Assembly (NCBI GenBank): GCA_032430995.1
Contig: GCA_032430995.1_3952.1
DNA from: a phage
Reading direction: 5' to 3' (one strand)
DNA: 64,000 nt
In this document: positions 1 through 64,000 of the stretch, one piece after another
Layout of the letters: the number at the start of each line of letters is the position of its first letter
Position numbering within the stretch: the first letter of the stretch is position 1
Translations under genes and position numbers: made by a program
Notes under the pieces: generated by a model
Told to the model about the DNA's origin: nothing
The model's input: only the letters and a program-made list of their open reading frames with translations
Database searches by the model: none

Positions 1-113
1 AAAAAAAGCTTCTACAATCCAAACAAACAGATGCTTGAAAGTAACTTTGCAGTATCTACAAGTATCGTCCATGACAGAAGCTTTATCCTTTACAAAAATA
101 TGAGAGGTGAGTC

Positions 114-290
114 ATGCAAGCATATTGGATAGAAATTTTACTGTCACTTGGCAGCGTAGCAGTATTTGTTTACCTTCTTTGCAAGTACTATGCAGAGTAC
201 AAGAAGTGTGATTACTGCAATGGGGAAGGGTATACAAGAGCAGGTTGTTGCCCTATGTGTGGTGGTTCTGGTAAAATGTTTAATAAGTAA
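114..290 (+). CDS. small membrane protein with DnaJ-type zinc finger (58 aa, below ORF-track cutoff)
   Basis: ATG at 114 after GAGAGGTGA RBS; own translation gives a hydrophobic N-terminus and two CxxCxGxG motifs (CDYCNGEG, CPMCGGSG); stop at 288-290. Confidence 0.4.
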   Translation: MQAYWIEILLSLGSVAVFVYLLCKYYAEYKKCDYCNGEGYTRAGCCPMCGGSGKMFNK

Positions 291-318
291 TTTAACAGTA
301 AACTAAGAGGAAAGTATT

Positions 319-2685
319 ATGCGCATGGTAAATGACCACGCAGAAGTGATTAAGAGTTCAACTTCTTTAGAGACGTCTCAAGCACAGATTACAATGACAC
401 CTGAGATGTTCAGCCTTTTGAGTTCTGGTGTGTATACCTTTAAAGAAAGGGCAGTGATTCGTGAACTGTCATGTAACGCAGTAGATGCTCAGAAAGAAGC
501 TGGAAAAGAGAACATTCCATTCCATGTGCATTTACCTACTCGTTTTGAGCCTTACTTCGAAGTTCGTGATTTTGGAACTGGATTGACTCATGATAAAGTT
601 ATGAGTTTGTACCTAAACTATGGAGCTTCTACGAAGAATGACTCTAATGACTACATTGGTGCAATGGGTATCGGCTCAAAGTCACCATTTGCAATTGCTC
701 AGTCATTCACAGTATCTAGCTATGTTGACGGTGTTGTTAATAAGTACTCTGTTTATCTTGAGAATGGTATCCCTCAAGTAACTAAGCTTACCACTAACCC
801 AACAAAAGAGCCTAATGGTTTAGCTGTACGTGTAGCAGTTGCTGACCACCGTATCTCAAAGTTCTTTGAAGAAGCTGGAAATGTGTACTCATACTTCACT
901 GTAAAACCAGAAAGTAATATTGAGTACGACGATGTATTAGCAGATATGAACGTCATTGCCCGTGAAGAAGGTGTTTATGATGCCATGATTCATAAGCAAA
1001 GCTGGCGTTCTAGTGGTAACAGGACAGAGTTTAATGTGGTGATGGGTAATATTGCCTATCCAGTGAACATGGAAGCATTACTTGGTGATGATTTCTTCAA
1101 AGTCTTGCCAGAGTTTTTCCGTAGGAGCGTAGACCTTGTAAACATCTACATGCCTATTGGTTCAGTTGCTATAGCAGCTTCTCGTGAAGCATTGCAGATG
1201 AATGATACGACAAAAAATGTTATCATCGAGGCTACCAAAAAGATAACTGAAGCAATTACAAAGGATGTTATCAAGAAAGTTAATAGCCAACCTACACTCA
1301 TGGATGCTGCACAGGCTTATGCAGAGCTACGTTTGAACTCACGAGAGATGTTTAATGCTGTGTGTCCAAAGCTAGAGTGGGGAGGCATTAAGCTTGATTC
1401 TCTGGAAGAAGAATTGTTAAACATTCGTCGTGGAATTATCTACGCAGAAGACGGCTCAGTCATTTATGAACGTGACGGTAAAGGCAATATTAAGGTTGAT
1501 AGGAACGGGAACAATATCCCTAAAGTAGATTATCTTTATGACCCAGTTGCTTATGTCAAGTTCAACTCTTTAGAGAGTAAGATTCGTGCAACAGCACTTT
1601 CCTACACTCAAGAGGCAAGCATGTTCAATATCTTTGGTGCAATGCGTAAAAGCCAAATTGAACAGTTTTTGTTCGTGATTAATGACCGTCGCAATAAAAA
1701 CGGTACTGAGAAGACTGTAGGACGCAATCAAATTTTGCGTGGTGCATGTCGAGACTACGCCAGTGAGTCAAATCTGTTTCACAGATACAATGGTATTGTC
1801 TTTGTATTCTCTACAGAGAAAGAGCTAGATGACTTAATCAATCTGCACAAACTTGATAAAAGCTTGTTAAAGATTGTGAAGATGTCTGATAAGGAACATC
1901 ACTATCAGCGTAAAGAAGCTGTAAGGGGTGTTGTAAAACTCTGGAAAGCTGTTCCAGCAGAAACTAAAGCTTCATACAAAGAGGTGTCAGAAGACTTAGA
2001 CACAATTGAAGAGCCTCAGCTTTATATTAAGGCAGTAGGTGACACAGTTGATGGTAGATGTTTTTGCTCATCTCCAGAGGATGTAGCTAAGTCAGTTGCT
2101 AATGTTACAGGCAAGACAGTCTATGTTTTCCGAAAAGCAAATTGGAAAAAGATACCAGAAGACTGGATTGAAGTAGATGAGAAGCTCTTGAACGACAGCT
2201 TAACTGATGTTCATTGGATTAACCATAACAGGTATATGACACGCATCTACATGGATGGTGTCCTCGACCTTACAAGCAGTTGGATTATTGCCAGAAACTT
2301 TACGTTCAATAACAGGAAGATTTCTCGCGGGTATTGTTATTCAAGGGATACTATTAAGACAATCTTCTTAGAAGGTAATGAAGATGCTGTAGAGGCAATG
2401 TTTGGTAAAATCCAATACGTTGCTGCACCTTTTGCATACACTTACACTATTAGTGTGTTGCAAGATTTAAAAAGATGTCTTGATAATGATACAAAGCTGT
2501 ACAAGAAAATTAAGAAAGCTGGTGACCGCATGGTTATCAAGCTGACAAACTATCTTTCAAAAAGAAAACAAGAAAACTTCTTGCTTTCACACTTAGATTG
2601 GAATAAAGTATCACCTATCGAAGTGAGTAAGTTTTTAGGCTTTAATGTGAAATGTGTTCCAGAAGGTACAACAATTTACGATTAA
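319..2685 (+). CDS. rIIA: rIIA-like protein (GHKL/Bergerat ATPase fold)
   Basis: 788 aa; N-terminal motifs RAVIRELSCNAVDA, VRDFGTGL, NDYIGAMGIGSKSPF match T4 rIIA from memory; followed by rIIB homolog. Confidence 0.8.
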   Translation: MRMVNDHAEVIKSSTSLETSQAQITMTPEMFSLLSSGVYTFKERAVIRELSCNAVDAQKEAGKENIPFHVHLPTRFEPYFEVRDFGTGLTHDKVMSLYLNYGASTKNDSNDYIGAMGIGSKSPFAIAQSFTVSSYVDGVVNKYSVYLENGIPQVTKLTTNPTKEPNGLAVRVAVADHRISKFFEEAGNVYSYFTVKPESNIEYDDVLADMNVIAREEGVYDAMIHKQSWRSSGNRTEFNVVMGNIAYPVNMEALLGDDFFKVLPEFFRRSVDLVNIYMPIGSVAIAASREALQMNDTTKNVIIEATKKITEAITKDVIKKVNSQPTLMDAAQAYAELRLNSREMFNAVCPKLEWGGIKLDSLEEELLNIRRGIIYAEDGSVIYERDGKGNIKVDRNGNNIPKVDYLYDPVAYVKFNSLESKIRATALSYTQEASMFNIFGAMRKSQIEQFLFVINDRRNKNGTEKTVGRNQILRGACRDYASESNLFHRYNGIVFVFSTEKELDDLINLHKLDKSLLKIVKMSDKEHHYQRKEAVRGVVKLWKAVPAETKASYKEVSEDLDTIEEPQLYIKAVGDTVDGRCFCSSPEDVAKSVANVTGKTVYVFRKANWKKIPEDWIEVDEKLLNDSLTDVHWINHNRYMTRIYMDGVLDLTSSWIIARNFTFNNRKISRGYCYSRDTIKTIFLEGNEDAVEAMFGKIQYVAAPFAYTYTISVLQDLKRCLDNDTKLYKKIKKAGDRMVIKLTNYLSKRKQENFLLSHLDWNKVSPIEVSKFLGFNVKCVPEGTTIYD

Positions 2686-2764
2686 AGTGTTTGACAAGGG
2701 GCTTTGAAGCCCCTTAGAATATCCTCACAAAATGATTTATTAACTAACAAGAGAGAGTAATAAG

Positions 2765-3874
2765 ATGACTACTAAAACTAAAGCACAGATTGACGCAGAA
2801 ATTTACAAACTGGTTAAAGAAGGTAAGCTGACTAAAACAGCTATTGCACAGAAATTTAATACTTCAACCCGTTCAGTCGGTCGTGCTGTAGAGCGTCATG
2901 AAGCAACCTTAAAAGGGAATAAGAAGGCAACTTCTACACCAGCTACGAAGTCTTTGAAACAAGTTGCTAAGACTTTTAAAAAGAAAGCTGGCAAACCAGT
3001 TGAAAAGGTTGTTAAAGATGCTGTACAGAAAGCTCCAGTAAATAAACTGCATGAAGCTATGCAGAAAGATGACAAGATTGAGTACATGATTACTGGTGAC
3101 TCTGTAATTATGACTTACGGTTCAGAGTCTGAAATTGTTGAGTCTACTCATCCGAACTATCAAGAGATTGTAGTTCATGTTGTGAAAGGTGAGTTTAAGA
3201 AAGCCTTTGAACTGATGAACATTCGTAAGTCTATCGAAAACTTCACTCAGGGTGCTATCACAATCAAAGGTGACAAACTATTCTACGGTGCTGTTGAGAT
3301 GCGTTCTACTCTGGTTGACCGTATTCTTCACATGATGAAGACTGGAGATAAAGGTTTTGAACGCCTTGTAATGTTCTTTGAAAAACTGATGGAAAACCCA
3401 TCTAAAGACTCTGTAGAACAACTTTGGGGCTTCGTATCTCACCTTGATGTTGAAATTGATGAAGAAGGCTACATCATTGGTTGGAAGAAAGTCTCTACTC
3501 GTGAAGGTAAGCTGGTTGACTCCCACACCTACAAAGTTCCTAACGATTTGGGTAACATTGTAGAGATGCCACGTTGGATGGTTGATAATAACCGTAACGT
3601 GACTTGCTCTCAAGGTCTTCATGTTGGTGCTTGGGATTATGTTCGTTGTTTCTCAGGTGATACAATTCTGAAGGTTCGTGTCCATCCACGAGATGTTGTA
3701 TCTGTTCCAACTGATTACAACGATATGAAGATGCGCTCATCTCGTTATGAAGTTGCAGCAATCGTTGATAATCAACGTAAAGTGTTGAAAGCATGGGATG
3801 GCAAGACTGAAGCTTTACATGTCATCGTTGGCACTGCTGGTGAACTCATCTCTCAACGTAAACGTGAAATCTAA
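2765..3874 (+). CDS. rIIB: rIIB-like protein
   Basis: 369 aa; C-terminal motifs LVDRIL, ENPS, TCSQGLHV, KVRVHPRDVVSVPTDYNDMKMR resemble T4 rIIB as recalled; sits directly after rIIA. Confidence 0.75.
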   Translation: MTTKTKAQIDAEIYKLVKEGKLTKTAIAQKFNTSTRSVGRAVERHEATLKGNKKATSTPATKSLKQVAKTFKKKAGKPVEKVVKDAVQKAPVNKLHEAMQKDDKIEYMITGDSVIMTYGSESEIVESTHPNYQEIVVHVVKGEFKKAFELMNIRKSIENFTQGAITIKGDKLFYGAVEMRSTLVDRILHMMKTGDKGFERLVMFFEKLMENPSKDSVEQLWGFVSHLDVEIDEEGYIIGWKKVSTREGKLVDSHTYKVPNDLGNIVEMPRWMVDNNRNVTCSQGLHVGAWDYVRCFSGDTILKVRVHPRDVVSVPTDYNDMKMRSSRYEVAAIVDNQRKVLKAWDGKTEALHVIVGTAGELISQRKREI

Positions 3875-3890
3875 TAAGTAATTTCTTAAA

Positions 3891-3914
3891 AGGCTGCTTC
3901 GGCGGCCTTTTTTA
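3891..3914 (+). terminator. rho-independent terminator after rIIB
   Basis: GGCTGC-TTCG-GCGGCC hairpin followed by T6. Confidence 0.6.
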
Positions 3915-3974
3915 TTTGTATTTTGTGCAGAGTGCTGTATAATTGTTGTCACGATAAACTAAACAGGAGAACCA

Positions 3975-4523
3975 ATGAAGAAATTGATTCTAGGTTTGTG
4001 CTTAATGTTTACAGCACACTTATCTTATGCAGTTGACTGCCCAGAGCTATCAATTAGCCAAAAAGTAAACATGTTAAAAGCTTACCAGTATGGTGAGAAT
4101 AACATGGGTAAAGGTTGGGGTATCACTCTAGCAGCTATAGCCTTACAAGAGTCAGAGTTAGGTCTGAAGGTAGAAAATAAAAAGACCCATGACTACGGTA
4201 TCTTCCAGAATCACTTGAAGACTGTTGTAAAGCGTAACAAAATTAGTCCTAATGTTGCTAAAAAGAAACTCTTAAAAGATTTTGACTATGCCGCAAAAGA
4301 AACACATAAAGAGCTTGAGTTTTGGACGAAGGTGCATGGTCACCCAAAGTCAAAGAAGACTTTACAAAAAGTTTTAGCATCATATAATGCTGGGTATTCG
4401 TACAGAATCCCTAAAGCTAAGAAATATTCTCAAGATGTCTATAACAACATGAAAGTTATTGCTCAATGTGAATTTGCAACAAACATTTCTAAGGTAAACC
4501 ATGAAAAAATTAAAAAAGTCTGA
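3975..4523 (+). CDS. secreted lytic transglycosylase-like protein (SLT domain)
   Basis: N-terminal signal peptide; ALQESELG ... DYGIFQ resembles the SLT catalytic-Glu motif. Confidence 0.5.
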   Translation: MKKLILGLCLMFTAHLSYAVDCPELSISQKVNMLKAYQYGENNMGKGWGITLAAIALQESELGLKVENKKTHDYGIFQNHLKTVVKRNKISPNVAKKKLLKDFDYAAKETHKELEFWTKVHGHPKSKKTLQKVLASYNAGYSYRIPKAKKYSQDVYNNMKVIAQCEFATNISKVNHEKIKKV

Positions 4524-5196
4524 TGAAGTCCTGTGCCACGCTTATGACTTACATCCTCATGAGTTAGGTCTTGATTCCTGTGTATGGACTCCAGAACAGT
4601 GCAGGGATTTTGAAGACACTGCAAGAGAAGTTGTATGTTCACTTGAAGAGTTCCACACATCAGAACCCATTGTGAACGTTGTGGACAAAGAGACCGGACA
4701 AACTATAGGTGTAAGACGTGACAGTTTAGTCATAGTCAATAAAGACCTTGTAGAAAAAGGTAACCTCATCTTAGCAGATATTGATGGTGTTCTTACAAAT
4801 TTTAATCACGAAGATTGCTCAACGGAATTGACTGATGGGTCATTCTCACAGTACACTAATCTTCTTGACTCTGTAAGAGCAAAACCAACGTATGTTTTTA
4901 GTATTATTGATGCAATTGCTAATCATGCTGCCATTGGACTCTTGACAGCGAGAGGTGAATCTCAGAGAATACCTACTGAGATGTTTTTAAGGCATAACAT
5001 AGAGCATGATTACATGCTTTTTATGCGTGGTTTTGGAACTAACTCTATAAGTGCAGAAAGTTTAAAAGTGAGGATGATTCAGTCTTGCATTCTTCCTTAT
5101 TTTAATATAGTATGCTTTATAGAAGATACAGAGAAGAATGTTCAGAAGGTAAACAGAATCCTTCCACACATTAAAACCATGTTAGTTAAACATTGA
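4501..5196 (+). CDS. HAD-superfamily phosphatase, 5'(3')-deoxyribonucleotidase-like
   Basis: motif ILADIDGVLTNF resembles HAD motif I (DxDGV) of nucleotidases. Confidence 0.4.
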   Translation: MKKLKKSDEVLCHAYDLHPHELGLDSCVWTPEQCRDFEDTAREVVCSLEEFHTSEPIVNVVDKETGQTIGVRRDSLVIVNKDLVEKGNLILADIDGVLTNFNHEDCSTELTDGSFSQYTNLLDSVRAKPTYVFSIIDAIANHAAIGLLTARGESQRIPTEMFLRHNIEHDYMLFMRGFGTNSISAESLKVRMIQSCILPYFNIVCFIEDTEKNVQKVNRILPHIKTMLVKH

Positions 5197-5672
5197 GAGA
5201 AAAACTTATGAACAATATCATTACGGTAGCACTGGACGATACGGCAAACAAATCTGAAGTAGTTCGTAAAATGATTCAAGGTAACTTTGAAGGTAAAATT
5301 TTCCGTGCTGTTAATGTAAAAGCTGATGGCAGTATTCGTGAATACCGTGCATTGTTGAATGTTAAAAAGCACGTAAAAGGTGCTGGTTCAACGACTGCAC
5401 ACAAAGAAAACCTGATGACTATCTATGATATGGGTAAGGCTTCAGAGTTAGGTGCTGAAGGTATCGTTAAAGAAGGTGCTCCGTATCGCTCTTTCAATCT
5501 GGAAACTACTCTTATGCTTTCCTTTACGAGTGGTTCTAAAACAATCACTTATCTCTTTACTGATGCTGCAACGGTATCTGCTATTAAGGATAGCACTGTC
5601 AAAGCTGGCGTAGTTGCTGCTGCAAAAGCTTCTTCGATGGCTGCAAATATCCTTGCTAAAGTCCTCGGTTAA
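5193..5672 (+). CDS. hypothetical protein
   Basis: 159-aa ORF, start overlaps upstream stop, terminator downstream. Confidence 0.55.
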   Translation: MREKLMNNIITVALDDTANKSEVVRKMIQGNFEGKIFRAVNVKADGSIREYRALLNVKKHVKGAGSTTAHKENLMTIYDMGKASELGAEGIVKEGAPYRSFNLETTLMLSFTSGSKTITYLFTDAATVSAIKDSTVKAGVVAAAKASSMAANILAKVLG

Positions 5673-5684
5673 GGTTAAGATACA

Positions 5685-5705
5685 GGCTCCTTCGGGAGCC
5701 TTTTT
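5685..5705 (+). terminator. rho-independent terminator
   Basis: GGCTCC-TTCG-GGAGCC hairpin plus T5. Confidence 0.7.
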
Positions 5706-5724
5706 CATTTCAGGAGATTGTTAA

Positions 5725-6072
5725 ATGACATTTAAAGAGTTCTGTCAAGCTACTTTCATAATTGTTTTCTTAGTTGGGGCAGGTGTCTGGGGAGGATACT
5801 CTTACAGAGACTACCAAGTTGCTGAAGCTGAGTTAAGCAATGAGAAACTAATAAGTGTTGCTAAAGATGCTTATCAGGAAGGTTTAGCCACACTGAGCAC
5901 CAATTACAAAAATGATTTGAAAGATGTGCTTGCTAAGAATAAGCATACAAAAGAGGTACTAACATATGAAAAAACTAAGCCAGAGTTTTATAATGTTTGT
6001 GTTACTGATAATTATGTCAGGGTGTTCAACGAACAAAGTGAACAGTACATTCAAAAACTCCCAAGTAAGTGA
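5725..6072 (+). CDS. membrane-anchored protein (N-terminal TM helix, coiled-coil-like)
   Basis: 115 aa; hydrophobic N-terminus FIIVFLVGAGVWGG; 3' end overlaps a lipoprotein ORF in +1 frame. Confidence 0.5.
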   Translation: MTFKEFCQATFIIVFLVGAGVWGGYSYRDYQVAEAELSNEKLISVAKDAYQEGLATLSTNYKNDLKDVLAKNKHTKEVLTYEKTKPEFYNVCVTDNYVRVFNEQSEQYIQKLPSK

Positions 6073-6235
6073 GGGTGACAAGTACACTCAAGAAGAATCA
6101 CGGTATATCATCAAAGGTAACACAGGCAGTGATGTAGCAGCAGCACTTGAGTTCTACCGTGACGGCTTTTACCAGTGTACAATTAAAGCTAATAACCTTA
6201 TTGACATGATTTTATTAGGAAATAAACAGCAATGA
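5966..6235 (+). CDS. lipoprotein (lipobox IMSGC)
   Basis: 89 aa; signal peptide ending LLIIMSGC; start embedded in 3' end of upstream ORF. Confidence 0.45.
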   Translation: MKKLSQSFIMFVLLIIMSGCSTNKVNSTFKNSQVSEGDKYTQEESRYIIKGNTGSDVAAALEFYRDGFYQCTIKANNLIDMILLGNKQQ

Positions 6236-6501
6236 CAGAGAATGAAGATACTTTTTACGTAGAAGGGTACTTACTGTTACCGCGACCAAAAGAAACTTAT
6301 ATGCGAATTGACTTCATACCAACCATTATGGATAATGTGATGTGTCATATCTTTATGCAGGGTGTCACAGCACAGCTTAAGTATGTTGGTAAAGAGTGCA
6401 AAATAAAGGTTGACACTCATCCAGAAATCAAAGAGAATCACTACACATGGTTCTTACCAGACTCTAAAGAAATCTTAGCAGTTCTTAAAACGAGGAAATG
6501 A
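6232..6501 (+). CDS. hypothetical protein
   Basis: 89-aa ORF, start/stop overlap with neighbours. Confidence 0.5.
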   Translation: MTENEDTFYVEGYLLLPRPKETYMRIDFIPTIMDNVMCHIFMQGVTAQLKYVGKECKIKVDTHPEIKENHYTWFLPDSKEILAVLKTRK

Positions 6502-6812
6502 TTATGCAATTCCAGCCAACAAATCGTGGATTTTCTTATGCAGAATTTAAAGATGCTAAAGGGGAAATTTGTACTTTACAAGAGAGTTCATCATACGAAC
6601 CATGTATCTGGTTAGGTGCTAAAGAGGTCTCTGTTCAGTACCTAGATAATGGCTGGAAAACACTTGATATCCCAGCATTAGTAGGTAAAGACTTTGTAGG
6701 TAATCAAAGAATGAAGCTCAATCAAGAACAGGTAAAAGAATTGTTGCCGTACCTTCAATACTTTGCTGAAAATGGTGAATTACCAACAGAGGAACTTACA
6801 AATGCAGATTAA
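6498..6812 (+). CDS. hypothetical protein
   Basis: 104-aa ORF, ATGA start/stop overlap. Confidence 0.5.
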   Translation: MIMQFQPTNRGFSYAEFKDAKGEICTLQESSSYEPCIWLGAKEVSVQYLDNGWKTLDIPALVGKDFVGNQRMKLNQEQVKELLPYLQYFAENGELPTEELTNAD

Positions 6813-7128
6813 TGGAAGAGACTTTGTAGCCGTTTACTACGAGAAAGGTAAAGAAGTTGGCGTAGCGCAAGTATCTTATGGCAATGGTGGGTGGCTATAT
6901 GGAACAATCGCAGTAGTTGGAACGAGAAGTGATACAAAAACTTTTAAAGATTGTGTTGACCTTCTTGAAGAATCCATTCAGAATCATTGGTGTCTGATAT
7001 GGATGACTGACAACGAAGTGATAGAACGCTTCAAAAAGATTGATATCAACATTGATAGTATTGAGCATGTTGATTTATATGAGCTAACTGAGAAGGTAAA
7101 CTATGAGAGTAATTCTAGCCAGAGATAA
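6802..7128 (+). CDS. hypothetical protein
   Basis: start moved to ATG 6802 (MQINGRDF) with GAGGA RBS; track gave 6763. Confidence 0.45.
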   Translation: MQINGRDFVAVYYEKGKEVGVAQVSYGNGGWLYGTIAVVGTRSDTKTFKDCVDLLEESIQNHWCLIWMTDNEVIERFKKIDINIDSIEHVDLYELTEKVNYESNSSQR

Positions 7129-7330
7129 AAAGACACGGAAACTCATCCGGTCAGCAGTATTCATTGGAAGAAATGAAGTCATCCCGTTTACAGCAAACGA
7201 TGTGATAGCCTACAGGAAAAACTTAGTGTTTAGTGATTGCTTGCGTGGCTTCATCTCCCAACCGTTGGAAGACTTTAAAAGCCGTTGTGGTAAAGGTATC
7301 ATCATTCAAGAGGCAATTATCAATGGCTGA
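7103..7330 (+). CDS. hypothetical protein
   Basis: 75-aa ORF with GAGAAGG RBS. Confidence 0.45.
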   Translation: MRVILARDKKTRKLIRSAVFIGRNEVIPFTANDVIAYRKNLVFSDCLRGFISQPLEDFKSRCGKGIIIQEAIING

Positions 7331-7523
7331 CTTCTGCAAAGACTGTTCTATCGAAATGTTCGGACGTGATACAGGTGACTTAAAAGGTCTTATCACTGAA
7401 GATGACTTTAAAGCTGGTTATGCAATGCCAGTAATCTGTGAAGGCTGTGGGTGTATCTGGGTAGACCACGAAGGACAACGTGTAAAACCTTCAGAAGACA
7501 AAGAATCTTGGGAGAGATGTTAA
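7323..7523 (+). CDS. small Cys-rich protein (putative zinc ribbon)
   Basis: internal ATG 7323 (MADFCKDC...CEGCGC) overlapping upstream stop. Confidence 0.4.
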   Translation: MADFCKDCSIEMFGRDTGDLKGLITEDDFKAGYAMPVICEGCGCIWVDHEGQRVKPSEDKESWERC

Positions 7524-8309
7524 ATGGGTATTGTAAAAATAATTAATGGTGATATCTTTGCCGCATTTGATAAAGGTAAGTTTGACATCATCGGTCACGG
7601 TTGCAACTGTATGAACTTAATGGGTGCAGGTATCGCTGACAAGATTTCTAAACTTTACCCAAAAGCGTATGAGACCGATACAGAAGTTTATCTGTATGCA
7701 GGTGGTATAGGTCACAAACCCTGTGAAAATTTACTAGGTAATTTCTCTGTAGCACGTTTAAAACAAGGTCGTATAGCTAATCTTTACACTCAGCTTAAGA
7801 CTGGTAAAGATGCCCGATACAGTGCTTTAGAGTCATCTTTGAAACAGCTTAACAGATACTGTGAAGTTAACCAGTTGAAGAAAGTTGGTTTACCTATGAT
7901 TGGTGCAGGTATTGGTGGGCTGGACCCTCAAGCTGTCACAGTTATCATCAATCAGGTGATGAAGAGTGTAGATGTTTATCTGTATGTCTATGAAGGCGAG
8001 ATGTACCACAAGTTACGCTCAGGTTGGAAGAACTACTGTGAACCAGAATACTTTGCAGGTGTAGCAGTGTTCACGGATAACGCAGTTACCCTCTTCAGAC
8101 GAAGAAAAGGTAAGATACATCAAAGTAACCCTCCGGTTGAAAAGATGTCTCTAGGTAATGCTCTAGTTACCCACCTGTCGAAGAGCAATCACAGAATGGC
8201 TGTGACATTTGGTAGTGATGCAGAAGCTTATATCTATGCAAGAACTGATGAGGATATCGAGGCAATCTTCTCTTCACCAGAAGTTACCTTCTTAGACGCA
8301 AAGAACTAA
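7524..8309 (+). CDS. macro-domain protein (ADP-ribose binding/processing)
   Basis: N-terminus IINGDIFAAFDKGKFDIIGHGCNCMNLMGAGIADKI resembles the macro-domain Gly-rich core. Confidence 0.55.
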   Translation: MGIVKIINGDIFAAFDKGKFDIIGHGCNCMNLMGAGIADKISKLYPKAYETDTEVYLYAGGIGHKPCENLLGNFSVARLKQGRIANLYTQLKTGKDARYSALESSLKQLNRYCEVNQLKKVGLPMIGAGIGGLDPQAVTVIINQVMKSVDVYLYVYEGEMYHKLRSGWKNYCEPEYFAGVAVFTDNAVTLFRRRKGKIHQSNPPVEKMSLGNALVTHLSKSNHRMAVTFGSDAEAYIYARTDEDIEAIFSSPEVTFLDAKN

Positions 8310-8381
8310 GAAACTCTGTAGAATATTCACAATAGACTAAGCCTTTCTTATCTGGTAAATTTTTCAGGTAAGGAGGGCTTT

Positions 8382-8563
8382 TTCATTTCAGAATTGTGCA
8401 GGTAGAGTTCTGTAGAGAAATCTGTAGAGAGAATTTTGAACTCCAAAGAGAAAATTCATTTTCAAACTGTGCAGGTAATCTCCAAAGAGCTTTTTCATTT
8501 TCAAAACGTGCAGACCCCGCTCAGGTCGGGCAAGAAAAATCATTTTAGAATTGTGCAGGTAGG
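8382..8563. repeat. four direct copies of a 22-23 bp repeat (TTCATTTTCARAAYTGTGCAGGTA)
   Basis: copies at 8382-8404, 8456-8478, 8495-8516, 8540-8563; followed by C/CT-rich tract 8585-8618. Confidence 0.7.
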
Positions 8564-8737
8564 TTTTTATAGACAGCCAGCCCAACACCTCTCCCCCTCT
8601 TACTCCCCCTCTCCCCAAAAGTCAATAGAAAAATTTGTAGCGGATTGAAAAATAATTCTTGATTTGCGTTCTGTTTTGTGGTAGTCGTGTGCGCACGTTT
8701 CATTACAGTTTTTCCAAAAATATTTTTAAAATTTTTC

Positions 8738-8829
8738 TTGACTCTTTGAACGGGGTTATCTAGTATTTGCATCAACGGGGAGGGAATGACCTTCCCCACT
8801 AAATAAAGTCCTAAACTGGAGATTCAAAA
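8738..8829 (+). promoter_or_regulatory. early promoter + 5' stem-loop + conserved leader cassette (type A)
   Basis: TTGACT-17-TAGTAT, hairpin GGGGAGGGAATGACCTTCCCC, leader CCACTAAATAAAGTCCTAAACTGGAGATTCAAAAATG. Confidence 0.6.
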
Positions 8830-9210
8830 ATGGCATACCGTGCACCTAAATTCATCAACAAAGACAACTTTCGCAACGCACTGGAGAAGTCACTTGATGA
8901 GAATTTTAAAGGTAACGTTATTGTTGTTCACTCGTTCAATTTCAAGTATGATATTAACGGGAATAAAATCAACCATTACACGGCGACAATGCTAGATGGT
9001 ACTCTTTCAAGTGAAAAAGCCATTTTACATGCACTTGCTGGACGTGGTAAAAACCTGATAAGATGCGATAAGAGACGTTATCAGGGTGGCGCATATGGTT
9101 ACGATGATGCTGTTTATCATCTTGAAAATATGGGCTATCAAGTAGAAAAAGCTGGAGTGTCTCAAATAATCGGTAGTGATGGTTATGTAACAATCTTCAA
9201 AATTAACTGA
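8830..9210 (+). CDS. hypothetical protein (cassette gene)
   Basis: 126-aa ORF directly after conserved leader. Confidence 0.6.
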   Translation: MAYRAPKFINKDNFRNALEKSLDENFKGNVIVVHSFNFKYDINGNKINHYTATMLDGTLSSEKAILHALAGRGKNLIRCDKRRYQGGAYGYDDAVYHLENMGYQVEKAGVSQIIGSDGYVTIFKIN

Positions 9211-9298
9211 TAAAGTACTTTACAAGGGGCTTATAGTTCGATAAAGTAAGCCCCAGATAAAGAGCTTTACCACTAAATCCTAAATTGGAGATTCAAAA
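9211..9298 (+). promoter_or_regulatory. stem-loop + conserved leader cassette (type B)
   Basis: hairpin GGGGCTTAT...ATAAGCCCC then conserved leader ...CCTAAATTGGAGATTCAAAAATG. Confidence 0.5.
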
Positions 9299-9589
9299 AT
9301 GGCTACTATCAAAAACGTTGTAATTCCTGTAAAAACTCGTGATGACGCTCGCATCATGGCGAAAAAGTTAGGCGGGAAAGTGGTTGACAACGGAAAACAA
9401 TCTGCTGTAAGATGGGGTGTGAAGGCTGATAAACAGTTGAAGTTAAAAAATTCACCAATAAATCTTTTTACATGTGTAAACACTATCGGAAAGACAAATG
9501 TATACACGAAAAAGGCATATATTAGACGCGTAGCCTTAACATCTCCAATTCGTACAATGAGAGGTTATGCAAAGCTGAAAATTAGCTGA
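9299..9589 (+). CDS. hypothetical protein (cassette gene)
   Basis: 96-aa ORF after conserved leader. Confidence 0.55.
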   Translation: MATIKNVVIPVKTRDDARIMAKKLGGKVVDNGKQSAVRWGVKADKQLKLKNSPINLFTCVNTIGKTNVYTKKAYIRRVALTSPIRTMRGYAKLKIS

Positions 9590-9677
9590 TAAAGTACTTT
9601 ACAAGGGGCTTAAAAGTTGGTATCTTAAGCCCCAGATAAAGAGCTTTACCACTCAATCCTAAACTGGAGATTCAAAA
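9590..9677 (+). promoter_or_regulatory. stem-loop + conserved leader cassette (type B)
   Basis: hairpin GGGGCTTAAAAGTTGGTATCTTAAGCCCC (9-bp stem) plus conserved leader. Confidence 0.5.
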
Positions 9678-9974
9678 ATGAAATTATCAAATAAAGTTCG
9701 TGAAAATCTAAGCAAATTACTCAACAAAATTGATTTCATTGAAACATCAAGAAATAGCCATGATGTTATGGAATGGTTACACGGCAAAATAAAAGGTCGT
9801 CGTGTAGTGATTTGCTTATGGAATAGTTGCAGGGAGTATAAAAAACCTGTATTGCAAGTCAATATCTATGATGATACTTTTAAAAGCCCTGTAAAGTCTA
9901 AAAGTGATTTATTAGAATCCTATGAGATAACTGTAAATGGCAAAGTATCAAGTAAAGAGGAAACACCATGTTAA
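9678..9974 (+). CDS. hypothetical protein (cassette gene)
   Basis: 98-aa ORF after conserved leader. Confidence 0.55.
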   Translation: MKLSNKVRENLSKLLNKIDFIETSRNSHDVMEWLHGKIKGRRVVICLWNSCREYKKPVLQVNIYDDTFKSPVKSKSDLLESYEITVNGKVSSKEETPC

Positions 9975-10300
9975 TGACTGGTATCACTGCAATCATTGCC
10001 ATTTTCGCGCTATATAAGGCATATAAAGCCTATAATCTAGCAAATAAGGCAATCACACAGCAGGTTAGCAATAGCCTTGTAGAAAGCTTTCTAGGGCGTC
10101 TCAGTGATGAGCAAATAAAGCGGTTAGAAATGAGCTTCAGATTCAAAGCGAAAACCTATCAGATAAGTGACATCTTCAAGGATGATTTCCAGTTAGTCGA
10201 TGATTATAATTCTCTGATAAATGCTTTAAATATCAGTGACTTAAAAGACTACTACGCTGTAATTGTTCAAGAGTTGAGCAAACGAAAACAAAACTGTTGA
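9968..10300 (+). CDS. hypothetical protein with N-terminal hydrophobic segment
   Basis: 110-aa ORF overlapping upstream stop. Confidence 0.5.
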   Translation: MLMTGITAIIAIFALYKAYKAYNLANKAITQQVSNSLVESFLGRLSDEQIKRLEMSFRFKAKTYQISDIFKDDFQLVDDYNSLINALNISDLKDYYAVIVQELSKRKQNC

Positions 10301-10389
10301 CACTGATTTTTAGATAGATTAAATTACACATCAACGGGGAGGGAACAACCTTCCCACTAAATAAAGTCCTTAAACTAGGAGATTCTAAA
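10297..10389 (+). promoter_or_regulatory. early promoter + stem-loop + leader cassette (type A)
   Basis: TTGACA-17-TAAATT, hairpin GGGGAGGGAACAACCTTCCC, conserved leader. Confidence 0.6.
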
Positions 10390-10662
10390 ATGTATACTAC
10401 TAACAATGGCCTCACTTTGAACGTCACACTACGTCACTATGTAGATGGTGTCATGCACTTTGAAGATTTACAAGCTGAACAACATATCTTAGATTGGCAA
10501 GTCGCAGGACTCCAAAAAACTGCTACGGGATACGGTAAAAAGATTCCAACTAGTTGGAAAGTTCACTATGAAGGACGTTTGCGCAGAATTTATCAAGATG
10601 TGCAAAGCAATAGCGCATCGAGTTACATTATAGTAAAAGGTGAAAAACTGCATTTAGTATAA
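10390..10662 (+). CDS. hypothetical protein (cassette gene)
   Basis: 90-aa ORF after conserved leader. Confidence 0.55.
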   Translation: MYTTNNGLTLNVTLRHYVDGVMHFEDLQAEQHILDWQVAGLQKTATGYGKKIPTSWKVHYEGRLRRIYQDVQSNSASSYIIVKGEKLHLV

Positions 10663-10747
10663 AGTACTTTACATGGGGTTTAAAAGTTGGTATCTTAAGC
10701 CCCAGATAAAGAGCTTTACCCCTAAATCCTAAATTGGAGATTCAAAA
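10660..10747 (+). promoter_or_regulatory. stem-loop + conserved leader cassette (type B)
   Basis: near-identical copy of the 9590-9677 element. Confidence 0.5.
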
Positions 10748-11152
10748 ATGGCTATTAATAATCGTGAGTTATCAATCTTAAAAGCACGTTTAACCGTTAA
10801 TCGAATCAATGTTATCACGTCATCAGCACCAGACGAGACATTACACAACATTATCGGGAAGATTCAAGGTGTTATCTTAGACGTTGAGAATGTAAAAAAC
10901 TCATTAGCAGACGTTGCAGCAGGTGTTACACTAGACGGCGCACAATATGAAATGATTGACATGTTAGGCAAATCAAAGGTTATGAATAAAGAGTTAGACT
11001 TAAAAATGTTTCGATTTGCCGTGAAAGTATGGCTATCTGTCGAGTATGATGCTAATTTTGCAATTGCTGATTTCTTTGCCACTTGGTTGCAACGTAACTT
11101 AACAAATCATGATTTTCGTGATATCTGTGATGCAATTTACGCAGAACTTTAA
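10748..11152 (+). CDS. hypothetical protein (cassette gene)
   Basis: 134-aa ORF after conserved leader. Confidence 0.55.
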   Translation: MAINNRELSILKARLTVNRINVITSSAPDETLHNIIGKIQGVILDVENVKNSLADVAAGVTLDGAQYEMIDMLGKSKVMNKELDLKMFRFAVKVWLSVEYDANFAIADFFATWLQRNLTNHDFRDICDAIYAEL

Positions 11153-11160
11153 AAATTTTA

Positions 11161-11252
11161 TTGACACTGATTTTTAGATAGACTAAATTACACATCAACG
11201 GGGAGGGAACAACCTTCCCACTAAATAAAATCCTTAAACTAGGAGATTCAAA
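11161..11252 (+). promoter_or_regulatory. early promoter + stem-loop + leader cassette (type A)
   Basis: TTGACA-17-TAAATT, near-identical to the 10297 copy. Confidence 0.6.
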
Positions 11253-11795
11253 ATGAAATGCTTTCACGGTACTACTCAAGAAAACTTTATCAACCTGATT
11301 AATAACGGTGATAAACCATCAGGTGTATGGAATTGTTCGGATATGGACGGCAATTTTTACGTGTACCCAGAAAATAAACTCTATGGTGATGATGAGGAAG
11401 AGATAGCATCGGAAGGTATCCAGCAAGCTCTAGGAAATGCCACTATCACGGCAGCTTTTCAGATGAAAACTCAAAATATTGTTATCTTAGAACTTGACAT
11501 TCCAGAGGATGAGCTAAATGATGATTATTCTTGTGATAACATGTCAAATATAGCAAGCTTTACAGAGTACTTTGATGTAAATTGGATTAAAAAGGTCTAT
11601 ACAACAGAGTTCAACGCTATGTATTCACCTTTTTGTCTCCCTTCACTGGATAACCCAAATTTGAATTATCTTGATGAAACATTGGAGCTACTTGCTAAAA
11701 GTATCCAACAATCCGACAGTATTCAGGTTTTTTGTGACATCATGGATACACTGACAGAAAACATTGTAGAGAGTGATTTAAAGGTCTTTTTCTAA
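11253..11795 (+). CDS. highly acidic hypothetical protein
   Basis: 180 aa; by eye about 34 Asp+Glu versus about 8 Lys and no Arg. Confidence 0.55.
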   Translation: MKCFHGTTQENFINLINNGDKPSGVWNCSDMDGNFYVYPENKLYGDDEEEIASEGIQQALGNATITAAFQMKTQNIVILELDIPEDELNDDYSCDNMSNIASFTEYFDVNWIKKVYTTEFNAMYSPFCLPSLDNPNLNYLDETLELLAKSIQQSDSIQVFCDIMDTLTENIVESDLKVFF

Positions 11796-11861
11796 AAACC
11801 TATACATTCACCTTATAAACACTGATTAACCCCTTACAGGGGCTTTTAGAGGGCTTAAATC

Positions 11862-12095
11862 ATGCTTACAACCATTTATCTCATCCTTTCTATCTGTAAC
11901 GGTCATTCATGTGACTTTAAAGGGCTTGAAGAGTTTACAGGAAGTAAAGAAAATGCTATTCAGGTTTGCCAGATAGCAAGACAAGACTATCCCGCCAGTG
12001 ACGACATTCAATGCTACTTTAAGACAGAAGATGAAGACGGCATCTATTTTGACAGCGTTGACGGTCAATATGAAATTATCATTGAAAAAGACTAG
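11862..12095 (+). CDS. hypothetical small protein
   Basis: 77-aa ORF. Confidence 0.4.
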   Translation: MLTTIYLILSICNGHSCDFKGLEEFTGSKENAIQVCQIARQDYPASDDIQCYFKTEDEDGIYFDSVDGQYEIIIEKD

Positions 12096-12186
12096 ACAAG
12101 CCTGATAAAAGTCTGTAAATTACACATCAACGGGGAGGGAATGACCTTCCCCACTAAATAAAGTCCTTAAACTAGGAGATTCAAAA
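12093..12186 (+). promoter_or_regulatory. early promoter + stem-loop + leader cassette (type A)
   Basis: TAGACA-17-TAAATT, hairpin GGGGAGGGAATGACCTTCCCC, conserved leader. Confidence 0.55.
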
Positions 12187-12528
12187 ATGGCTTATGTAAC
12201 CGTAATTACCGATAAAGCTGGCTCATCTTGGTCAACTCAGGTTAGTGATAAGATGTCGCCTATGCAGTGCCTAAAATACTTTGAGCAGTGGAACAAAGGC
12301 GAGGATGTAAGCCCCTTTCAAGTGATGCAAATCATCCATACAGATAACGAAGGGAATAAAACGACCTTGAACAGTGAATACTACGCAAGCCGTTTTGAAA
12401 CGAGAAGTAAAACAATGAAGCTTTTACGTGAATCCGGCTATTCTCATATTGCCGCGCTAATCTGGGATGACCTGCTAAAAAGCCAGCGTATCAGCTATGT
12501 AAAACCTGAAAAAATATTCATCAGTTAA
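12187..12528 (+). CDS. hypothetical protein (cassette gene)
   Basis: 113-aa ORF after conserved leader. Confidence 0.55.
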   Translation: MAYVTVITDKAGSSWSTQVSDKMSPMQCLKYFEQWNKGEDVSPFQVMQIIHTDNEGNKTTLNSEYYASRFETRSKTMKLLRESGYSHIAALIWDDLLKSQRISYVKPEKIFIS

Positions 12529-12647
12529 TCAATAACTTACAAAAAACTTTTAAAAAAGTGTTGACAATACCCCTTGACATTGGTAACTTTGTTCGAGGGG
12601 GTTTATCTAAAAGGGATTCACTTAAAAGATTCTTTATAGATAAACTT

Positions 12648-12728
12648 AAAAAATTGCTTGCAATCATCTTCCAAAAACTTTATAGTTTATCTCAAGCAAT
12701 AATGCTTTCCTAAACTGGAGATTCAAAA
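12648..12728 (+). promoter_or_regulatory. sigma70-like promoter plus conserved leader
   Basis: TTGCAA-17-TATAGT then ...CCTAAACTGGAGATTCAAAAATG. Confidence 0.55.
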
Positions 12729-13259
12729 ATGAACAAGTTCAAAGCTATCAACTACATTCGCTCAAATAGTGTCATGTCTAAGCCTGTTAAGGATACCTAC
12801 GAATTTCGTTGCAATGGTGAACACTTTGCTACCATCACCAAATCAAACAACGGGGCTTATTATATCCATCGTCGTAATGTTTCTACGGTTGTAGTTTCTA
12901 ACTTTATGCAAGCTGTAGCGGAACTCCTCCCGCTCTTCTTAGAAAAGTATGCCGTACAGTGTGAAAGTGTTCGTGAATGCACTAAAACAGTGTTAAACGG
13001 TTATCGTATGGCTTACGAGCGCTCTTTAAAGAATCTCAATAAATACTACAAAGCACCGGAAGGCACTTCATCCACAGCCTACGGGGTAGGGGGCTTCAAT
13101 GTCAGCCTTTACGAAGTGGAAGAAATCGAGCTTTATGACCATCGCCCAAATGGTTACGCTAAGACACTGGGAGAGGGGTTAATGCTGAATATCAAGAACT
13201 TAGAAAAAACTTTAAGAGAAATTGAAAAAGATATTGACGAGACAATCAAAAATCTGTAA
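12729..13259 (+). CDS. hypothetical protein (cassette gene)
   Basis: 176-aa ORF after conserved leader. Confidence 0.55.
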   Translation: MNKFKAINYIRSNSVMSKPVKDTYEFRCNGEHFATITKSNNGAYYIHRRNVSTVVVSNFMQAVAELLPLFLEKYAVQCESVRECTKTVLNGYRMAYERSLKNLNKYYKAPEGTSSTAYGVGGFNVSLYEVEEIELYDHRPNGYAKTLGEGLMLNIKNLEKTLREIEKDIDETIKNL

Positions 13260-13327
13260 ATTGTCAATCAACGGGGGGGGGGGGTAACCTGCCCCACTAA
13301 ACAAAATCCTAAACTGGAGTTATCAAG
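13234..13327 (+). promoter_or_regulatory. early promoter + stem-loop (with G12 tract) + leader cassette
   Basis: TTGACG-17-TAAATT; hairpin position carries a 12-G run at 13273-13284. Confidence 0.5.
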
Positions 13328-13591
13328 ATGGAAAACGTAGAATTAACCACACTATTGCAGATTGCAACTGACAAAGAAGACGTAGCGTTGTTTCACCGTA
13401 TCGAAAGTGATTTGTTCAATGGTGAAATCATTAAAGAATCTTACGAAGTTGTCGGATTCAAAGATGGTAAAGCATTTGGCTTTTTTGACCTCGACAAAAG
13501 CAAAGCGGTTACAATGTACGATGTTCTATCTTGTGAAATTCTGACAAAATACAACGAAAAAAGGCTTGCAACCTACGCCAATATGCAGTAA
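13328..13591 (+). CDS. hypothetical protein (cassette gene)
   Basis: 87-aa ORF. Confidence 0.5.
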   Translation: MENVELTTLLQIATDKEDVALFHRIESDLFNGEIIKESYEVVGFKDGKAFGFFDLDKSKAVTMYDVLSCEILTKYNEKRLATYANMQ

Positions 13592-13658
13592 ATTACTAAT
13601 CAACGGGGAGGGAATGACCTTCCCACTAAACAAAGTCCTAAACTGGAGAATCTAAATT
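13566..13658 (+). promoter_or_regulatory. early promoter + stem-loop + leader cassette (type A)
   Basis: TTGCAA-17-TAAATT, hairpin GGGGAGGGAATGACCTTCCC, conserved leader. Confidence 0.55.
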
Positions 13659-13907
13659 ATGTCAACTATCCGCGTAACTGTTAATGCTTATGGCTGCCAT
13701 CAACTTGATGCAAAATTCGATATCGGTGGAACAGATAACACCTTTGACCTTATCAAAATGCTGATTCAGCAGGTGATACCAGATTATAACCCTACTGATG
13801 ACTTCTGGAAAGATGCCGTAAAAGAAGCCATAAACGAGGAATCTCACTACCATTATTGGGGTGACTTGATTATCTCTCTGTACTACAGCAAACAAGGTTA
13901 CAACTAA
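13659..13907 (+). CDS. hypothetical protein (cassette gene)
   Basis: 82-aa ORF. Confidence 0.5.
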   Translation: MSTIRVTVNAYGCHQLDAKFDIGGTDNTFDLIKMLIQQVIPDYNPTDDFWKDAVKEAINEESHYHYWGDLIISLYYSKQGYN

Positions 13908-13917
13908 TCGACGCAGC

Positions 13918-13970
13918 GGGGCTAAATAGCCCCAGATACCTGAAAAGCTCCTTCTCATAGGGGCTTTTTT
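13918..13970 (+). terminator. terminator region closing the plus-strand cassette block
   Basis: GGGGCTAAATAGCCCC hairpin, then GGGGC followed by T6. Confidence 0.5.
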
Positions 13971-13974
13971 ACGT

Positions 13975-15540
13975 CTATAAAGAGACTCTATACAGTCCCT
14001 TTCCTTTCCTTCCTAGAATCTATCCCACTAATTCGATAGAGACTATCTCATACCTTAAAAAGCAATAACTCTATAGTCTACTCTATAACCTCTTATCAAA
14101 TTAACTTAAATAAAAGCCCATAACCCGAAAGGGAAGGGCAACCACTAAAACGCTCTATAAAGCTCTATAACAACCTTATCAACCTAACTTAAGCAATCAT
14201 ATTAACCCACTCTAAAAAGCCCTTTATAGAGCTTCCTATAGCCTTAAAAGAATCTTATAAGGGTGTAGCCTTATAGGCTGGCTAGTATCTTGTGAATAAC
14301 TAAACAATCCCTTGATAGTCTCTAAAAAGTATGTTATAGGGGCTGTTAAGTTACTTTGAAGTTACGTGATAGATAGCTTAAAAGTTACGTAAATGCTAGC
14401 CCCCTTAACATTTTCTTAACAATTTCTTAACAATCCCTACATAGTTATGCTTTTAAGGCACTTGTTAGCAACTTGTTAGCCCCTTGTTAAATCTCTGTTA
14501 AGACCACGTAAAAGCCTTGTAAGAGTCTTTAGCATAGCCTTTAAAGCCTCTGTAAAGCCCTATAAAGAGGTGTCTGTATAGTTGGGGTGTAATTACTAGG
14601 AAGAGACTTAAAAGAGCTTACAAGGAGCTATAGAGAGCTTTTAAGAGGGCTATTTAGAGAATCACTAAGAGGGAAAGGGAACGATAAGAAAAGAGATAGT
14701 GACCATGTTAATAGCTTGTTAAAAAGATTAAACACTTGTTAGGAACTTGTTAATTATCCCTACAAAATAACTCTTTAAAATTAACTTGTTAGCTCTCGTT
14801 AGTTATCTGTTAAGATTCTATAAAGACTATTCAGCACTTGTTAGAAAACTGTTACAGCCTTGTTAGTTCTGTTAAGAATCTGTTAAGACTTTTGAAGGGT
14901 TGTTAAGAGCTTGAGAGAGTTGTTAAGAGATTGTTAAGGATATTTTAAAATTTTGCAAAGTACTTGTAAGGGAGCTGTTAAGGGCTACCAAGCAGATATA
15001 CATCTTCTACAGATATTTTTCAGTTCCTTCAAAGACCCTAAAAAATGACTTGATAGTCCTATTTTATAAAAATTTTAAAATTCTGAATAATTACCTAGAC
15101 AGTCTTTTAAAAATACAGGTAGAAACAGGCTTATAAGATACCTTGTTAGTACCGTGTTAGACCTTGTGAGATAAGGTCTGTAAAGATATTCCTGTTAAGT
15201 TTGTTAAAACAGTCTATATAGAGGCTTAGTATTTCCTAGTGAACACCTATAGAGGGTAACATAGCTAACCTAGAGATTAAGAGGTGTATAGGAGCTTCTA
15301 AGAGGGTGTAGAGAGATGGTTAAGGTGATTGTATAGGTTGTTAAGAAGGCTTGTTAGAAGAGTGTTTAGAGGGGCTATACAGAGGGGCTATTAAGACCAC
15401 TAGATAGATACTAAGATACTATATAGTACTATATAACTATATAGAGAGTAAGATTAAGAAGGTTGTTAAGAAGGGTAGATATTTTATTCACATATGATGG
15501 TGACCCAGCGGTTGGGACAACCGATAAATTTTATAAAAAT
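13975..15540. repeat. ORF-free region dense in degenerate short repeats
   Basis: no ORF of 60 aa or more in any frame; more than 20 copies of CTTGTTAG / TTGTTAAG / CTGTTAAG and CTATAAAG / CTATAG words; AT-rich tandem TACTATATA copies near 15410-15445. Confidence 0.7.
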
Positions 15541-15565
15541 TAAAAAGCCCCCGATTAAGGAGGCT
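15541..15565 (-). terminator. minus-strand terminator after ORF 15577..16200
   Basis: A5 then GCCCCC-GATTAA-GGAGGC hairpin on plus strand (hairpin plus T-run on minus). Confidence 0.5.
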
Positions 15566-15576
15566 CTTAAGATATT

Positions 15577-16200
15577 TTAAATCAGTGTTTCCAGAACTGT
15601 TTTCAATGATGACTTGGTTGTCTGATAAAAATGAGTAAATCCATTGTTATTATCGAATACCTGCATCATGATATCATCTCCCTTGATTGGGTACACTCGG
15701 ATATCATAGTGAAAACCATTAAAGACACAAGAACCACTACAGAATGCTCTAAAGTCATCTACTGAGATATACTCTTCATGACCTGTGATTTTTATACAAA
15801 CGCCTTTACTCGGTCTCTTAGGGTTGATATCTTCCATCACAGACATACTCTGTCCACCAAGAGATACCATAGTGACCACTTTACGGTTCTTCTGTTTAAA
15901 GTGCATCTTAACTTTCTGCAAAGTGTCTTCATAGAATGGATAAGACCTTTCTACAAAGATTCCTTCAAGTGGCTCTTTACCATTTTCAACTTCTCGGTTA
16001 TGCCGTACTGCAAAGATAATTTGTTCGAACCAGTCAAGATTTTCTTCGGAGAGTGCTTCCCGAACATCCTTCCAGTCAAGGACTAGATAGTTACCTTCAA
16101 CATCTTTTAAGTTATCTTTTTCCATATCTATCACACCATTATCGTAAAACTTGATATTCTGGTACTGCGAATTTATTACTATTGTTCTTGATGAGGTCAT
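15577..16200 (-). CDS. hypothetical protein
   Basis: 207-aa ORF, last gene of minus-strand block. Confidence 0.55.
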   Translation of the reverse strand: MTSSRTIVINSQYQNIKFYDNGVIDMEKDNLKDVEGNYLVLDWKDVREALSEENLDWFEQIIFAVRHNREVENGKEPLEGIFVERSYPFYEDTLQKVKMHFKQKNRKVVTMVSLGGQSMSVMEDINPKRPSKGVCIKITGHEEYISVDDFRAFCSGSCVFNGFHYDIRVYPIKGDDIMMQVFDNNNGFTHFYQTTKSSLKTVLETLI

Positions 16201-16603
16201 CCTCTGAAACTAAAAATGTAATACCACATAAGTGTCTGTAACGACTATCATACTCGAATATCTTAAACAGATATTTACCATCATGATAAACCTGTTGCAC
16301 TTCACCTTCTGCAACAATCTCGCCTGTAATAAAATTTTTTAGTTTATACACATTACCGACCTTAGGTACTGTTTTCATCTCAGGCTCTTTTAGTGCTACA
16401 CCTATTTTTACATCACCGAGTAAATGAGAACTCTCAAAAGCTACGTGTTCCATATAGGCTTCTGAGCATTCCCAAATAAAACAATGTACAAGAACCTTAG
16501 CAGCATGTCTTGAGCAGTTCAACTTATCACAAATTTCTGTGTACATCTCATCTTTAGTAGAATTGTCAAGCATTGCTCTTTGCACTACTTCTTTAATTTT
16601 CAT
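16139..16603 (-). CDS. hypothetical protein
   Basis: 154-aa ORF. Confidence 0.5.
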   Translation of the reverse strand: MKIKEVVQRAMLDNSTKDEMYTEICDKLNCSRHAAKVLVHCFIWECSEAYMEHVAFESSHLLGDVKIGVALKEPEMKTVPKVGNVYKLKNFITGEIVAEGEVQQVYHDGKYLFKIFEYDSRYRHLCGITFLVSEDDLIKNNSNKFAVPEYQVLR

Positions 16604-17021
16604 AAGCTCTCCGAATAACCCTATTAAGCATCTCTAAAGTCAGCTTTCCAGATTCTAAATGCGGCATAACAAGCTTTAAAGCTTTTTCAACATCATGCAC
16701 AACATCTGTTATACCTTCTTCATAGGCTTCTACAAGGATATCTTTTACGTTTTGTTGGTTATCTTTTTGTGGTATTGCTAGACGCATATTAAACTCATTT
16801 GCTTGAGGGTGGTCACTACCACGCCAGTAACCATCTTTGTTAAAGCTGATGTAGTCACCGTGGTAAAAGTGTACACCATTAGCTTTAAACTTCTCCAGCA
16901 CAAGGCATTGAATTGGGTATTCAGTATTCCACTCCCTGACTCCTATAACCTTCACTGTTGCGATGTACTCCTGTGTTTTTGCATCTATGATGTCAAGTTC
17001 TTGACCAGCTATGATTTGCAT
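16593..17021 (-). CDS. hypothetical protein
   Basis: 142-aa ORF. Confidence 0.5.
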   Translation of the reverse strand: MQIIAGQELDIIDAKTQEYIATVKVIGVREWNTEYPIQCLVLEKFKANGVHFYHGDYISFNKDGYWRGSDHPQANEFNMRLAIPQKDNQQNVKDILVEAYEEGITDVVHDVEKALKLVMPHLESGKLTLEMLNRVIRRAYEN

Positions 17022-17074
17022 ATTCGCTACCTTCTAAGTTCTACAAAGGGGCTATCAAGTAACCCCTCAAGCTA

Positions 17075-17299
17075 CTACTCAGACTTTTCAGTCTTCTTAT
17101 CGGATTTCTTACTAGTCTTCTTCTCAGCTTTCTGTTCAGGTTCCTTCTCAGAAGTTGCCTTGATAACCATATCAAGAAGCTCTGATAAGTCACTCTTCAG
17201 CAAAGTAACAGGTTGCTCATTGTAGAAGTTTTTGTCAAGATAGACTTTGAACTCTTCAATAGATGGAAATCCAAAAATTGGTACAGGTGTCTTAATCAT
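17075..17299 (-). CDS. hypothetical small Lys/Glu-rich protein
   Basis: 74-aa ORF. Confidence 0.4.
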   Translation of the reverse strand: MIKTPVPIFGFPSIEEFKVYLDKNFYNEQPVTLLKSDLSELLDMVIKATSEKEPEQKAEKKTSKKSDKKTEKSE

Positions 17300-17375
17300 T
17301 ACTTAGTTTCTCCATAAGCATCTTTCAAGATTGCCTTGTTAATCATTTCAGCGATTGCAAAACGAACACATACAG

Positions 17376-17879
17376 CTATAATTGTAGGTTGCATTCTTTA
17401 CTTACCTCTTCAAGTTTAACCTCAGAGTCCTTAAGTCGTTTCTTATGAACTCTGAATCTTATTAGTGAGATGATGATACCAGCTAAAGGAACAGCATACA
17501 AGTACCAGATATCATGTAGCTTTGCATTAATCTGTGTAATTGTCAAATCTTGAGCTATGTAGCTGATTGCTGATACTGCTAGTAATGTTGCTAAGAAAAA
17601 CACTAGTATCATTGCAATATTCATACAACCTCTTGCATGGTACTCATGCTTAATACACTTATTCTTTTCGTCAACAACCCTGTTGTAGTCGTTTGTAAAG
17701 TCTCTGTAGAAAGCTTTCAAGTATTCTTTATTGTAGCCTTCAAAGCAACCTGTACCGTACCAATAATCACCACCAAAATGTGCTATGATACCAGTATCTC
17801 CGTTTGGTTTGGTTACTCTTAGAGAGACATGATGACCAGTCTTCTGGTAATCTATCTTATATCTTTCTTCGTAAATCAT
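17376..17879 (-). CDS. hypothetical membrane protein
   Basis: 167 aa with two hydrophobic helices in the C-terminal half. Confidence 0.5.
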   Translation of the reverse strand: MIYEERYKIDYQKTGHHVSLRVTKPNGDTGIIAHFGGDYWYGTGCFEGYNKEYLKAFYRDFTNDYNRVVDEKNKCIKHEYHARGCMNIAMILVFFLATLLAVSAISYIAQDLTITQINAKLHDIWYLYAVPLAGIIISLIRFRVHKKRLKDSEVKLEEVSKECNLQL

Positions 17880-18094
17880 TTTTCAACCCCTCTCAATCTC
17901 TTGTTCCATTCAAGGTCAACAAATCTTTGCAGAACTTTTCCTCTAGGTGTTACACCTTTTAAATCTGCATCGTAACAATGGTAAAAGTCACCTTCAGCGT
18001 GTTTACCATAGCATTTTCTGATATTCTGGCTTCTGCGATACTGTTCTAACAAGGACAGTTTGTAGTAATCTTCAACTGTAGTTAGTTTTTTCAT
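17876..18094 (-). CDS. hypothetical small protein
   Basis: 72-aa ORF. Confidence 0.4.
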   Translation of the reverse strand: MKKLTTVEDYYKLSLLEQYRRSQNIRKCYGKHAEGDFYHCYDADLKGVTPRGKVLQRFVDLEWNKRLRGVEK

Positions 18095-18177
18095 TCTTTC
18101 ACCACGTATCTTCTCAAGAAACTAAAAAGGGAACTACCTCTCGATAGCTCCCATCATAGTTAATGTTGTATATTCGG

Positions 18178-18759
18178 TCAAGAGTATTTTTTAGGCAGTA
18201 ATGCACTGCGCTTATTGCTCTCTTCACTCAATAGTGCGATAAATTCATCACCTTTACCCTTCCACGGGCTGAATGTCGGAATGTGCTCTCTGATAGCATC
18301 AATCACTGTTTTAAGGGCGTTGTTCTTTAACCACCAATCAGATACCGCTGAAGCTACAATGTAGTAAGCACCGTCATCTGTGAAGATTGGCTCAGAGATA
18401 CATGGCGAAATCATAGTGGTAATGATAGAACCATTATTCATGTAATATGTTCTTTTTTCAACCTTATCAAGAAGCTTATGAAGGTCTGCAAAGAGACTCA
18501 CCACCTCTTTATGGTCAATATCTTTTTCAAGATTTGCTCTATATTTCAATAGTGCAGCATCGACCTCTTTGTCATTGAATTTGAAGTATTGAACTTCTTC
18601 ATTCACACATACACTGATGTTGTTGGTGTTTATCGTCAATTTGCACAGTTTGACTGGAGAGTTAATGTTGGTCTGAAAAAGTGCTACACAGCCTTCTACA
18701 TTCCCGAAATGTTTGACTAATGTAACTTCTGGTTGAATGTGCTCATGTTCTTCTGACAT
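18178..18759 (-). CDS. hypothetical protein
   Basis: 193-aa ORF. Confidence 0.5.
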   Translation of the reverse strand: MSEEHEHIQPEVTLVKHFGNVEGCVALFQTNINSPVKLCKLTINTNNISVCVNEEVQYFKFNDKEVDAALLKYRANLEKDIDHKEVVSLFADLHKLLDKVEKRTYYMNNGSIITTMISPCISEPIFTDDGAYYIVASAVSDWWLKNNALKTVIDAIREHIPTFSPWKGKGDEFIALLSEESNKRSALLPKKYS

Positions 18760-19103
18760 TATAGTTTCCTCATTAAATACTTTTTAAGTTGTGTGTTAGG
18801 TTTCTCAAAAACTTCTATAGAAGATATCTTGACAGACTCACCACGCATACCTGTATGTTTAAATATGTAATACTCTAACATCCCTATGTACTTTGCTGGT
18901 AAGTCATGTTTGACATACACTGTTACAGAATCTTCAAATTCAACAACCTTTGTACCATCCTTGTAGTTAAACTCTCTAGGGTGGTTGTAGTTATCAATGT
19001 CATACATTAAAAAGAGTCTTTTACGTTGTAAATCAAGCTTATTTGTTAAAGACTCTTTGATATCTGAGAAGTTTTTGTACACTGTGACATGGAGCTTACT
19101 CAT
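18759..19103 (-). CDS. hypothetical protein
   Basis: 114-aa ORF. Confidence 0.5.
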   Translation of the reverse strand: MSKLHVTVYKNFSDIKESLTNKLDLQRKRLFLMYDIDNYNHPREFNYKDGTKVVEFEDSVTVYVKHDLPAKYIGMLEYYIFKHTGMRGESVKISSIEVFEKPNTQLKKYLMRKL

Positions 19104-19389
19104 CGTTAAACTCTCTGACGAAGAAATAGTTGACTTTGTTATTACCTACCATAAGGTCAAAGCAGGTATTTTCAAAAGGTTTGTTGTAGGCATCGTATGA
19201 AGTGTACGTATCAGCTACTTGTTTAGTATTGAGCTTTTTACTTGATGGGTTTAAGAGGCCACCATACAGTTTCTTGATAGCCTCTTCTACAACAGACCAG
19301 ATGATTTCGTCAGTAATTTCTTCGTACAGGTCAAGTTCACGCTCTAGTGAGAAGTCACAAATAGGGAAGATAACCTGTACTTTGCTCAT
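19096..19389 (-). CDS. hypothetical protein
   Basis: 97-aa ORF. Confidence 0.45.
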   Translation of the reverse strand: MSKVQVIFPICDFSLERELDLYEEITDEIIWSVVEEAIKKLYGGLLNPSSKKLNTKQVADTYTSYDAYNKPFENTCFDLMVGNNKVNYFFVREFNDE

Positions 19390-19784
19390 TAACGAATAAC
19401 CTGTGAAACTTGAATTGCTTCAGTTACAGACAAATCACCAACTTTCTCTTCTTTGATGAAAGTAAAGGTGAGTTCAACAGGTTCTTGCTCTTCTTGCTCA
19501 ACTGGAATACCGTTAAGCTCATCAAAGATTGATTGGGTAGTCCAGTCTTCTCCACCATCTGGATAGTGGATGGCATAAAGAGGAAACTCTAAATTATACC
19601 AAGCAAAAACAGGACAACCGTCTGCATCATCTCGGCATCTGTGGAGGTACGTATTTGTACCTTCAAAATGCAAATGAAGATTGCCATTCTTCTCAAAGAG
19701 AAGAGCATCTCGCAGGTCTAGTTCCTCATTTTCGCTGTAACGACTGACATCAACTTTAACGTGGATATGACTGTTATTATTCAT
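19389..19784 (-). CDS. hypothetical protein
   Basis: 131-aa ORF. Confidence 0.5.
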   Translation of the reverse strand: MNNNSHIHVKVDVSRYSENEELDLRDALLFEKNGNLHLHFEGTNTYLHRCRDDADGCPVFAWYNLEFPLYAIHYPDGGEDWTTQSIFDELNGIPVEQEEQEPVELTFTFIKEEKVGDLSVTEAIQVSQVIR

Positions 19785-20175
19785 AAAAACCTCTCTCTGC
19801 TTGTTCGATTTTTACTCTTAAAGTTTCGCAATACTGTAAATGGTAGTTAGCTTCTTGTTCATGTGTTGCTAACTGCCTTTCAAGAACAGTTTTATAGTAA
19901 CCTGCAAGTTGCTCTTTTGTCAATGGGTGCTCTGAAATAATATCAAGTCCACTTTCACCAAGAGGATTGAATTGTCCATGCTCATTGACATTGTAAGTCT
20001 CAAACTTGAACATACCATTGTTCACAGACTCAATAGGTGACAGTTCAACAAGCTCTACAGTAAACCGTGTATACACCTTGTCGCCTCTTGAAACTACATT
20101 GTTTCCAATGATGCGTACAAGCGAACCATTACGAGTGTATTTAAAAGTCCCAAAATCACTAGCCCAAAGCTTCAT
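19777..20175 (-). CDS. hypothetical protein
   Basis: 132-aa ORF. Confidence 0.5.
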   Translation of the reverse strand: MKLWASDFGTFKYTRNGSLVRIIGNNVVSRGDKVYTRFTVELVELSPIESVNNGMFKFETYNVNEHGQFNPLGESGLDIISEHPLTKEQLAGYYKTVLERQLATHEQEANYHLQYCETLRVKIEQAERGFYE

Positions 20176-20190
20176 AGTTTTCTCCTTAGA

Positions 20191-20216
20191 AAATAAAAAA
20201 GGCTCCCGAAGGAGCC
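20191..20216 (-). terminator. minus-strand rho-independent terminator after lysozyme gene
   Basis: A-run then GGCTCC-CGAA-GGAGCC hairpin on plus strand. Confidence 0.6.
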
Positions 20217-20226
20217 TATGAAGATA

Positions 20227-20691
20227 TTACTTTGGATATACACTGTCAAGATAAATGTCAGCTTCCATTCTACGTCTATTTTTCAAGCCGTTTGAAGTTA
20301 CCTTCTTACCTTTGACTGTAATCTTGTTCCACCACTGCATAGCTTCTGCACAACCTACCTTATTACCAGCATTGTGGCGCTTGATAAATGTAGAGTCCTG
20401 CATAGCTGTGATACCGATGTTATATGTTTCACTTACAAGTGCATCGAACTCATTCTGAGAAGTTGGAGCCTTGATAGCTTTGTTCACTGCTGCAACAAAC
20501 TTTTCAACATCTGCGAGAAGATACTGTTCAGCTTGTTCAGCCGTGATTTTCATACCCATCTTAACAGGTTTCCCGTCAATACGGATTGTACCATACCCGA
20601 TTGTTGGGATTCCGGCAGAGTCTTCGTAAGCCTCTAACTCCAGACCTTCGAAGAACTTAATAGCGTCTAAACCTTTTCTTGAGAGTTGCAT
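20227..20691 (-). CDS. phage lysozyme (T4 e-type muramidase)
   Basis: N-terminus AIKFFEGLELEAYEDSAGIPTIGYGT matches the Glu/Asp/Thr catalytic region of T4-type lysozymes. Confidence 0.75.
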   Translation of the reverse strand: MQLSRKGLDAIKFFEGLELEAYEDSAGIPTIGYGTIRIDGKPVKMGMKITAEQAEQYLLADVEKFVAAVNKAIKAPTSQNEFDALVSETYNIGITAMQDSTFIKRHNAGNKVGCAEAMQWWNKITVKGKKVTSNGLKNRRRMEADIYLDSVYPK

Positions 20692-21824
20692 TACGCCTCC
20701 CCTGCTGGGTTAACTGTAACTGTTGCTGCATTGGATGTTACAGAGCCACCTGCACCAGTAACTACACAGGTGTAGCTTCCTGCATCAGCAGCGGTTGCAC
20801 CCTCTTTGGTGTAAGTTGCAGTAGTTGCATCGAGGATGTCTTCCTCACCTTTCTTCCATTGGTAACCTGTCGCACCTGTTGCCACAACATTCAGCGTTAA
20901 GGTCTCACCTTCAGTGATTTCTTGATTGGTTGGCTGTTGAGTGATAACTGGTAAAGCTTTCACAGTAACGGTTGCAGGGTTAGAAGTGACAGAACCACCT
21001 GCACCTGTTACAACGCAAGTGTATGAACCTGCATCTGCTGGCAGAGCACCAGACTTACTATAGGTTGCATCTGTAGCCGAAGGAATGTCAGAGCCATCTT
21101 TCTTCCACTGATAACCTGTTGCACCTGTTGCAGTCACTTCCAAGTTGATGTTTCCACCCTCATTGACGGTCTGGCTAGAAGGTTGTTGTGTAATCACAGG
21201 CAGTGCGTTGACAGTAACTGTTGCCGCATCTGAGGTAACGCTTGTCCCAGCCTCTCCAGATACAACACAAGTGTATGAACCAGCATCAGAAGGTTCTACA
21301 GACTGTTTTGTGTAGGTTGCAGATGTGGCGCTAGTGATATCCTCACCATCCTTTTTCCATTGATATCCAGTGGCATTAGTTGCAATAACACTTAGGGTAA
21401 GTGTACCACCTTCATTTACTGTTTGATTGGTTGGTTGCTGAGTGATTGATGGTGGCTTGATAGCGTCCTTCAACTTAGCATTCAACATTGAGAATGGTTT
21501 AACTCTTGCCAGCCATTCACAATAAACTGTATCAACGTCTTTACCATTGATAATTGCATATTGTAAGTCCATGAAGAAGTCAGAAGTTCTCATTTGAGCA
21601 CCAACACTGTAAAGCAACTCATCACTAAATGGAACTTTGTAGTCTGGTTTATAGTCAAACTTCTCAACTTCTGCAATATCAGCTTCAGGCCAATACGAGC
21701 TATAGGTAAGTGGTAAAATAGCCTCTTGATATGTTCTAAAATCATATCTCTTACCAGCCTTTACGTTTGCAATGAAGCCCTTCACAAACTCTTTGAAGTC
21801 TGGGTAAGTCTTTGCTTTAATCAT
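20691..21824 (-). CDS. protein with three tandem Ig-like repeats
   Basis: three repeats of about 90 aa (ITQQP..QTVNEGG..YQWKKDG..AGSYTCVV..TV); N-terminal 130 aa paralogous to the next ORF. Confidence 0.55.
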   Translation of the reverse strand: MIKAKTYPDFKEFVKGFIANVKAGKRYDFRTYQEAILPLTYSSYWPEADIAEVEKFDYKPDYKVPFSDELLYSVGAQMRTSDFFMDLQYAIINGKDVDTVYCEWLARVKPFSMLNAKLKDAIKPPSITQQPTNQTVNEGGTLTLSVIATNATGYQWKKDGEDITSATSATYTKQSVEPSDAGSYTCVVSGEAGTSVTSDAATVTVNALPVITQQPSSQTVNEGGNINLEVTATGATGYQWKKDGSDIPSATDATYSKSGALPADAGSYTCVVTGAGGSVTSNPATVTVKALPVITQQPTNQEITEGETLTLNVVATGATGYQWKKGEEDILDATTATYTKEGATAADAGSYTCVVTGAGGSVTSNAATVTVNPAGEA

Positions 21825-22192
21825 TTCTTTTCAGCCTCTAAATGTGCGTTTAGTCTAAAATAACCTTTGTGATTCGGAGATACATCACCAACGACAATAC
21901 CTTTAACCTTATATCCTTTACCAATTACATACTGGATATCCATAAGGAATCTTCCAAGACCAACAATATGGAACATTGGGTATAATAGACTCTCAGAGTC
22001 TGGAATATTGATTTCAGGTTTGTAGGTACGCTGTTCGCTTGTTGGTGTAATATCTTCTTCAGGCCATTTACTGAGTCTCCATGTCAAAGGTGTTGGGATA
22101 ACATCATTAAGGTTGTACCTTTCACCATTTTGCACGGAATTGATATAGGATTGTAGGAAGCAATAAAAGTCTTTTGCACTCTTAGCTTTCAT
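21821..22192 (-). CDS. hypothetical protein, paralog of N-domain of the Ig-repeat protein
   Basis: shared motifs (FLMDIQYVIGKG vs FFMDLQYAIINGKD). Confidence 0.5.
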   Translation of the reverse strand: MKAKSAKDFYCFLQSYINSVQNGERYNLNDVIPTPLTWRLSKWPEEDITPTSEQRTYKPEINIPDSESLLYPMFHIVGLGRFLMDIQYVIGKGYKVKGIVVGDVSPNHKGYFRLNAHLEAEKK

Positions 22193-22239
22193 TAAATATC
22201 CTTATAAATAGTTAAAGGGGCATAAGCCCCTATTCACAC

Positions 22240-22830
22240 TTAAGCTTTGGTCTTAAGTAGGTTCTTAAGTTTTTTAAGATTCATACTCTCATCAAACTTA
22301 AAACCAAATCCATTGACATAATCAATGAACTCGGATTTCTTACTGAGTGACAATGCGTAACTCATATCAAAGTTCTTACTTGTTTCTGCATCTGGACTAG
22401 AGTTCACATCAAATGAAATTTCCGTAGGCTCTTGCTTACTTTTTCTCATATTATCAACCAACAAACATGTATAGTTTGCTGGATAGAAATTTACACTACC
22501 ATCAACGTAGCTGTACTTATTATTATGGACAAGGTTGGAAAATACCTTAAGGAATGTTTCTGAGTCGTGGCAAACAAGTTTGAATTGGCTGCTCTCTCCA
22601 AGCGCAACTAATGAATACGGACTTTCACTATCGAAGTGATAATTTGGATTCGATGCCGTTACTGTTACACGCATCAAGTTATTAGCAATAGTCTTCTGTT
22701 TAAAAGAATTTTGAACATAGTGAAGACCTCTATCACACTGATTGACTAGCTCTTTAAGTAGGTCATTTGCATATGGTGAATTAATTGATACAGAGCCATC
22801 ACTATTGTAATTAAAACTTACTGTTAACAT
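22240..22830 (-). CDS. hypothetical protein
   Basis: 196-aa ORF. Confidence 0.5.
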   Translation of the reverse strand: MLTVSFNYNSDGSVSINSPYANDLLKELVNQCDRGLHYVQNSFKQKTIANNLMRVTVTASNPNYHFDSESPYSLVALGESSQFKLVCHDSETFLKVFSNLVHNNKYSYVDGSVNFYPANYTCLLVDNMRKSKQEPTEISFDVNSSPDAETSKNFDMSYALSLSKKSEFIDYVNGFGFKFDESMNLKKLKNLLKTKA

Positions 22831-23057
22831 TTTTCAGTTCTCCTGCGATTTATAATTTTGCTGCAATAGAGAAACGAAGTAAACTCACTGGAAGAAACCA
22901 TTAAGTGTTGTTCACTAGATTGAGCTATTGCCCTGAAATACATTCCAGTCAAAGCATCATAGTGACTATTCTTTCCAATTGAGGTTATATAGCCATGACT
23001 CTTTGCAGTTTGATATAAATCTATAATATCTGCGATTTCTAATTGGGAACTACACAT
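22824..23057 (-). CDS. hypothetical small protein
   Basis: 77-aa ORF. Confidence 0.4.
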   Translation of the reverse strand: MCSSQLEIADIIDLYQTAKSHGYITSIGKNSHYDALTGMYFRAIAQSSEQHLMVSSSEFTSFLYCSKIINRRRTEKC

Positions 23058-23221
23058 AGATAATCCTCTTGTCTTCTGTAATTTTGAAAGAACAGGTACA
23101 GACCAATTTCAGAGGATGAATAGTAGATTAACTCTACCCTTTTTGATTCCTTACAGTGATTGGTATTCTTACCTTTCTTCGGTTTATTTGATTTTCTCAT
23201 TAAGTCTCCTTTGTAGAACAA
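23039..23221 (-). CDS. hypothetical small basic protein
   Basis: 60-aa ORF, first gene of minus-strand block. Confidence 0.3.
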   Translation of the reverse strand: MFYKGDLMRKSNKPKKGKNTNHCKESKRVELIYYSSSEIGLYLFFQNYRRQEDYLCVVPN

Positions 23222-23448
23222 GGCAGACCTACAGCTTTAACTAAGATGGTACAGTAATCCATACAACAAGTCAAGAACTATTGCAAGTTAAAAAAGTTGT
23301 TGACAAAGTACTTGACAAGGTGTAGGCTTATAAATACTTAGAAGATAACTTAAAAGGTTCCTCTAAAAGGCTATTTAAACAGATATCTTTCTGGATATCT
23401 ATCTTTTATCTTAAAAGCCTTTTAAGAGGTCTTATAAGAGGCATACCA

Positions 23449-23820
23449 ATGAAAAACAGAACAAACAAAGGCCAGTTTAAAAAAGGCCAGTCTGGAAACC
23501 CATCTGGAAGACCAAAAGGCTCTCGTAACAAAAGCTCACTTGTAAAAGCTCAACTGACCATTGATAATTCTGCTGAGTTTGCTGCAAAGTTGTTTGAAGC
23601 AATTGTTACAAGGGATGCTGCTAAGCTTGCAGAGTTCGGGTTAAACACAGACGACGTAACCATCAAGAGCATGATTGAGGTCGGTAAAACTATCATGACT
23701 CACTCAGCAGGTGAGATGAAAGCCATTGCAGCAGACACTAAGAAGACTCCTGATAACGGTGGTCAGTCTCAGACAGATAACAAACCAACGTTCTCTGCTG
23801 TAGCGACTCTTAAAAAATAA
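23449..23820 (+). CDS. hypothetical protein with N-terminal basic GNPSGRPKG motif
   Basis: 123-aa ORF. Confidence 0.5.
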   Translation: MKNRTNKGQFKKGQSGNPSGRPKGSRNKSSLVKAQLTIDNSAEFAAKLFEAIVTRDAAKLAEFGLNTDDVTIKSMIEVGKTIMTHSAGEMKAIAADTKKTPDNGGQSQTDNKPTFSAVATLKK

Positions 23821-23901
23821 TTTTAAAAGATGTTGACAGACTCTACAAAGTTGCTCTAAAGTCTGTCACATCAAACAACAAATGAGAGAAGAGAGTAAAA
23901 T

Positions 23902-25317
23902 ATGAGCGAATTATTTAAACATGCGCACCTTCATGCAGGTCGAACTGAAAATGGTGCTGTAAACCATACTTCATCAATGTCTGCTCTTGTAGACTTTTAC
24001 AAAGCTGCTGGTTCAAGCCGTAGCAACGTAGAAATCTTACCAGACCTGTTCTACAAAGCTTTGCGTGAGGATGTTGATGTTGCAGTTCGTATTTTGCTTC
24101 ATATGCGAGATGTACGAGAAGGTATGGGTGAGCGTAAAGCCTTCAGAACTGTTTTGCTTCAAGCAATTGAAGATAAAGTTTTAGAGCCTACACAGGTTCT
24201 TCGCATTATGGATAAGATTGCAGAACTTGGTCGTTTTGATGACTTCAAAATCTTCGTGGGTACTTGTTTCGAGACAGATGCCTTCAAACATTTAGAAGCA
24301 GCATTACTAGACCCTGCAACAGCAGGTTTGGCGGCTAAGTGGTTACCACGAGTCAAACCACGTCATAAGCAGTTTGTAAAACGTTTCTGCAAGTTTGCCA
24401 ACTTGAGTGAGAAAGAGTACCGCACACTGTTGTCTGCACTATCTGATACAGTTGAGCAAAAAATCTCTGCTAATGAGTTTGGTAAGATTGACTACAGTAA
24501 GATTCCTTCACTTGCTGCTGCACGTTACCAAAAACTGTTTAACCGTAAAGATGGAGAGCGTTACAAAGCTTACATCGAGTCCTTATCAAAAGGTGAGACT
24601 AAGATTAGCGCTGGTGCTGTTTACCCATACGATGTGATTAAATCTGTCAAGCATGGTAATGCAGATGTTGCTAATGAGCAGTGGAAAGCACTACCAAACT
24701 GGATGGCAGAAGGTGAAAACATCTTGTGTATGTCTGATGTATCAAGTTCAATGTCTTGGGTGAATTTTGGCTCCATTACTGCTCTGGATATTGGTGTATC
24801 ACTTGCCTTGTATGTAGCAGAACGCAATACAGGTTGCTTTAAGAATGAGTTGATGGTTTATTCAACAAACCCTCACTTCATCGAACTGAGTGGTGATTTA
24901 CGAAACCGTCATCGTCAGGTGATGCGACACGTTGAATATGGCTCAACTAACTTACAAGCAGCTTTTGACCGCATTCTTGAGACAGGCAAAAGAAACAACT
25001 TGACTCAGAAAGATATGCCAAGTAAGCTTATCATCTTCTCCGATATGGAGTTTAATCAGGTTGATGGGGCTAACGGTCGTACAAACTTTGAAGCAATTCA
25101 GAGTAAGTACAAAAAAGCTGGATATGAGATGCCACAACTGGTATTCTGGTACTTAGCAAACCGTAATGGTACTTGCGAAGTATCTGTTAAGGATAACGGT
25201 GTAGCAATGGTATCAGGGTTCTCTCCAGCCACTTTAAAAGCTCTGCTTGGTGGTGAGAAGTTTGACCCAATCAGTGTAATGCTCAAAGCAGTAATGATTG
25301 ACCGTTATATCTGGTAA
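23902..25317 (+). CDS. Ro60/Rsr-like protein (TROVE-like N-domain plus vWA domain with MIDAS motif)
   Basis: 471 aa; MIDAS-like DVSSSM; C-terminal blocks (GSI, IIFSDMEF, VSGFSPATLKAL) resemble the Ro60 vWA region as recalled from memory. Confidence 0.45.
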   Translation: MSELFKHAHLHAGRTENGAVNHTSSMSALVDFYKAAGSSRSNVEILPDLFYKALREDVDVAVRILLHMRDVREGMGERKAFRTVLLQAIEDKVLEPTQVLRIMDKIAELGRFDDFKIFVGTCFETDAFKHLEAALLDPATAGLAAKWLPRVKPRHKQFVKRFCKFANLSEKEYRTLLSALSDTVEQKISANEFGKIDYSKIPSLAAARYQKLFNRKDGERYKAYIESLSKGETKISAGAVYPYDVIKSVKHGNADVANEQWKALPNWMAEGENILCMSDVSSSMSWVNFGSITALDIGVSLALYVAERNTGCFKNELMVYSTNPHFIELSGDLRNRHRQVMRHVEYGSTNLQAAFDRILETGKRNNLTQKDMPSKLIIFSDMEFNQVDGANGRTNFEAIQSKYKKAGYEMPQLVFWYLANRNGTCEVSVKDNGVAMVSGFSPATLKALLGGEKFDPISVMLKAVMIDRYIW

Positions 25318-25335
25318 AAAGTTTTAAAAAGGGTA

Positions 25336-25364
25336 TTGACAATGTGTTTAATACCCTTTAATAT
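25336..25364 (+). promoter_or_regulatory. sigma70-like promoter upstream of tRNA array
   Basis: TTGACA-17-TAATAT. Confidence 0.5.
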
Positions 25365-25481
25365 GTTCTACATAGAAACGAAATGAGAGCTTTTCTAAGA
25401 TACTGAAAAATATTTTAAAAAGTTCTTGACAACCACTAAAAAATAATGTTAAAGTGGTTACATAGAGTTTGAAAAGTTTAT

Positions 25482-25558
25482 CTCTGTTTAGCTCAGCTTG
25501 GTAGAGCGTTCCGTTTGGGGCGGTAAGGCCGGAGGTTCAAGTCCTCCAACAGAGACCA
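25482..25558 (+). tRNA. tRNA-Pro (anticodon TGG)
   Basis: hand-folded cloverleaf; acceptor CTCTGTT/AACAGAG; T-loop TTCAAGT; CCA encoded. Confidence 0.7.
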
Positions 25559-25565
25559 AATTAAT

Positions 25566-25643
25566 GTTCCAGTGGACAAAATGGTAAAGTCACCACTCTT
25601 TCAAAGTGGATATTTGAGGGTTCAAATCCCTTCTGGAACGCCA
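25566..25643 (+). tRNA. tRNA-Glu (anticodon TTC)
   Basis: acceptor GTTCCAG/CTGGAAC; anticodon stem CCACT/AGTGG; CCA encoded. Confidence 0.7.
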
Positions 25644-25733
25644 GTTTTGACAGAAGACCAATTACAGCAAACTTAATCTACTCATCTGAAAGTTAATCGG
25701 ACAAAGAAGATATTTGGTCTGGTCATTAAGAAT

Positions 25734-25810
25734 TGCGGGTATAGAGAAAGGGCGTCTCACATGTCTCATTAGCATGGTATCGGCAGGTTCGACTCCTGCA
25801 CCCGCCTCCA
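25734..25810 (+). tRNA. tRNA with CAT anticodon (Met or Ile-lysidine), atypical
   Basis: T-arm GCAGG-TTCGACT-CCTGC; anticodon loop CTCATTA; 1:72 mismatch and 3-bp D-stem. Confidence 0.45.
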
Positions 25811-25893
25811 AATTTACAGAAGACCGTTTACAGCAATATTTATTAAATTTTTAGCGGAAAAATTGAAAGATACGGTCTGGTAATACTAAACAT

Positions 25894-25970
25894 GGTTAGG
25901 AAGCACATAAGGTATGTGCGGTCGCCTGTTAAGCGAATGGCACAGGGTTCGAATCCCTGACTAACCGCCA
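25894..25970 (+). tRNA. tRNA-Asn (anticodon GTT)
   Basis: T-arm CAGGG-TTCGAAT-CCCTG; anticodon loop CTGTTAA. Confidence 0.6.
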
Positions 25971-26039
25971 AATTTAGGAGAGAAGCGATTGCTCACCGAT
26001 TTGTAAGGTGCAAGTCCTTAGCCTGAATAGAAATCAAAT

Positions 26040-26127
26040 GTGTCGTTATCCCGTAGATGGTAGCGGTGGGGACTGTAAATCCCTTGTCATTGAGACTCGG
26101 TAGGTTCGACTCCTACACGGCACACCA
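26040..26127 (+). tRNA. tRNA-Tyr (anticodon GTA), class II
   Basis: long variable arm; anticodon loop CTGTAAA; T-arm GTAGG-TTCGACT-CCTAC. Confidence 0.65.
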
Positions 26128-26133
26128 AATAAA

Positions 26134-26211
26134 GGTTATGTAGTTTAATCTGGTTAAAATACTCCCCTGTCACGGGAGATGATGAGGGTTCAAATCCCTT
26201 CGTAACCGCCA
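26134..26211 (+). tRNA. tRNA-Asp (anticodon GTC)
   Basis: anticodon stem CTCCC/GGGAG, loop CTGTCAC. Confidence 0.7.
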
Positions 26212-26359
26212 ATTTTGAGAGGGCTATTTAGCCCCTCCCTTAAAGGGTTCTTACGAGTATTCTTTAAAGGAGCAGAAGACCAAATACAGCAAGTTATTTA
26301 AAATTTCAAGCCAATTTAATTTTGAAAAATTTAAAACTTGGTCTGGCTCAACAAATTTA

Positions 26360-26491
26360 CAGAAGACCGTTTACAGCAAAACTTAAACAATCTATTTCTC
26401 CGGTAAAGAAAAGGCGAAGGTTCGATTCCTTCACTCGGCAGATGTCGAGTTGGTGTAATGGTAGCACTTAAGATGATAAACAACGGTCTGG
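26360..26491 (+). ncRNA. candidate structured RNA with orphan tRNA-like T-arm (Y-RNA/YrlA-like hypothesis)
   Basis: flanked by AGACCGT / ACGGTCT arms; contains GAAGG-TTCGATT-CCTTC T-arm (26416-26432) without a full cloverleaf. Confidence 0.3.
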
Positions 26492-26640
26492 TAATTATCT
26501 TTGTAGATAAGTTATTAAGCTTACCTGTGAGTATGCGACCACAAAGGGTGAAAGGGTAAATTCTAGATTTAAACCCAAAAAGGCACATCGCTACAGACCT
26601 TAAGCAAGTCTGGGTAGCTTATCTACAAAGATAATTTAAT

Positions 26641-26716
26641 GGAAGTGTAGCAGAATGGTGATGCGGCAGACTTTTAATCTGACAGGCGATGGGTTCGAAT
26701 CCCTCCACTTCTACCA
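26641..26716 (+). tRNA. tRNA-Lys (anticodon TTT)
   Basis: acceptor GGAAGTG/CACTTCT; anticodon loop CTTTTAA; weak T-stem. Confidence 0.55.
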
Positions 26717-26794
26717 AATTCACCCTTAACTGAGAAACACCTGCGCGGCTGGAAACACCCACTCAACAGTTTCTCTAACTAGGGTACTTATTCT

Positions 26795-26871
26795 GGTTCA
26801 GTCGCAGATAAGGTAATGCAAGGGTCTCATAAGCCCTATGAATGTGGGTTCGATTCCCATCTGAACCTCCA
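26795..26871 (+). tRNA. tRNA-Met (anticodon CAT)
   Basis: acceptor GGTTCAG/CTGAACC; anticodon stem AGGGT/GCCCT, loop CTCATAA. Confidence 0.65.
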
Positions 26872-26872
26872 A

Positions 26873-26948
26873 GCTGGTATAGTTAAGAAGGTTATAACAC
26901 TCCCCTGATAAGGGAACATCGGTGGTTCGATTCCACCTACCAGTACCA
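26873..26948 (+). tRNA. tRNA-Ile (anticodon GAT)
   Basis: T-arm GGTGG-TTCGATT-CCACC; anticodon loop CTGATAA. Confidence 0.65.
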
Positions 26949-26963
26949 ATTTCAATAAAGTTG

Positions 26964-26992
26964 TTGACATTGAGATGTGACTACTTTATAGT
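26964..26992 (+). promoter_or_regulatory. internal sigma70-like promoter within tRNA array
   Basis: TTGACA-17-TATAGT. Confidence 0.55.
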
Positions 26993-27194
26993 AACCTTAG
27001 TTTTCGTTGCGTAGCGTCTATTTTGCAAATTTAAAATAAATGCAAACGACAATGTTTTTCTGGCAGTAGCTTGATAGGCTAAACACCAGTGAGGTCTTCC
27101 AATCCCTCATCAAAGAATTTGGCGTACTCGCCCACGGTATGATTAATAAGGTGGGCATCTTTAAGGGCTTTCTAAGAGAGTCTTTAAAGATAAT

Positions 27195-27271
27195 GCACCC
27201 TTAGTTCAATTGGATAGAGCAACGGTCTTCTAAATCGTTAGTTACAGGTTCGAATCCTGTAGGGTGTACCA
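27195..27271 (+). tRNA. tRNA-Arg (anticodon TCT)
   Basis: D-arm GTTCAATTGGATAGAGC; anticodon loop CTTCTAA; T-arm ACAGG-TTCGAAT-CCTGT. Confidence 0.7.
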
Positions 27272-27413
27272 AATAGTTAGCAGATTACTTAGACGGCCTT
27301 AGCGGGTCTTCCTGTAGGGAGGTGGTCTGTATCTCATGTTTTCCAGAACATGTAAATAATCTGAGAAGGAGCTTGACAGTGTTGAGATAACAGGGTAAGC
27401 TTCGAATTATAAT

Positions 27414-27496
27414 ATGGGACGATGTTAAGACTCTAAGGCATGAGCAACGGCCTCCAAAACCGTTTCAAAGGGGTTCAACTCCTCCGTCCCATGCCA
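27414..27496 (+). tRNA. tRNA-like gene, possible Trp (anticodon CCA), atypical D region
   Basis: acceptor ATGGGAC/GTCCCAT; loop CTCCAAA; D region about 6 nt longer than canonical. Confidence 0.35.
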
Positions 27497-27509
27497 AAGT
27501 CTTATTAGG

Positions 27510-27597
27510 GGTAGGTAGCGGCTAATGGTAGCCAAACTGTCTTGAAAACAGTTGCCACTGTAGAGATACGGTGAGGGTTCGACTCCTTTACTTACCG
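27510..27597 (+). tRNA. tRNA-Ser (anticodon TGA), class II
   Basis: anticodon stem ACTGT/ACAGT, loop CTTGAAA; long variable arm; no CCA encoded. Confidence 0.65.
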
Positions 27598-27853
27598 CCT
27601 AATAAGATTTACTCCGTCCATGCTTGTTCGCATTGTCGGTTTATCCCTCGTGTATTGTCGTACACTGTCAAAGCACCTAGTAGGTGTCACGGAGAAGAGA
27701 TAATATCAAGCTCTCCAAAGGTTCTAGTCACCGGATTAAACAAGACTATGCAAAGACCTATTTAGGTCTTTTTAGAGGGCTTCTAAGGTTATTAGTCGCT
27801 TGTTGTGGAACCTTGTTGCTTAGGTTCTTAGAAGTTCTCTAAAAAGATTTAAT

Positions 27854-27931
27854 GGGAGATTGACGGTAATTGGTAAACCTACCATCCTTAGAAGTTGGTG
27901 TTTGAGGGTTCGAATCCCTTGTCTCCTACCA
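27854..27931 (+). tRNA. tRNA-like gene, anticodon uncertain (best fold gives TAG)
   Basis: acceptor GGGAGAT/GTCTCCT; T-arm GAGGG-TTCGAAT-CCCTT; anticodon stem has a mismatch. Confidence 0.4.
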
Positions 27932-27938
27932 AATTAAT

Positions 27939-28014
27939 GCAGGTGTAGCAAAATGGTTATGCGGCTGACTCTTAATCAGTAAGACGATGGGTTCAATTCC
28001 CTCCACCTGTACCA
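27939..28014 (+). tRNA. tRNA-Lys (anticodon CTT)
   Basis: anticodon stem GCTGA/TCAGT, loop CTCTTAA; T-arm similar to Lys(TTT) copy. Confidence 0.5.
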
Positions 28015-28020
28015 AACATT

Positions 28021-28096
28021 GGGGATGTAGTTTACATGGTTAAAACATAAGTTTTGCAAACTTAAGTACAGGGTTCAATTCCCTGCTTCTCCACCA
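28021..28096 (+). tRNA. tRNA-Ala (anticodon TGC)
   Basis: D-stem GTTT/AAAC; anticodon stem TAAGT/ACTTA, loop TTTGCAA. Confidence 0.6.
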
Positions 28097-28102
28097 ATTA
28101 GT

Positions 28103-28177
28103 GCATCCATAGTTTAAACGGGAAAATTACAGTCTTCCAAACTGAGGTTGAGGGTTCGATTCCCTCTGGATGCTCCA
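28103..28177 (+). tRNA. tRNA-Gly (anticodon TCC)
   Basis: acceptor GCATCCA/TGGATGC; loop CTTCCAA; T-arm GAGGG-TTCGATT-CCCTC. Confidence 0.65.
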
Positions 28178-28183
28178 AACAAT

Positions 28184-28260
28184 GCTGCTTTCGTATAATT
28201 GGCTATTACACATCCCTTGTAAGGATGGAAATGCAGGTTCGAGTCCTGTGAGCAGCACCA
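28184..28260 (+). tRNA. tRNA-Thr (anticodon TGT)
   Basis: anticodon stem CATCC/GGATG, loop CTTGTAA. Confidence 0.7.
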
Positions 28261-28356
28261 ATTCAGAGGTCAAGTGAAAGACCGCTTTGAGTCAACTGAA
28301 GACCGTAACAAATACCACGGAGTTGAGTTAGCGGCACAACTTCAGACCTCTTTCAT

Positions 28357-28431
28357 ACTCGCTTAGTTTATATGGTAAAACATCACCCTTACAAGATGAA
28401 GAAAAAGGTTCAAGTCCTTTAGTGAGTACCA
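28357..28431 (+). tRNA. tRNA-Val (anticodon TAC)
   Basis: T-arm AAAGG-TTCAAGT-CCTTT; loop CTTACAA. Confidence 0.6.
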
Positions 28432-28432
28432 T

Positions 28433-28510
28433 GTTCCAGTATCCCAATTGGCAGAGGATGCAAGCTCAAACCTTGTATTAGTGACGGTTCGAATCCGTCT
28501 TGGAACACCA
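28433..28510 (+). tRNA. tRNA with CAA anticodon (Leu-reading), short variable arm
   Basis: anticodon stem GCAAG/CTTGT, loop CTCAAAC; T-arm GACGG-TTCGAAT-CCGTC; 75 nt. Confidence 0.5.
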
Positions 28511-28515
28511 ATTTT

Positions 28516-28591
28516 GCAGGATTAGTTCAAATGGAAAGAGCAACAGTCTACGAAGCTGTTAATAGGGGTTCGAATCCCTTATCCTGCGCCA
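28516..28591 (+). tRNA. tRNA-Arg (anticodon ACG)
   Basis: perfect acceptor GCAGGAT/ATCCTGC; loop CTACGAA. Confidence 0.75.
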
Positions 28592-28608
28592 GATAAAAAG
28601 GTGATACT

Positions 28609-28851
28609 ATGCAAACATTAACAGTAGTTGAACATGAAAACTGTGAGAGTATTGAGTTTGTCAGGGTCATTGGTGTTGAACACCACATTTTCTTAAAAGT
28701 GGGATACTTATGCGACCCCGCTAGAGTAGAAAGATTTATACGTGATTGTTTTGGTGGTAGACATCTGAAGAGTGTTATTTTTGAGACAGTTTTACCAGAA
28801 GGTTTAGAAACGAATAATAACATTTACCTCCTTACGAGGATTAGACAATGA
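28609..28851 (+). CDS. hypothetical protein embedded in tRNA array
   Basis: 80-aa ORF with AAAGGTGA RBS. Confidence 0.5.
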   Translation: MQTLTVVEHENCESIEFVRVIGVEHHIFLKVGYLCDPARVERFIRDCFGGRHLKSVIFETVLPEGLETNNNIYLLTRIRQ

Positions 28852-29405
28852 GATACTTAAAGTATGCTTCATGGATTTTCTTAGCTTTGTTAGAGCCATT
28901 TGCAGCAATCTTAGCAGTTATCTTAGCACCTTTTGTAGTTCCATTCTACAGTGAGAAGAAAGGACACTTACCTTTCGGGTTCAGATGGATGGAGACATAT
29001 GACAACCCAATTGATGGTGATGAAGGTCACGTTAAAAGATGGGCTAATATTAGATGGGTTGGTAAACTAGGTGTCTACATGCAAAGAGTCGGATGGCTCT
29101 GGAGAAACAAAGCTTATAACTTCTCTTACCATGTATTAGGAAGAGATGTAAGAGATGTTACTAAGTGGAAAGGTAATATCAACGTAAGTTCTAACCCTGA
29201 AGATAATCAGACTGGTTATCTCCTAATGTGGAACAGTAATGCTTGGGGATTATTCGCTTTTATCCCATCAATTAAAGTCTTCGGTAAACAGTTTTACTGG
29301 AGAATTTATGTTGGATGGAAACTTAAAAGTGTTGTCCCAGAAGAAAGAGCATTCTCAAGGGAAAGAGTTATGTTGGCATTCTTTATTCATCCACTGAGAA
29401 AGTAA
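28848..29405 (+). CDS. hypothetical membrane protein (Trp-rich) embedded in tRNA array
   Basis: 185 aa; N-terminal hydrophobic helix; ATGA start/stop overlap. Confidence 0.5.
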   Translation: MRYLKYASWIFLALLEPFAAILAVILAPFVVPFYSEKKGHLPFGFRWMETYDNPIDGDEGHVKRWANIRWVGKLGVYMQRVGWLWRNKAYNFSYHVLGRDVRDVTKWKGNINVSSNPEDNQTGYLLMWNSNAWGLFAFIPSIKVFGKQFYWRIYVGWKLKSVVPEERAFSRERVMLAFFIHPLRK

Positions 29406-29413
29406 AGATTTAA

Positions 29414-29489
29414 AGGGGATTAGTTTACAAGGTTAAAACCTCGGTCTTTGAAATCGAAGAAGTTGGTTCAATTCCAACATCCCCCGCCA
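29414..29489 (+). tRNA. tRNA-Gln (anticodon TTG)
   Basis: loop CTTTGAA; unpaired 1:72 (A:C); T-arm GTTGG-TTCAATT-CCAAC. Confidence 0.6.
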
Positions 29490-29491
29490 AT

Positions 29492-29570
29492 GCTCCATTA
29501 CTCCAATTGGCAGAGAGGCCAGACTTAAAATCTGTGTTATGTATCGGTTCGAATCCGATATGGAGTACCA
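29492..29570 (+). tRNA. tRNA with TAA anticodon (Leu-reading), short variable arm
   Basis: loop CTTAAAA; D-arm homologous to the 28433 tRNA. Confidence 0.5.
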
Positions 29571-29575
29571 AATTT

Positions 29576-29651
29576 AGCGGTATAGCATAACTGGCAATGC
29601 AGCAGTCTCTGAAGCTGTCCTATTAAGGTTCAAATCCTTATGCCGCTGCCA
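29576..29651 (+). tRNA. tRNA-Gln (anticodon CTG)
   Basis: acceptor AGCGGTA/TGCCGCT; D-stem GCA/TGC; loop CTCTGAA. Confidence 0.5.
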
Positions 29652-29682
29652 CTTCTAAGGATTCTTACGAGAGTCCTTAAAT

Positions 29683-29758
29683 GTGGCCTTATCATAAATG
29701 GTAATGACCCATGCTGTGAACATGGTCTATACGGGTTCAAATCCCGTAGGTCACCCCA
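29683..29758 (+). tRNA. tRNA-His (anticodon GTG)
   Basis: anticodon stem CCATG/CATGG, loop CTGTGAA; discriminator C; no encoded G-1. Confidence 0.7.
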
Positions 29759-29763
29759 ATTTA

Positions 29764-29840
29764 TAGTCCAAGTAGCTTATATGGTTAAAGCGCGTGTCTG
29801 AAAAACATGAGAAGAGGGTTCAAATCCCACTGGACTACCA
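29764..29840 (+). tRNA. tRNA-Phe (anticodon GAA), boundaries uncertain
   Basis: anticodon stem CGTGT/ACATG, loop CTGAAAA; acceptor register ambiguous. Confidence 0.5.
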
Positions 29841-29856
29841 ATTTCAAAGGTGCTTA

Positions 29857-30591
29857 ATGAAAGAGATGACAGAACAAGGTAAGGAGATTTTCAATCTCTT
29901 AAAAACCGGTAAAGGGTTTTCTAACCCCCTTATTACTGGTGCAGCAGTTCTCGGTGGAACCGTAGCTGCCTCTACATCACTTGTAAGCTCTATTAGCTCT
30001 GTATCAGACCCTACAGTAAAGGATAAGCTTGTTGCTGCTGGACTTACAACAGTTCTGCTTAACAGCTTTACCACGAGTCTGACAAGCACTACATCAACCA
30101 CCAAAACACTAACAGATTACGGTCAAAAGTCCATTGATGAGTTTTCATCACGTATGCAGGTAGCAAAAGGTTACTCTAATGTTATGGGTGCAGCAGGTGA
30201 ACAAGTTGGCTGTACACCATTTAGTGGTATTATGGGTGTTGCTACAGAGTATGGTCAAAAAGCTATTGATACGATTAACAGTGCACTAGACGGTGTTAAT
30301 GGTGTGTTAAGTGACTTACAAGACGCTATTGACAAAGGTCTTGATACTATTTCTGATTTAGCTAACCAAGCTGTTAGTAAGATTAATGAAGGTATCTCAA
30401 AGATTACAGCTTATGCAGATGAAGTTGTGCAGATGATTGAAGAAGAAGCTGCTCTTATTGCAGAGTACCTTAAAACGAATATCAATGGGTTCTTAGCAGG
30501 TATCTTACCAGACTGGTTTGATGATGCTTGTAAAACTGGTGTAATTGACACTATTGCAACACCAGAAATGAAGAGCGCATTACAGAAATAA
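29857..30591 (+). CDS. hypothetical Ser/Thr-rich protein
   Basis: track ORF 29794..30591 trimmed to ATG 29857 (MKEMTEQ) because the 5' extension overlaps tRNA-Phe. Confidence 0.5.
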   Translation: MKEMTEQGKEIFNLLKTGKGFSNPLITGAAVLGGTVAASTSLVSSISSVSDPTVKDKLVAAGLTTVLLNSFTTSLTSTTSTTKTLTDYGQKSIDEFSSRMQVAKGYSNVMGAAGEQVGCTPFSGIMGVATEYGQKAIDTINSALDGVNGVLSDLQDAIDKGLDTISDLANQAVSKINEGISKITAYADEVVQMIEEEAALIAEYLKTNINGFLAGILPDWFDDACKTGVIDTIATPEMKSALQK

Positions 30592-30592
30592 T

Positions 30593-30685
30593 GGAAGATT
30601 AACCCTAAAAGGTAAGGGAGCAGTTTGCTAAACTGCCAGTAGCTGAGAAATCGGTGTACCAGTTCAAGTCTGGTATCTTCCTCCA
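30593..30685 (+). tRNA. tRNA-Ser (anticodon GCT), class II
   Basis: perfect acceptor GGAAGAT/ATCTTCC; anticodon stem GCAGT/ACTGC, loop TTGCTAA; long variable arm. Confidence 0.7.
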
Positions 30686-30689
30686 ATTT

Positions 30690-30765
30690 GAATCCGTGAC
30701 AGAAATGGCTATGTACCTGTCTGCAAAACAGGTTTATAAGGGTTCGAGTCCCTTCGGATTCTCCA
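30690..30765 (+). tRNA. tRNA-Cys (anticodon GCA)
   Basis: perfect acceptor GAATCCG/CGGATTC; anticodon stem CCTGT/ACAGG, loop CTGCAAA. Confidence 0.75.
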
Positions 30766-30802
30766 AGTTATTTTACTCTCTCTCAATTAAAATAATAATA
30801 AT

Positions 30803-30862
30803 GCCCTGCTATAAGTATTCTTCCTTTCGCTACCGAAGAGTATTTTTAGACAGGGCTTTTTT
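30803..30862 (+). terminator. structured terminator closing the tRNA array
   Basis: GCCCTG ... CAGGGC stem followed by T6. Confidence 0.5.
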
Positions 30863-30987
30863 ACAGAGTTATACTTTATAAGAAGACTTATACAGTATGT
30901 CTCTGACGTACATTGTGGTTTCTCCTTGACGGTCTCTGTACCGTCTTTTTTAAGGGGAAACATGGTTAAATATTTGGAGAAAACATA

Positions 30988-31188
30988 ATGAGCGAGACCG
31001 TTTATAAAGAACTTTATGAAGCTAATAAGAAGCTAGAATTTATGCAGAATACTATCATGGCAATTGCAGACAGATTATCTGTAGCAACAGGTATTGATAT
31101 TAAAGAAGCGTCTATGGATGCACTTCTTGATGCTGTTGATGCAAAGTTCGAAGTTAAGAAAGAAGAGACTGCTACAGACTCTGAATAA
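30988..31188 (+). CDS. hypothetical small acidic protein upstream of terminase
   Basis: 66-aa ORF. Confidence 0.45.
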   Translation: MSETVYKELYEANKKLEFMQNTIMAIADRLSVATGIDIKEASMDALLDAVDAKFEVKKEETATDSE

Positions 31189-31209
31189 TTCTATTTGCGG
31201 AGGTGCTTA

Positions 31210-32811
31210 ATGGACTTAAATGCTGTTAAGCAGAAGCGAGTGGAAGATGTTAGGAAAGTCCTAGCTGGAGAGTTGGGGCTTTCTGATGAAGTAAAAGAAA
31301 TTATCAAATCATTCGGTAAAGACCCCTCTAAATTCCTTCCAACTCAAATTCTGACTTTATTAAGATACACCCCAGACCAAGTTAGACTTATCTTCAAATT
31401 GATGACTGATAAGAACTATGTAGCCCCTCAGCCGGGTTCTCAAGAGGTCTTTTTAAATACTAATGCTGACTTGGTTCTCTATGGTGGTGCTGCGGGTGCT
31501 GGTAAGACTGCTGCATTGTTAATGGACTCTTTAAGGTTTATTGATGACCCTAATTATAATGCTGTATATTTCCGTCGAAATACAACACAGCTACAAGGTG
31601 GTTTGTGGCCTGCTGCAAAGAAACTATTTGGTAAGTTTGGTGGGGTTCCTCACGAGCAGAAGATGACTATCACATTCCCTTCTGGGGCAACTATCAAGTT
31701 TACCTATCTAGAGCTTGAAAAGCACGCTGAAGGTCATCAGGGTATTGAGTATTCAGCTATTTACTTTGACGAAGGTACTCACTTCTCTGCTTCACAGATT
31801 TCATACCTACAGACTCGTCTACGTTCTGGGGCTGAAGGTGATTCATACATGAAGATTTCTATGAACCCAGACAGAGACCACTTTATTTACGATTGGGTAG
31901 AACCATTCTTAGATGAAGAAGGTTACCCAGACCCTGAAAAGTGTGGTCGTATTCGTTGGTATGTAATGAATGATGGTGTTATGGTTTCTGATTGGGAGAG
32001 AGACAAGATTCTTGAAATGTTTCCTCTTGAGATTCCTCAAACATATACATTCATCTCTGGTACGATTGATGATAACCCAATTCTTGACTTCTTAGAACCT
32101 AAATATCGTGGTAAGTTGGAAAACAACACCCCTGTAAACGTTGCAAGACTTCGTTTCGGTAACTGGAAGGCTCGTGCAGAAGGTTCAAACTATTGGCAAA
32201 GACAATGGTGTGAAATTGTTGATTCACTCCCAGAAGATGTATTCGATGTCAGAGCATGGGACTTAGCAGCAACTTTACCATCTGAGATTAACCCTAACCC
32301 AGACTGGACAGCAGGTGTTAAGATGGGTAAATCTAAAAAAGACGGTTGCTATTATATCATTGATGTAGTAAGATTTAGAGATAGACCCTCTGGAGTCGAA
32401 ACACAAATTAATTTGACTGCTGAAAGTGACGGTAAGCGAACTGGTATTTTTATCCCTCAAGACCCAGGCGCTGCTGGTAAATCCTACGCAACATCCCTCA
32501 TCAGGAAACTTGCCGAGAAAGGTTATCGAGCAAGAGCTAAACCAACAAATAAAGACAAAGTTACCCGATTTGCGGGGTTTTCTGCTGCTTCTGAAGCTGG
32601 ACTTGTAAAAGTCTTGAGAGGTAGTTGGAACGAAGCTTACTTTCAAGAACTTGAAGGTTTTTGTGGTGATGGTAAAACTAAAGATGACCAAGTGGATGCT
32701 ACCAGTGATGCTTTCAACAGTCTTAACGAAGTTAAATTATTCAAGCCACCATCAATGGGTGCTCACACAGACTTAGTGAGAGGAAACCCATATGAGGGGC
32801 TTAGACGTTGA
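31210..32811 (+). CDS. terminase large subunit
   Basis: Walker A-like LYGGAAGAGKT; start set at ATG 31210 after GGAGG RBS. Confidence 0.75.
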   Translation: MDLNAVKQKRVEDVRKVLAGELGLSDEVKEIIKSFGKDPSKFLPTQILTLLRYTPDQVRLIFKLMTDKNYVAPQPGSQEVFLNTNADLVLYGGAAGAGKTAALLMDSLRFIDDPNYNAVYFRRNTTQLQGGLWPAAKKLFGKFGGVPHEQKMTITFPSGATIKFTYLELEKHAEGHQGIEYSAIYFDEGTHFSASQISYLQTRLRSGAEGDSYMKISMNPDRDHFIYDWVEPFLDEEGYPDPEKCGRIRWYVMNDGVMVSDWERDKILEMFPLEIPQTYTFISGTIDDNPILDFLEPKYRGKLENNTPVNVARLRFGNWKARAEGSNYWQRQWCEIVDSLPEDVFDVRAWDLAATLPSEINPNPDWTAGVKMGKSKKDGCYYIIDVVRFRDRPSGVETQINLTAESDGKRTGIFIPQDPGAAGKSYATSLIRKLAEKGYRARAKPTNKDKVTRFAGFSAASEAGLVKVLRGSWNEAYFQELEGFCGDGKTKDDQVDATSDAFNSLNEVKLFKPPSMGAHTDLVRGNPYEGLRR

Positions 32812-32827
32812 TAGCTAGGTGAGAAGA

Positions 32828-34294
32828 ATGGCAGATATTACAGAAACACAAGAAAGCTTACCACCATTTAGAATGGGTGAAGTAGGTTCTTTGGGTCTGA
32901 AGGTTAAGAATGGAAGAATCTATGAAGAACCTCGTCAGGCACTAAGGTTCCCTGAAAGTATTAAAACTTTCCAATTAATGATGCGTGACCCTGCTGTAGC
33001 AGCATCTGTAAATATTATTAAGATGTTTGTCAGAAAAGTCAACTGGAGATTCGTACCTCCAAAGGGAAAAGAGCAAGACCCTAAAATGCTTGAAAGAGCA
33101 GACTTCTTTAATTCTTTAATGGATGACATGGAGCATGATTGGGCAGATTTTATTAATTCTGTAATGTCATTCTGCACTTATGGGTTCTGTGTTAACGAGA
33201 AAGTTTATAAGAAGCGTCAGGGTAAAAAAGGAAAGTACCAGTCTAAATTTGATGATGGTCTAATTGGATGGGCTAAATTACCAATCAGAAACCAATCAAC
33301 ACTTGATAAGTGGTATTTTGACGAAGACTTTAGAAAAGTTACAGGTGTTAGGCAGAATCTGAGAAATGTTTCACATATTGCTGGAGCAATTAATCTCGGA
33401 GAAAGACCACTAACAAGAAAACTTCCACGAGCTAAATTCATGCTGTTCAAGTATGACGATGAATATGGAAATCCAGAAGGTCGTTCACCATTACTTAATG
33501 CTTATGTACCGTGGAAGTATAAAGTACAGATTGAAGAGTATGAAGCTGTTGGTGTTTCAAGAGACTTGGTAGGTATGCCAAAGATTGGTTTACCACCAGA
33601 TTATCTGGATGAAAATGCAGAACCTGAAAAGAAAGCTTTCGTACAATACTGCAAAACTGTTGTCAACGATATGATTGCTAATGACAGAGCAGGTTTAATC
33701 TGGCCTAGATATATCGACCCAGATACTAAAGAGGATATTTTCGAGTTCTCATTAGTTTCTAGACAGGGTGCTAAAGCATACGATACAGGTTCTATTATTG
33801 ACAGATACTCCAAGCAGATTATGATGGCATTTATGTCAGATGTTCTTGCTATGGGTCAGTCAAAATACGGTTCATTCTCTCTTGCAGATTCTAAGACAAG
33901 CTTATTAGCGATGTCAGTAGATATTCTGCTCAAGCAAATTAAGAACGTAATTAACCGTGACTTAGTTGCACAGACTTATGCTCTTAATATGTGGGATGAT
34001 GAAGAACATGTACAAATCACATATGATGATATCGAAACTCCAGACCTTGAAGCAATTGGTTCTTATATTCAGAAGACTGTTGCAGTAGGTGCTTTGGAAG
34101 TTGACAAAGAACTATCTAACAAGCTTAGAGAGCATATTGGTCTTCCTCCTGCTGATGAGTCTCAGCCAGTATCTGAAAAGCTTTCTCCAAATAGCCAAAG
34201 CCGTTCAGGAGATGGTTATAAGACCGCTGGAGAAGGTACTGCAAAGACACCTTCAGCGAAAGACCCAAGCACAGCAAATAAGGCAAATAAATAA
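32828..34294 (+). CDS. portal protein
   Basis: about 490 aa directly after terminase; start set at ATG 32828 (MADIT); call by position and size. Confidence 0.55.
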   Translation: MADITETQESLPPFRMGEVGSLGLKVKNGRIYEEPRQALRFPESIKTFQLMMRDPAVAASVNIIKMFVRKVNWRFVPPKGKEQDPKMLERADFFNSLMDDMEHDWADFINSVMSFCTYGFCVNEKVYKKRQGKKGKYQSKFDDGLIGWAKLPIRNQSTLDKWYFDEDFRKVTGVRQNLRNVSHIAGAINLGERPLTRKLPRAKFMLFKYDDEYGNPEGRSPLLNAYVPWKYKVQIEEYEAVGVSRDLVGMPKIGLPPDYLDENAEPEKKAFVQYCKTVVNDMIANDRAGLIWPRYIDPDTKEDIFEFSLVSRQGAKAYDTGSIIDRYSKQIMMAFMSDVLAMGQSKYGSFSLADSKTSLLAMSVDILLKQIKNVINRDLVAQTYALNMWDDEEHVQITYDDIETPDLEAIGSYIQKTVAVGALEVDKELSNKLREHIGLPPADESQPVSEKLSPNSQSRSGDGYKTAGEGTAKTPSAKDPSTANKANK

Positions 34295-34794
34295 TGGCTG
34301 AAGTTATCTCTATTTCAAATGCTACACGAGTGCATTCGTATAGAGGTGTTCTTATTATCACTGACAAATTATCTGTAGAGGTTGGCTCAAGGGTCAGCCT
34401 TTCAGGTTATGTAAGTGATGGTGAAACCTCTGACGTTTTCACTATTTGCAGGTTACTTGATGCTCCAATGAGTGGGAAACCGTTTATTTCAGGAAATTGT
34501 AGTGAAATTGTTAAAATTCCATTTGACAGTTCATGCCTTTTGGGTGTAAAGTTATATAACTGCGAGAATAAACGTATCAATGTTAATAGCATTGAAGCCG
34601 CTTTCATTACCCTCGACACTGCATTTCAATCTCCAATGACAGTTAATAAAGAAACAAACAGACTTGAATACATTTTTTCACAAAATGATTACAAAGTACT
34701 TGTCAAAGGTAAAGTATATGATATGATTGTAAATGTGGTAGATGAATCTGGTAACCATTCAACAGTCCTTAAACAAAAAGTAAGGTTTAATTAA
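34294..34794 (+). CDS. hypothetical head-module protein
   Basis: 166-aa ORF, ATGA overlap with portal stop. Confidence 0.45.
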   Translation: MAEVISISNATRVHSYRGVLIITDKLSVEVGSRVSLSGYVSDGETSDVFTICRLLDAPMSGKPFISGNCSEIVKIPFDSSCLLGVKLYNCENKRINVNSIEAAFITLDTAFQSPMTVNKETNRLEYIFSQNDYKVLVKGKVYDMIVNVVDESGNHSTVLKQKVRFN

Positions 34795-35126
34795 TGGGAA
34801 CATTAACTATTGATGGTAAGAATAAAATCCTCGCCACGCTAACCCCAACGACTATTATTTTACACAATGTAGACCCAACGGCAGACCCTACAGCAAATAA
34901 GGTTACTCAGCCAGTGGCTATTTATTTTTCTGAACCGGATAACGGCTTAATTGCCTCAGAAGACACAGTTAATATTACTGTTCCAGCTTCTGCAACGGTC
35001 TCACACTATAGCTTGTGGGATGCTAACGATAAATGCGTGGCAACTGGTGCTCTTAGCAAACCTCAATTCTTTGCTGAAGAAGGTATTTATGTTATCTCTT
35101 CAGTCTCTGTAGATTTAAACAAATAG
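34794..35126 (+). CDS. hypothetical head-module protein
   Basis: 110-aa ORF. Confidence 0.45.
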   Translation: MGTLTIDGKNKILATLTPTTIILHNVDPTADPTANKVTQPVAIYFSEPDNGLIASEDTVNITVPASATVSHYSLWDANDKCVATGALSKPQFFAEEGIYVISSVSVDLNK

Positions 35127-35137
35127 GGTGAGTAAAA

Positions 35138-36484
35138 ATGAGTTCGAATATCTTCAGACTTGCTGATAGATTATTCAACCAACCTTTACTAGCCACTGAA
35201 TCATTAGCTCACTCAGCAGCAACTTATGTGAATAACAGATTGCTGGGTGATGTCCAAGCAGCAGTAAACTTTGATAAACCCAAAGGTGACGCAAGAAGTC
35301 TTTTAAAAGTAAAAGATGACATTGCTATTATCCCTATTATGGGTGGTTTAACTCATCGTATGACGTTCATTGATGCAATGTGTACAGGTGGATTAAGCTC
35401 TTATGAGGGTTTACGTAGAGGCTTTGACGAAGCTTTAGCAGATGAGTCAATCAAGACTATTGTTCTGCATATTGATTCTGGTGGTGGTGAAGCTTCAGGT
35501 TGCTTTGAATTAGCACGTCACATCATGGCTTCAAGAGGCCAAAAGAAAATTATTGCTTATGTAGATGAGTTCGCTTGTTCCGCTGCATATGCTCTTGCAT
35601 CTTCTGCTGAAGAAATTATTGCATCACCAGATGCAGATGTTGGTTCTATTGGTGTAATCATGGTTCATCAGGAATTAACTAAGGCATTTGAAAAGAATGG
35701 CGTAACAATTAACGTCATCAAAGCTGGTGAGTTTAAAGGTATGGGTTCACCATTCCAAGCACTCTCAGAAGAAAGCAAAGAAAGACTTCAAAAGAGAATT
35801 AATGATACCTACGCAACCTTTACAGGTTTTGTAGCTGAAGCTCGTAATATCTCTGAAGAAGCTGTAAAGAATACTGAGGCGAATGTTTATTCTGCTCAGG
35901 AAGCTCTTGAACTTGGTTTAATTAACTCAATCATGTCTCAAGATGATTTCTTAAATTACTTACAAGGTTCTGAAGAGGCTCCTGTAAGTTTAAACGTTAA
36001 CAATTCAGGTGAAGAAATGACTGAACAAGAAAAGCAAGAACTAGAAGCTTTGCGTCTTCAGGTTGCTCAAATGAAAGCTAAAGAACAGGAAGCTGCTTTG
36101 TCAGATTTGACTAATAAGATTTCTGCTTCTGCTGAAGCTTTTGGATTTGATGCAAAAGAAGCTGCAACGACTATTTTAGGTGCTGGTCTTGATAACCCTC
36201 TGAGTGTTCTGTTTATGAATGCTATGGAAGGTGCTAACCAGAAACTTAATGAAACTATCGCGTCCCATGCTTCTGCAATGGAAGAAAAAGAATCAGAAAT
36301 TACCAAGCTGAAAGAAACTGCTGGTGCTGTTCTTGAACATTCCAACGCTATGGAAGAAGTGGGTAATGACGGCGAAGCTGATTTAGTTGAAGAAGAAAAA
36401 GAACCAGCTAAGAATGCTTCCGAAGACACCGCTGAACAACGCAAACTGGCTCTCCAGAATGCTCTAAAATCTCTTATCAAATAA
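35138..36484 (+). CDS. prohead protease (S49/ClpP-like) with C-terminal scaffold-like coiled coil
   Basis: IVLHIDSGGGEASG ... FACSAAYALAS resembles S49 peptidase core; C-terminus Glu/Lys/Ala-rich. Confidence 0.55.
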   Translation: MSSNIFRLADRLFNQPLLATESLAHSAATYVNNRLLGDVQAAVNFDKPKGDARSLLKVKDDIAIIPIMGGLTHRMTFIDAMCTGGLSSYEGLRRGFDEALADESIKTIVLHIDSGGGEASGCFELARHIMASRGQKKIIAYVDEFACSAAYALASSAEEIIASPDADVGSIGVIMVHQELTKAFEKNGVTINVIKAGEFKGMGSPFQALSEESKERLQKRINDTYATFTGFVAEARNISEEAVKNTEANVYSAQEALELGLINSIMSQDDFLNYLQGSEEAPVSLNVNNSGEEMTEQEKQELEALRLQVAQMKAKEQEAALSDLTNKISASAEAFGFDAKEAATTILGAGLDNPLSVLFMNAMEGANQKLNETIASHASAMEEKESEITKLKETAGAVLEHSNAMEEVGNDGEADLVEEEKEPAKNASEDTAEQRKLALQNALKSLIK

Positions 36485-36495
36485 GGAACACAATA

Positions 36496-36873
36496 ATGGC
36501 ATATCAAGGTTTTACTAAGTTAGGTAAAAGAGAACCTCTGAATGATATCATTCTTTGGGAACAGGTTACCCCAACAGGCCACTCTCGTAAAGAGTACACC
36601 CCACAGGCATCTACAGAATATCGTGTAGGTGAAGTTCTGAAAGCAGATGGTACTAAAGTTGCAGCAGGGGAAGAAGCTCAGGCTGATTCTGTATGTATCG
36701 TTAACTTTTATGCAGACCTGCAACTGTCTTACCACGGTCAGTTGAAAGTTGTTGGTATTTACCGTGACGCAGAACTGAAAGACATGCTGACTCTTGAGTC
36801 TGGTGTTAATGCCGAGAGCGTCAAGACAGCTCTGGCTGCTAAAGGTATTGATTTCGTACCAACTGGCCTGTAA
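36496..36873 (+). CDS. possible head decoration protein
   Basis: 125-aa ORF between protease and capsid gene; positional inference only. Confidence 0.3.
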   Translation: MAYQGFTKLGKREPLNDIILWEQVTPTGHSRKEYTPQASTEYRVGEVLKADGTKVAAGEEAQADSVCIVNFYADLQLSYHGQLKVVGIYRDAELKDMLTLESGVNAESVKTALAAKGIDFVPTGL

Positions 36874-36906
36874 TAACAATAATAAGACATTCTGGAGAAT
36901 TTTACA

Positions 36907-38013
36907 ATGTTGACTAATTCTGAAAAAAGCAGATTTTTCCTTGCTGACCTGACTGGTGAAGTCCAGTCTATCCCAAATACTTATGGGTATATTTCCAACT
37001 TAGGTCTGTTCCGTTCAGCACCAATCACCCAAACTACTTTCCTTATGGACTTGACTGATTGGGATGTTAGCTTGCTTGATGCGGTAGACCGTGATAGCCG
37101 TAAAGCAGAGACTAGCGCACCTGAGCGTGTTCGTCAAATCAGCTTCCCAATGATGTACTTCAAAGAAGTTGAAAGCATTACTCCTGATGAAATTCAGGGT
37201 GTACGTCAGCCAGGCACTGCAAACGAACTGACTACTGAAGCTGTAGTACGTGCTAAGAAGCTGATGAAGATTCGTACCAAGTTCGATATTACTCGTGAGT
37301 TCCTGTTTATGCAAGCTCTGAAGGGTAAAGTTGTTGATGCTCGTGGTACTCTGTATGCTGACCTGTACAAGCAGTTCGACGTTGAGAAGAAGACTGTTTA
37401 CTTCGACCTTGACAACCCTAATGCTGACATCGACGCTTCTATTGAAGAACTGCGTATGCACATGGAAGACGAAGCTAAGACTGGCACTGTAATCAACGGT
37501 GAAGAAATTCACGTAGTTGTTGACCGTGTATTCTTCAGCAAGCTGACTAAACACCCTAAGATTCGTGATGCCTATCTTGCACAGCAGACCCCACTGGCTT
37601 GGCAACAGATTACTGGTTCTCTGAGAACTGGTGGTACTGACGGCGTTCAGGCTCACATGAACACTTTCTACTACGGTGGTGTTAAGTTTGTCCAGTACAA
37701 CGGTAAGTTCAAAGACAAGCGTGGTAAGGTTCATACTCTGGTGAGCATTGATGGTGCTGGTGCAGAGGTTGGTGTAGGACACGCTTTCCCTAACGTTTCT
37801 ATGCTGGGTGAAGCAAACAACATCTTCGAAGTGGCTTATGGCCCATGCCCTAAGATGGGTTACGCAAATACACTTGGTCAGGAACTGTATGTATTCGAAT
37901 ACGAAAAAGACCGTGATGAAGGTATTGACTTCGAAGCTCACTCTTACATGCTGCCATACTGTACTCGTCCTCAGTTGCTGGTAGACGTTCGTTCTGACGC
38001 TAAAGACGAATAA
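36907..38013 (+). CDS. major capsid protein
   Basis: 368 aa; position after protease/decoration genes; C-terminal region loosely resembles lambda gpE-type capsid. Confidence 0.55.
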   Translation: MLTNSEKSRFFLADLTGEVQSIPNTYGYISNLGLFRSAPITQTTFLMDLTDWDVSLLDAVDRDSRKAETSAPERVRQISFPMMYFKEVESITPDEIQGVRQPGTANELTTEAVVRAKKLMKIRTKFDITREFLFMQALKGKVVDARGTLYADLYKQFDVEKKTVYFDLDNPNADIDASIEELRMHMEDEAKTGTVINGEEIHVVVDRVFFSKLTKHPKIRDAYLAQQTPLAWQQITGSLRTGGTDGVQAHMNTFYYGGVKFVQYNGKFKDKRGKVHTLVSIDGAGAEVGVGHAFPNVSMLGEANNIFEVAYGPCPKMGYANTLGQELYVFEYEKDRDEGIDFEAHSYMLPYCTRPQLLVDVRSDAKDE

Positions 38014-38034
38014 TATTCTTAAGGAGGGTTATGA

Positions 38035-38484
38035 ATGTGTTATACAGGCGACCCAGCCAATAACCCTCTTGATAGAGTAAGAATCCTCTGCACAGACACC
38101 AATAATGATGAAATTCTTATTGAACAGTCTGTGCTAGAGTGGTTCTATCTAGAATCTGGAAAGGATGAAAAGAAAGCAGCCATCAAAGCTCTTAAATATT
38201 TACTCTTTCAAGTAGCCAAGATGGGAGATGAGAAGGTTGGTGGTGTTTATTTACGTAACTCTTCCAGATTCAAATCTCTGAAAGCTGTTTATGATGACCT
38301 TGTTAAAAGCTCTGTTTCAGGACTACCCTATGCAGGTGGTATTAACCAGTGCGATATTGATATGCGTCGTCAGAATCCTTGCTCTGTCAAGAAATACACA
38401 GAATATGGTGATGCTGCCAGATACGAAGGCAGAGATTACTGCAACCGTGTTAATGGCGTATTTATTATCGAGCGAGATGAATAA
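38035..38484 (+). CDS. hypothetical head-tail joining protein
   Basis: 149-aa ORF. Confidence 0.4.
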   Translation: MCYTGDPANNPLDRVRILCTDTNNDEILIEQSVLEWFYLESGKDEKKAAIKALKYLLFQVAKMGDEKVGGVYLRNSSRFKSLKAVYDDLVKSSVSGLPYAGGINQCDIDMRRQNPCSVKKYTEYGDAARYEGRDYCNRVNGVFIIERDE

Positions 38485-38966
38485 TGGTTAAAAGGGTTAT
38501 TCACCCCGCTAGAGCAAAATTAGTCGGGGCTATGAAGAACTTGCAAACGGCTAATGCTCAAGTTGGGTATTTTCAAGAACAAGGTCAACATAGCTCTGGT
38601 TTTTCTTATCCTGCTTTAATGTATTTGCAAGAAGTTATTGGGGTTCCCTCAGTTTCTGGTAAAGTATATCGTAGGTTGTTTGAAATCACTATGATGCTAA
38701 ACAGACAGACCTTGTTAGAGCAGACTAAGAAGAATCTATATAAGCAACTTAGCAGTCTCAACACAGACCCTTCAAATACTTTAGAAGCATTTGCAAAGAA
38801 TGCTCAGAAGGCAATTAAAAGGGGTTTTGGTAATTCTGCTATACTCCCTCCTAACGCACCTTCCACAGTCAAGAAAAAAGGCTTTAACGCACCTCTTGTT
38901 GAGACAGGTGACTTAAGGGATAGCCTTGCTTATAAAATTTCTACTAAGAAGGGTATTAAGAAATGA
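38484..38966 (+). CDS. hypothetical head-tail joining protein
   Basis: 160-aa ORF. Confidence 0.4.
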   Translation: MVKRVIHPARAKLVGAMKNLQTANAQVGYFQEQGQHSSGFSYPALMYLQEVIGVPSVSGKVYRRLFEITMMLNRQTLLEQTKKNLYKQLSSLNTDPSNTLEAFAKNAQKAIKRGFGNSAILPPNAPSTVKKKGFNAPLVETGDLRDSLAYKISTKKGIKK

Positions 38967-39364
38967 GACTCTTAAACAGACACAGCTTTGTAGTAAAGCG
39001 TAAAGTCTCTGAAGATGGTTATTACAATGATGATGGTGATTGGGTAGCTTCACAAGATATTGTAGAGGTTAACTGCAAAGGTAATATCCAGCCATATATC
39101 AAAGGTTCTGTAAAGAATGGTACACAGATTGCTTTACCGGAAGGTATCAGGCTTACCGATACAAGAATCCTGTATACTACATATAAACTTAGAACTTCAG
39201 ATGATGTAGAGTGGAATGAGTCTGACATTGTTATGATTGATGGTCATGAGTATGAAGTATTTATGACTATGGATTGGTCACAACAATTAGCCCATACGTC
39301 CCATTATGAATATATCATTATTAGAAGGGATAAAATGAATGCAGTTAGAAACAGCAGAACTTGA
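38963..39364 (+). CDS. hypothetical head-tail joining protein
   Basis: 133-aa ORF. Confidence 0.4.
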   Translation: MRLLNRHSFVVKRKVSEDGYYNDDGDWVASQDIVEVNCKGNIQPYIKGSVKNGTQIALPEGIRLTDTRILYTTYKLRTSDDVEWNESDIVMIDGHEYEVFMTMDWSQQLAHTSHYEYIIIRRDKMNAVRNSRT

Positions 39365-39938
39365 AAAAGGTCTAGTTAGAACCTTAGTGGATGTTATTGG
39401 TCACAGACTAGCTCGTGATAAAAATAATAGACCAAACGTAATTAGAGCTTACCCTTCTGATAACTCAAATGACAAAGGTTTAAAACCTGACCAGCCATTT
39501 ATTACCGTATATTGTCAAGATGCTGCAACACCTTATGGTTGGGTTCTTGATAAGTTTGTTGAGGATGATGTAGTTTGCTACAGAATTGCTTTTCAGATTC
39601 CTGTACTAATTACGGTGAATGGTAAAGGTGCTCACAGCATCATGCTTGAGCTTAAACAACGATTAGAGATGAGTTCAGTCAGAGATTTAATTCTTGAAGA
39701 GACAGGAGCTACAGTTCTAGACACTGGAGCTATCCCAAATGACTACACTTATCTTAATACAGATTTCGAAAATTCTGCACCTCTTGTTGTAACTCTTGTA
39801 AAAAATTCAGTCCTGAAAGATGAACGTGGGGGAATTATTGAACGTGTCATTGTTGATGGTGAATTAGTTTACGAAGAAGGACAAGAGCCACCAGAATATA
39901 CTATCCATCTAGATGTAGACTCCAAAGGGGTAAAATAA
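39339..39938 (+). CDS. hypothetical tail completion protein
   Basis: 199-aa ORF. Confidence 0.4.
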   Translation: MQLETAELEKGLVRTLVDVIGHRLARDKNNRPNVIRAYPSDNSNDKGLKPDQPFITVYCQDAATPYGWVLDKFVEDDVVCYRIAFQIPVLITVNGKGAHSIMLELKQRLEMSSVRDLILEETGATVLDTGAIPNDYTYLNTDFENSAPLVVTLVKNSVLKDERGGIIERVIVDGELVYEEGQEPPEYTIHLDVDSKGVK

Positions 39939-41291
39939 ATGTGGAATCCAATTGTTAATGTAGATATTACATTGAACACCGCAGGAACTACAAGAGAAGG
40001 TTTTGGGCTACCACTATTTTTAGCTTCAACAGATAACTTTGAAGAAAGAGTCCGTGGTTACACTTCCTTAACTGAAGTTGCTGAAGATTTCGATGAAAAC
40101 TCTGCTGCATATAAGGCTGCTAAACAACTTTGGAGTCAGACTCCTAAAGTAACTCAGCTTTATATTGGTAGACGTGCTATGCAGTACACTGTATCAATTC
40201 CTGATGAGGTTACTGAGAGCACCGACTATTCTTTAACTGTAGCTGTGAGCGGTGGAGTTTCTCAGCCATTCCAGTACACTTCACAGTCAGAAGATACTGC
40301 TGAGAAGGTGCTACAGCAGCTTAAAACTCAGATTGAAGCAGAGCCTTCTGTAAAAGACCTTGTTACCGTCAATGTAACTGGTGCTGGTGGTTCAGCAACA
40401 ATGGTAATCACCAAAGCGGGTGACAATGACTTCGTGAAGGTTACCACTACAGCACAAACAGTGTCAATTGCAAGTACAACTGCTGACACAGCATCGACTG
40501 CTCTGGCAGCTATTGAGGCTTATTCAACTGACTGGTATTTCATTGCAGCAGAAGATAGAACTCAACAGTTTGTCTTAGCAATGGCTTCTGAGATTCAAGC
40601 TCGTAAGAAGATTTTCTTTACAGCTAACTCTGATGTAACAGCCCTACAAGGCACAGAATTAGCCAGTGCAAATGATGTTCCAGCACAGCTTGTTAAGAGT
40701 CAGTACACTCGTACCGTTTGCTTGTGGCATCACACAGCAGCAGAAGACTATCCAGAAATGGCATACATTGCTTATGGCGCTCCGTATGATGCAGGTTCAA
40801 TTGCTTGGGGTAACGCACAGTTAACTGGCGTAGCTGCTTCTCTACAGCCATCTAATCAGAGACCTCTGACAAGTATTCAGAAGTCAGCTTTAGATGCACG
40901 TCACTGTAACTTTATTGACCTTGATGGTGGTGTTCCAGTGGTTCGTAGAGGGATTACTTCTGGTGGGGAATGGATTGATATCATCCGTGGTGTTGACTGG
41001 TTAGAATCAGACCTGAAAACTTCTCTGAGAGACTTGCTAATTAACCAGAAGGGTGGTAAGATTACTTATGATGATACTGGTATTACCCGTATTCGTCAAG
41101 TCATTGAAACCTCTCTGCAAAGAGCAGTCAACAGAAACTTCCTGTCATCTTACACAGTTAATGTTCCTAAAGCCTCTCAAGTTGCTTTGGCAGACAAGAA
41201 AGCTCGTATCCTGAAAGACGTTACCTTCGCAGGTATCTTAGCAGGGGCTATCTTGGATGTTGACTTGAAAGGTACAGTGGCTTACGAATAA
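39939..41291 (+). CDS. tail sheath protein
   Basis: 450 aa followed by 148-aa tube-sized ORF, chaperone pair and tape measure. Confidence 0.5.
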   Translation: MWNPIVNVDITLNTAGTTREGFGLPLFLASTDNFEERVRGYTSLTEVAEDFDENSAAYKAAKQLWSQTPKVTQLYIGRRAMQYTVSIPDEVTESTDYSLTVAVSGGVSQPFQYTSQSEDTAEKVLQQLKTQIEAEPSVKDLVTVNVTGAGGSATMVITKAGDNDFVKVTTTAQTVSIASTTADTASTALAAIEAYSTDWYFIAAEDRTQQFVLAMASEIQARKKIFFTANSDVTALQGTELASANDVPAQLVKSQYTRTVCLWHHTAAEDYPEMAYIAYGAPYDAGSIAWGNAQLTGVAASLQPSNQRPLTSIQKSALDARHCNFIDLDGGVPVVRRGITSGGEWIDIIRGVDWLESDLKTSLRDLLINQKGGKITYDDTGITRIRQVIETSLQRAVNRNFLSSYTVNVPKASQVALADKKARILKDVTFAGILAGAILDVDLKGTVAYE

Positions 41292-41306
41292 TAGAGGTAA
41301 ATTGGA

Positions 41307-41753
41307 ATGGCTATGTATCAGCAATATTCCCCTAAAGACGTTGTGTGTAGCTGGAATGGTATTGCTATTGAAGGCTTTGCCCCAGACTCATTCTTACGTC
41401 TACAGAGAACATCACCACTTGTGACACCAGTTGTAGGTGCAGGTGGTCAAGTTGCTCTGACAAGAAATGCAGACAAGACAGGTACTATTGAGATTGAGCT
41501 AATGCAGACTTCTCTCTCTAACCAGATGCTTTCTGCAATTCAAGCTAAACAAGACAATATGGAACTTGAAGAAGATATCTCTTCTAACTTCGTAATCTAC
41601 GACCCATCAGGCTCTGTTCTGGCAACTGGTATTAATGCTTGGTTGCAGGAATTACCACAGATTGAACTTGGTCGTGACCAGAACTCTAAGACTTGGATTT
41701 TTGGTTGTGAGAAGCTAGACTACACTTCTACAATTCCAGCGTCAAGTGTTTAA
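41307..41753 (+). CDS. tail tube protein
   Basis: 148 aa, position between sheath and chaperones. Confidence 0.45.
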   Translation: MAMYQQYSPKDVVCSWNGIAIEGFAPDSFLRLQRTSPLVTPVVGAGGQVALTRNADKTGTIEIELMQTSLSNQMLSAIQAKQDNMELEEDISSNFVIYDPSGSVLATGINAWLQELPQIELGRDQNSKTWIFGCEKLDYTSTIPASSV

Positions 41754-41765
41754 TAAATCCTATAA

Positions 41766-41797
41766 GGGGGAGACTTTAAAAGGTCTTCCCCTTTTTT
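41766..41797 (+). terminator. rho-independent terminator after tail tube gene
   Basis: GGGGGAGAC ... GTCTTCCCC hairpin plus T6. Confidence 0.6.
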
Positions 41798-41826
41798 GTT
41801 TCTTTTAAAAATATTAAGGAATCACA

Positions 41827-42225
41827 ATGAAAACAGAATCTAGAGTAATTAATGGTAAGAAAGTAAATATCGTTCTGCTTGGGGCAAGAGATGGTATTAA
41901 GATGTCTATGAAGTTGGGTAAAATTGTTGTTCCAACCTTTGCACAGATGCTGTCAAGTCTGACTGATAAAGACAAGAAAGAAGCTCCAATGGTTCCATTT
42001 AAAGAACTTGTTGAAGCTTGTTTTGACAGAATTGAAGAAATTAACCTTGAAGAAATGGCTACCTTACTATTTCAAGGGGCGACTGTTGATGACTTCCCAC
42101 TAAATATTGATACCTACTTCCAAGCAAACTACGGTGAATTTATTGATTACTTAGCATTTGCGCTGGAGGCAAACTTCGGAAGTTTTTTCGAAGCAAGCAT
42201 TTTCAAAAGCCTAACTTCTCAGTAA
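41827..42225 (+). CDS. tail assembly chaperone
   Basis: 132-aa ORF upstream of tape measure; slippery T_TTT_TTC at 42183-42189. Confidence 0.5.
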   Translation: MKTESRVINGKKVNIVLLGARDGIKMSMKLGKIVVPTFAQMLSSLTDKDKKEAPMVPFKELVEACFDRIEEINLEEMATLLFQGATVDDFPLNIDTYFQANYGEFIDYLAFALEANFGSFFEASIFKSLTSQ

Positions 42226-42227
42226 AC

Positions 42228-42466
42228 ATGGGTAACACTCTACAGACACCACTGACTGATGCTGCTGTAGAGGCAACCTATGAAGAAGCAGACGAGATGA
42301 AATTTGTGCTTGCTATTTATGGTATGGAAGGGTGTAAAGAAACACTTGACCAACTCTTTGCTATGACATTCTCTGATTTATTATCATTGAGACAATTTCT
42401 TGAGATTCAGAGGTCGTATAAAGAGGAAATTGCTTACAACGAACTTAGAAGAGCAGGAAAAATGTA

Positions 42467-42467
<1 letters not shown>
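42228..42467 (+). CDS. tail assembly chaperone frameshift-extension ORF
   Basis: 79-aa ORF in -1 frame relative to 41827..42225, open from slip site. Confidence 0.4.
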
Positions 42468-47851
<5,384 letters not shown>

Positions 47852-47852
<1 letters not shown>

Positions 47853-49321
47853 TGGCAGGACTAACTACAACAGGATTACAAACTCTAAGATATCAGGAGA
47901 TTTTTGATAATATCAAATCAAGACTTCTTAGAGATATTTCACCAAACCTTGACGTCTCTGAAGACAGTCAATTAGGTCTCTTCCTAGCTTCAATTGCAAG
48001 GTCTTTAGCAGATACTCATGAGATTCTATCAGAAATCTACGATGGGGGTACAATTGATAAGGCTGAAGGCTTTAACCTTGATGATATTACAGCTTTAAAT
48101 GCGGTATACAGATACGTTGCTCAGGCAACAAGAGGTCAAGTTGAGTTTACTGGAACTACTGGTGCTACCATTCCTTCAACAACAAGATTAAGAAGTACTG
48201 CCGGAAACATCTTTTATCCAGTTAATAACATTACTCTTACTCCATCATATTGTGTTGAAGCTACCCTTGAAGTTAACTCTTTACGAACTGATGCAGATTA
48301 TGTTATTATTATTGATAACGTCATTTTCTCATATAAACCAACCTCATTAGATACAATCACCACGCTGCTAACAAAATTAGCAGAAGCTATTAATGGTGGT
48401 ATTGTAGCAAAAGCAGAAGTCATTAATGATGGAGCCGCATTAAGAGTCTATAAAGATGAAGGTGATATCATTGCAAGAACAAACCCTATGGTTGTCACTG
48501 CAACAACGTTTCTGACCTTTACAAAGATTACAACTATCTCAGATGTAGTAGCTGAAGAGGTTGGTGCTATTCCTGCTTTAGCTGGAACTCTTATTGAGAT
48601 TGAGACAACTGTTGATGGTCTTGACAGCATCTATAACAGGTATGACTTAACGACTGGTAGAAACGAAGAAACTGACACAGAACTTAGACAGAGATATTTA
48701 GAATCCTTAGCAGTTACTGGTGTAGGGACTTTGGATGCAATTGTAGCTGCTGTTAAAAGAGTTCAAGGTGTCTCAGATGCTTCAGGTGTTGAGAATGATA
48801 CTGAAGAGACAAACTCAGAAGGTCTTCCACCAAAATCTTTTAGGATTGTTGTAGTTGGTGGTCAAAATGATAATGTTGCTCAAGCAATCTGGGATACAAA
48901 ACCTGCTGGTATCAGGGCTTATGGCTCAATTTTTGGTACAGCCTATGATTTAGGTGGTCTGGCACATAATATCTATTTTAGCAGACCAACACCAAAATAC
49001 GCATTTGTTAAGGTGTCTTACTCATTATATGACGAAGAAAGTTTGACAATCCCTGAAGAAGATATCAGAGATAGTATTGTGCAAGGTATTAACGCCTACG
49101 GAAGAACTCTTAAGGTTGGTAATGATGTTATCCCTAACAGAATTTATGGGTACATCTATGACGTAATCAAAGGTATTGAGATTAATGAGGTGAAAGTAGC
49201 ATTATCAAACAGCCAATCAGTTCCACCTAGTGACGGACAATATACTACAGCAAGAATTACTGTTGACGGTGACCAATATACTGTTTGGGAAAGTAGCCAG
49301 TATACCATCACTAAGGAGTAA
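47852..49321 (+). CDS. putative baseplate wedge protein (gpJ-like size)
   Basis: 489 aa; positional inference. Confidence 0.3.
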
Positions 49322-49323
49322 TA

Positions 49324-50178
49324 ATGTTTGAAAAGATTGATAGTGTTTATTATAAAACACTTGATGAAAGGACTGTAACACAGTTTAAAGATAAATTTAT
49401 CTATACAAGTATCTTGAAAGCAATCACTGATGAGCTACAAACACTAGAGGATGTTTGCTGGCAGATGCACACAGAGAGAAATATCAGGACGTCAGTAGGT
49501 CAACAACTTGATAATATTGGCTCACTGATTAAAGTTCCTAGACCTTTAGGTGCTGATGATGAAACATACAGAGCTATGCTTTATATCCAAATCTTCCTAA
49601 GACGTTCTGATACTACTCCAACATTCTTGCAAAAAGCAATTATGACATTGTATGGTGCAACTTTCTCTCAGATTTTTGAGCATATTACTCCTAAGACTGG
49701 TGGTATCGTTATCCGTATTAATACTAGAAAAAGCGTTCTTGATGCTGCATATACACTGTCAAAGATTTCTGCAACAACCACTGGTTCCGCTGTTATCTTA
49801 AGAGATGTTACTTTAAATGGGACTGCTTGGACACCTGTAGAGGTTGCTGATTCATCACTTGCTATTGTTGATGATAAAGAGAACTGGTTTGTAACTGATG
49901 CTAACAGAGGTCTGGTCACAAATAACACTGGTGGCTCTCTGGAGTCCAACCTAGTAGGGAGTCTTGCAGATGCTGGTGTTATTGATGGTTACTTTAAGGT
50001 TGACAGAACAGCAAACTCACAGAGCGATGATTATATGACTGTAGATAGGTCTAATAAGAGTGGTTATTTCATCGTTGGTAAAGAAGCTATTGCAGGTGGT
50101 GCATACGGAATCATGGCTGAGGTTGCACAAATTGTCAAAGGCAGAAAAGATAAATCACAACAAGAAGGAAATTCTTAA
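49324..50178 (+). CDS. putative baseplate/tail fiber base protein
   Basis: 284 aa; positional inference. Confidence 0.3.
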
Positions 50179-50480
50179 TGGCAGTTCTAAATTGGTCTAC
50201 AAACGAAGTAGATACTGATGGTAATCAGTTAAAAGTTTTACCACCACCGGAAGTTCAAGAGACAGGTCTTTTAAAGGGTGAGCCTATGGGTAGACAGTGG
50301 TTCAACTATATTATCAACTACCTGCTGAATAAAGTAAATGGCACTGTTGGTGAAGTTCGTTCATATGCAACTGAGCAACCAGATTTAGTGGCTAATGGCT
50401 GGAACCTCATTAAGTCTGAGACAGGGACTGCATCAACAAGTACAAGAAACCTTTACACATATGAATATGTAGGAGCTTAA
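50178..50480 (+). CDS. hypothetical tail protein
   Basis: 100-aa ORF. Confidence 0.4.
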
Positions 50481-50482
50481 TA

Positions 50483-51658
50483 ATGGCAGTAGGTGAAATT
50501 CAAATTAGTGCCTTGCCACAAGCGGCCTTACCAATTGATTTGAGTGATATCTTCCACCTTAAGCAAGGTGTTGAGGATAAAAGATGTACGCTTGAGCAGT
50601 TGTTAGCACCTCACGCATCTCTGAGGAATAATCCTCATGGTGTAACTAAATCACAAGTGGGTCTTGATAATGTTATTAACTCTCTTCAATTAGTTGCAAC
50701 TAATAACTTGTCAGACATTGTGAATGTTGCTGAGGCAAGAGCAAATCTACAAATTATGTCGTCAGAGGAAGTGAATAACTTAATTCAGCAACATATTGAC
50801 GACAAAAGTAACCCACACAATACAACGAAAGCACAGGTTGGTTTAAGTAATGTTCAGAACTGGACAACATCTAATCTGTACAATGAAGATGCTGATAAGT
50901 ATGCTACAGCGAGAGCAGTGAATAACTTATACAAAGCTATCCAAGCATCATATCCAGTGGGGACTATTCATCTGTCTGTTAACTCTGCTAACCCATCCAC
51001 TTACTTGCTTTGTGGTGGCACTTGGGAGTTAGTTTCTAAAGGTAGGGCACTAGTTGGTTATGATACAGATTCTAGACCTGTTGGTTCAATGTTTGGTTCT
51101 CAGACTGTAGCATTAACAAATAATAATTTACCAGCACATACTCACTCTATCTACCTAACAGGTGGTGGTCATACACACTCTGCAAGTGTATCTATCTCTA
51201 GTTTTGATTATGGTTCAAAAAGCACATCAACTTTTGATTACGGTACAAAAACGACTAATAGTGCTGGTGCTCACACTCACACGTTTAGTGGCACAACAAG
51301 TAATGCTGGTAACCACAACCATAGAGTTCCTATGAGGGGTAATGATAGGGGTGGCACAAATGCTATTACTGCATCTGCTGATGCTGGTGTTGGTAATGCT
51401 ATGTATACTGATTTAGCTGGTGCTCACACCCATAGCTTCTCAGGTACAACTGCATCATCTGGTGCTCATAGTCATACTGTCGCAATTGGTGCTCACAGCC
51501 ACACTGTTAATATTGGTTCGCACAGTCATACAGGCACTGTTACTGTTTCTAGCTCTGAGCATACACACTCAGGGACAACTGGTTCTGTTGGTGGTGGTCA
51601 AGCATTCAGTGTTGAGCAGCCATCTTTTGTAGTGTATGTGTGGCAGAGAACAGCTTAA
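50483..51658 (+). CDS. tail fiber protein with His-x-His repeat tip
   Basis: N-terminal NPHGVTKSQVGLDNV / NPHNTTKAQVGLSNV repeats; C-terminal AHTHSFSG, AHSHTVAIGAHSHTVNIGSHSHTG. Confidence 0.6.
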   Translation: MAVGEIQISALPQAALPIDLSDIFHLKQGVEDKRCTLEQLLAPHASLRNNPHGVTKSQVGLDNVINSLQLVATNNLSDIVNVAEARANLQIMSSEEVNNLIQQHIDDKSNPHNTTKAQVGLSNVQNWTTSNLYNEDADKYATARAVNNLYKAIQASYPVGTIHLSVNSANPSTYLLCGGTWELVSKGRALVGYDTDSRPVGSMFGSQTVALTNNNLPAHTHSIYLTGGGHTHSASVSISSFDYGSKSTSTFDYGTKTTNSAGAHTHTFSGTTSNAGNHNHRVPMRGNDRGGTNAITASADAGVGNAMYTDLAGAHTHSFSGTTASSGAHSHTVAIGAHSHTVNIGSHSHTGTVTVSSSEHTHSGTTGSVGGGQAFSVEQPSFVVYVWQRTA

Positions 51659-51668
51659 TTTCTTTACA

Positions 51669-51688
51669 GGGGCTTTATAGCCCCTTTT
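51669..51688 (+). terminator. rho-independent terminator
   Basis: GGGGCTTTATAGCCCC hairpin plus T4. Confidence 0.55.
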
Positions 51689-51704
51689 AAGAGGAAAACT
51701 TATA

Positions 51705-54245
51705 ATGGCAGATTACAAATTGAGTCAATTAAACTCAATCGACACAATTCGTTCAGAAGACCTATTGCACATCAGAGTTAAGAAAAGACCTGAAATGTTG
51801 GGTGATGAAGACCGTAGAATGACCTATCAAGACTTCTTAGCTTCCTTCAAACTAGAAAGGTTTGTTCAGATTGCTGGAAGCACTATGACTGGGGATTTAG
51901 GTATTGTCAAGTTACTTTACGGTGGAAAGTCTGTATTTGACCCTACAGGCTCTTCTGAGATTACTATTGGGGATATTTTAAAGACTTTTAAAATTAACGC
52001 AAACGGTCTTAAACTAACTATTGCAGATGCTTCAAGGTCAGCAACTGTTTATCATACTCTGAATAAGCCAAGTCCTAATGAGCTTGGTATGAGGACTAAT
52101 GAAGAGAATGATGCAAGATACGCAAGACTTGCTATCACAAACACATTCTCTGGAACTCAAAATATTCAAGGTGATGCTAACTTACTTCGCCTTAGAAACC
52201 AAAATGCAAATAATGCACAATATATTGAAGGTGTAAACCTAGATGGTTCGGCTAGATGGTGGGTTGGTATTGGTAGTAATGGCTCTGACGAAGTAAAGCT
52301 GTACAATAACAAATACAACTCAGCCTTGACTGTTGCAAGTAATGTCTCTGTTAATAAGTCTTTAGCAATCACTGGTCAAGTTCAACCTTCAGATTTCTCT
52401 AACTTAGATGCTAGATACTTCACTCAGACAGTTGCTAATCAGAGATTTGCACAGTTAGCTGCTAATAATAATTTCACGGGCACTAACACGTTTAGTAGAA
52501 ATCTAACTATCATTAGTGACAGTGCTGCTTTAAGGTTGAAAAATGCAACAGCTAGCTCACTATTCATTCAGGGTGTTGACTCTCAGAACACTAACAGGTG
52601 GTATGTAGGGAACGGGGATAACACAGCCTCTGTGCTGCTACACAACTATGTACACGGTTCAAATATCAGACTTGATAATGGCTATATCTCAGTCAACCAG
52701 AACTTCAGAATCACTGGTCAAGTTCAACCTTCGGATTGGACTAATATTGATTCTAGATATATTCCGGCAGCCACATTAAGTACAATTGCAAGAACCAATG
52801 CTGCTAACACATTCTCTGCACAACAGGTTATCAACTCTGATGGTGAAGCTCTTGCGTTAAAAGCAAAAACTGCATCGTCATTATTTATTAGAGGGAAGGC
52901 TGTTGATGGAACCAGCAAGTGGTATATCGGTAATGGTGATGCCAGTGATATCTTAAACCTGTATAACTACAAGACAGGTAAAGGGCTTAACATTGGTTCA
53001 GTATTTGAAATGAATGCAACTTTAGCAATCACTGGTCAAGTTCAACCTTCAGATTTCTCTAACTTAGATGCTAGATATTTTACTCAAAGTGCTAGTGATA
53101 GCAGATACCTGAGAATCAGAAGCACCAGTTTTAATTTAGGAAACGATGAAAAGTGGGCTAAAATCGCTACTGTTGTAATGCCACAATCAACATCTACAGC
53201 AGTTATTGAGGTTTTTGGAGGTGCTGGTTTTAATGCGAATAACCCATACCAATCAGGCAAGTGTGAAATTGTTTTACGAACATCAAATAATAATCCAAAG
53301 GATTTAAATGCTGTAGCTTGGAGAACAGCAGATAATGCCCTCATCACGGATATTGGTTACGTTAACACTTCTGGTGACACTTATGATATTTACTGTAAGG
53401 TTGGAGGCTACCAAAATTCTACGGTATCTAGGGTTCAATCTTCTAGTAATGCAAGTGTACAGTTGTTTGAAGTCCCACAGACATTTGATGATGCTCCACA
53501 AGGTATTGTGAAGGGTACAATTGCAAAATACTACACAAGTTTGCAAAAACCAACCCCTTCAGATATTGGTGCATACACTAAAGCAGAAACTGACCAGAAG
53601 ATTGCAGAAGCAATTAGTGACTCTACAGACCTGAATAAAATCTATCCAGTAGGTATTGTAACGTGGTTTAACAGTAATGTTAACCCTAATACAGCACTTC
53701 CTGGGTTAACTTGGACGTACCTGAATAATGGTGTTGGTAGAACTATTAGAATTGCAGCAGCAAACGGTTCAGATGTTGCTACAACTGGTGGTTCAGACTC
53801 TGTAACGTTATCTGTTGGTAACTTACCTTCACATACACACAGTTTCTCTGCTACCACTTCATCATTTGATTATGGTACTAAGACTTCTAGCACAACTGGT
53901 AACCATAACCACAACAGAGGTACTATGGAGATTACTGGTTCATTTGGTTACTTCAGGAGTGACACTAGCAGCTTCTACACAGCAAGTGGTGCATTCCACC
54001 TCGGTAGTCAGGCAGGTTCTAAAGGGTATACTGGTAATAACTTTACTAATGGTATCCCTGTCAACTTCAACGCATCAAGAAACTGGTCTGGTGTAACGAA
54101 TACAACAGGTAACCACAGCCACACTGTTGGTATTGGTGCTCACAGCCACACAGTTAGTGGTAACACTGGTGGTACTGGTTCTGGTTCAGCATTCAGTGTT
54201 ACTAACCAGTTCTATAAGTTAATGGCTTGGGTAAGAACTGCTTAA
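51705..54245 (+). CDS. long tail fiber protein with internal triplicated segment and His-x-His tip
   Basis: 846 aa; AITGQVQPSD(F/W)(S/T)N(L/I)D(A/S)RY repeated three times; C-terminus GNHSHTVGIGAHSHTVSG paralogous to previous fiber. Confidence 0.6.
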   Translation: MADYKLSQLNSIDTIRSEDLLHIRVKKRPEMLGDEDRRMTYQDFLASFKLERFVQIAGSTMTGDLGIVKLLYGGKSVFDPTGSSEITIGDILKTFKINANGLKLTIADASRSATVYHTLNKPSPNELGMRTNEENDARYARLAITNTFSGTQNIQGDANLLRLRNQNANNAQYIEGVNLDGSARWWVGIGSNGSDEVKLYNNKYNSALTVASNVSVNKSLAITGQVQPSDFSNLDARYFTQTVANQRFAQLAANNNFTGTNTFSRNLTIISDSAALRLKNATASSLFIQGVDSQNTNRWYVGNGDNTASVLLHNYVHGSNIRLDNGYISVNQNFRITGQVQPSDWTNIDSRYIPAATLSTIARTNAANTFSAQQVINSDGEALALKAKTASSLFIRGKAVDGTSKWYIGNGDASDILNLYNYKTGKGLNIGSVFEMNATLAITGQVQPSDFSNLDARYFTQSASDSRYLRIRSTSFNLGNDEKWAKIATVVMPQSTSTAVIEVFGGAGFNANNPYQSGKCEIVLRTSNNNPKDLNAVAWRTADNALITDIGYVNTSGDTYDIYCKVGGYQNSTVSRVQSSSNASVQLFEVPQTFDDAPQGIVKGTIAKYYTSLQKPTPSDIGAYTKAETDQKIAEAISDSTDLNKIYPVGIVTWFNSNVNPNTALPGLTWTYLNNGVGRTIRIAAANGSDVATTGGSDSVTLSVGNLPSHTHSFSATTSSFDYGTKTSSTTGNHNHNRGTMEITGSFGYFRSDTSSFYTASGAFHLGSQAGSKGYTGNNFTNGIPVNFNASRNWSGVTNTTGNHSHTVGIGAHSHTVSGNTGGTGSGSAFSVTNQFYKLMAWVRTA

Positions 54246-54324
54246 TCCCTTGTTGACTGATTGTTAAGATGGTGTTAATATTCTTTATAGGTATTCTCAC
54301 CATCTTGGCTGATGAGGTGATTAA

Positions 54325-54519
54325 ATGCCTACAATCCTAGCAATTCTTCTAAAAAATCTAGGTAGCTTCTTCTGGAAACTCATTTTATCCCTTCTAAGTG
54401 AATACATGATTGAGAAAGTGTTCTTTAAGCTTGCAAGATACCTTGCGAGTAAAACAGATACACCTATTGATGATGAGTTCGTAGATAACTTAGAAAAAGC
54501 TTTTAAGGGGGAGAAATAA
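54325..54519 (+). CDS. small membrane protein
   Basis: 64 aa with hydrophobic N-terminal half. Confidence 0.4.
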   Translation: MPTILAILLKNLGSFFWKLILSLLSEYMIEKVFFKLARYLASKTDTPIDDEFVDNLEKAFKGEK

Positions 54520-54891
54520 ATGAAGTGGCTAGAGGAAGCTTTTAAAAATAATATTGGTGCAATTGTAGTTGGTATTTTTAGTGTTATTGGGATGTATACC
54601 ACTATGCAAGTCTCAAGTGGTAAGCAGGAAGTGTCTGTCACAACAAAGTTACAGCAGCTAGATAATTATTCCAAAAGTAACTATTCAGCTATTCGTGATT
54701 TACAGTCTGACATGAGATTGATTCAGCTAGGGATGGAGAACCAGAAAGTTCAGTTAGAGAATGTTAAGGGTGAAAACGCAAAACTTACCAAAACCCTTGA
54801 TAAATTCTCTGACAGTGTGAACAATCTGGCTCAATCAGTATCAGCCTTGCAAGCTATTACTGAAAAGAACACAAAGAATACTGAAAAATAA
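54520..54891 (+). CDS. membrane protein with coiled-coil region
   Basis: 123 aa; TM segment IGAIVVGIFSVIGMY then heptad-like region. Confidence 0.45.
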   Translation: MKWLEEAFKNNIGAIVVGIFSVIGMYTTMQVSSGKQEVSVTTKLQQLDNYSKSNYSAIRDLQSDMRLIQLGMENQKVQLENVKGENAKLTKTLDKFSDSVNNLAQSVSALQAITEKNTKNTEK

Positions 54892-54930
54892 AATTTAAGG
54901 CTCCCGTAAAAAGGAGCCTTTTTTGTTTTT
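54890..54930. terminator. bidirectional terminator between convergent fiber-side and thyA-side units
   Basis: A-run, GGCTCC-CGTAAAAA-GGAGCC hairpin, T-run. Confidence 0.65.
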
Positions 54931-55828
54931 ACTTACCTACTGACAGAGGTGCTTCAATCTTTCCTGCATGTTGGTAGTTGTAAATGCCACCAATAAAATC
55001 ACTTGCAGTAAGGTGTTTTAGGTCACTTAGTGTGTTAAGTGGTACACCAATCTCAAAAGTAGGTGCATGGAACTCTTCATTGTTCATCAGTTCATAAACC
55101 TGCTTCATATGGTTCTGATAAATCTGGGTATCCCCAAAGACACCTATCAAGTACCGTGGAGTGTATCCAGTCATCTTACAAAGAACTTCTAAGATGAAAC
55201 CATAAGACGCAATATTAAACGGAAGTCCTAAAAAGGTGTCTACTGAACGTTGATACCACTGTAAGTCAACTTCACCCTCATTAGTGATATAAATCTGAAA
55301 CAGAACATGACAAGGTGCTAAAGCCATTGAGTTTGCTGCAATATCTGCTGCATTCCAAGCATTAACAAGCATGTAACGGTCTGTGATATCACCCTTCATC
55401 TTCGTTACTAAGGTCTCTAGCTGGTCTACAACACAACCATTATGACCTTCAAAGTTTCTCCACTGAACCCCATAGATTCTCCCACCTGCATCTTCTAACC
55501 AATCTTGTTCAGAAGAATAATTAGAACTTAACCAGCGTTTAAAATCATCTGACCAGATAGTCCAGCGTTCTCCGTCATTTTCATCCCAAGTACGGTAACG
55601 AAGTTCACCCAGCTTATTCTCACCATTCAGGAACCATAAAGCCTCCCCAATAACTTGCCGTGTAAACACCTGTTTAGATGTTAAGAGCGGGAAACCAGTC
55701 CTCATATCAAAACGAAACTGAGGTGGAGCAAAAGCAGAGATAACATCTCCAGTTCGTGTAGTACGCAGTTCACCAACGGATAAAACATGGTTCAGGATAT
55801 TTTTGTAACTTGTATCTGCTTGTGACAT
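54929..55828 (-). CDS. thyA: thymidylate synthase
   Basis: motifs RTGTG-like TRTGDVISAF and active-site APCHVLFQ. Confidence 0.8.
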   Translation of the reverse strand: MSQADTSYKNILNHVLSVGELRTTRTGDVISAFAPPQFRFDMRTGFPLLTSKQVFTRQVIGEALWFLNGENKLGELRYRTWDENDGERWTIWSDDFKRWLSSNYSSEQDWLEDAGGRIYGVQWRNFEGHNGCVVDQLETLVTKMKGDITDRYMLVNAWNAADIAANSMALAPCHVLFQIYITNEGEVDLQWYQRSVDTFLGLPFNIASYGFILEVLCKMTGYTPRYLIGVFGDTQIYQNHMKQVYELMNNEEFHAPTFEIGVPLNTLSDLKHLTASDFIGGIYNYQHAGKIEAPLSVGK

Positions 55829-55829
55829 A

Positions 55830-56375
55830 TCAAAAGTGTCCTTTTACTTGTGGAACATAAATTTCAAAAGTTGCTTTACCATCCTCTGATGGTTTTGACT
55901 GTACCTTTGTAAACACACGGTTATCATACAGCTTCTCAAAGAAGTTTTCAAAAGGTAAATGCACAGTGGCCTCTTCAGTAACTTTATGGAAAACAGTATG
56001 GAACACCACACTAGCATACGGTAAAGCATTGACAAGGATACCTGCACCACCAATTACAAAGACATCTTCATCAATAGAGCTATCAAGATACTTCAAAAAT
56101 GCTCCAAATGACTCTTTACTGGCTTTAGCATACATTACATCATCTTTGCCAAAGTCTATACCTAAGTATGGTACAGAATTTGTTAAGATGAGGTTTGCAC
56201 GTTCTGGTAAAGGTTTACTACCCAGAGTCTTAAAAGTCTCATTACCCATGACTACTAAGTTATTTTTAGTGAGTCTCTTAAACTCTTGCATGTCCTGTTT
56301 ATGTCGAGGCCACGGCATACCAGTCGGTGTACCAAATTCACCGTTTTCACCACTTGCAAATATTAGCTTAATCAT
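55830..56375 (-). CDS. dihydrofolate reductase
   Basis: N-terminus IFASGENGEFGTPTGMPW and LVVMGNETFKTLG; adjacent to thyA. Confidence 0.75.
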   Translation of the reverse strand: MIKLIFASGENGEFGTPTGMPWPRHKQDMQEFKRLTKNNLVVMGNETFKTLGSKPLPERANLILTNSVPYLGIDFGKDDVMYAKASKESFGAFLKYLDSSIDEDVFVIGGAGILVNALPYASVVFHTVFHKVTEEATVHLPFENFFEKLYDNRVFTKVQSKPSEDGKATFEIYVPQVKGHF

Positions 56376-56632
56376 TTTGTAAACCCTTTCTTAATGAACC
56401 AGTTGATAACATTCTTCACAGCTTTATTGCTATGGTAGATTAAGTGTGGTGTAGGTTGGTATGAACCATAAGCCCAGAAAGCAATGATTTCATTACACTC
56501 TGTACACCTTGTACTCTCTTCAGCGATATGACCGTTGACTATTTCACTTACCTCGCCTTGCAAGTCTGTACACCCACAATGTGGACATCGGATAGGTGTT
56601 CCGTCAGGCTCATAGCAGTGTTCAATTTTCAT
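56372..56632 (-). CDS. small zinc-ribbon protein
   Basis: CPHCGC ... CTECN. Confidence 0.45.
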   Translation of the reverse strand: MKIEHCYEPDGTPIRCPHCGCTDLQGEVSEIVNGHIAEESTRCTECNEIIAFWAYGSYQPTPHLIYHSNKAVKNVINWFIKKGFTK

Positions 56633-57148
56633 TTATTTAACCTCAAAAACTGGTTCAAGAACCAATATAAAGTCTACACAGTCATCTTCTTCATCCAGAA
56701 TACCATCAAAGTTCTTAGGAACGAAGTCGAAGAGGCTCATCACAAAACAGTCAGAAGTAACCCTGATAGTTCCTCCAATGTTCTCTACAGTCAACACTGT
56801 ACGACTTTCTTTTACCTCCCTCAGAAGATTACTCACAAAGTCATCTAAGAAGTACTTCATCAGTGACTTAAAACCTTTAGGATAATCTGTACCAGAGTAT
56901 GTTTCAATCTGAGGTACAAGCTTAACATTTATACTAGTCTTTGTTAAGAACGTGCTAGAGAACATACTATCAGGTAGCTTACAAACAGTCTTTCCAGTAC
57001 CTTCATGTTCAATCTCAACAAAACCAGCTTCATCGCCACATGTAACTATTTTAAAAGATGCTTCATTATCACCCTGTGAAGCCATAAACTTTTTAAGCAT
57101 CACTTTAAGGAAATCTGCATGAGCATCTTGTAAGTATATATCAATCAT
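56633..57148 (-). CDS. hypothetical protein
   Basis: 171-aa ORF. Confidence 0.5.
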   Translation of the reverse strand: MIDIYLQDAHADFLKVMLKKFMASQGDNEASFKIVTCGDEAGFVEIEHEGTGKTVCKLPDSMFSSTFLTKTSINVKLVPQIETYSGTDYPKGFKSLMKYFLDDFVSNLLREVKESRTVLTVENIGGTIRVTSDCFVMSLFDFVPKNFDGILDEEDDCVDFILVLEPVFEVK

Positions 57149-57161
57149 AATTCATTACCTA

Positions 57162-57521
57162 TTATGGGAACAGACATTTGATGTCATCGTTTTTGAAAAC
57201 GAAGCTTGTGTAGTTGTGACCGTCAACATCCAGCCAAACAGCCTGAACATCTACACCATCAAGATTGTGGTAAAGCTCTTTGATGAAGTGGTCTTTCACA
57301 ATCTGGCTGCTAGTTGTCTCCAGCTTAATGTTAGAGATTGCCGAACCTACAGCCATATAACCCATGACACGTTTCTTCTCAGTATGCTTAATCTTACCAT
57401 CTTTGTAAGCCATAATGAGATTGGAGAGAATCTTCACACCATAATACTTTTCAAGGTGAGTAGGTGCACCATAAAAGCCTAATGCAAAGTTTTCAGAGTG
57501 GATAATGTTTTCACGTTTCAT
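57162..57521 (-). CDS. hypothetical protein
   Basis: 119-aa ORF. Confidence 0.5.
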   Translation of the reverse strand: MKRENIIHSENFALGFYGAPTHLEKYYGVKILSNLIMAYKDGKIKHTEKKRVMGYMAVGSAISNIKLETTSSQIVKDHFIKELYHNLDGVDVQAVWLDVDGHNYTSFVFKNDDIKCLFP

Positions 57522-57522
57522 A

Positions 57523-57852
57523 TTAATCTGCCAGCCTTAAATTAAAATTAACACCAAATTTTTCGCATACTTCCAACATATACTCAAGCGAGACATTTCC
57601 AGTGAGGTGGATTATGTTGGATACACGAGCCTGAGAGATACCACAAATTTTAGCAACTTGCTCTTGAGAAAGACCTCTGGATTTAATCTCTCTCTTAAAA
57701 CGATGTGCAACGAAATCTCTCATTTCGTCTACATCCATTGGACAAATATAACTCTCCATTTCAGCCTCTCTGTCAGCCTCCCAATCATCTTGTGGAGCAT
57801 AAGGGTCAAAAACCTCATTCATCTTTCTTCTTCCGTTTGCGTGAAGTGTCAA
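57523..57852 (-). CDS. putative HTH DNA-binding protein
   Basis: QEQVAKICGISQARVSNI resembles a helix-turn-helix. Confidence 0.4.
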   Translation of the reverse strand: MTLHANGRRKMNEVFDPYAPQDDWEADREAEMESYICPMDVDEMRDFVAHRFKREIKSRGLSQEQVAKICGISQARVSNIIHLTGNVSLEYMLEVCEKFGVNFNLRLAD

Positions 57853-58027
57853 TCAATGAATCTATGTTTGTAGCCCTAACCTTTTCACGTTCATCGTTAA
57901 GATAATCGTCAAGAATCTTTTCAATCTGTGAATCATCTTGACAGATAACTGTAAAGACTGTAAAGCCGTCTGTATCATCAATTATCTTACCATAACCGCT
58001 TCTGGGATGTAACTTTTTAAGAGCCAT
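57815..58027 (-). CDS. hypothetical small protein
   Basis: 70-aa ORF. Confidence 0.4.
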   Translation of the reverse strand: MALKKLHPRSGYGKIIDDTDGFTVFTVICQDDSQIEKILDDYLNDEREKVRATNIDSLIDTSRKRKKKDE

Positions 58028-58028
58028 A

Positions 58029-58412
58029 TCAAATACCTGTGCAGCTTCTGTTTTCTAAGAAATACTCAACACCATACATAGCTTTTTGCATCAAATCTTC
58101 TTTAAACTGAATACGATGATTGAGCATAGCCTGTACATCAATATCATCAGGGTGCTTCTCTTTAATGTTTGCAGATTGCAGGAAATACTCTGCAAGAACG
58201 CGATATTGATAGCCAGTCACCTTATCAGTCATCTCTGTTAAAGACTCTTCAGAGATTGGTTTAAGTAGTTCGCCATTAGCTAGAGCAACACCTTTAACAA
58301 TCTGACAAGTGTCTTCTGGAACACCTGATAAGTCCACATTTGGAAGTTCTGTTGCATTGACTGGTAAATTCATTGCCATAACCATTGCAGCAGCTAATAA
58401 AATCTTTTTCAT
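58029..58412 (-). CDS. secreted/periplasmic hypothetical protein
   Basis: signal peptide MKKILLAAAMVMAMNLPVNA. Confidence 0.5.
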   Translation of the reverse strand: MKKILLAAAMVMAMNLPVNATELPNVDLSGVPEDTCQIVKGVALANGELLKPISEESLTEMTDKVTGYQYRVLAEYFLQSANIKEKHPDDIDVQAMLNHRIQFKEDLMQKAMYGVEYFLENRSCTGI

Positions 58413-58800
58413 AATGACCTCAAAGTTATATTAAATTTTGTATTACATTGAGTATAAAAATAAGCTATAACACCTGACTTGTCAACAGATTTTATAGCTT
58501 ATTTGGCAGATTTTTTATAAGGCTACTGCCATCCTTCCATACCTCACCACACAAGACCAGACCATGCCGTACTCCACATCACCGTACATCACTTAAAAAC
58601 CCTTTTCAAAGACTCTTAAGTGATGTAATCGAATTTTTATGTAGCTCCGATTAACTACCCATACCATACAAAGCCATACCCAACCAAACATTACCGCACC
58701 ATACAGAACCGTACCTAACCTGACATAGCCGCACCTTACCTTGTTAAAAGACCCTCTTAAAAGACCTTTTAAAAAGGAGCCTCCGAAGAGGCTGCCTAGT
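58413..58800. repeat. CA-rich noncoding element, copy 1 of duplicated intergenic module
   Basis: CCATACC / ACCTTACC words; 10-bp-stem palindrome CATCACTTAA ... TTAAGTGATG (58587-58625); homologous to 59860-60190. Confidence 0.6.
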
Positions 58801-58804
58801 CAAC

Positions 58805-59245
58805 TTAGAAAGGTTTTCTGCGTTGCTTGTTAATGTTAGCTTTCATAGCAGCTAAGTGGTTTTGCTGTTCAATTAGTCGTGAACGTTCTTGGTGGCTAAG
58901 TGCCATAGTGTTCACATTCTCAATCGCTTGAGTAGCTTGCTTTAAAGCACGACCAATTTTACCAGACATTTTGCGTTTTGCAATAGTTGCTTGATGCTTA
59001 GGTTCAACCACACGATAACCAACACCCATTGAAGCAACCAGATAAATCTTCTCTTCTTTAAGAAGCTTCTCAATAAACTTCTCAAGTCGGTTTAGGCGTG
59101 TAAGTGCATAAGCCTTCATTTCATCTTCGTACTTAACAATGTCACCTTGATAAGTTGGCTTCACAATACCTAAGAAGGTATCCATCTCAGAATGTGATAC
59201 AGTGTCACCGTAACTAAACTTTGCTGCTAATGCTTTTGTATTCAT
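58805..59245 (-). CDS. hypothetical protein
   Basis: 146-aa ORF. Confidence 0.5.
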   Translation of the reverse strand: MNTKALAAKFSYGDTVSHSEMDTFLGIVKPTYQGDIVKYEDEMKAYALTRLNRLEKFIEKLLKEEKIYLVASMGVGYRVVEPKHQATIAKRKMSGKIGRALKQATQAIENVNTMALSHQERSRLIEQQNHLAAMKANINKQRRKPF

Positions 59246-59247
59246 AA

Positions 59248-59853
<606 letters not shown>

Positions 59854-59859
59854 TTAGTT

Positions 59860-60190
59860 GATTGTTAAGTTGTTTGTAAAGAACCCTCAACAGAGGACTC
59901 TTTAGAAACTTGGTAGATTTTTAACGTGGCTACTACCATCCACCCATACCGCGACACACCGAACCAGACCTTACACCACCTTACACCACCCCACCTCATT
60001 AAAAGACCCTCTTAAAAGGCCTTTTAAAAAGGTAAGTCTCATTTTAATGTAGCTGAGACTAACTACCCATACCTCACATCACCGCACCATACTACACCTG
60101 ACACCACCTTACACCACCGCACCATACCTGACCGAGCTACACATCACTTAAAAACCCTCTTAGAAAGACTCTTAAGTGATGCTGGTGAGT
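59860..60190. repeat. CA-rich noncoding element, copy 2 of duplicated intergenic module
   Basis: ACCTTACACCACC repeats; same palindrome at 60142-60181. Confidence 0.6.
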
Positions 60191-60396
60191 ACCTGTTGGT
60201 TTATGCTGCTCAGTATACTCACCAAATTTTCTATGTCAACAGCTTTTTATATAAAAGTCCTGATAGCTATATGTGTCACGAAACAAAAGATTGTAAACAA
60301 GACACCCATTGCAAAAGATGTGTCCAAAAGCTTACTTGCAACGTATGACAATACAAAGACAACCAGTATAAACAGAATGACTGTACTGAACATAGT

Positions 60397-61536
60397 TTAT
60401 TCATAATCCCTAATAACTAGCCCGACAGGAAACTGTAAAGAACCCTTACGAGTCATCTTCTGGAACTGAACCGTTAAAGGCTTCCCAATAAACTCTTCAG
60501 GATGCTCAGCAAGATACTGTTTCTTCTCATGAGTAGTCTTCCATGAGACATCTACAAAGACGTTAGGAAGAGTCTCTACAACGAACTTGCCATGACCACG
60601 CTTATCAGTCTTTACACCAGTCACTTTAAACTCTTCAGTGTGCATCTTCTTGTGCTTAATCAAGAAGTATGAACGGTGACAGCACTCATAGAAGGAGTCT
60701 TCAGAGATTGAACGGTACATTGCACCTTCAAACTTAGCTTCAACCCACTTATCATGAGCTTCATCAAACTCTTCCCAAGAATTTACACGACGAGACTTAA
60801 CAGGAACAACTTTACAGCCGTCTCTAAAGTCATTCAATGGTGAAGTCTCAATAATATCTCTACGCTCAGGCCACGTCTTAGTACTGTCACAGATATCATA
60901 CCAGTAAAACTTAAGTAGATGACGGTCAGGATTGTCTTCATTTTTAATCATAGAGACAATATCTTCTAAGTCCCACCCATGAGCATAAATCTCACCATCA
61001 AATTCATCAACATCTTTGTGGAGCCTTAACATTGCCATAATGTCAGGTATTAGCTCAGTGGGGATTTTATAAACAGTATTCTCACGAGAGTATGCTGTAA
61101 ATACACTACCAATGCTTAAGTGTCTTGAAATTCTACAACGGACACCATCAAGTTTTGGTTGAGCGTCAGCAGGGAACTTCAGATACTTTGCATGACTAAC
61201 CTTTGCAGCATCATGAGCAAGCTGTACACCTACCTTCTCAGTATTCTGTGCAGACTCTTTTGTGTAAGCATAACCTTTGCGGTCAACTTGTTTTTTATAC
61301 TTAGCAGCAACTTCAAAGAGAGCTTGTTGTTCAGCGTTACGCTCATTCTTTTTACCGATGTTTTTAGGTTCTGCTGTATACTCTTCAAACATCATCTTGC
61401 CATTTTCTTTGCCATACGTGGTAACAACTTTGTCACCTACAGCGACACATGACCAGACGTTAAAAGAGCCATCTTTATTTTGTTTGTATAGAATTGTCAT
61501 TTTATTCCTCTGAGTGATACAAAGTATTGCAAGCAT
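60397..61536 (-). CDS. ATP-dependent DNA ligase
   Basis: motif I KLDG in context KFPADAQPKLDGVRC, resembling T4 ligase KFPAFAQLKADGARC as recalled. Confidence 0.65.
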   Translation of the reverse strand: MLAILCITQRNKMTILYKQNKDGSFNVWSCVAVGDKVVTTYGKENGKMMFEEYTAEPKNIGKKNERNAEQQALFEVAAKYKKQVDRKGYAYTKESAQNTEKVGVQLAHDAAKVSHAKYLKFPADAQPKLDGVRCRISRHLSIGSVFTAYSRENTVYKIPTELIPDIMAMLRLHKDVDEFDGEIYAHGWDLEDIVSMIKNEDNPDRHLLKFYWYDICDSTKTWPERRDIIETSPLNDFRDGCKVVPVKSRRVNSWEEFDEAHDKWVEAKFEGAMYRSISEDSFYECCHRSYFLIKHKKMHTEEFKVTGVKTDKRGHGKFVVETLPNVFVDVSWKTTHEKKQYLAEHPEEFIGKPLTVQFQKMTRKGSLQFPVGLVIRDYE

Positions 61537-61693
61537 TACATGCGTAAAGCTCTAAGTCATTTTTATCTGGTTTATGAAAACAGTTTGCTCCGCAGTGGCA
61601 ACGAAATGGCTTTCCACCAACTGTAAGGATGAAGGATTGAACCTTTCCATCAGGAGTTCGTACAGCATTTTTATGTTTATCTTCTTTGTTCAT
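61502..61693 (-). CDS. small zinc-finger protein
   Basis: CHCG ... C ... CNAC pattern; paralog at 62063..62233. Confidence 0.45.
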   Translation of the reverse strand: MNKEDKHKNAVRTPDGKVQSFILTVGGKPFRCHCGANCFHKPDKNDLELYACNACNTLYHSEE

Positions 61694-61754
61694 TTTATCT
61701 CTTGCCTCACAAGCTATGCAACCTTTTGAGTAGAAGTAGTGCCAAGCACAACCA

Positions 61755-62021
61755 TCAAAGCTCTCTTTCGTGATTAATTGAATTTACTAATTCCATGTGT
61801 TTTTCGTAGAAACATAAACATTTTTTATCTTGCTCATTTATGTAGCTCTCATAAAATTCTGGTGATTCTGGTCTTTCACCAAATGAAATAACCTTTAGGT
61901 AGTACTTCCCATATGTAGAGCTATCTAACCAAGAGTCAAATAGTAATTTCTTAGTATTAGTCTTTGGAGGGATTACCAGACTTTTCTCATACAATCCCTT
62001 CATTTCTTGAGTTATCTTCAT
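61755..62021 (-). CDS. hypothetical protein
   Basis: 88-aa ORF. Confidence 0.45.
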   Translation of the reverse strand: MKITQEMKGLYEKSLVIPPKTNTKKLLFDSWLDSSTYGKYYLKVISFGERPESPEFYESYINEQDKKCLCFYEKHMELVNSINHEREL

Positions 62022-62062
62022 TGCATATCCTTAATCTTACCTAAGAACCTTACCTAAGAACC

Positions 62063-62233
62063 TTACCCACAGTTATTACACTCGTATATGTCTAACTTTG
62101 TGTTATCAGGTTTGTGAAAACAGTTTGACCCACAACGACACCGGAATAGCTTACCATCAACACGAAGAATGAATGTTTCAAGCTCACCATCTTCTGTAAG
62201 AACTGCGTTCTTAAATTTATCTTCTACAGTCAT
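62063..62233 (-). CDS. small zinc-finger protein (56 aa, below ORF-track cutoff)
   Basis: own translation MTVEDKFKNAVLTEDGELETFILRVDGKLFRCRCGSNCFHKPDNTKLDIYECNNCG. Confidence 0.4.
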   Translation of the reverse strand: MTVEDKFKNAVLTEDGELETFILRVDGKLFRCRCGSNCFHKPDNTKLDIYECNNCG

Positions 62234-62436
62234 TTTCTCTTACCACCAATCTCTACGTCAATAACTTGAACATCACCAGCAACATCAAACTTATGAATGA
62301 TGCTTTCCACAGTGTAAGTCCAACCATCGATTCTAACCAACTCACCCTCTCGTGGGACGATTGGGTTACGTTGAGCTACCGTTGTAGTGGAGTGAACAAC
62401 ATCATAACAGTAGATATAGTTTATTAAGACCTGCAT
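62230..62436 (-). CDS. hypothetical protein
   Basis: track ORF 62230..62535 trimmed to internal ATG 62436 to avoid overlap with lipoprotein ORF. Confidence 0.35.
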   Translation of the reverse strand: MQVLINYIYCYDVVHSTTTVAQRNPIVPREGELVRIDGWTYTVESIIHKFDVAGDVQVIDVEIGGKRK

Positions 62437-62446
62437 CGTAAAAACC

Positions 62447-62680
62447 TCACTCAATAACCGTAGTGTGTGATTGGCTATTTTTACCATATCTATAAGATGT
62501 TGTTGTTTGAGAGTTTGGACATCTGACAACAACAATATCTGTGCTTATTGCATCCCCATTTAACTTATAGACTTTGCAATCTTGCATCTCTGGTGGGAGG
62601 CTATAAGAAGCGTTTTTGTCCTCGTAAGATGGGTTACAGCCAGACAGAAAGATAACACCAACACAATTACTGCTTTCCAC
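62447..62680 (-). CDS. putative lipoprotein
   Basis: signal peptide with lipobox FLSGC. Confidence 0.4.
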   Translation of the reverse strand: MESSNCVGVIFLSGCNPSYEDKNASYSLPPEMQDCKVYKLNGDAISTDIVVVRCPNSQTTTSYRYGKNSQSHTTVIE

Positions 62681-62869
62681 ATAATACTTCTCCTATTACT
62701 GTTCACGATGTTCTACCTCTCTGTACGTTCGTCGATAGTTTATAATAAGCTGTGCTAATTCATTGCTTTTAACATCTGAACGTAGCAGTTGCCAATCAAA
62801 ACCTTTACCGACTCTTCCATATAAACTAAATAATTTTACTTTGCGTTTCATTTTGATGTCCCCCAATAC

Positions 62870-63097
62870 TCAGAGGTCAATACTAATACGTTCACCCTTA
62901 AGGACTCCTGTACGGTCCCTTGCAATCTTACCGTCAACAATAAGGATATGTGCAGACCTTAAAGATTCACTATTAAAACCTTTTACGAACTTACTAGGCA
63001 TAACCACAATAAGCATCTCCTGAATCAACTCTGGAGTATAGCAGTTGTCGTGAAGTTGCTGAATAACGTCTGCAAGTGTCATTTTTGATGTCTCCAA
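62870..63097 (-). CDS. hypothetical protein
   Basis: 75-aa ORF. Confidence 0.4.
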   Translation of the reverse strand: METSKMTLADVIQQLHDNCYTPELIQEMLIVVMPSKFVKGFNSESLRSAHILIVDGKIARDRTGVLKGERISIDL

Positions 63098-63288
63098 TAC
63101 TCAATGTCAATAAGTTCTTGTGCAATGCTTTTCAGATTACCTTTCAAGAAAACCTTCTCAGAACCTGAAAGAGATGAATTGTCAATCAACCTGTTCATTC
63201 TCTCAAACAACTTCTGCTTACGATTCTTGATAGTTTCCTTTGAAGCACCTTTCATCATCGCTGCATGGGTTCTTCCACGGTGGCTCAT
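63079..63288 (-). CDS. hypothetical small basic protein
   Basis: 69-aa ORF. Confidence 0.4.
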   Translation of the reverse strand: MSHRGRTHAAMMKGASKETIKNRKQKLFERMNRLIDNSSLSGSEKVFLKGNLKSIAQELIDIEYWRHQK

Positions 63289-63349
63289 AAGCCCTCCTAT
63301 ATAAGATATTGTATAAGGTACTCTTCCATGAGCACCTTGTCAATACTAA

Positions 63350-64000
63350 TTAGTGTACTTCAAGCCAGCTTTTACCAACCTTACCAGTACCTGTTACAAG
63401 TGTTTCTTTCTTTAGACCTAAGTTCTTAGAAGCTTGTCCATAATACCAGTCGGTAACTGCTTTCACTTCTGCCGTCATACTTTCTGGACATTCCCAACTT
63501 GTTTCATCGTGATATGCACAGAGTAAACGAGCACCAATAGCTGGTTGACGACCATTTAACTTCATCAAACCTTCGTCAATCATACGACGACAAGCAAGGT
63601 TAATTGCCTCATTTTGAATCTGAGCCTCTGAACCCATCAAAAGATAGTTCAACAGTTTGTGTGGAGATTTACACCACAACCAAGCTCCAGCAACCTTTAC
63701 AAATCCCCCTTTAGAGATTGCAGCGGTCTTACCAAACACCTCTTCAAGTGCCTTTTTAGTTGCTTTGTAGTCAGCTTCCAAGTCATCCAGCAGCTTCTTA
63801 ATCTTAGGTAAACGAATAAAGTAAGTCTGTTTAGTCAGTGCACCTTCCTGAGTAGTTGCAGCTTTAATCGTCTTAGCAAACTTCTCATCACCTGCACCGA
63901 ACAGCAGTGCATAGATACCATTCTTAGCTTTCTTACGACCCTTGCTAATCTCATGGAGAAGGTTCTCATCCTGAGTAGCTCGACAAGTCAAGATATCCTG
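63350..64000 (-). CDS. DNA polymerase, family A, C-terminal part (truncated by window end)
   Basis: motif-B-like RKKAKNGIYALLFG and motif-C-like CAYHDE; ORF open to window edge. Confidence 0.55.
   Translation of the reverse strand, partial: QDILTCRATQDENLLHEISKGRKKAKNGIYALLFGAGDEKFAKTIKAATTQEGALTKQTYFIRLPKIKKLLDDLEADYKATKKALEEVFGKTAAISKGGFVKVAGAWLWCKSPHKLLNYLLMGSEAQIQNEAINLACRRMIDEGLMKLNGRQPAIGARLLCAYHDETSWECPESMTAEVKAVTDWYYGQASKNLGLKKETLVTGTGKVGKSWLEVH

What the first reader, a model, noticed from the sequence alone, without database searches (positions are those of the whole stretch)
13975..15540. 1.6-kb ORF-free region saturated with degenerate short repeats, between convergent terminators
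No ORF of 60 aa or more exists in any frame across about 1.6 kb, which is exceptional in this otherwise tightly packed genome. The region holds more than 20 copies of related 7-9-mers (CTTGTTAG, TTGTTAAGA, CTGTTAAG) and CTATAAAG / CTATAG words, clustered at 14455-14500, 14735-14935, 15135-15215 and 15330-15480, plus AT-rich stretches (15050-15110) and tandem TACTATATA copies (15410-15445). It sits exactly where the plus-strand early block (terminator 13918-13970) meets the minus-strand block (terminator 15541-15565). Iteron array plus AT-rich unwinding element is the classic origin architecture; alternatives are a partition/packaging site, a protein-titration array or a long noncoding transcript.
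Basis: partly seen in the sequence, partly recalled or inferred. Interest (0 to 1): 0.7.

Follow-up and report, generated by a model that had tools for sequence, protein, structure and literature searches.

The report
Phage chromosome ends: terminal repeat region
The gene-free, repeat-filled 1.6 kb is where the linear chromosome of this Felix O1-like phage begins and ends: a 591-bp direct terminal repeat plus its flanks. This was already mapped in close relatives, so it is most likely a DNA-packaging and end-forming site, not a replication origin.

Summary
Window 13959-15576 is the longest stretch without an ORF of 60 aa or more. It holds 29 TGTTAR words (2.9 expected), mostly spaced 11 bp apart, and lies between two convergent terminators.

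The window is a Felixounavirus. Window 14399-14989 is homologous, with the same boundary sequences, to the short direct terminal repeat (DTR) of close relatives:
- The DTR is present at both ends of the ZX4221, Ro111lw and Pr103Blw records.
- It was determined experimentally in UAB_Phi87 (608 bp; published sequence matches window 14407-14991).

So the region is the concatemer junction: right-end flank, DTR, left-end flank.

Details I did not find described:
- The whole 1.57 kb has an 11-bp periodicity.
- Indels among relatives come in about 11-bp units.
- The two DTR edges carry mirrored, invariant TAGCCC(CC)TTAACA words.
- The iteron and its layout persist in Erwinia phage M7.

These point to a phased protein-binding lattice that guides terminase cutting and DTR duplication. 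That role is inferred, not shown.

The origin reading gets little support. There is no initiator gene and no DnaA-box cluster, and GC skew simply follows gene orientation.

The feature's identity is already known. Interest is low to moderate.

The parts
13918..13969 (+). Two hairpins ending the plus-strand gene block. The second (13942-13969) is an intrinsic terminator with a T-run.
   Evidence: RNA fold, -28.5 kcal/mol. A homologous terminator is annotated in AYO145A.
13975..14398 (.). Unique non-coding flank next to the right chromosome end. It is pyrimidine-rich on the + strand and holds five CTCTATA words, a GC hairpin at 14116-14140 and a long inverted repeat at 14152-14245.
   Evidence: Lag-11 autocorrelation is 0.36 against a background of 0.268. 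Parts are 0.8-0.9 conserved across genera.
14399..14989 (.). Direct terminal repeat (591 bp). It appears once here, as in a concatemer or a collapsed assembly, and is present at both ends of the virion DNA.
   Evidence: The first 613, 591 and 581 nt of the Ro111lw, ZX4221 and Pr103Blw records equal their last nt and align to exactly these boundaries. The experimental UAB_Phi87 DTR sequence corresponds to window 14407-14991.
14397..14410 (+). Left boundary word TAGCCCCCTTAACA. The cut lies between 14398 and 14399. It is the mirror image of the right boundary word.
   Evidence: The TAGCCCCCTT core is identical in all 11 aligned phages of three genera; two phages (SUSP1, Sf13) read TTTACA in place of TTAACA. 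Boundary position.
14404..14434 (-). Three inverted-orientation iterons (CTTAACA) spaced 11 bp apart, just inside the left DTR edge.
   Evidence: Two or three of the copies are kept in Felix O1, SUSP1, Mijalis, Silverhawkium and Sf13, and two copies in Erwinia phage M7. Phage heid has one extra 11-bp unit.
14460..14501 (+). Four forward iterons (CTTGTTAG/CTGTTAAG) spaced 11 bp apart.
14706..14982 (+). Main forward iteron field of 14 TGTTAR copies, including the 6.6-copy period-11 array at 14870-14938. This is the most widely conserved part.
   Evidence: Window 14900-14960 is the only stretch still detectable by BLAST in Erwinia, Hafnia and Pectobacterium Ounavirinae.
14976..14989 (+). Right boundary word TGTTAAGGGCTACC. 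The cut lies between 14989 and 14990, followed by AAGCAGATATACA.
   Evidence: GGGCTACCAAGCAGATATACA is invariant in all 11 aligned phages. Boundary position.
14990..15540 (.). Unique non-coding flank next to the left chromosome end. It is purine-rich on the + strand. It holds an AT-rich stretch at 15053-15100, seven more forward iterons (15144-15469), three TATAGAG words and the TACTATATAG tandem at 15417-15444.
15543..15568 (-). Intrinsic terminator ending the minus-strand gene block.
   Evidence: A homologous terminator is annotated in AYO145A.
31195..32811 (+). Large terminase subunit, the enzyme expected to cut at the DTR boundaries. It lies outside the finding but belongs to the system.
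   Evidence: PHROG 979 and Pfam Terminase_6N/6C. It is 100% identical to TerL of H12 and 99.8% to TerL of ZX4221; the ZX4221 record carries the DTR at both ends and the H12 record starts exactly at it.

Best explanation
Shown by homology to mapped relatives: the window comes from a Felix O1-like myophage (Felixounavirus), and the ORF-free region is where its linear virion chromosome begins and ends. Window 14399-14989 is the short exact direct terminal repeat (DTR). Window 13975-14398 is the non-coding flank of the right end, and 14990-15540 is the non-coding flank of the left end. In replicating concatemers, and in a collapsed assembly like this window, the three parts are contiguous and form the concatemer junction. 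The gene blocks on both sides are transcribed towards the junction and stop at terminators.

Inferred: the 11-bp-phased TGTTAR iterons, and probably the CTCTATA words of the outer flanks, are binding sites for an oligomeric phage protein. This would be a functional small-terminase equivalent, which has not been identified in this phage group. Binding on one face of the helix would mark the junction. The outermost iterons at the two DTR edges are mirror images, each inside an invariant TAGCCC(CC)TTAACA word 6-8 nt from the end. Two oppositely oriented complexes could therefore direct the large terminase to nick opposite strands 591 bp apart. Strand-displacement synthesis between the nicks would then duplicate the DTR during packaging, as in the T7 model (established knowledge). 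After infection the DTR allows circularisation or concatemer formation by recombination or annealing.
For: Taxon and conservation:
- 257 phage records match the region, nearly all of them Felixounavirus or its sister genera in the Ounavirinae.
- The gap of about 1.6 kb between the same two genes is kept in Felixounavirus, Suspvirus and Mooglevirus. A shorter one is kept in Kolesnikvirus and in phage Arno162.

Ends:
- The Ro111lw record starts at window 14399 and ends at 14989, with identical 613-nt ends.
- ZX4221 has a 591-nt exact DTR and Pr103Blw a 581-nt one that is annotated as a DTR. Both share the same boundary sequences.
- The H12 record starts at the same base, and the GE_vB_7A record ends within 2 nt of the right DTR boundary.
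- PhageTerm DTR calls are published for Ro111lw (613 bp) and Pr103Blw (581 bp).
- UAB_Phi87 has a 608-bp DTR determined by Bal31 digestion, restriction mapping and run-off sequencing. The published sequence starts AACATTTTCTTAACAA and ends GTTAAGGGCTACCAA, which corresponds to window 14407-14991.
- Predicted SpeI end fragments are 2747 and 4435 bp, against 2819 and 4322 bp reported.
- TerL here is 100% and 99.8% identical to TerL of H12 and ZX4221.

Iterons tied to the ends:
- In the whole ZX4221 genome, TGTTAR clusters and 21 of 23 11-bp pairs lie at the two ends.
- Iteron columns are more conserved than other columns: 0.875 against 0.729 across genera, and 0.933 against 0.704 inside the DTR.
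- The boundary words are invariant or nearly so across three genera.
- Erwinia phage M7 has a 444-bp DTR with the same layout, although almost everything else has diverged.
- Lag-11 autocorrelation has z = 8.1. Indels are quantised at 11-12, 22-25 and 33 bp.
Against: - No read-level or wet-lab end mapping exists for this particular phage. The DTR is assigned by homology.
- No small terminase or other iteron-binding protein is identified. The 66-aa ORF upstream of TerL is acidic and has no domain hit. Published work also reports only a large terminase.
- The run-off boundaries differ from the PhageTerm-type boundaries by 8 nt and 2 nt. The reported SpeI fragments differ from prediction by 72-113 bp.
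- The periodic lattice spans 1.57 kb, far more than any characterised pac or cos recognition site needs.
- The AT-rich stretch and the flank hairpins have no assigned role.
- A second function, such as an origin or end protection, is not excluded.
Confidence: 0.75

Rival explanations
1. Replication origin: the iterons bind a phage initiator, and the AT-rich stretch at 15053-15100 is the unwinding element. This could operate in addition to the region being the chromosome ends.
For: - Many phased direct repeats.
- An 87.5% A+T stretch lies 60-110 bp from the DTR.
- Two one-mismatch DnaA boxes at 14291 and 15484.
- The region is conserved across genera.
Against: - The units are 11 bp and number about 30, spread over 1.1 kb. 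This is unlike the 4-8 iterons of 17-22 bp in lambda, P1 or plasmid origins (established knowledge).
- No initiator-like or DNA-binding domain is found in the flanking genes.
- DnaA boxes are not significantly enriched and there is a single IHF-like site.
- Transcription converges here. Cumulative GC skew follows gene strand and peaks here instead of reaching a minimum.
- The iteron arrangement mirrors the two mapped DTR boundaries, which an origin does not require.
Confidence: 0.1
2. A binding array for a non-terminase protein acting on the chromosome ends. Possible roles are protecting the incoming ends from host exonucleases, pausing or anchoring DNA during ejection, or condensing the junction. 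Terminase itself would recognise only the invariant boundary words.
For: - The lattice is much longer than known terminase recognition sites and extends about 500 bp beyond the DTR on each side.
- A second word family, CTCTATA, is arranged in a largely mirrored way in the outer flanks.
- Relatives are reported to lack a RecBCD inhibitor.
Against: - No candidate protein has been found.
- No Chi site lies near the ends; the single window copy is at 40383.
- The tight link between the outermost iterons and the cut positions favours a role in cutting.
Confidence: 0.1
3. A long non-coding transcript, or small or recoded protein genes, lie across the region.
For: - Some records annotate small hypothetical proteins here.
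- Some 150-nt windows in the flanks fold better than mononucleotide shuffles, with z down to -5.
Against: - There is no excess of promoter-like sites: 10 found against 7.7 +/- 3.2 expected.
- Rfam gives no match above chance.
- The two ORFs above 30 aa carry stops or frameshifts in relatives, and one straddles the physical chromosome end.
- There is no 3-nt periodicity, and indels come in 11-bp rather than 3-bp units.
- The iteron-rich DTR core shows no structure signal.
- Terminators face into the region from both sides.
Confidence: 0.03
4. Functionless slippage-prone filler between the two terminators. Only the two cut sites would matter.
For: Unit-sized indels show frequent slippage.
Against: - Iteron columns are markedly more conserved than spacer columns.
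- The motif and its orientation pattern survive in Erwinia phage M7, where the surrounding sequence is no longer alignable.
- The region is as conserved as the neighbouring genes across genera.
Confidence: 0.02

Closest known systems
Short direct terminal repeat of Felix O1-like phages (UAB_Phi87 608 bp, experimental; Ro111lw 613 bp and Pr103Blw 581 bp, PhageTerm)
   Same: The sequence is homologous (86-94% identity). It lies in the same gap between the same genes and has the same boundary words. TerL is identical or nearly identical.
   Different: Nothing substantive. The length differs by gain or loss of units of about 11 bp. The published descriptions I read give the length and sequence of the DTR but do not mention its internal iterons, the 11-bp lattice or the mirrored edges.
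T7/T3/SP6-type concatemer junction: short exact DTR flanked by arrays of degenerate short repeats (from my own knowledge: Dunn & Studier 1983; Chung & Hinkle 1990)
   Same: Both have an exact non-permuted short DTR in non-coding DNA, with degenerate short repeats around it. In both, the DTR is duplicated during packaging from concatemers.
   Different: - The DTR here is 3-4 times longer.
- The repeats lie inside the DTR as well as outside it, are phased at 11 bp, and are mirrored at the two edges.
- Genes on both sides are transcribed towards the ends, whereas T7 has early promoters at its left end.
- The host virus is a myovirus with a T4-type TerL fold (Terminase_6N/6C) and no recognisable TerS.
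- No sequence homology was tested or is expected.
Terminase recognition sites built from phased short repeats: P1 pac hexamers, SPP1 pacL/pacR boxes, lambda cosB R-sites (my own knowledge)
   Same: Short repeated words sit on both sides of, or next to, the cleavage site, with helical phasing consistent with wrapping around an oligomeric small terminase.
   Different: Those sites are 100-250 bp with 3-7 repeats and produce headful or cohesive ends. Here about 30 repeats are spread over 1.1 kb, with two cut sites 591 bp apart that yield an exact DTR. The binding protein is unknown.
Iteron-type replication origins (lambda ori, P1 oriR, plasmid oriV)
   Same: Direct repeats lie next to an AT-rich stretch.
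   Different: The units are 11 bp rather than 17-22 bp, and there are many more copies. There is no adjacent initiator gene, no DnaA-box cluster and no origin-type skew switch.
ParR-parC type centromeres (plasmid R1: ten 11-bp iterons bound head-to-tail by a ribbon-helix-helix protein; my own knowledge)
   Same: Both have 11-bp head-to-tail iterons in runs. This is a useful structural analogy for how a small protein could coat such DNA.
   Different: No parM/parR-like genes lie nearby. A virulent phage has no known need for partition. The arrays here are linked to the chromosome ends.

Membership tests
Short exact direct terminal repeat / concatemer junction of a DTR-packaging phage | Virion DNA has fixed, non-permuted ends, with the same sequence at both ends. 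| tested here: met
   Met by homology, not by data from this isolate. Three relatives carry exact 581-613-nt repeats at both record ends, with boundaries aligning to window 14399 and 14989. The experimental DTR of UAB_Phi87 corresponds to 14407-14991.
Short exact direct terminal repeat / concatemer junction of a DTR-packaging phage | The boundary (cut-site) sequences are conserved in the query. | tested here: met
   GCTA|GCCCCCTTAACA and GGGCTACC|AAGCAGATATACA are present in the window. The right word is identical in all 11 aligned phages; the left word differs at one or two bases in two or three of them.
Short exact direct terminal repeat / concatemer junction of a DTR-packaging phage | The large terminase belongs to the lineage that makes such ends. 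| tested here: met
   TerL is 100% identical to that of H12 and 99.8% to that of ZX4221. A published TerL tree places the Felix O1 group in its own DTR cluster.
Short exact direct terminal repeat / concatemer junction of a DTR-packaging phage | Direct demonstration of ends in this phage: read-start peaks, doubled coverage, or Bal31 sensitivity. | not testable with these tools
   No reads or DNA of this isolate are available.
Terminase recognition site made of phased repeats (pac/cosB-like) | Repeated words adjoin the cleavage site, with helical phasing. | tested here: met
   The outermost iterons lie 6-8 nt from each boundary. Spacing is 11 bp, and lag-11 autocorrelation has z = 8.1.
Terminase recognition site made of phased repeats (pac/cosB-like) | The repeats are bound by the small terminase subunit and required for packaging. 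| not testable with these tools
   No TerS is identifiable. The ORF upstream of TerL is a 66-aa acidic protein with no domain hit. Literature reports only a large terminase.
Iteron-type replication origin | There is an array of direct repeats plus an adjacent AT-rich unwinding element. | tested here: inconclusive
   Both are formally present. However, the unit length (11 bp), copy number (about 30) and spread (1.1 kb) are atypical, and the arrays track the DTR edges.
Iteron-type replication origin | A cognate initiator gene lies next to or overlaps the iterons. | tested here: not met
   The ten flanking ORFs match only PHROGs of unknown function. The five of them also scanned against Pfam have no domains.
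Iteron-type replication origin | Host-factor sites (DnaA boxes, IHF) are clustered. | tested here: not met
   Two one-mismatch DnaA boxes and one IHF-like site are found, which is not significant.
Iteron-type replication origin | There is a strand-composition switch of origin polarity, or replication initiates here. | tested here: not met
   Cumulative skew follows gene orientation and is maximal here. Initiation mapping is not testable with these tools.
ParR/parC-type centromere | The iteron array lies next to parM/parR-type genes. | tested here: not met
   No such domains are found in the neighbouring genes.
Structured non-coding RNA (any Rfam family) | There is a match to a covariance model, or a promoter with a conserved structure. 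| tested here: not met
   The only hit is a chance-level one (E = 0.25) on the terminator. There is no promoter excess.

The most novel reading that the evidence does not exclude
The 1.57-kb, roughly dyad-symmetric lattice of 11-bp-phased words spanning the concatemer junction is coated by a so-far unidentified phage protein unrelated to known small terminases. That filament, not a compact pac site, would define both DTR boundaries. It might also protect or tether the chromosome ends. This would explain how Felix O1-like phages, which lack a recognisable TerS, choose exact ends.
Probability: 0.2. Interest if true: 0.55.

Novelty: already known. Interest (0 to 1): 0.25.

Why it matters
Practical value:
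- It fixes the annotation. The natural first base of this genome is window 14399, and the 1.6-kb gap is the packaging and chromosome-end region. It should not be filled with small hypothetical genes, as several GenBank records do.
- It marks sequence that must be kept intact when engineering or rebooting Felix O1-like therapeutic and diagnostic phages.
- It is a caution that 'iterons plus an AT-rich patch' in a phage is not diagnostic of an origin.

Scientific value: the mirrored, invariant boundary words and the conserved 11-bp iteron lattice give a concrete, testable handle on how a myovirus with a T4-type large terminase and no recognisable small subunit makes exact short terminal repeats.

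Tried and rejected
- **Literature on the region.** I searched for an origin, non-coding region or transcriptome description in Felix O1-like phages. Nothing was specific. The Felix O1 and wV8 genome papers do not discuss the region. The PhageMaP Bas63 paper gives no data on it.
- **Promoters.** The sigma-70 promoter scan shows no enrichment.
- **Rfam.** Only a chance-level hit on the terminator.
- **Small ORFs.** They are not conserved.
- **DnaA, IHF and Chi sites.** Not enriched.
- **RNA-structure z-scores.** Only mononucleotide shuffles finished; the dinucleotide-shuffle script timed out. Flank signals are explained by terminators and palindromic words and were not pursued as RNA.
- **Iteron-binding candidate.** The flanking genes and the ORFs upstream of TerL have no informative domains. 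The 66-aa ORF is acidic, so I did not spend homology or structure searches on it.
- **IMG/VR scan.** The right-boundary word found 28 more relatives, but the tool does not report the position within the contig, so it says nothing about ends.
- **GC skew as an origin test.** It reflects gene orientation only.
Full report
**What the window is.** The flagged 1.7 kb matches 257 phage records at up to 92% identity. Nearly all are Felixounavirus (Felix O1-like myophages of Escherichia, Salmonella and Shigella) or their sister genera in the Ounavirinae. The window also carries the 26-tRNA cluster typical of this group and a T4-fold large terminase at 31195-32811.

**Checking the observation.**
- Window 13959-15576 (1618 nt) is the longest stretch without an ORF of 60 aa or more. 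Only the tRNA cluster comes close.
- That is not improbable for non-coding DNA of this composition: 41% of shuffles also lack such an ORF. It is still exceptional in a genome this tightly packed with genes.
- The 3-nt coding periodicity is absent.
- The two ORFs above 30 aa are disrupted in relatives, and one of them spans a physical chromosome end.
- The repeat words are real. TGTTAR occurs 26 times on + and 3 times on -, against 2.9 expected (P about 1e-19).
- Pairs spaced exactly 11 bp occur 12 times in the window against 0.12 expected, and 10 of them are here.
- TRF reports five period-11 arrays and the TACTATATAG tandem.
- CTCTATA/TATAGAG has 10 of its 14 window copies here.
- The AT-rich patch (87.5% A+T at about 15053-15100) and both convergent terminators are confirmed.

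**What it is.**
- Phage Ro111lw has a published PhageTerm DTR of 613 bp. Its GenBank record starts at the base that aligns to window 14399 and ends at the base that aligns to 14989. Its first and last 613 nt are identical.
- ZX4221 (591-nt exact repeat) and Pr103Blw (581 nt, annotated 'short direct terminal repeat region', published) share exactly the same boundary sequences. These are ...AATGCTA|GCCCCCTTAACA... on the left and ...TGTTAAGGGCTACC|AAGCAGATATACA... on the right.
- The H12 record starts at the same base, and the GE_vB_7A record ends within 2 nt of the right DTR boundary.
- For UAB_Phi87 the ends were determined experimentally by Bal31 sensitivity of two SpeI fragments and by run-off sequencing, giving a 608-bp DTR.
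- The sequence printed in that paper's Figure S1 begins AACATTTTCTTAACAA and ends GTTAAGGGCTACCAA. This corresponds to window 14407-14991, within 8 nt and 2 nt of the other boundaries.
- Placing the DTR by homology in the UAB_Phi87 record predicts SpeI end fragments of 2747 and 4435 bp, against the reported 2819 and 4322 bp.
- The window's TerL is 100% identical to that of H12 and 99.8% to that of ZX4221.

I therefore read the region as three contiguous parts:
1. The right-end flank, 13975-14398.
2. The DTR, 14399-14989.
3. The left-end flank, 14990-15540.

Together they form the concatemer junction as it appears in a collapsed assembly. On the natural chromosome, both neighbouring gene blocks are transcribed outward towards the ends and stop at terminators.

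**Anatomy beyond what I found described.**
- The iterons are specific to the ends. In the complete ZX4221 genome, TGTTAR clusters occur only in the terminal 1 kb at each end, and 21 of 23 11-bp pairs lie there.
- The consensus is (C)TTGTTA(A/G)(G)(A).
- Twenty-one of the 29 copies lie inside the DTR. Three inverted copies sit just inside the left edge. All other copies point the other way and end in a dense array just inside the right edge.
- The outermost copy at each edge is part of a mirrored word: TAGCCCCCTTAACA on the left, and TGTTAAGGGCTA on the right, which is TAGCCCTTAACA on the other strand. Both virion ends therefore begin, 5' to 3', with (GGTA)GCCC(CC)TTAACA.
- These boundary words are invariant or nearly so in 11 phages from Felixounavirus, Suspvirus and Mooglevirus.
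- Iteron columns are more conserved than the rest: 0.875 against 0.729 across genera, and 0.933 against 0.704 inside the DTR.
- Erwinia phage M7 (Kolesnikvirus) shares only a 60-nt BLAST-detectable patch with this region. It still has a 444-bp DTR with two inverted TTAACA words 11 bp apart at its left edge, a forward TGTTAAG array at its right edge, and ...AG|ATATACA-type sequence at the right cut.
- The periodicity is not confined to the iterons. All three parts show lag-11 autocorrelation (0.36, 0.45 and 0.36 against 0.268 +/- 0.015; z = 8.1 overall, with harmonics at 22 and 32-33).
- Indels among relatives are quantised at 11-12, 22-25 and 33 bp. One example is an extra 11-bp unit at the left edge in phage heid.
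- The flanks are compositionally mirrored, pyrimidine-rich on the left and purine-rich on the right. CTCTATA lies on the left and its complement mostly on the right.

**How it most likely works.**
- Shown: this is the DTR and chromosome-end region.
- Inferred: the phased words are binding sites for an oligomeric protein that coats one face of the DNA and marks the junction.
- Inferred: the mirrored outermost sites position the large terminase to nick opposite strands at the two boundaries. Strand-displacement synthesis then duplicates the 591 bp during packaging, as in the T7-type model (established knowledge).
- Inferred: after injection the DTR supports circularisation or concatemer formation.
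- The binding protein is unknown. No small terminase is recognisable here or in the literature.

**Rivals.**
- *Origin.* It has only the formal resemblance in its favour (repeats plus an AT-rich patch). There is no initiator gene, no DnaA/IHF cluster, atypical iteron size and number, convergent transcription, and skew that merely follows gene strand and peaks here. It cannot be excluded as a secondary function without replication mapping.
- *Non-terminase end-binding protein.* Possible roles are end protection or ejection control. This would explain why the lattice is so much larger than known pac or cos sites, but it has no direct support.
- *Non-coding RNA or hidden genes.* These are disfavoured.
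- *Functionless filler.* This is contradicted by the selective conservation of the iterons.

**Comparison with known systems, and novelty.**
- The region is a member of the Felix O1-group short DTR, which has been mapped experimentally and is annotated in GenBank. Its identity is therefore already known.
- It works like the T7/SP6 concatemer junction and like repeat-built terminase recognition sites (P1 pac, SPP1 pac, lambda cosB). It differs from these in its length, its 11-bp lattice, its mirrored edges and the lack of a known TerS.
- It resembles iteron origins and ParR/parC centromeres only in form, and the defining features of both were tested and not met.
- The internal architecture does not appear in the papers I could read. 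It is a modest, testable addition.

**Verdict.** The origin interpretation is not supported. The packaging-site alternative is supported. Interest is 0.25.

Noticed in passing
whole window 1-64000; also L007+L008 (ZX4221, complete genome) and all fetched Ounavirinae loci: GATC is completely absent. There are 0 sites in 64 kb against 183 +/- 13 expected, 0 in the entire 89,258-bp ZX4221 genome, and 0 in every fetched locus of five Ounavirinae lineages. CCGG, CGCG, GCGC and GGCC are also 4-8-fold depleted. This suggests strong selection against Dam/MboI-type and other 4-base sites.
   Followed up: partly
window 8770-8840, 10320-10395, 11184-11260, 12115-12190, 13587-13660: A leader of about 75 nt recurs before at least five plus-strand early genes. 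It reads ATTACACATCAAC, then a GGGGAGGGAA..ACCTTCCCC hairpin, then ACTAAATAAAGTCCTTAAACTAGGAGATTCAAAAATG. It probably represents a promoter-proximal 5' stem-loop plus ribosome-binding site cassette. The Felix O1 paper lists related 57- and 39-bp intergenic repeats.
   Followed up: partly
window 30988-31188 (+), just upstream of TerL at 31195-32811: No small terminase gene is recognisable. The only ORF directly upstream of TerL encodes a 66-aa, strongly acidic protein of unknown function (PHROG 4397, no Pfam hit). This agrees with published remarks that Felix O1-like phages show only a large terminase.
   Followed up: partly
window 14116-14140 and 14152-14245: A conserved GC-rich hairpin (GCCCATAACCCGAAAGGGAAGGGC) and a long imperfect inverted repeat (22-nt arms, 82% complementary) lie in the right-end flank, 150-280 bp before the DTR. 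Both fall in the most conserved blocks of that flank (0.92 across genera). Their role is unknown.
   Followed up: partly
L001 (phage heid) about 3520-3540, aligned to window 14434; also window positions 14450, 14759, 14825, 15353, 15387: Copy number of the 11-bp units varies between close relatives by insertions and deletions of 11, 12, 22-24 and 33 bp. This accounts for the reported DTR lengths of 581, 591, 608 and 613 bp.
   Followed up: yes
window 30294-30310 and 54262-54278: These are the only two TGTTAR-N5-TGTTAR pairs outside the terminal region. They are isolated and probably due to chance.
   Followed up: no
window 25482-30765: A cluster of 26 tRNA genes lies on the plus strand, including two tRNA-Met, three tRNA-Leu and both tRNA-Gln isoacceptors.
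   Followed up: no
records ULIM9, LMP25/33/34, H12, UAB_Phi87 (for example L018 219-326 and 554-715; L019 6018-6313): Several GenBank records annotate 2-4 small 'hypothetical proteins' inside the DTR and its flanks. The ORFs checked here are not conserved, and one crosses the physical chromosome end, so these are likely over-calls.
   Followed up: partly

What the first reader, a model, noticed from the sequence alone, without database searches (positions are those of the whole stretch)
23902..26640. Ro60/Rsr-like protein encoded immediately upstream of a tRNA array that contains an orphan tRNA-like T-arm: candidate phage Ro/Y-RNA system
The 471-aa ORF has a vWA MIDAS motif (DVSSSM) and C-terminal blocks (IIFSDMEF, VSGFSPATLKAL) that resemble the Ro60 vWA domain as I recall it, with a helical N-terminal region of TROVE-like size. 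Bacterial Rsr proteins bind Y RNAs, and some Y RNAs carry a tRNA-like module and are encoded near rsr. About 1.1 kb downstream, at 26360-26491, a structured spacer contains a canonical T-arm (GAAGG-TTCGATT-CCTTC, 26416-26432) with no complete cloverleaf around it, flanked by complementary AGACCGT / ACGGTCT arms and followed by paired near-palindromic 18-mers at 26494-26511 and 26618-26635. A phage Ro/Y-RNA particle embedded in a tRNA operon could act in tRNA/RNA quality control or against host RNA-targeting defenses.
Basis: partly seen in the sequence, partly recalled or inferred. Interest (0 to 1): 0.8.

Follow-up and report, generated by a model that had tools for sequence, protein, structure and literature searches.

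The report
Phage Ro60-like protein with partner RNAs
A Felix O1-type phage encodes a protein predicted to fold like the RNA-binding ring Ro60. Just downstream, between its tRNA genes, lie four unannotated small RNAs with a shared "helix + UUACAGCAA" signature, one carrying a rearranged tRNA-like body. The same gene-plus-RNA pairing recurs in phages of four bacterial phyla, and the RNAs closely resemble the "Class I" RNAs of social amoebae.

Summary

- **The "orphan T-arm".** It belongs to a 138-nt RNA (26357-26494). A terminal helix encloses a circularly permuted tRNA-like domain: V hairpin, T arm, closed acceptor-like hairpin, D arm. This is the YrlA layout.
- **Three more RNAs.** Units at 25648-25725, 25814-25883 and 26270-26349 share the same helix followed by (U/A)UACAGCAA.
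- **Linkage to the gene family.** A covariance model of this module found 77 matches in 1.25 Mb around homologous genes. 76 were on the gene's strand and 43 lay within 500 nt of the gene. By eye, the module also flanks the gene in Listeria, Staphylococcus, Mycobacterium and Campylobacter phages.
- **Resemblance to amoebal RNAs.** The module matches the architecture of Dictyostelium Class I RNAs, but below the Rfam threshold.

Binding between the protein and these RNAs is inferred, not shown. A preprint had already noted the Ro60-like fold in Bas63 gp130 and guessed at Y RNAs. The RNAs themselves appear to be undescribed.

Verdict: a new variant of the Ro60/Y-RNA kind.

The parts
23833..23862 (+). 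Sigma-70-like promoter candidate (TTGACA-18-TAAAGT) 40 nt upstream of the Ro-like gene
   Evidence: 10 of 12 consensus positions. The number of such sites in the region is no higher than in shuffles, so this is weak evidence on its own.
23902..25317 (+). Gene for a 471-aa protein with the Ro60 fold: helical ring plus vWA domain with a MIDAS motif. Pfam names it DUF2828 + DUF7788; PHROG 850 calls it 'RNA-binding protein'.
25336..25455 (+). Two sigma-70-like promoter candidates (25336-25364 TTGACA-17-TAATAT; 25426-25455 TTGACA-18-TAAAGT with TG) between the gene and the first tRNA. The first lies inside a 12-bp hairpin just after the stop codon.
25648..25725 (+). Small RNA unit 1, between tRNA-Glu and tRNA-Met. 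Outer 4-bp helix, AGA/G internal loop, 7-bp helix AGACCAA/UUGGUCU (25655-25661 with 25714-25720), motif UUACAGCAA (25662-25670), variable loop.
   Evidence: 35.5 bits, E 3.5e-5.
25814..25883 (+). Small RNA unit 2, between tRNA-Met and tRNA-Asn. Helix AGACCGU/ACGGUCU (25821-25827 with 25872-25878), motif UUACAGCAA (25828-25836).
   Evidence: 37.4 bits, E 1.1e-5. Weak Rfam Dicty_Class_I_RNA match of 20.1 bits.
26270..26349 (+). Small RNA unit 3, downstream of tRNA-Asp. Outer helix GAGC/GCUC, helix AGACCAA/UUGGUCU (26277-26283 with 26338-26344), motif AUACAGCAA (26284-26292).
   Evidence: 32.5 bits, E 2e-4.
26357..26494 (+). Small RNA unit 4, the YrlA-like one. It has the same outer helix, AGA loop, helix AGACCGU/ACGGUCU (26364-26370 with 26483-26489) and motif UUACAGCAA (26371-26379), and encloses a tRNA-like domain.
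26395..26467 (+). Circularly permuted tRNA-like domain inside unit 4. V hairpin UUUCU-CCGGUAA-AGAAA (26395-26411); T arm (26416-26432); closed acceptor-like hairpin ACUCGGC-AGAU-GUCGAGU (26433-26450); UG; D arm GUGU-AAUGGUA-GCAC (26453-26467).
   Evidence: ARAGORN calls a tRNA only when the sequence is re-joined and cut inside the AGAU loop (cuts 83-88). It calls none in 300 shuffles and none in native order. The acceptor-like stem shows compensatory changes across three phage genera. The Rfam tRNA model aligns only the 3' half, at 22.5 bits.
26493..26636 (+). Membership of the system is not shown.
   Evidence: BLAST coverage in the Mooglevirus, phiSUSP1-like and Shigella-phage relatives (82-89% identity) stops at about 26506-26528.
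25482..30765 (+). Array of 26 tRNA genes in which the four units are embedded (context; presumed co-transcription and processing).

Best explanation
The window comes from a Felixounavirus. ORF 23902-25317 encodes a very divergent relative of Ro60/Rsr, with a helical ring and a vWA/MIDAS domain, which Pfam files as DUF2828 + DUF7788.

The first 1.2 kb of the tRNA array just downstream holds four small non-coding RNAs. They are probably cut out of the tRNA precursor by the tRNA-processing enzymes. All four share one module:
- a 7-bp terminal helix with an invariant G-C pair near its base;
- the single-stranded motif (U/A)UACAGCAA immediately 3' of the helix's 5' strand;
- a 3' CUG.

Three units are simple stem-loops of 70-80 nt. 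The fourth carries a circularly permuted tRNA-like domain, which is the layout of bacterial YrlA Y RNAs.

I propose that the helix + ACAGCAA module is the docking site for the Ro-like protein, as the conserved helix of Y RNAs is for Ro60. The variable loops and the tRNA-like body would then gate the ring or tether it to RNA- or tRNA-handling enzymes during infection, as part of RNA surveillance, repair or counter-defence.

**Shown here:** the predicted fold, the RNA structures and their compensatory changes, and the genomic coupling of gene family and RNA family across many phages.

**Inferred:** expression and processing of the RNAs, their binding to the protein, and the function.
For: **Protein**
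- The AlphaFold model has pLDDT 88.7 and pTM 0.88.
- Foldseek's top 12 PDB hits are all full-length Ro60/Rsr, with TM up to 0.66.
- The MIDAS residues D-x-S-x-S are invariant.
- Distant homologues in mycobacteriophages are annotated 'Ro-like RNA binding protein'.

**RNAs in the window**
- The motif occurs 4 times against 0.08 expected.
- All four units fold into the same bulged helix. Changes between copies are compensatory: AA/UU versus GU/AC in the inner helix, and UUAC/GUAA, UGAC/GUCA and GAGC/GCUC in the outer helix.
- Unit 4 is a permuted tRNA-like RNA. Its closed acceptor-like stem covaries across three genera: ACUCGGC/GUCGAGU, ACACG/CGUGU and ACCCUUC/GAAGGGU.

**Coupling to the gene family**
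- In 84 loci oriented on the gene, TACAGCAA occurs 167 times on the gene's strand and 15 times on the other.
- Covariance model R1 gives 77 matches at E<=1 in 1.25 Mb, 76 of them on the gene's strand.
- 43 of the 77 lie within 500 nt of the gene, a zone that is 5.8% of the sequence searched. 50 of 68 loci have a match.
- In the aligned matches 98.8% of cells are paired and all 7 pairs show double changes.
- In loci not used to build the model, I read units directly beside the gene in Listeria, Staphylococcus, Mycobacterium and Campylobacter phages. Model R1 scores these only weakly, at 12-19 bits.
- The units also occur where there are no tRNA genes nearby: L022 and the L026-L039 group.

**tRNA-like versions elsewhere**
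- L022 has three. One matches Rfam YrlA at 38.2 bits, E 3.3e-6.
- Mycobacterium phage Chaser has one.
- Aeromonas phage 4_4572 has a normal-order tRNA-like RNA whose anticodon loop is replaced by a hairpin + UUACAGCAA.

**Context**
- tRNA arrays and tmRNAs are common near the gene.
- RNA-repair genes lie close by in several phages: RtcB, Rnl2, a macro-domain protein and a band-7 protein.
- Bas63 gp130, described as Ro60-like and lying directly upstream of the tRNAs, counters the ppl defence system.
Against: - No experiment shows that these RNAs accumulate or bind the protein.
- Pfam TROVE is not matched, and sequence identity to Ro60 is only 11-16%.
- The window's unit 4 does not match the Rfam YrlA model at E<=10. 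The YrlA Ro-binding motif GNCGAA is not conserved in it: GGCGAAG in Felix-type copies becomes GGAGAAG or GAGAGAAG in relatives.
- gp130 alone, expressed from a plasmid or inserted into T7, suffices to counter ppl. The phage RNAs are therefore not required for that activity.
- The training units for R1 were chosen because they had a stem, and alignment A4 is fitted to the model. The pairing statistics are therefore partly circular.
- R1 E-values are rough. 18 of 68 loci gave no match with default filters.
- In many loci the RNAs also sit among tRNAs, so a role tied to tRNA processing and not to the protein is not excluded.
Confidence: 0.7

Rival explanations
1. The units are only punctuation of the tRNA precursor. 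They would be spacer hairpins that guide host RNase E, RNase III or RNase P cleavage and are then degraded, with no link to the neighbouring protein.
For: In the window and in many other loci the units lie between or right beside tRNA genes. Matches far from the gene sit next to tRNA-Met and tmRNA clusters. The other spacers of the array are also strongly structured.
Against: The same module flanks the gene where no tRNA lies within 10 kb: L022 and the L026-L039 group. It also lies in the short gaps next to the gene in Mycobacterium phage Chaser and Staphylococcus phage 6ec, where the annotation shows no tRNA in the gap. The ACAGCAA core is kept across phages of four bacterial phyla, whose RNases differ. 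43 of 77 matches lie within 500 nt of the gene.
Confidence: 0.1
2. The units are cis-acting operator sites in the untranslated regions of the gene's mRNA or the array transcript. The Ro-like protein would bind them to regulate its own expression or transcript stability, and they would not be free-standing partner RNAs.
For: Units often lie immediately after the stop codon or just before the start codon. In L004 the last unit ends 13 nt before the ATG.
Against: In the window two promoter-like sites and two tRNAs separate the gene from unit 1. There are up to eight tandem copies. Some units carry elaborate tRNA-like domains. Some lie 7-8 kb away in tRNA clusters.
Confidence: 0.1
3. The RNAs are real but work independently of the Ro-like protein. 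For example, they could be tRNA-like decoys for host anticodon nucleases, or ligands of a conserved host factor. The gene and the RNAs would be neighbours only because both belong to the phage's tRNA and RNA-repair region.
For: There are tRNA-like bodies in several units. RNA-repair genes and tRNAs are common nearby. gp130 acts on ppl without the RNAs.
Against: Adjacency is very tight (within 500 nt) and strand-specific across phages that differ greatly in genome organisation and host. The precedent of Ro60 with Y RNAs encoded next to it (PMC4201824), together with the Ro60 fold of the protein, makes direct partnership the simpler reading.
Confidence: 0.08
4. Unit 4 is a decayed or rearranged tRNA pseudogene, and the repeated arms are DNA-level repeats (recombination scars or a small mobile element) without any RNA function.
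For: The array contains other tRNA-like remnants (27413-27497). A large inverted-repeat element that varies between relatives lies next door.
Against: The permuted order T arm, closed stem, D arm recurs independently in L022 and Chaser. The stems keep pairing through double substitutions. The motif is strongly strand-specific, 76 to 1.
Confidence: 0.02

Closest known systems
Bacterial Ro60 (Rsr) with its Y RNAs YrlA and YrlB, and TROVE-type phage Ro60 systems (cluster C1 mycobacteriophages, CcrColossus, Bacillus phage G, Thermus phage phiLo with Yrl1 and Yrl2)
   Same: A ring-plus-vWA protein of the Ro60 fold. Small RNAs are encoded on the same strand within about 1 kb. There is one RNA type with a T arm, closed acceptor-like hairpin and D arm inside a long terminal helix, plus simpler stem-loop RNAs. 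RNA-repair genes are frequent neighbours. Sources: for the literature; here.
   Different: The protein is not detected by the TROVE profile and belongs to DUF2828/DUF7788. The RNAs carry helix + (U)UACAGCAA in place of the GNCGAA/CGAA motif. The window's RNA is not matched by the Rfam YrlA model. The RNAs are embedded in a tRNA array. Binding and any PNPase tethering are untested.
Bas63 gp130 (PhageMaP preprint, PMC11482910)
   Same: By the paper's description, this is the same protein family in the same phage genus, directly upstream of the tRNA genes. It is reported as structurally similar to Ro60, with the suggestion that some 'tRNA genes' may be Y RNAs. It is shown genetically to counter the ppl defence system.
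   Different: The preprint names no RNA. Here the candidate RNAs are located in the unannotated spacers, not among the annotated tRNAs. Their shared motif and structure are defined, and the pairing is traced across distant phages. I did not align gp130 with this ORF.
Dictyostelium Class I RNAs (Rfam RF01414; PMC7919456)
   Same: Both have an invariant G-C pair at or near the base of a 6-7 bp terminal helix (in Class I RNAs the G is the 5'-terminal nucleotide), whose sequence varies with compensation. Both have (C)UUACAGCAA directly 3' of the helix's 5' strand, an A/U-rich variable loop and a 3' CUG. In other phages the units are about 50-65 nt; the window's helix-to-helix cores are 58-68 nt and the full units 70-80 nt. 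RF01414 is the only non-tRNA Rfam family that repeatedly matches the short units: 7 full-length matches in 1 kb of Aeromonas phage 4_4572.
   Different: All matches are below the family's gathering score (at most 29.8 bits against 41.5). Spacing differs by one nucleotide between helix and motif. The phage RNAs have no DUSE promoter. Class I RNAs were reported as unique to Dictyostelia, and their known direct binder is the RRM protein Rnp1A. Whether Dictyostelium has a DUF2828 protein could not be checked here.

Membership tests
Ro60/Rsr (TROVE + vWA) proteins | TROVE domain detectable by sequence profile | tested here: not met
   Pfam at E<=1 gives only DUF7788 (1.8e-43) and DUF2828 (2.1e-30). 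Searches of PDB sequences with the single protein and with a 50-sequence profile find no Ro60.
Ro60/Rsr (TROVE + vWA) proteins | Helical-repeat ring joined to a vWA domain (overall fold) | tested here: met
Ro60/Rsr (TROVE + vWA) proteins | MIDAS motif in the vWA domain | tested here: met
   D279-V-S281-S-S283 is present, and D279, S281 and S283 are invariant in 50 homologues.
Ro60/Rsr (TROVE + vWA) proteins | Binds Y RNAs on the outer surface and misfolded RNA ends in the central hole | not testable with these tools
   Needs RIP/CLIP, gel shifts or an experimental structure.
YrlA Y RNAs (Rfam RF02553) | Covariance-model score at or above the gathering score (69 bits) | tested here: not met
   No YrlA match on unit 4 at E<=10. 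Related RNAs next to homologous genes score 38.2 bits (L022, E 3.3e-6) and 18.7 bits (Chaser).
YrlA Y RNAs (Rfam RF02553) | T arm, then closed acceptor-like stem-loop, then D arm, inside a long helix formed by the 5' and 3' ends | tested here: met
   Shown by the fold. ARAGORN finds a cloverleaf only after permutation within the acceptor-like loop, and in 0 of 300 shuffles. The acceptor-like stem covaries.
YrlA Y RNAs (Rfam RF02553) | GNCGAAN0-1G motif near the 5' end (presumed Ro60 contact) | tested here: not met
   The 5' region carries AGACCGU-UUACAGCAA instead. A GGCGAAG overlapping the T stem is not conserved in relatives.
YrlA Y RNAs (Rfam RF02553) | Encoded within about 4 kb of the Ro60 gene on the same strand | tested here: met
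   Unit 4 starts 1.04 kb downstream of the stop codon on the + strand.
Dictyostelium Class I RNAs (Rfam RF01414) | Covariance-model score at or above the gathering score (41.5 bits) | tested here: not met
   Unit 2 scores 20.1 bits and unit 4 scores 12.8 bits. The best relatives score 28-29.8 bits.
Dictyostelium Class I RNAs (Rfam RF01414) | Short terminal stem with a conserved 5' G, and the motif CCUUACAGCAA next to the 5' stem strand | tested here: inconclusive
   The architecture and 9 of the 11 motif bases are shared: UUACAGCAA in units 1, 2 and 4, and AUACAGCAA in unit 3. The G-C pair is invariant in the 30 training units and G-C in 70 of the 74 distinct aligned matches. Common descent or a shared protein partner is not established.
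tRNA | Cloverleaf in normal order with an anticodon loop | tested here: not met
   ARAGORN and Rfam call no tRNA at 26212-26640. Only the 3' half aligns, at 22.5 bits against a gathering score of 29. There is no anticodon loop.

The most novel reading that the evidence does not exclude
The helix + ACAGCAA RNAs may be the cognate ligands of the whole DUF2828/DUF7788 branch of Ro60-like proteins, not only in phages but also in eukaryotes that carry this protein family. Dictyostelium Class I RNAs are abundant, developmentally regulated, of unknown mechanism, and thought to be unique to social amoebae. They would then be the eukaryotic members of the same RNA class, in effect the 'Y RNAs' of a second Ro lineage.

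Two leads fit this reading. DDB_G0281243 is a protein of unknown function that was pulled down with Class I RNA DdR-21. An Arabidopsis candidate scored 40 with the Dictyostelium model.
Probability: 0.3. Interest if true: 0.9.

Novelty: new variant of a known kind. Interest (0 to 1): 0.8.

Why it matters
Ro60 and its Y RNAs are a classic ribonucleoprotein whose roles in bacteria and phages are still being worked out. This finding matters in four ways.

1. **A second lineage.** A very divergent, phage-borne Ro60-fold lineage seems to have its own partner RNAs. A protein search found it in 710 phage records. The partner RNAs use a different recognition module, yet show the same split into simple and tRNA-mimicking forms.
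2. **Concrete targets.** The Bas63 homologue is an experimentally validated counter-defence protein. Studies of how it works now have specific RNAs and a motif to mutate.
3. **Annotation.** These spacers are left blank or called as small ORFs in Felix O1-type records. The units explain them.
4. **Class I RNAs.** The near-identity of the module with Dictyostelium Class I RNAs turns a 20-year-old question, what those RNAs bind and do, into a direct test: look for a DUF2828-type protein partner.

Tried and rejected
- **Sequence routes to Ro60 failed.** Pfam TROVE gave no hit, and neither did phmmer or hmmsearch against PDB sequences. Only structure comparison worked.
- **Rfam YrlA on the window gave no match**. 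The tRNA model aligned only half of unit 4.
- **The GNCGAA motif inside unit 4** is not conserved in relatives, so I treated it as chance.
- **GenBank 'tRNA-OTHER' features** in related records turned out to be the tRNA-Tyr gene, not the candidate.
- **MAFFT on whole units** mis-registered the 3' strand. I therefore built the model from loop-trimmed units.
- **R1 with filters off** gave fragmented, lower scores and no additional units in the array.
- **AlphaFold-database fold libraries were unavailable**. No tool here holds eukaryotic proteomes by name. I could therefore not test whether Dictyostelium, or DDB_G0281243, has a DUF2828 domain. The supplements of the Class I paper do not say.
- **Papers not held:** Avesson 2011 and Aspegren 2004.
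- **A literature search for the motif string** returned only unrelated primer sequences.
- **MZ501111 is Bas51, not Bas63**. The identity of gp130 with this ORF rests on the preprint's description.
- **ARAGORN found no tmRNA** at 26850-27300 despite weak Rfam matches.


Full report
**Source and observation.** The window is a Felixounavirus. The region 23902-26640 is 98.5% identical to Escherichia phage VpaE1_ev108 and matches 296 phage records.

- the 471-aa ORF at 23902-25317;
- DVSSSM, IIFSDMEF and VSGFSPATLKAL, whose key residues are invariant among 50 homologues;
- the T arm GAAGG-TTCGATT-CCTTC at 26416-26432;
- the complementary AGACCGT and ACGGTCT arms at 26364-26370 and 26483-26489;
- the two 18-mers at 26494-26511 and 26618-26635, which are exact reverse complements.

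The ORF is followed by 26 tRNA genes. No tRNA is called between 26212 and 26640.

**The protein.** Sequence profiles do not call it Ro60.
- Pfam gives DUF7788 (E 1.8e-43) and DUF2828 (E 2.1e-30) and no TROVE or VWA hit at E<=1.
- PHROG 850 is labelled 'RNA-binding protein'.
- PDB sequence searches find nothing relevant.

Structure comparison does call it Ro60.
- An AlphaFold model built on a 50-sequence alignment is confident, with pLDDT 88.7 and pTM 0.88.
- Foldseek ranks twelve full-length Ro60/Rsr chains first: Xenopus, human, Deinococcus and Thermus phage phiLo. Their E-values are about 1e-7 and TM reaches 0.66. Isolated vWA domains follow.

The protein therefore has the Ro60 fold at 11-16% identity. 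The family is widespread: tblastn finds it in 710 phage records, including Vibrio and Aeromonas, Campylobacter, Listeria, Staphylococcus, Enterococcus, Bacillus and Mycobacterium phages. Some of these are annotated 'Ro-like RNA binding protein'.

**Four RNAs, not one.** The arms around the T arm belong to a repeated unit. AGAAGACCNNNTACAGCAA occurs four times, at 25652, 25818, 26274 and 26361, against 0.08 expected.

Each copy is closed 50-120 nt downstream by NNGGUCUGG, and all four fold alike. From the outside in, each has an outer 4-bp helix, an AGA/G internal loop, a 7-8-bp helix, and then the single-stranded (U/A)UACAGCAA. Differences between copies are compensatory: AA/UU against GU/AC in the inner helix, and UUAC/GUAA, UGAC/GUCA and GAGC/GCUC in the outer helix.

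Units 1-3 have A/U-rich variable loops. Unit 4 (26357-26494) encloses, in order:
- a hairpin UUUCU-CCGGUAA-AGAAA;
- the T arm;
- a 7-bp hairpin ACUCGGC-AGAU-GUCGAGU;
- UG;
- a D arm GUGU-AAUGGUA-GCAC.

This is a tRNA read in permuted order, with the acceptor stem closed by a loop and the anticodon arm replaced by the long terminal helix. ARAGORN finds no tRNA in the native sequence. It does find a cloverleaf when the ends are joined and the RNA is opened inside the AGAU loop, and only there (cuts 83-88). None of 300 dinucleotide shuffles gives a call.

Three sequence types of unit 4 exist in the Ounavirinae. The T and D arms are invariant, while the closed stem changes with full compensation: ACUCGGC/GUCGAGU, ACACG/CGUGU and ACCCUUC/GAAGGGU.

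**The RNA module travels with the gene family.** The same module lies next to the homologous gene in phages whose proteins are only 28-55% identical.

*Proteobacterial and metagenomic phages*
- Aeromonas phage 4_4572 has about eight tandem units directly upstream of the gene.
- Yersinia phage P778 has one, among its tRNAs.
- Many metagenomic phages have a short unit of about 57 nt, immediately followed by one of about 230 nt, right after the stop codon.

*Statistics across loci*
- Across 84 loci oriented on the gene, TACAGCAA occurs 167 times on the gene's strand and 15 times on the other.
- A covariance model (R1) was built from 30 loop-trimmed units. It gives 77 matches with E<=1 in 1.25 Mb, and 76 of them are on the gene's strand.
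- 43 of the 77 lie within 500 nt of the gene, a zone that is 5.8% of the sequence searched. 50 of 68 loci have at least one match.
- In the alignment of matches, 98.8% of cells pair and all seven pairs show double substitutions. One G-C pair is nearly invariant.
- The training units were chosen for having a stem, and this alignment is fitted to the model. The independent evidence is therefore the strand bias, the proximity to the gene, and the loci never used for training.

*Loci not used for training.* These units were read by eye in the gaps next to the gene. Model R1 scores them only weakly, at 12-19 bits.
- Listeria phage LMSP-25 has three units in the gap upstream of the gene.
- Staphylococcus phage 6ec has three units in the gap downstream.
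- Campylobacter phage F371 has two units upstream.
- Mycobacterium phage Chaser has a short unit, a tRNA-like unit and another short unit, followed by a terminator, in an unannotated 380-nt gap downstream.

The invariant core across all of these is ACAGCAA directly 3' of a 6-7-bp helix.

*Independence from tRNAs.* The units occur with or without tRNA genes nearby. They are thus tied to the gene, not to tRNAs.

**Relation to YrlA.** tRNA-like versions recur.
- L022 has three. One matches the Rfam YrlA model over its full length at 38.2 bits (E 3.3e-6), with the T, acceptor-like and D arms aligned.
- Chaser's version matches weakly, at 18.7 bits.
- The window's unit 4 is not matched at all.
- Aeromonas phage 4_4572 has a normal-order tRNA-like RNA with an encoded CCA. 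Its anticodon loop is replaced by 52 nt containing a hairpin followed by UUACAGCAA.

The layout equals that described for YrlA: T and D arms flanking a closed 'acceptor' stem, a variable arm, termini in a long helix, and a position next to Ro60 on the same strand (PMC4201824). The presumed protein-contact motif differs, however. That earlier study searched only next to TROVE-annotated proteins, which would have excluded this family.

**Relation to Dictyostelium Class I RNAs.** The only non-tRNA Rfam family that repeatedly matches the short units is RF01414.
- Unit 2 scores 20.1 bits and unit 4 scores 12.8 bits.
- Three matches of 28-30 bits appear in a 48-kb scan.
- Seven full-length matches fall within 1 kb of the Aeromonas phage.

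The model consensus is GaUcuC-CUUACAGCAA-(A/U-rich loop)-GagAuC-UG. Phage units read, for example, GACUUC-UUGCAGCAA...GAAGUC-UG. Class I RNAs are described as 42-65 nt, with a short terminal stem, an invariant 5' G and an 11-nt motif next to the 5' stem strand, and as unique to Dictyostelia (PMC7919456).

All phage scores are below the gathering score of 41.5, and there is a one-nucleotide spacing difference, so membership is not established.

DUF2828 proteins are mentioned in plant studies. A protein of unknown function, DDB_G0281243, was pulled down with Class I RNA DdR-21. An Arabidopsis candidate scored 40 with the Dictyostelium model. I could not test whether Dictyostelium has a DUF2828 protein.

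**Context and function.**
- Promoter-like sites lie before the gene (23833-23862) and between the gene and the array (25336-25364 and 25426-25455).
- The units sit a few nucleotides from flanking tRNAs, so tRNA processing would release them. This is inferred.
- In other phages the gene neighbours tRNA arrays and tmRNAs, RtcB and an HD phosphohydrolase, Rnl2, a macro-domain protein and a band-7 protein. This is the kind of setting known for Ro60 in RNA-repair operons.
- A preprint on Bas63, a Felixounavirus, reports that gp130 is structurally similar to Ro60 and lies directly upstream of the tRNAs. It reports that gp130 counters the ppl defence system, and suggests that some 'tRNA genes' may be Y RNAs (PMC11482910).
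- gp130 alone protects T7 from ppl. The RNAs are therefore not needed for that activity. They may regulate or retarget the protein, as Y RNAs do for Ro60.

**Most likely mechanism.** The Ro-like ring binds the helix + ACAGCAA module of the four array-encoded RNAs. The variable loops and the tRNA-like body act as gates or tethers toward RNA- and tRNA-handling enzymes during infection.

- *Shown:* the predicted fold, the RNA structures with their compensatory changes, and the gene-RNA linkage.
- *Inferred:* expression, processing, binding and function.

The rival readings are less consistent with the linkage data. They are processing punctuation, cis-acting operator sites, RNAs that act independently of the protein, and pseudogene or DNA repeats.

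**The inverted repeat at 26493-26636.** It forms a 24-bp perfect stem around about 100 nt (z -5.6). It is replaced in the more distant relatives (Mooglevirus, phiSUSP1-like and Shigella phages). I found no link to the system, apart from a collapsed unit-like sequence, AGACC-UUAAGCAA-GUCUGG, at 26595-26613.

**Novelty.** The Ro60-like fold of this protein and the idea of nearby Y RNAs are already in the literature. The following appear undescribed in Rfam 15 and in the papers I could search:
- the identification of the RNAs themselves;
- their shared module, which differs from that of known Y RNAs;
- their spread with DUF2828 genes across phages of four bacterial phyla;
- their likeness to Class I RNAs.

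I file the finding as a new variant of the Ro60/Y-RNA kind.

Noticed in passing
window 26493-26636: A perfect 18/18 inverted repeat extends to a 24-bp stem enclosing about 100 nt (MFE -48.3, z -5.6). It is replaced in the Mooglevirus, phiSUSP1-like and Shigella-phage relatives. It contains AGACC-UUAAGCAA-GUCUGG (26595-26613), which looks like a collapsed copy of the unit. It could be an RNase III substrate or a small mobile insertion.
   Followed up: partly
window 27413-27497: A tRNA-like sequence with acceptor stem UGGGACG/CGUCCCA, a T arm and ...GCCA. ARAGORN does not call it, and Rfam sees it only as a weak tRNA-Sec match (27416-27490, 23 bits).
   Followed up: no
window 26890-27194: Weak matches to the tmRNA and permuted-tmRNA models (15.7 and 29.2 bits) in the strongly structured spacer after tRNA-Ile, which also holds a promoter-like site at 26964-26992. 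ARAGORN finds no tmRNA. Several other DUF2828-bearing phages have true tmRNAs near the gene.
   Followed up: partly
window 23449-23820: A 123-aa ORF (Pfam DUF5681, E 2e-14) lies directly upstream of the Ro-like gene on the same strand. An ORF of the same size and position (annotated 'hypothetical protein') is present in Citrobacter phage Mordin and Yersinia phage P778. It may be an accessory gene.
   Followed up: partly
window 25662-25811 (-), 26322-26471 (+), 26331-26588 (-): Short ORFs overlap the RNA units. Some GenBank records of related phages annotate 'hypothetical protein' or 'unknown' here. These are probably mis-called ORFs over non-coding RNAs.
   Followed up: no
L026 11472-11700; L031 2144-2380; L033 1594-1822; L039 4793-5032: In marine and metagenomic phages the short unit is followed at once by a conserved RNA of about 230 nt, which opens with GGAUCG-GUACAGCAAAAAGUAC and closes with CGAUCC. 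It matches no Rfam family.
   Followed up: partly
L004 3494-3613 (Aeromonas phage 4_4572): An unannotated normal-order tRNA-like gene (Rfam tRNA 49.2 bits, CCA encoded). Its anticodon loop is replaced by 52 nt holding a hairpin, UUACAGCAA and a second hairpin.
   Followed up: yes
L086 (Listeria LMSP-25), L004, L089 (Sinorhizobium phiM19), L088 (Mycobacterium Chaser): RNA-repair-type genes lie within a few kb of the Ro-like gene: RtcB 'tRNA splicing ligase' and an HD phosphohydrolase, RNA ligase 2, an Appr-1-p processing (macro) enzyme, and a band-7-like protein.
   Followed up: no
L040, L050, L057, L071, L075, L077, L078, L083, L084: Phage tmRNA genes lie 1.4-7.4 kb downstream of the Ro-like gene on the same strand, and tRNAs with anticodon CTA occur in L050 and L078. 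In L040, L050, L077, L078 and L084, Class I-like units sit about 1-2 kb beyond the tmRNA, mostly beside a tRNA-Met gene.
   Followed up: no
bioRxiv 10.1101/2020.04.05.026054, supplementary file 7: In the outgroup search of the Class I RNA study, an Arabidopsis locus (UGUUUUC-AUUACAGCAA...GAAAACUG) scored 40 with the Dictyostelium model and was dismissed. Plants carry DUF2828 proteins, so it may deserve a second look.
   Followed up: no

What the first reader, a model, noticed from the sequence alone, without database searches (positions are those of the whole stretch)
25482..30765. Large tRNA array (about 27 genes) with several atypical members
Hand folding gives tRNAs for roughly 19 amino acids within about 5.3 kb, with two internal promoters and embedded protein genes. 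Oddities: two Leu-reading tRNAs (CAA, TAA) apparently lacking the long variable arm, several with a 27:43 mismatch, one with an extended D region (27414-27496), one with an unclear anticodon (27854-27931), and His without encoded G-1. Large phage tRNA sets are increasingly interpreted as resistance to host anticodon nucleases and translation shutoff as well as codon compensation.
Basis: partly seen in the sequence, partly recalled or inferred. Interest (0 to 1): 0.5.

Follow-up and report, generated by a model that had tools for sequence, protein, structure and literature searches.

The report
Felix O1-type phage tRNA operon

Summary
ARAGORN plus-strand tRNA genes at 25482-30765, for 19 amino acids. 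The window is 97% identical to published Felixounavirus genomes that annotate the same 26 genes.

The flagged oddities are real:
- All three Leu tRNAs (UAG, CAA, UAA), not two, lack the long variable arm. They keep every E. coli LeuRS identity element tested.
- The "unclear anticodon" gene is Leu(UAG).
- tRNA-His has U, not G, at position -1.
- 27414-27496 is a conserved tRNA-like RNA with anticodon CCA, an 8-bp acceptor stem and a 4-bp T stem. It was not annotated as a tRNA in any of the 30 phage records listed (236 carry it). It is mutually exclusive with a canonical tRNA-Trp.

Codon usage fits codon compensation. The anti-nuclease role was not tested.

Outside the finding:
- The upstream gene is a Ro60-like protein, already reported for phage Bas63.
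- Four spacers encode Y-RNA-like modules, one with a YrlA-type permuted tRNA domain.
- Another spacer encodes a tmRNA-like RNA (tag ANDNVFLAVA) with no acceptor stem, shared with four other phage groups.

The array itself is ordinary. Its atypical members and spacer RNAs are under-described.

The parts
23902..25317 (+). Ro60-like (DUF2828/DUF7788, vWA) protein gene just upstream of the array
   Evidence: Pfam. PHROG 'RNA-binding protein'. AF2 model pLDDT 88. Foldseek top 7 PDB hits are all full-length Ro60/TROVE proteins, E 2e-8 to 8e-7. The Bas63 gp130 homologue is reported as Ro60-like and as a counter to the Ppl defence system.
25336..25364 (+). promoter-like site TTGACA-17-TAATAT
   Evidence: consensus match only
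25426..25455 (+). promoter-like site TTGACA-18-TAAAGT with TG
   Evidence: consensus match only
25482..25558 (+). tRNA-Pro(UGG)
25566..25643 (+). tRNA-Glu(UUC)
25648..25725 (+). Y-RNA-like module A (UGAC-AGA-AGACCAAU-UACAGCAA ... AUUGGUCU-G-GUCA)
25734..25810 (+). tRNA with anticodon CAU; atypical (U1.C72, U73, loop CUCAUUA)
   Evidence: ARAGORN only. No Rfam match even at E<=10. Conserved in Sf17 and the Erwinia phage.
25814..25883 (+). Y-RNA-like module B
25894..25970 (+). tRNA-Asn(GUU)
26040..26127 (+). tRNA-Tyr(GUA), class II with long arm
   Evidence: Below the Rfam tRNA gathering score.
26134..26211 (+). tRNA-Asp(GUC)
26270..26349 (+). Y-RNA-like module C
26357..26494 (+). Y-RNA-like module D with a circularly permuted tRNA domain. 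Order: long variable-like hairpin, T arm GAAGG-UUCGAUU-CCUUC, closed acceptor stem ACUCGGC-AGAU-GUCGAGU, D arm GUGU-AAUGGUA-GCAC.
   Evidence: The acceptor hairpin covaries (ACUCGGC/GUCGAGU versus ACACG/CGUGU in L013, L019 and L033). Same architecture as YrlA. Homologous modules in L042 and mycobacteriophage Nicholas reach E 1e-5 to 7e-5 against Rfam YrlA.
26641..26716 (+). tRNA-Lys(UUU)
26717..26794 (+). conserved spacer hairpin with core CUGCGCGGCUGGAAACACCCACUC
   Evidence: Shared with Yersinia phage P778 and a T5-like phage. 6 of 17 pairs are compensatory.
26795..26871 (+). tRNA with anticodon CAU (U73)
26873..26948 (+). tRNA-Ile(GAU)
26964..26992 (+). internal promoter-like site TTGACA-17-TATAGT (11 of 12)
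26998..27157 (+). tmRNA-like RNA without acceptor stem. Order: D-loop-like UAGUUUUCG; resume codon GCA at 27042; tag ANDNVFLAVA with stop at 27072-27074; pseudoknot-type stems; terminal hairpin 27130-27156.
   Evidence: ARAGORN calls no tmRNA.
27195..27271 (+). tRNA-Arg(UCU)
27414..27496 (+). Unannotated 8/4-type tRNA-like RNA, anticodon CCA. It has an 8-bp acceptor, the linker AUGUUAAGA, a 3-bp D stem, a 5-bp anticodon stem with a 9-nt loop CCUCCAAAA, a 4-bp T stem, G73 and CCA.
   Evidence: All 142 cells pair and 7 pairs are compensatory. Mutually exclusive with canonical tRNA-Trp in 31 arrays.
27510..27599 (+). tRNA-Ser(UGA), class II, 3' end CCT instead of CCA
   Evidence: The homologue lets REP phages grow on Syn61-delta-3.
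27854..27931 (+). tRNA-Leu(UAG), short variable loop, U.U at 30:40
27939..28014 (+). tRNA-Lys(CUU)
28021..28096 (+). tRNA-Ala(UGC), G3.U70
28103..28177 (+). tRNA-Gly(UCC)
28184..28260 (+). tRNA-Thr(UGU)
28261..28356 (+). conserved long spacer hairpin
   Evidence: 82% identical to a T5-like phage spacer. Folds, but shows no compensatory pairs in 3 sequences.
28357..28431 (+). tRNA-Val(UAC)
28433..28510 (+). tRNA-Leu(CAA), short variable loop
28516..28591 (+). tRNA-Arg(ACG)
28609..28851 (+). embedded ORF, 80 aa, phrog_14202, function unknown
28848..29405 (+). embedded ORF, 185 aa, DUF7338
29414..29489 (+). tRNA-Gln(UUG), A1.C72, G73
29492..29570 (+). tRNA-Leu(UAA), 7-nt variable loop, G1.U72, A73
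   Evidence: Compared with E. coli leuZ.
29576..29651 (+). tRNA-Gln(CUG)
29683..29758 (+). tRNA-His(GUG), G1-C72, C73, T at -1 (29682), so no encoded G-1
29765..29840 (+). tRNA-Phe(GAA), irregular acceptor/T junction
29857..30591 (+). embedded ORF, 244 aa, DUF7217
30593..30685 (+). tRNA-Ser(GCU), class II
30690..30765 (+). tRNA-Cys(GCA)
30928..30953 (+). terminator-like hairpin plus T run after the array

Best explanation
The region is the tRNA operon of a Felixounavirus (Felix O1/wV8 type). It holds 26 standard-length tRNA genes plus one unannotated 8/4-type CCA tRNA-like gene. All are on one strand.

Inferred mechanism:
- Transcription starts at sigma-70-like promoters at about 25336 and 25426, and again at 26964.
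- Host RNase P and 3' nucleases cut the transcripts into tRNAs. CCA is already encoded in 25 of 26 genes.
- The set supplies decoders, mostly U34 tRNAs, for the A/U-ending codons that this 39% G+C phage uses far more than E. coli. It also makes late translation less dependent on the host tRNA pool.

The atypical members are functional variants, not decay products.
- The three Leu tRNAs have lost only the long variable arm, which E. coli LeuRS does not need. They keep A73, A14, A15-U48, G18G19 and A20a, so they should be leucylated by the host enzyme.
- The 8/4 CCA RNA most likely serves as the phage's tRNA-Trp.
- tRNA-His is made without G-1. It is either a poor HisRS substrate or relies on C73 and the anticodon.

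Shown here: gene content, structures, conservation, covariation and the codon match. Inferred: transcription, processing, charging and physiological role.
For: - Twenty-six ARAGORN calls and 24 Rfam calls. The same 26 genes are annotated in RefSeq relatives at 95-97% identity.
- The codon enrichment matches the tRNA set.
- Seventeen short-arm Leu tRNAs came from at least 8 phage lineages: Felixounavirus, Mooglevirus, Kolesnikvirus, Yersinia P778, Vibrio phi-pp2, a T5-like phage, a 143-kb phage and Enterococcus EFGrKN. All have 7 of 7 acceptor pairs with 3-6 pair types per position, A73 in 17 of 17, and a D loop AAUUGG(C/U)A matching E. coli leuZ and a long-arm phage Leu tRNA. U48 is present in 16 of 17.
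- A review states that E. coli LeuRS needs A73, A15-U48, G18G19 and A20a but not the variable arm, and that arm-less variants stay active.
- 8/4 CCA RNA: 100% of 142 cells pair, against 35-53% when partners are slid. Seven pairs show compensatory changes across Felixounavirus, Mooglevirus, Yersinia and Pectobacterium phages.
- The 8/4 RNA has G73, A1-U72 and the anticodon CCA.
- Of 31 arrays, 25 have the 8/4 RNA only, 4 have a canonical Trp only, none has both and 2 have neither.
- Felixounavirus REP phages use the array's tRNA-Ser(UGA) to grow on cells that lack the host genes.
Against: - No expression, processing or charging data exist for this phage.
- Bas63 tRNA genes were mostly dispensable on four laboratory strains.
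- E. coli LeuRS failed to charge the short-arm tRNA-Leu(CAA) of Streptomyces coelicolor, so an arm-less tRNA is not automatically a substrate.
- Bacterial HisRS identity rests on G-1 and C73, and the gene has T at -1.
- The 8/4 RNA has a 9-nt anticodon loop (or an unpaired 31:39), a 9-nt insertion before the D stem, and fails ARAGORN and the Rfam threshold.
- A -10-like TATAAT sits immediately 5' of the 8/4 RNA.
- Promoter-like sites are not enriched over shuffles.
- The E. coli codon frequencies came from memory.
Confidence: 0.85

Rival explanations
1. The array exists mainly as an anti-defence device. Phage tRNAs replace host tRNAs that are cleaved by anticodon nucleases or retron/PARIS-type effectors. 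The odd structures (no variable arm, no G-1, 8/4 shape, 27:43 mismatches) are escapes from nuclease recognition.
For: - Published work shows phage tRNAs evading tRNA-targeting defences.
- Felixounavirus phages largely escape retron Eco2, which cleaves tRNAs.
- Bas63 tRNAs are dispensable on defence-poor laboratory strains.
- The structural departures are conserved across lineages.
Against: - The tRNA set tracks phage codon bias closely, which a pure defence role does not predict.
- No nuclease is known to read the Leu variable arm or His G-1.
- Nothing in the sequence tests this idea.
- It is compatible with the main explanation rather than exclusive of it.
Confidence: 0.3
2. The atypical members are degenerating pseudogenes carried along in a recombining array. 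This would cover the arm-less Leu tRNAs, His without G-1, the 27414 RNA, Met-CAU 25734 and Phe.
For: - The array clearly recombines through T arms. L010 fuses module D to tRNA-Lys, and L040 fuses Asn to Tyr.
- RefSeq flags Tyr, Asp, Leu-UAG, His and Cys of phage Si3 as tRNA-OTHER/pseudo.
- The 27414 RNA and Met-CAU 25734 fail the Rfam model.
Against: - Compensatory substitutions maintain every helix of the Leu tRNAs and of the 27414 RNA across lineages whose Ro-like proteins are only 45-63% identical.
- LeuRS identity elements are invariant.
- The 27414 RNA alternates with a canonical Trp gene and never co-occurs with it.
Confidence: 0.07
3. Some odd tRNA-like genes, especially the 27414 RNA and tRNA-His without G-1, are not translation adaptors. 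They would be ligands, decoys or regulators, for example partners of the neighbouring Ro60-like protein, as the Bas63 authors guessed for 'some tRNA genes'.
For: - The Ro60-like gene abuts the array.
- Y RNAs mimic tRNAs.
- Irregular 8/4 tRNAs can be charged yet not used in translation.
- The 27414 RNA has a 9-nt anticodon loop.
Against: - Better Y-RNA candidates exist in the spacers. They carry the family motif UACAGCAA, and the 27414 RNA lacks it.
- Pectobacterium phage Arno18 carries the 27414 RNA, and no Ro-like gene is annotated in the 7-kb stretch fetched.
- The 27414 RNA has G73-CCA and alternates with canonical Trp.
Confidence: 0.15

Closest known systems
tRNA gene clusters of Felix O1/wV8-type phages (Ounavirinae) and of T5-like phages
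   Same: - Same genes in the same order at 95-97% identity.
- One strand, encoded CCA, small ORFs and homing-endonuclease cassettes interspersed.
- Two spacer hairpins and a short-arm Leu(UAG) are shared with a T5-like phage.
   Different: Nothing essential at the level of the array. Public annotations omit the 27414 RNA and every spacer RNA.
Short-arm (type I) tRNA-Leu of animal mitochondria and Streptomyces coelicolor
   Same: A Leu anticodon with a 5-7 nt variable loop, coexisting with a LeuRS that normally sees long-arm tRNAs.
   Different: - The phage tRNAs keep the E. coli class II D arm (3-bp stem, AAUUGGYAGA loop), A73 and often G1.U72, as in leuZ.
- In S. coelicolor A73 is not an identity element, and E. 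coli LeuRS does not charge that tRNA.
- A 2023 review states that Leu tRNAs have the long arm everywhere except animal mitochondria. The phage cases therefore seem not to be widely recognised.
8/4 tRNAs (Mukai et al. 2017, PMC5389517)
   Same: An 8-bp acceptor plus a 4-bp T stem gives the standard 12-bp branch. These tRNAs occur in phage tRNA clusters, and some have one bulged nucleotide, as do the Yersinia and Pectobacterium versions here.
   Different: - The reported 8/4 species are Ser, His, Cys/Sec and allo-tRNAs with long variable arms. None has anticodon CCA.
- This RNA has a short variable loop, a conserved 9-nt insertion AUGUUAAGA before the D stem, and a 9-nt anticodon loop.
Bacterial and phage Y RNAs (YrlA/YrlB) with Ro60/Rsr
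   Same: - They are encoded next to a Ro60-fold protein.
- A 5'/3' terminal stem is interrupted by an internal loop.
- One RNA per locus carries a T arm, closed acceptor stem and D arm in permuted order.
- Homologous modules in other phages hit Rfam YrlA at E about 1e-5.
   Different: - The conserved single-stranded motif is (U)UACAGCAA after the 5' strand, not GNCGAAN0-1G or CGAA.
- The window copies do not hit Rfam YrlA.
- The protein is DUF2828-type, with no sequence-level match to solved Ro60 proteins.
- There are four copies, interleaved with tRNA genes.
tmRNA (ssrA), including two-piece and phage forms
   Same: - The upstream box AUAAAU is followed by resume codon GCA.
- A 10-residue tag starts AND and ends in a hydrophobic Ala-rich tail.
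- The stop codon sits in a hairpin loop, followed by pseudoknot-type stems.
- The 5' UAGUUUUCG resembles the tmRNA D-loop region.
- A full phage tmRNA called by ARAGORN also ends its tag in LAVA.
   Different: - No acceptor stem, T arm or CCA.
- About 160 nt long.
- Scores are below every Rfam tmRNA threshold (15-29 bits) and ARAGORN makes no call.
- The phage tmRNAs catalogued in 2014 were complete or TLD-only, never the reverse.

Membership tests
Canonical bacterial-type tRNA genes | Cloverleaf with a 7-bp acceptor and 5-bp T stem, found by a tRNA finder and a covariance model | tested here: met
   26 by ARAGORN and 24 above the Rfam gathering score. Met-CAU 25734 and Tyr are found by ARAGORN only.
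E. coli-type tRNA-Leu identity | Discriminator A73 | tested here: met
   All three window genes have A73, as do 17 of 17 short-arm phage Leu tRNAs.
E. coli-type tRNA-Leu identity | D-loop elements A14, A15 (with U48), G18G19 and A20a | tested here: met
   The D loop AAUUGG(C/U)A is present in all 17. U is the last variable-loop base in 16 of 17. It matches E. coli leuZ GAAUCGGUAGA. The element list comes from the review read.
E. coli-type tRNA-Leu identity | Long variable arm (class II architecture; typical, but not an identity element for E. coli LeuRS) | tested here: not met
   The variable loops are 5, 6 and 7 nt, against about 14-15 nt in leuZ and in an N4-like phage Leu tRNA.
E. coli-type tRNA-Leu identity | Leucylation by host LeuRS | not testable with these tools
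   This needs an in vitro charging assay or acid-gel northern blots.
Bacterial tRNA-His | Genome-encoded G-1 opposite C73 | tested here: not met
   Position -1 is T in the window and in all Felixounavirus and Mooglevirus loci except L020, where it is A. It is also T in L040, Yersinia P778 and Vibrio phi-pp2. It is G in the Erwinia and Enterococcus phages.
Bacterial tRNA-His | C73 and anticodon GUG | tested here: met
8/4 tRNAs | 8-bp acceptor stem stacked on a 4-bp T stem (12-bp branch) | tested here: met
   For 27414-27496, all 8+4 pairs form in 7 of 7 distinct sequences, with 2 acceptor pairs compensatory. The T stem never varies, so it gives no covariation evidence.
Bacterial tRNA-Trp identity (applied to 27414-27496) | Anticodon CCA, G73, A1-U72 | tested here: inconclusive
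   CCA follows U33 in every variant. G73 is invariant. Pair 1:72 is A-U, G.U or G-C. The loop is 9 nt because 31:39 is C.A or C.C. The RNA alternates with canonical Trp genes. Charging was not tested.
Y RNA / YrlA | Encoded beside a Ro60-fold protein gene | tested here: met
   The modules lie 330-1180 nt downstream of 23902-25317, whose model matches Ro60 structures. The same linkage is seen in L033, L040, L041, L042, L043, L045, L046 and L047.
Y RNA / YrlA | Terminal stem formed by the 5' and 3' ends, with an internal loop and a conserved protein-binding motif | tested here: met
   97.4% of cells pair, and 8 of 11 pairs are compensatory in 14 modules, against 18-45% when slid. I chose the module ends partly by their pairing. 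The motif is UACAGCAA, not GNCGAA.
Y RNA / YrlA | tRNA-like domain: T arm, closed acceptor stem, D arm | tested here: met
   Module D, 26357-26494. Modules A-C lack it, as YrlB does.
Y RNA / YrlA | Match to Rfam RF02553 at its gathering score | tested here: not met
   There is no YrlA match on the window modules at E<=10. Homologues in L042 and L047 reach 41 and 38 bits against a gathering score of 69.
Y RNA / YrlA | Physical binding to the Ro60-like protein | not testable with these tools
   This needs a pull-down or EMSA.
tmRNA | Tag reading frame with a resume codon, and a stop codon in a hairpin loop | tested here: met
   GCA at 27042 to UGA at 27074 gives ANDNVFLAVA. The frame is conserved in five other phage groups.
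tmRNA | tRNA-like domain: acceptor stem with G3.U70, T arm, 3' CCA | tested here: not met
   No such domain lies within or next to the element in the window, Vi01, Klebsiella or S5 loci. A hairpin with the loop GAUUAAUAA sits where the T arm would be.
tmRNA | Rfam or ARAGORN call | tested here: not met
   Scores are 15.7-29.2 bits against a gathering score of 47. ARAGORN makes no call.

The most novel reading that the evidence does not exclude
The 'tRNA array' may be a wider phage RNA toolbox whose unannotated parts are functional.

1. A tmRNA-like RNA without an acceptor stem carries a conserved tag frame, AN(D/E)xx(F/Y)LAVA. It has spread horizontally among at least five phage groups that infect Enterobacterales: Ounavirinae including Kolesnikvirus, Ackermannviridae, an unclassified 46-kb Klebsiella phage, and an N4-like phage. 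It could interfere with or re-route host trans-translation. It might titrate SmpB or S1, or act as the coding piece of a two-piece tmRNA whose partner has not been found.
2. Four Y RNAs with a UACAGCAA motif would be the partners of the Ro60-like anti-Ppl protein.
3. An 8/4 CCA tRNA would be the working tRNA-Trp of more than 200 sequenced phages.
Probability: 0.35. Interest if true: 0.75.

Novelty: new member of a known kind. Interest (0 to 1): 0.45.

Why it matters
The array itself adds nothing new. It is annotated in hundreds of genomes, and one of its tRNAs is already known to defeat a recoded E. coli.

Three things would matter if confirmed.

1. Short-arm Leu tRNAs with intact E. coli LeuRS identity elements occur in at least eight phage lineages. 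This contradicts the textbook statement that only animal mitochondria lack the Leu long arm. It also gives a natural test of what the arm is for.
2. Standard tRNA annotation appears to miss a conserved 8/4 CCA tRNA and to mislabel others. This distorts counts of phage tRNA repertoires and codon-compensation statistics.
3. The spacers offer concrete, testable RNA partners for the Ro60-like protein that counters the Ppl defence. They also reveal a tmRNA-derived RNA of unknown role shared across phage families.

Tried and rejected
- **Rfam on the window:** At the gathering score and at E<=10, Rfam gave no named family in the window spacers beyond weak tmRNA and tmRNA_permuted hits. The only YrlA hit in the window, 29704-29826 at 17 bits, overlaps His and Phe and is chance.
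- **Ro-like protein by sequence:** Sequence and profile searches of the Ro-like protein against PDB chains found nothing. NCBIfam also found nothing. Only the fold search worked.
- **tRNA-like domain for the tmRNA-like RNA:** I looked for the complement of the Klebsiella 5' GGCGGAU, for T-arm motifs, and for ARAGORN -m calls. None was found. The tmRNA_permuted alignment borrows the T arm of tRNA-Ile and is partly an artefact.
- **8/4 reparse of other tRNAs:** I tested whether tRNA-His or tRNA-Phe could be reparsed as 8/4. His is a plain 7/5. Phe only has mismatches at 7:66 and in the T stem (reading).
- **Promoter at 27382-27410:** It is weak and would start transcription inside the 27414 RNA, so I do not count it as established.
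- **Alignment register:** The MAFFT alignment of the Leu tRNAs put five sequences out of register. I replaced it with position-based parsing.
- **Papers not held:** The Nyerges et al. paper with tRNA sequencing of a REP phage and the Sim et al. review were not in the library.
- **Module register:** L042 modules have different bulge sizes and were left out of the formal stem count.
- **Identity of the two CAU tRNAs:** Whether each is Met, Ile2 or something else could not be settled. AUA is rare in the phage, at 3.1 per 1000 codons.

Full report
**Identity of the region.** The 5.6 kb around the finding is 94-97% identical over its whole length to more than 200 Felixounavirus genomes, including Escherichia phages Ro111lw, typing phage 1 and wV8. 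The RefSeq record of typing phage 1 annotates the same 26 tRNA genes in the same order. They are flanked upstream by an 'RNA-binding protein' and downstream by the large terminase. Shigella phage Sf17 (Mooglevirus) has the same 26 by tRNAscan-SE. The array as such is a known, annotated feature.

**Checking the observation.** ARAGORN finds 26 plus-strand genes between 25482 and 30765, for 19 amino acids with Trp missing.
- Rfam's tRNA model passes threshold for 24. It misses the class II Tyr and the first CAU tRNA, 25734-25810, which has no Rfam match even at E<=10.
- Twenty-five genes encode CCA. Ser(UGA) ends CCT.
- Three ORFs sit inside the array.
- One strong promoter-like site lies inside it, at 26964-26992. 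The second candidate is weak, and promoter-like sites as a class are not enriched over shuffles.
27:43 is non-Watson-Crick in five tRNAs, and the base before tRNA-His is T, not G.
- The 'unclear' gene at 27854 is Leu(UAG). Relatives keep the loop CUUAGAA while the stem changes from CCAUC/GUUGG to UCUCG/CGAGA or CCUCG/CGAGG.

**Leu tRNAs.** All three Leu genes, not two, have variable loops of 5-7 nt. I collected 17 distinct short-arm Leu tRNAs from at least eight phage lineages: Felixounavirus, Mooglevirus, Kolesnikvirus, Yersinia phage P778, Vibrio phage phi-pp2, a T5-like phage, a 143-kb phage and Enterococcus phage EFGrKN.
- Every one forms 7 of 7 acceptor pairs, with three to six pair types per position.
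- All have A73 and the D loop AAUUGG(C/U)A. Sixteen have U at the last variable-loop position.
- The window's Leu(UAA) shares the first three features and differs only in the arm.
- A 2023 review records that E. coli LeuRS depends on A73, A15-U48, G18G19 and A20a and not on the arm, and that arm-less variants remain active.
- The same review says Leu tRNAs have the long arm everywhere except animal mitochondria. A 2019 paper reports a short-arm Leu tRNA in Streptomyces that E. coli LeuRS does not charge.

I infer that the phage tRNAs are charged by host LeuRS. This is not shown.

**tRNA-His.** The gene is a regular 7/5 tRNA with G1-C72, C73 and anticodon GUG. Position -1 is T in almost all Felixounavirus and Mooglevirus loci (A in L020), and also T in the L040 lineage, Yersinia P778 and Vibrio phi-pp2. 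It is G in the Erwinia and Enterococcus phages. Bacterial HisRS identity rests on G-1 and C73. How this tRNA is charged is therefore open.

**The 27th gene.** 27414-27496 is found in 236 phage records. None of the 30 records listed annotates it as a tRNA. Seven distinct versions from Felixounavirus, Mooglevirus, Yersinia and Pectobacterium phages fit one structure:
- an 8-bp acceptor stem;
- a conserved linker AUGUUAAGA;
- a 3-4 bp D stem with GG in its loop;
- a 5-bp anticodon stem closing a 9-nt loop N(C/U)UCCAANN;
- a 5-nt variable loop;
- a 4-bp T stem;
- G73 and CCA.

All 142 cells pair, against 35-53% when partners are slid. Seven pairs show compensatory changes. The T stem itself never varies. 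The 8+4 geometry is that of the 8/4 tRNAs described for Ser, His and Cys/Sec, some of them in phages. No CCA species was reported there. Among 31 arrays, 25 carry this RNA only, 4 carry a canonical tRNA-Trp(CCA) only (wV8-type phages at the same site together with an HNH endonuclease, plus the Erwinia phage and L042), none carries both and 2 carry neither. The best reading is that this RNA is the phage's Trp decoder. The enlarged loop leaves room for another role.

**Function of the array.** In 54 ORFs of the window (14,308 codons), the codons most over-used relative to E. coli mostly have a cognate phage tRNA: AGA 8.9x, ACA 3.6x, AAG 3.0x, UCA 2.8x, CUA 2.5x, GUA 2.0x. The codons the phage avoids have none. 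The E. coli values were recalled, not fetched. Felixounavirus REP phages infect a recoded E. coli lacking serT and serU through their tRNA-Ser(UGA), which shows that the array is expressed and used. Bas63 tRNA genes were mostly dispensable on laboratory strains. The anti-nuclease idea comes from the literature and was not tested here.

**Upstream gene.** The 471-aa protein at 23902-25317 (DUF2828/DUF7788) has no sequence-level match to solved structures. Its AlphaFold model (pLDDT 88) matches full-length Ro60 proteins as the top seven PDB hits. These include Xenopus Ro60, D. radiodurans Rsr and the Thermus phage phiLo Ro60. tblastn links it at 33% identity to the mycobacteriophage 'Ro-like RNA binding protein'. 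A 2024 preprint already reports that Bas63 gp130 resembles Ro60 and counters the Ppl defence. Its authors guess that some of the tRNA genes might be Y RNAs.

**Y-RNA-like modules.** Four spacers in the first 1.2 kb of the array carry the pattern AGAAGACC-NNN-UACAGCAA ... N'N'N'-GGUCUGG. It occurs 4 times in 64 kb, against 0.8 expected.
- Each module folds so that its ends pair, with an AGA/G internal loop and an outer 4-bp stem that covaries: UGAC/GUCA, UUAC/GUAA, GAGC/GCUC.
- In 14 modules from five lineages, 97.4% of cells pair and 8 of 11 pairs show compensatory changes. I picked the module ends partly by their pairing.
- The fourth module (26357-26494) contains a T arm, an acceptor stem closed by a loop, and a D arm, in that order. 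This is the YrlA architecture.
- Modules with the same (U)UACAGCAA motif lie next to the Ro-like gene in phages whose protein is only 34-63% identical. These are L040, Yersinia P778, a 143-kb phage, Vibrio phi-pp2, Cronobacter LPCS28, Campylobacter F374 and mycobacteriophage Nicholas.
- Two of these modules reach E about 1e-5 against Rfam YrlA.
- In the Erwinia phage locus, no Ro-like gene is annotated and the AGAAGACC pattern is absent.

These spacer modules, rather than the annotated tRNA genes, are the likely Y RNAs.

**tmRNA-like RNA.** Downstream of the promoter-like site at 26964 lies a 160-nt element (26998-27157).
- It contains AUAAAU-GCA-AAC-GAC..., reading ANDNVFLAVA-stop. This aligns with the tag region of Rfam tmRNA models at sub-threshold scores.
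- The same element, at 77-81% identity, occurs in Vi01 (ANDNTFLAVA), a Klebsiella phage (ANEEMYLAVA), an N4-like Salmonella phage (ANDDVVLMAA) and an Erwinia phage (ANDAQFLAVA).
- Nine of 27 consensus pairs show compensatory changes.
- It has no acceptor stem, T arm or CCA. ARAGORN calls no tmRNA.
- Phage tmRNAs catalogued in 2014 were complete or TLD-only.

Its role is unknown.

**Verdict.** The array is ordinary and already known. Its atypical members are conserved functional variants that are poorly described.

Noticed in passing
window 23902-25317: The gene just upstream of the array encodes a DUF2828/DUF7788 protein. Its predicted structure matches full-length Ro60/TROVE proteins. This was already noted for Bas63 gp130, an anti-Ppl factor.
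   Followed up: yes
window 25648-25725, 25814-25883, 26270-26349, 26357-26494: Four Y-RNA-like modules carry a covarying terminal stem and the conserved motif UACAGCAA. The fourth contains a circularly permuted tRNA domain of the YrlA type. The same motif accompanies Ro-like genes in eight other phage lineages examined, from Shigella phage Sf17 to a mycobacteriophage.
   Followed up: yes
window 26998-27157: A tmRNA-like RNA has a resume codon, the tag ANDNVFLAVA, pseudoknot-type stems and a terminal hairpin, but no acceptor stem, T arm or CCA. It is shared with Vi01, a Klebsiella phage, an N4-like phage and an Erwinia phage.
   Followed up: partly
window 26717-26794: A spacer hairpin with the invariant core CUGCGCGGCUGGAAACACCCACUC is conserved in Yersinia phage P778 and a T5-like phage. 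6 of 17 pairs are compensatory. Function unknown.
   Followed up: partly
window 28261-28356: A long spacer hairpin is 82% identical to a spacer in a T5-like phage. Three sequences show no compensatory changes.
   Followed up: partly
window 25734-25810 and 26795-26871: Both CAU-anticodon tRNAs have U73, where E. coli Met, fMet and Ile2 tRNAs have A73 (from memory). The first also has U1.C72 and the loop CUCAUUA, and no Rfam match. Their amino-acid identity is unresolved.
   Followed up: partly
window 29765-29840: tRNA-Phe(GAA) has an A.C mismatch at 7:66 and a weakened T stem. Comparable irregularities occur in the Sf17 and Erwinia phage versions.
   Followed up: partly
L010 around 3903; L040 6900-7057: Array genes recombine through their T arms. 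L010 fuses Y-like module D to the 3' part of tRNA-Lys. L040 fuses the 5' part of tRNA-Asn to the 3' part of tRNA-Tyr.
   Followed up: no
L009 and L017 around 4161-4231; L019: In wV8-type genomes the 8/4 CCA RNA is replaced by a canonical 71-nt tRNA-Trp together with an HNH endonuclease ORF. This looks like a homing-endonuclease cassette swap inside the array.
   Followed up: partly
L042 7213-7288; L034 3804-3874; L041 8009-8149: Other phages carry small tRNA-like RNAs that hit the tmRNA model. L042 reaches 31.6 bits, with acceptor GGGGUCG, G3.U70 and ACCA, so it is TLD-only. The window has no counterpart.
   Followed up: no
L040 about 7970-8055 (also L002, L003, L009): In some relatives tRNA-Arg(UCU) after the tmRNA-like RNA is replaced by an odd TCT-anticodon RNA (UACGGGGCG ... 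CUUCUAA ... GCCUCGACCA). It seems to lack a normal D arm.
   Followed up: no
L045 4895-5137 (Cronobacter phage LPCS28); L042 7563-7692: These tRNA-shaped RNAs have the anticodon arm replaced by a stem followed by UAUUCAGCA or UUACAGCA. This is a non-permuted version of the Y-like module.
   Followed up: no
window 26240-26272, 27160-27194, 29652-29680: Similar imperfect hairpins of the type CUUUAAAG...CUUUAAAG or UAAGGAUUCUUACGAGAGUCCUUA recur directly 5' of several tRNAs. They may be processing signals.
   Followed up: no
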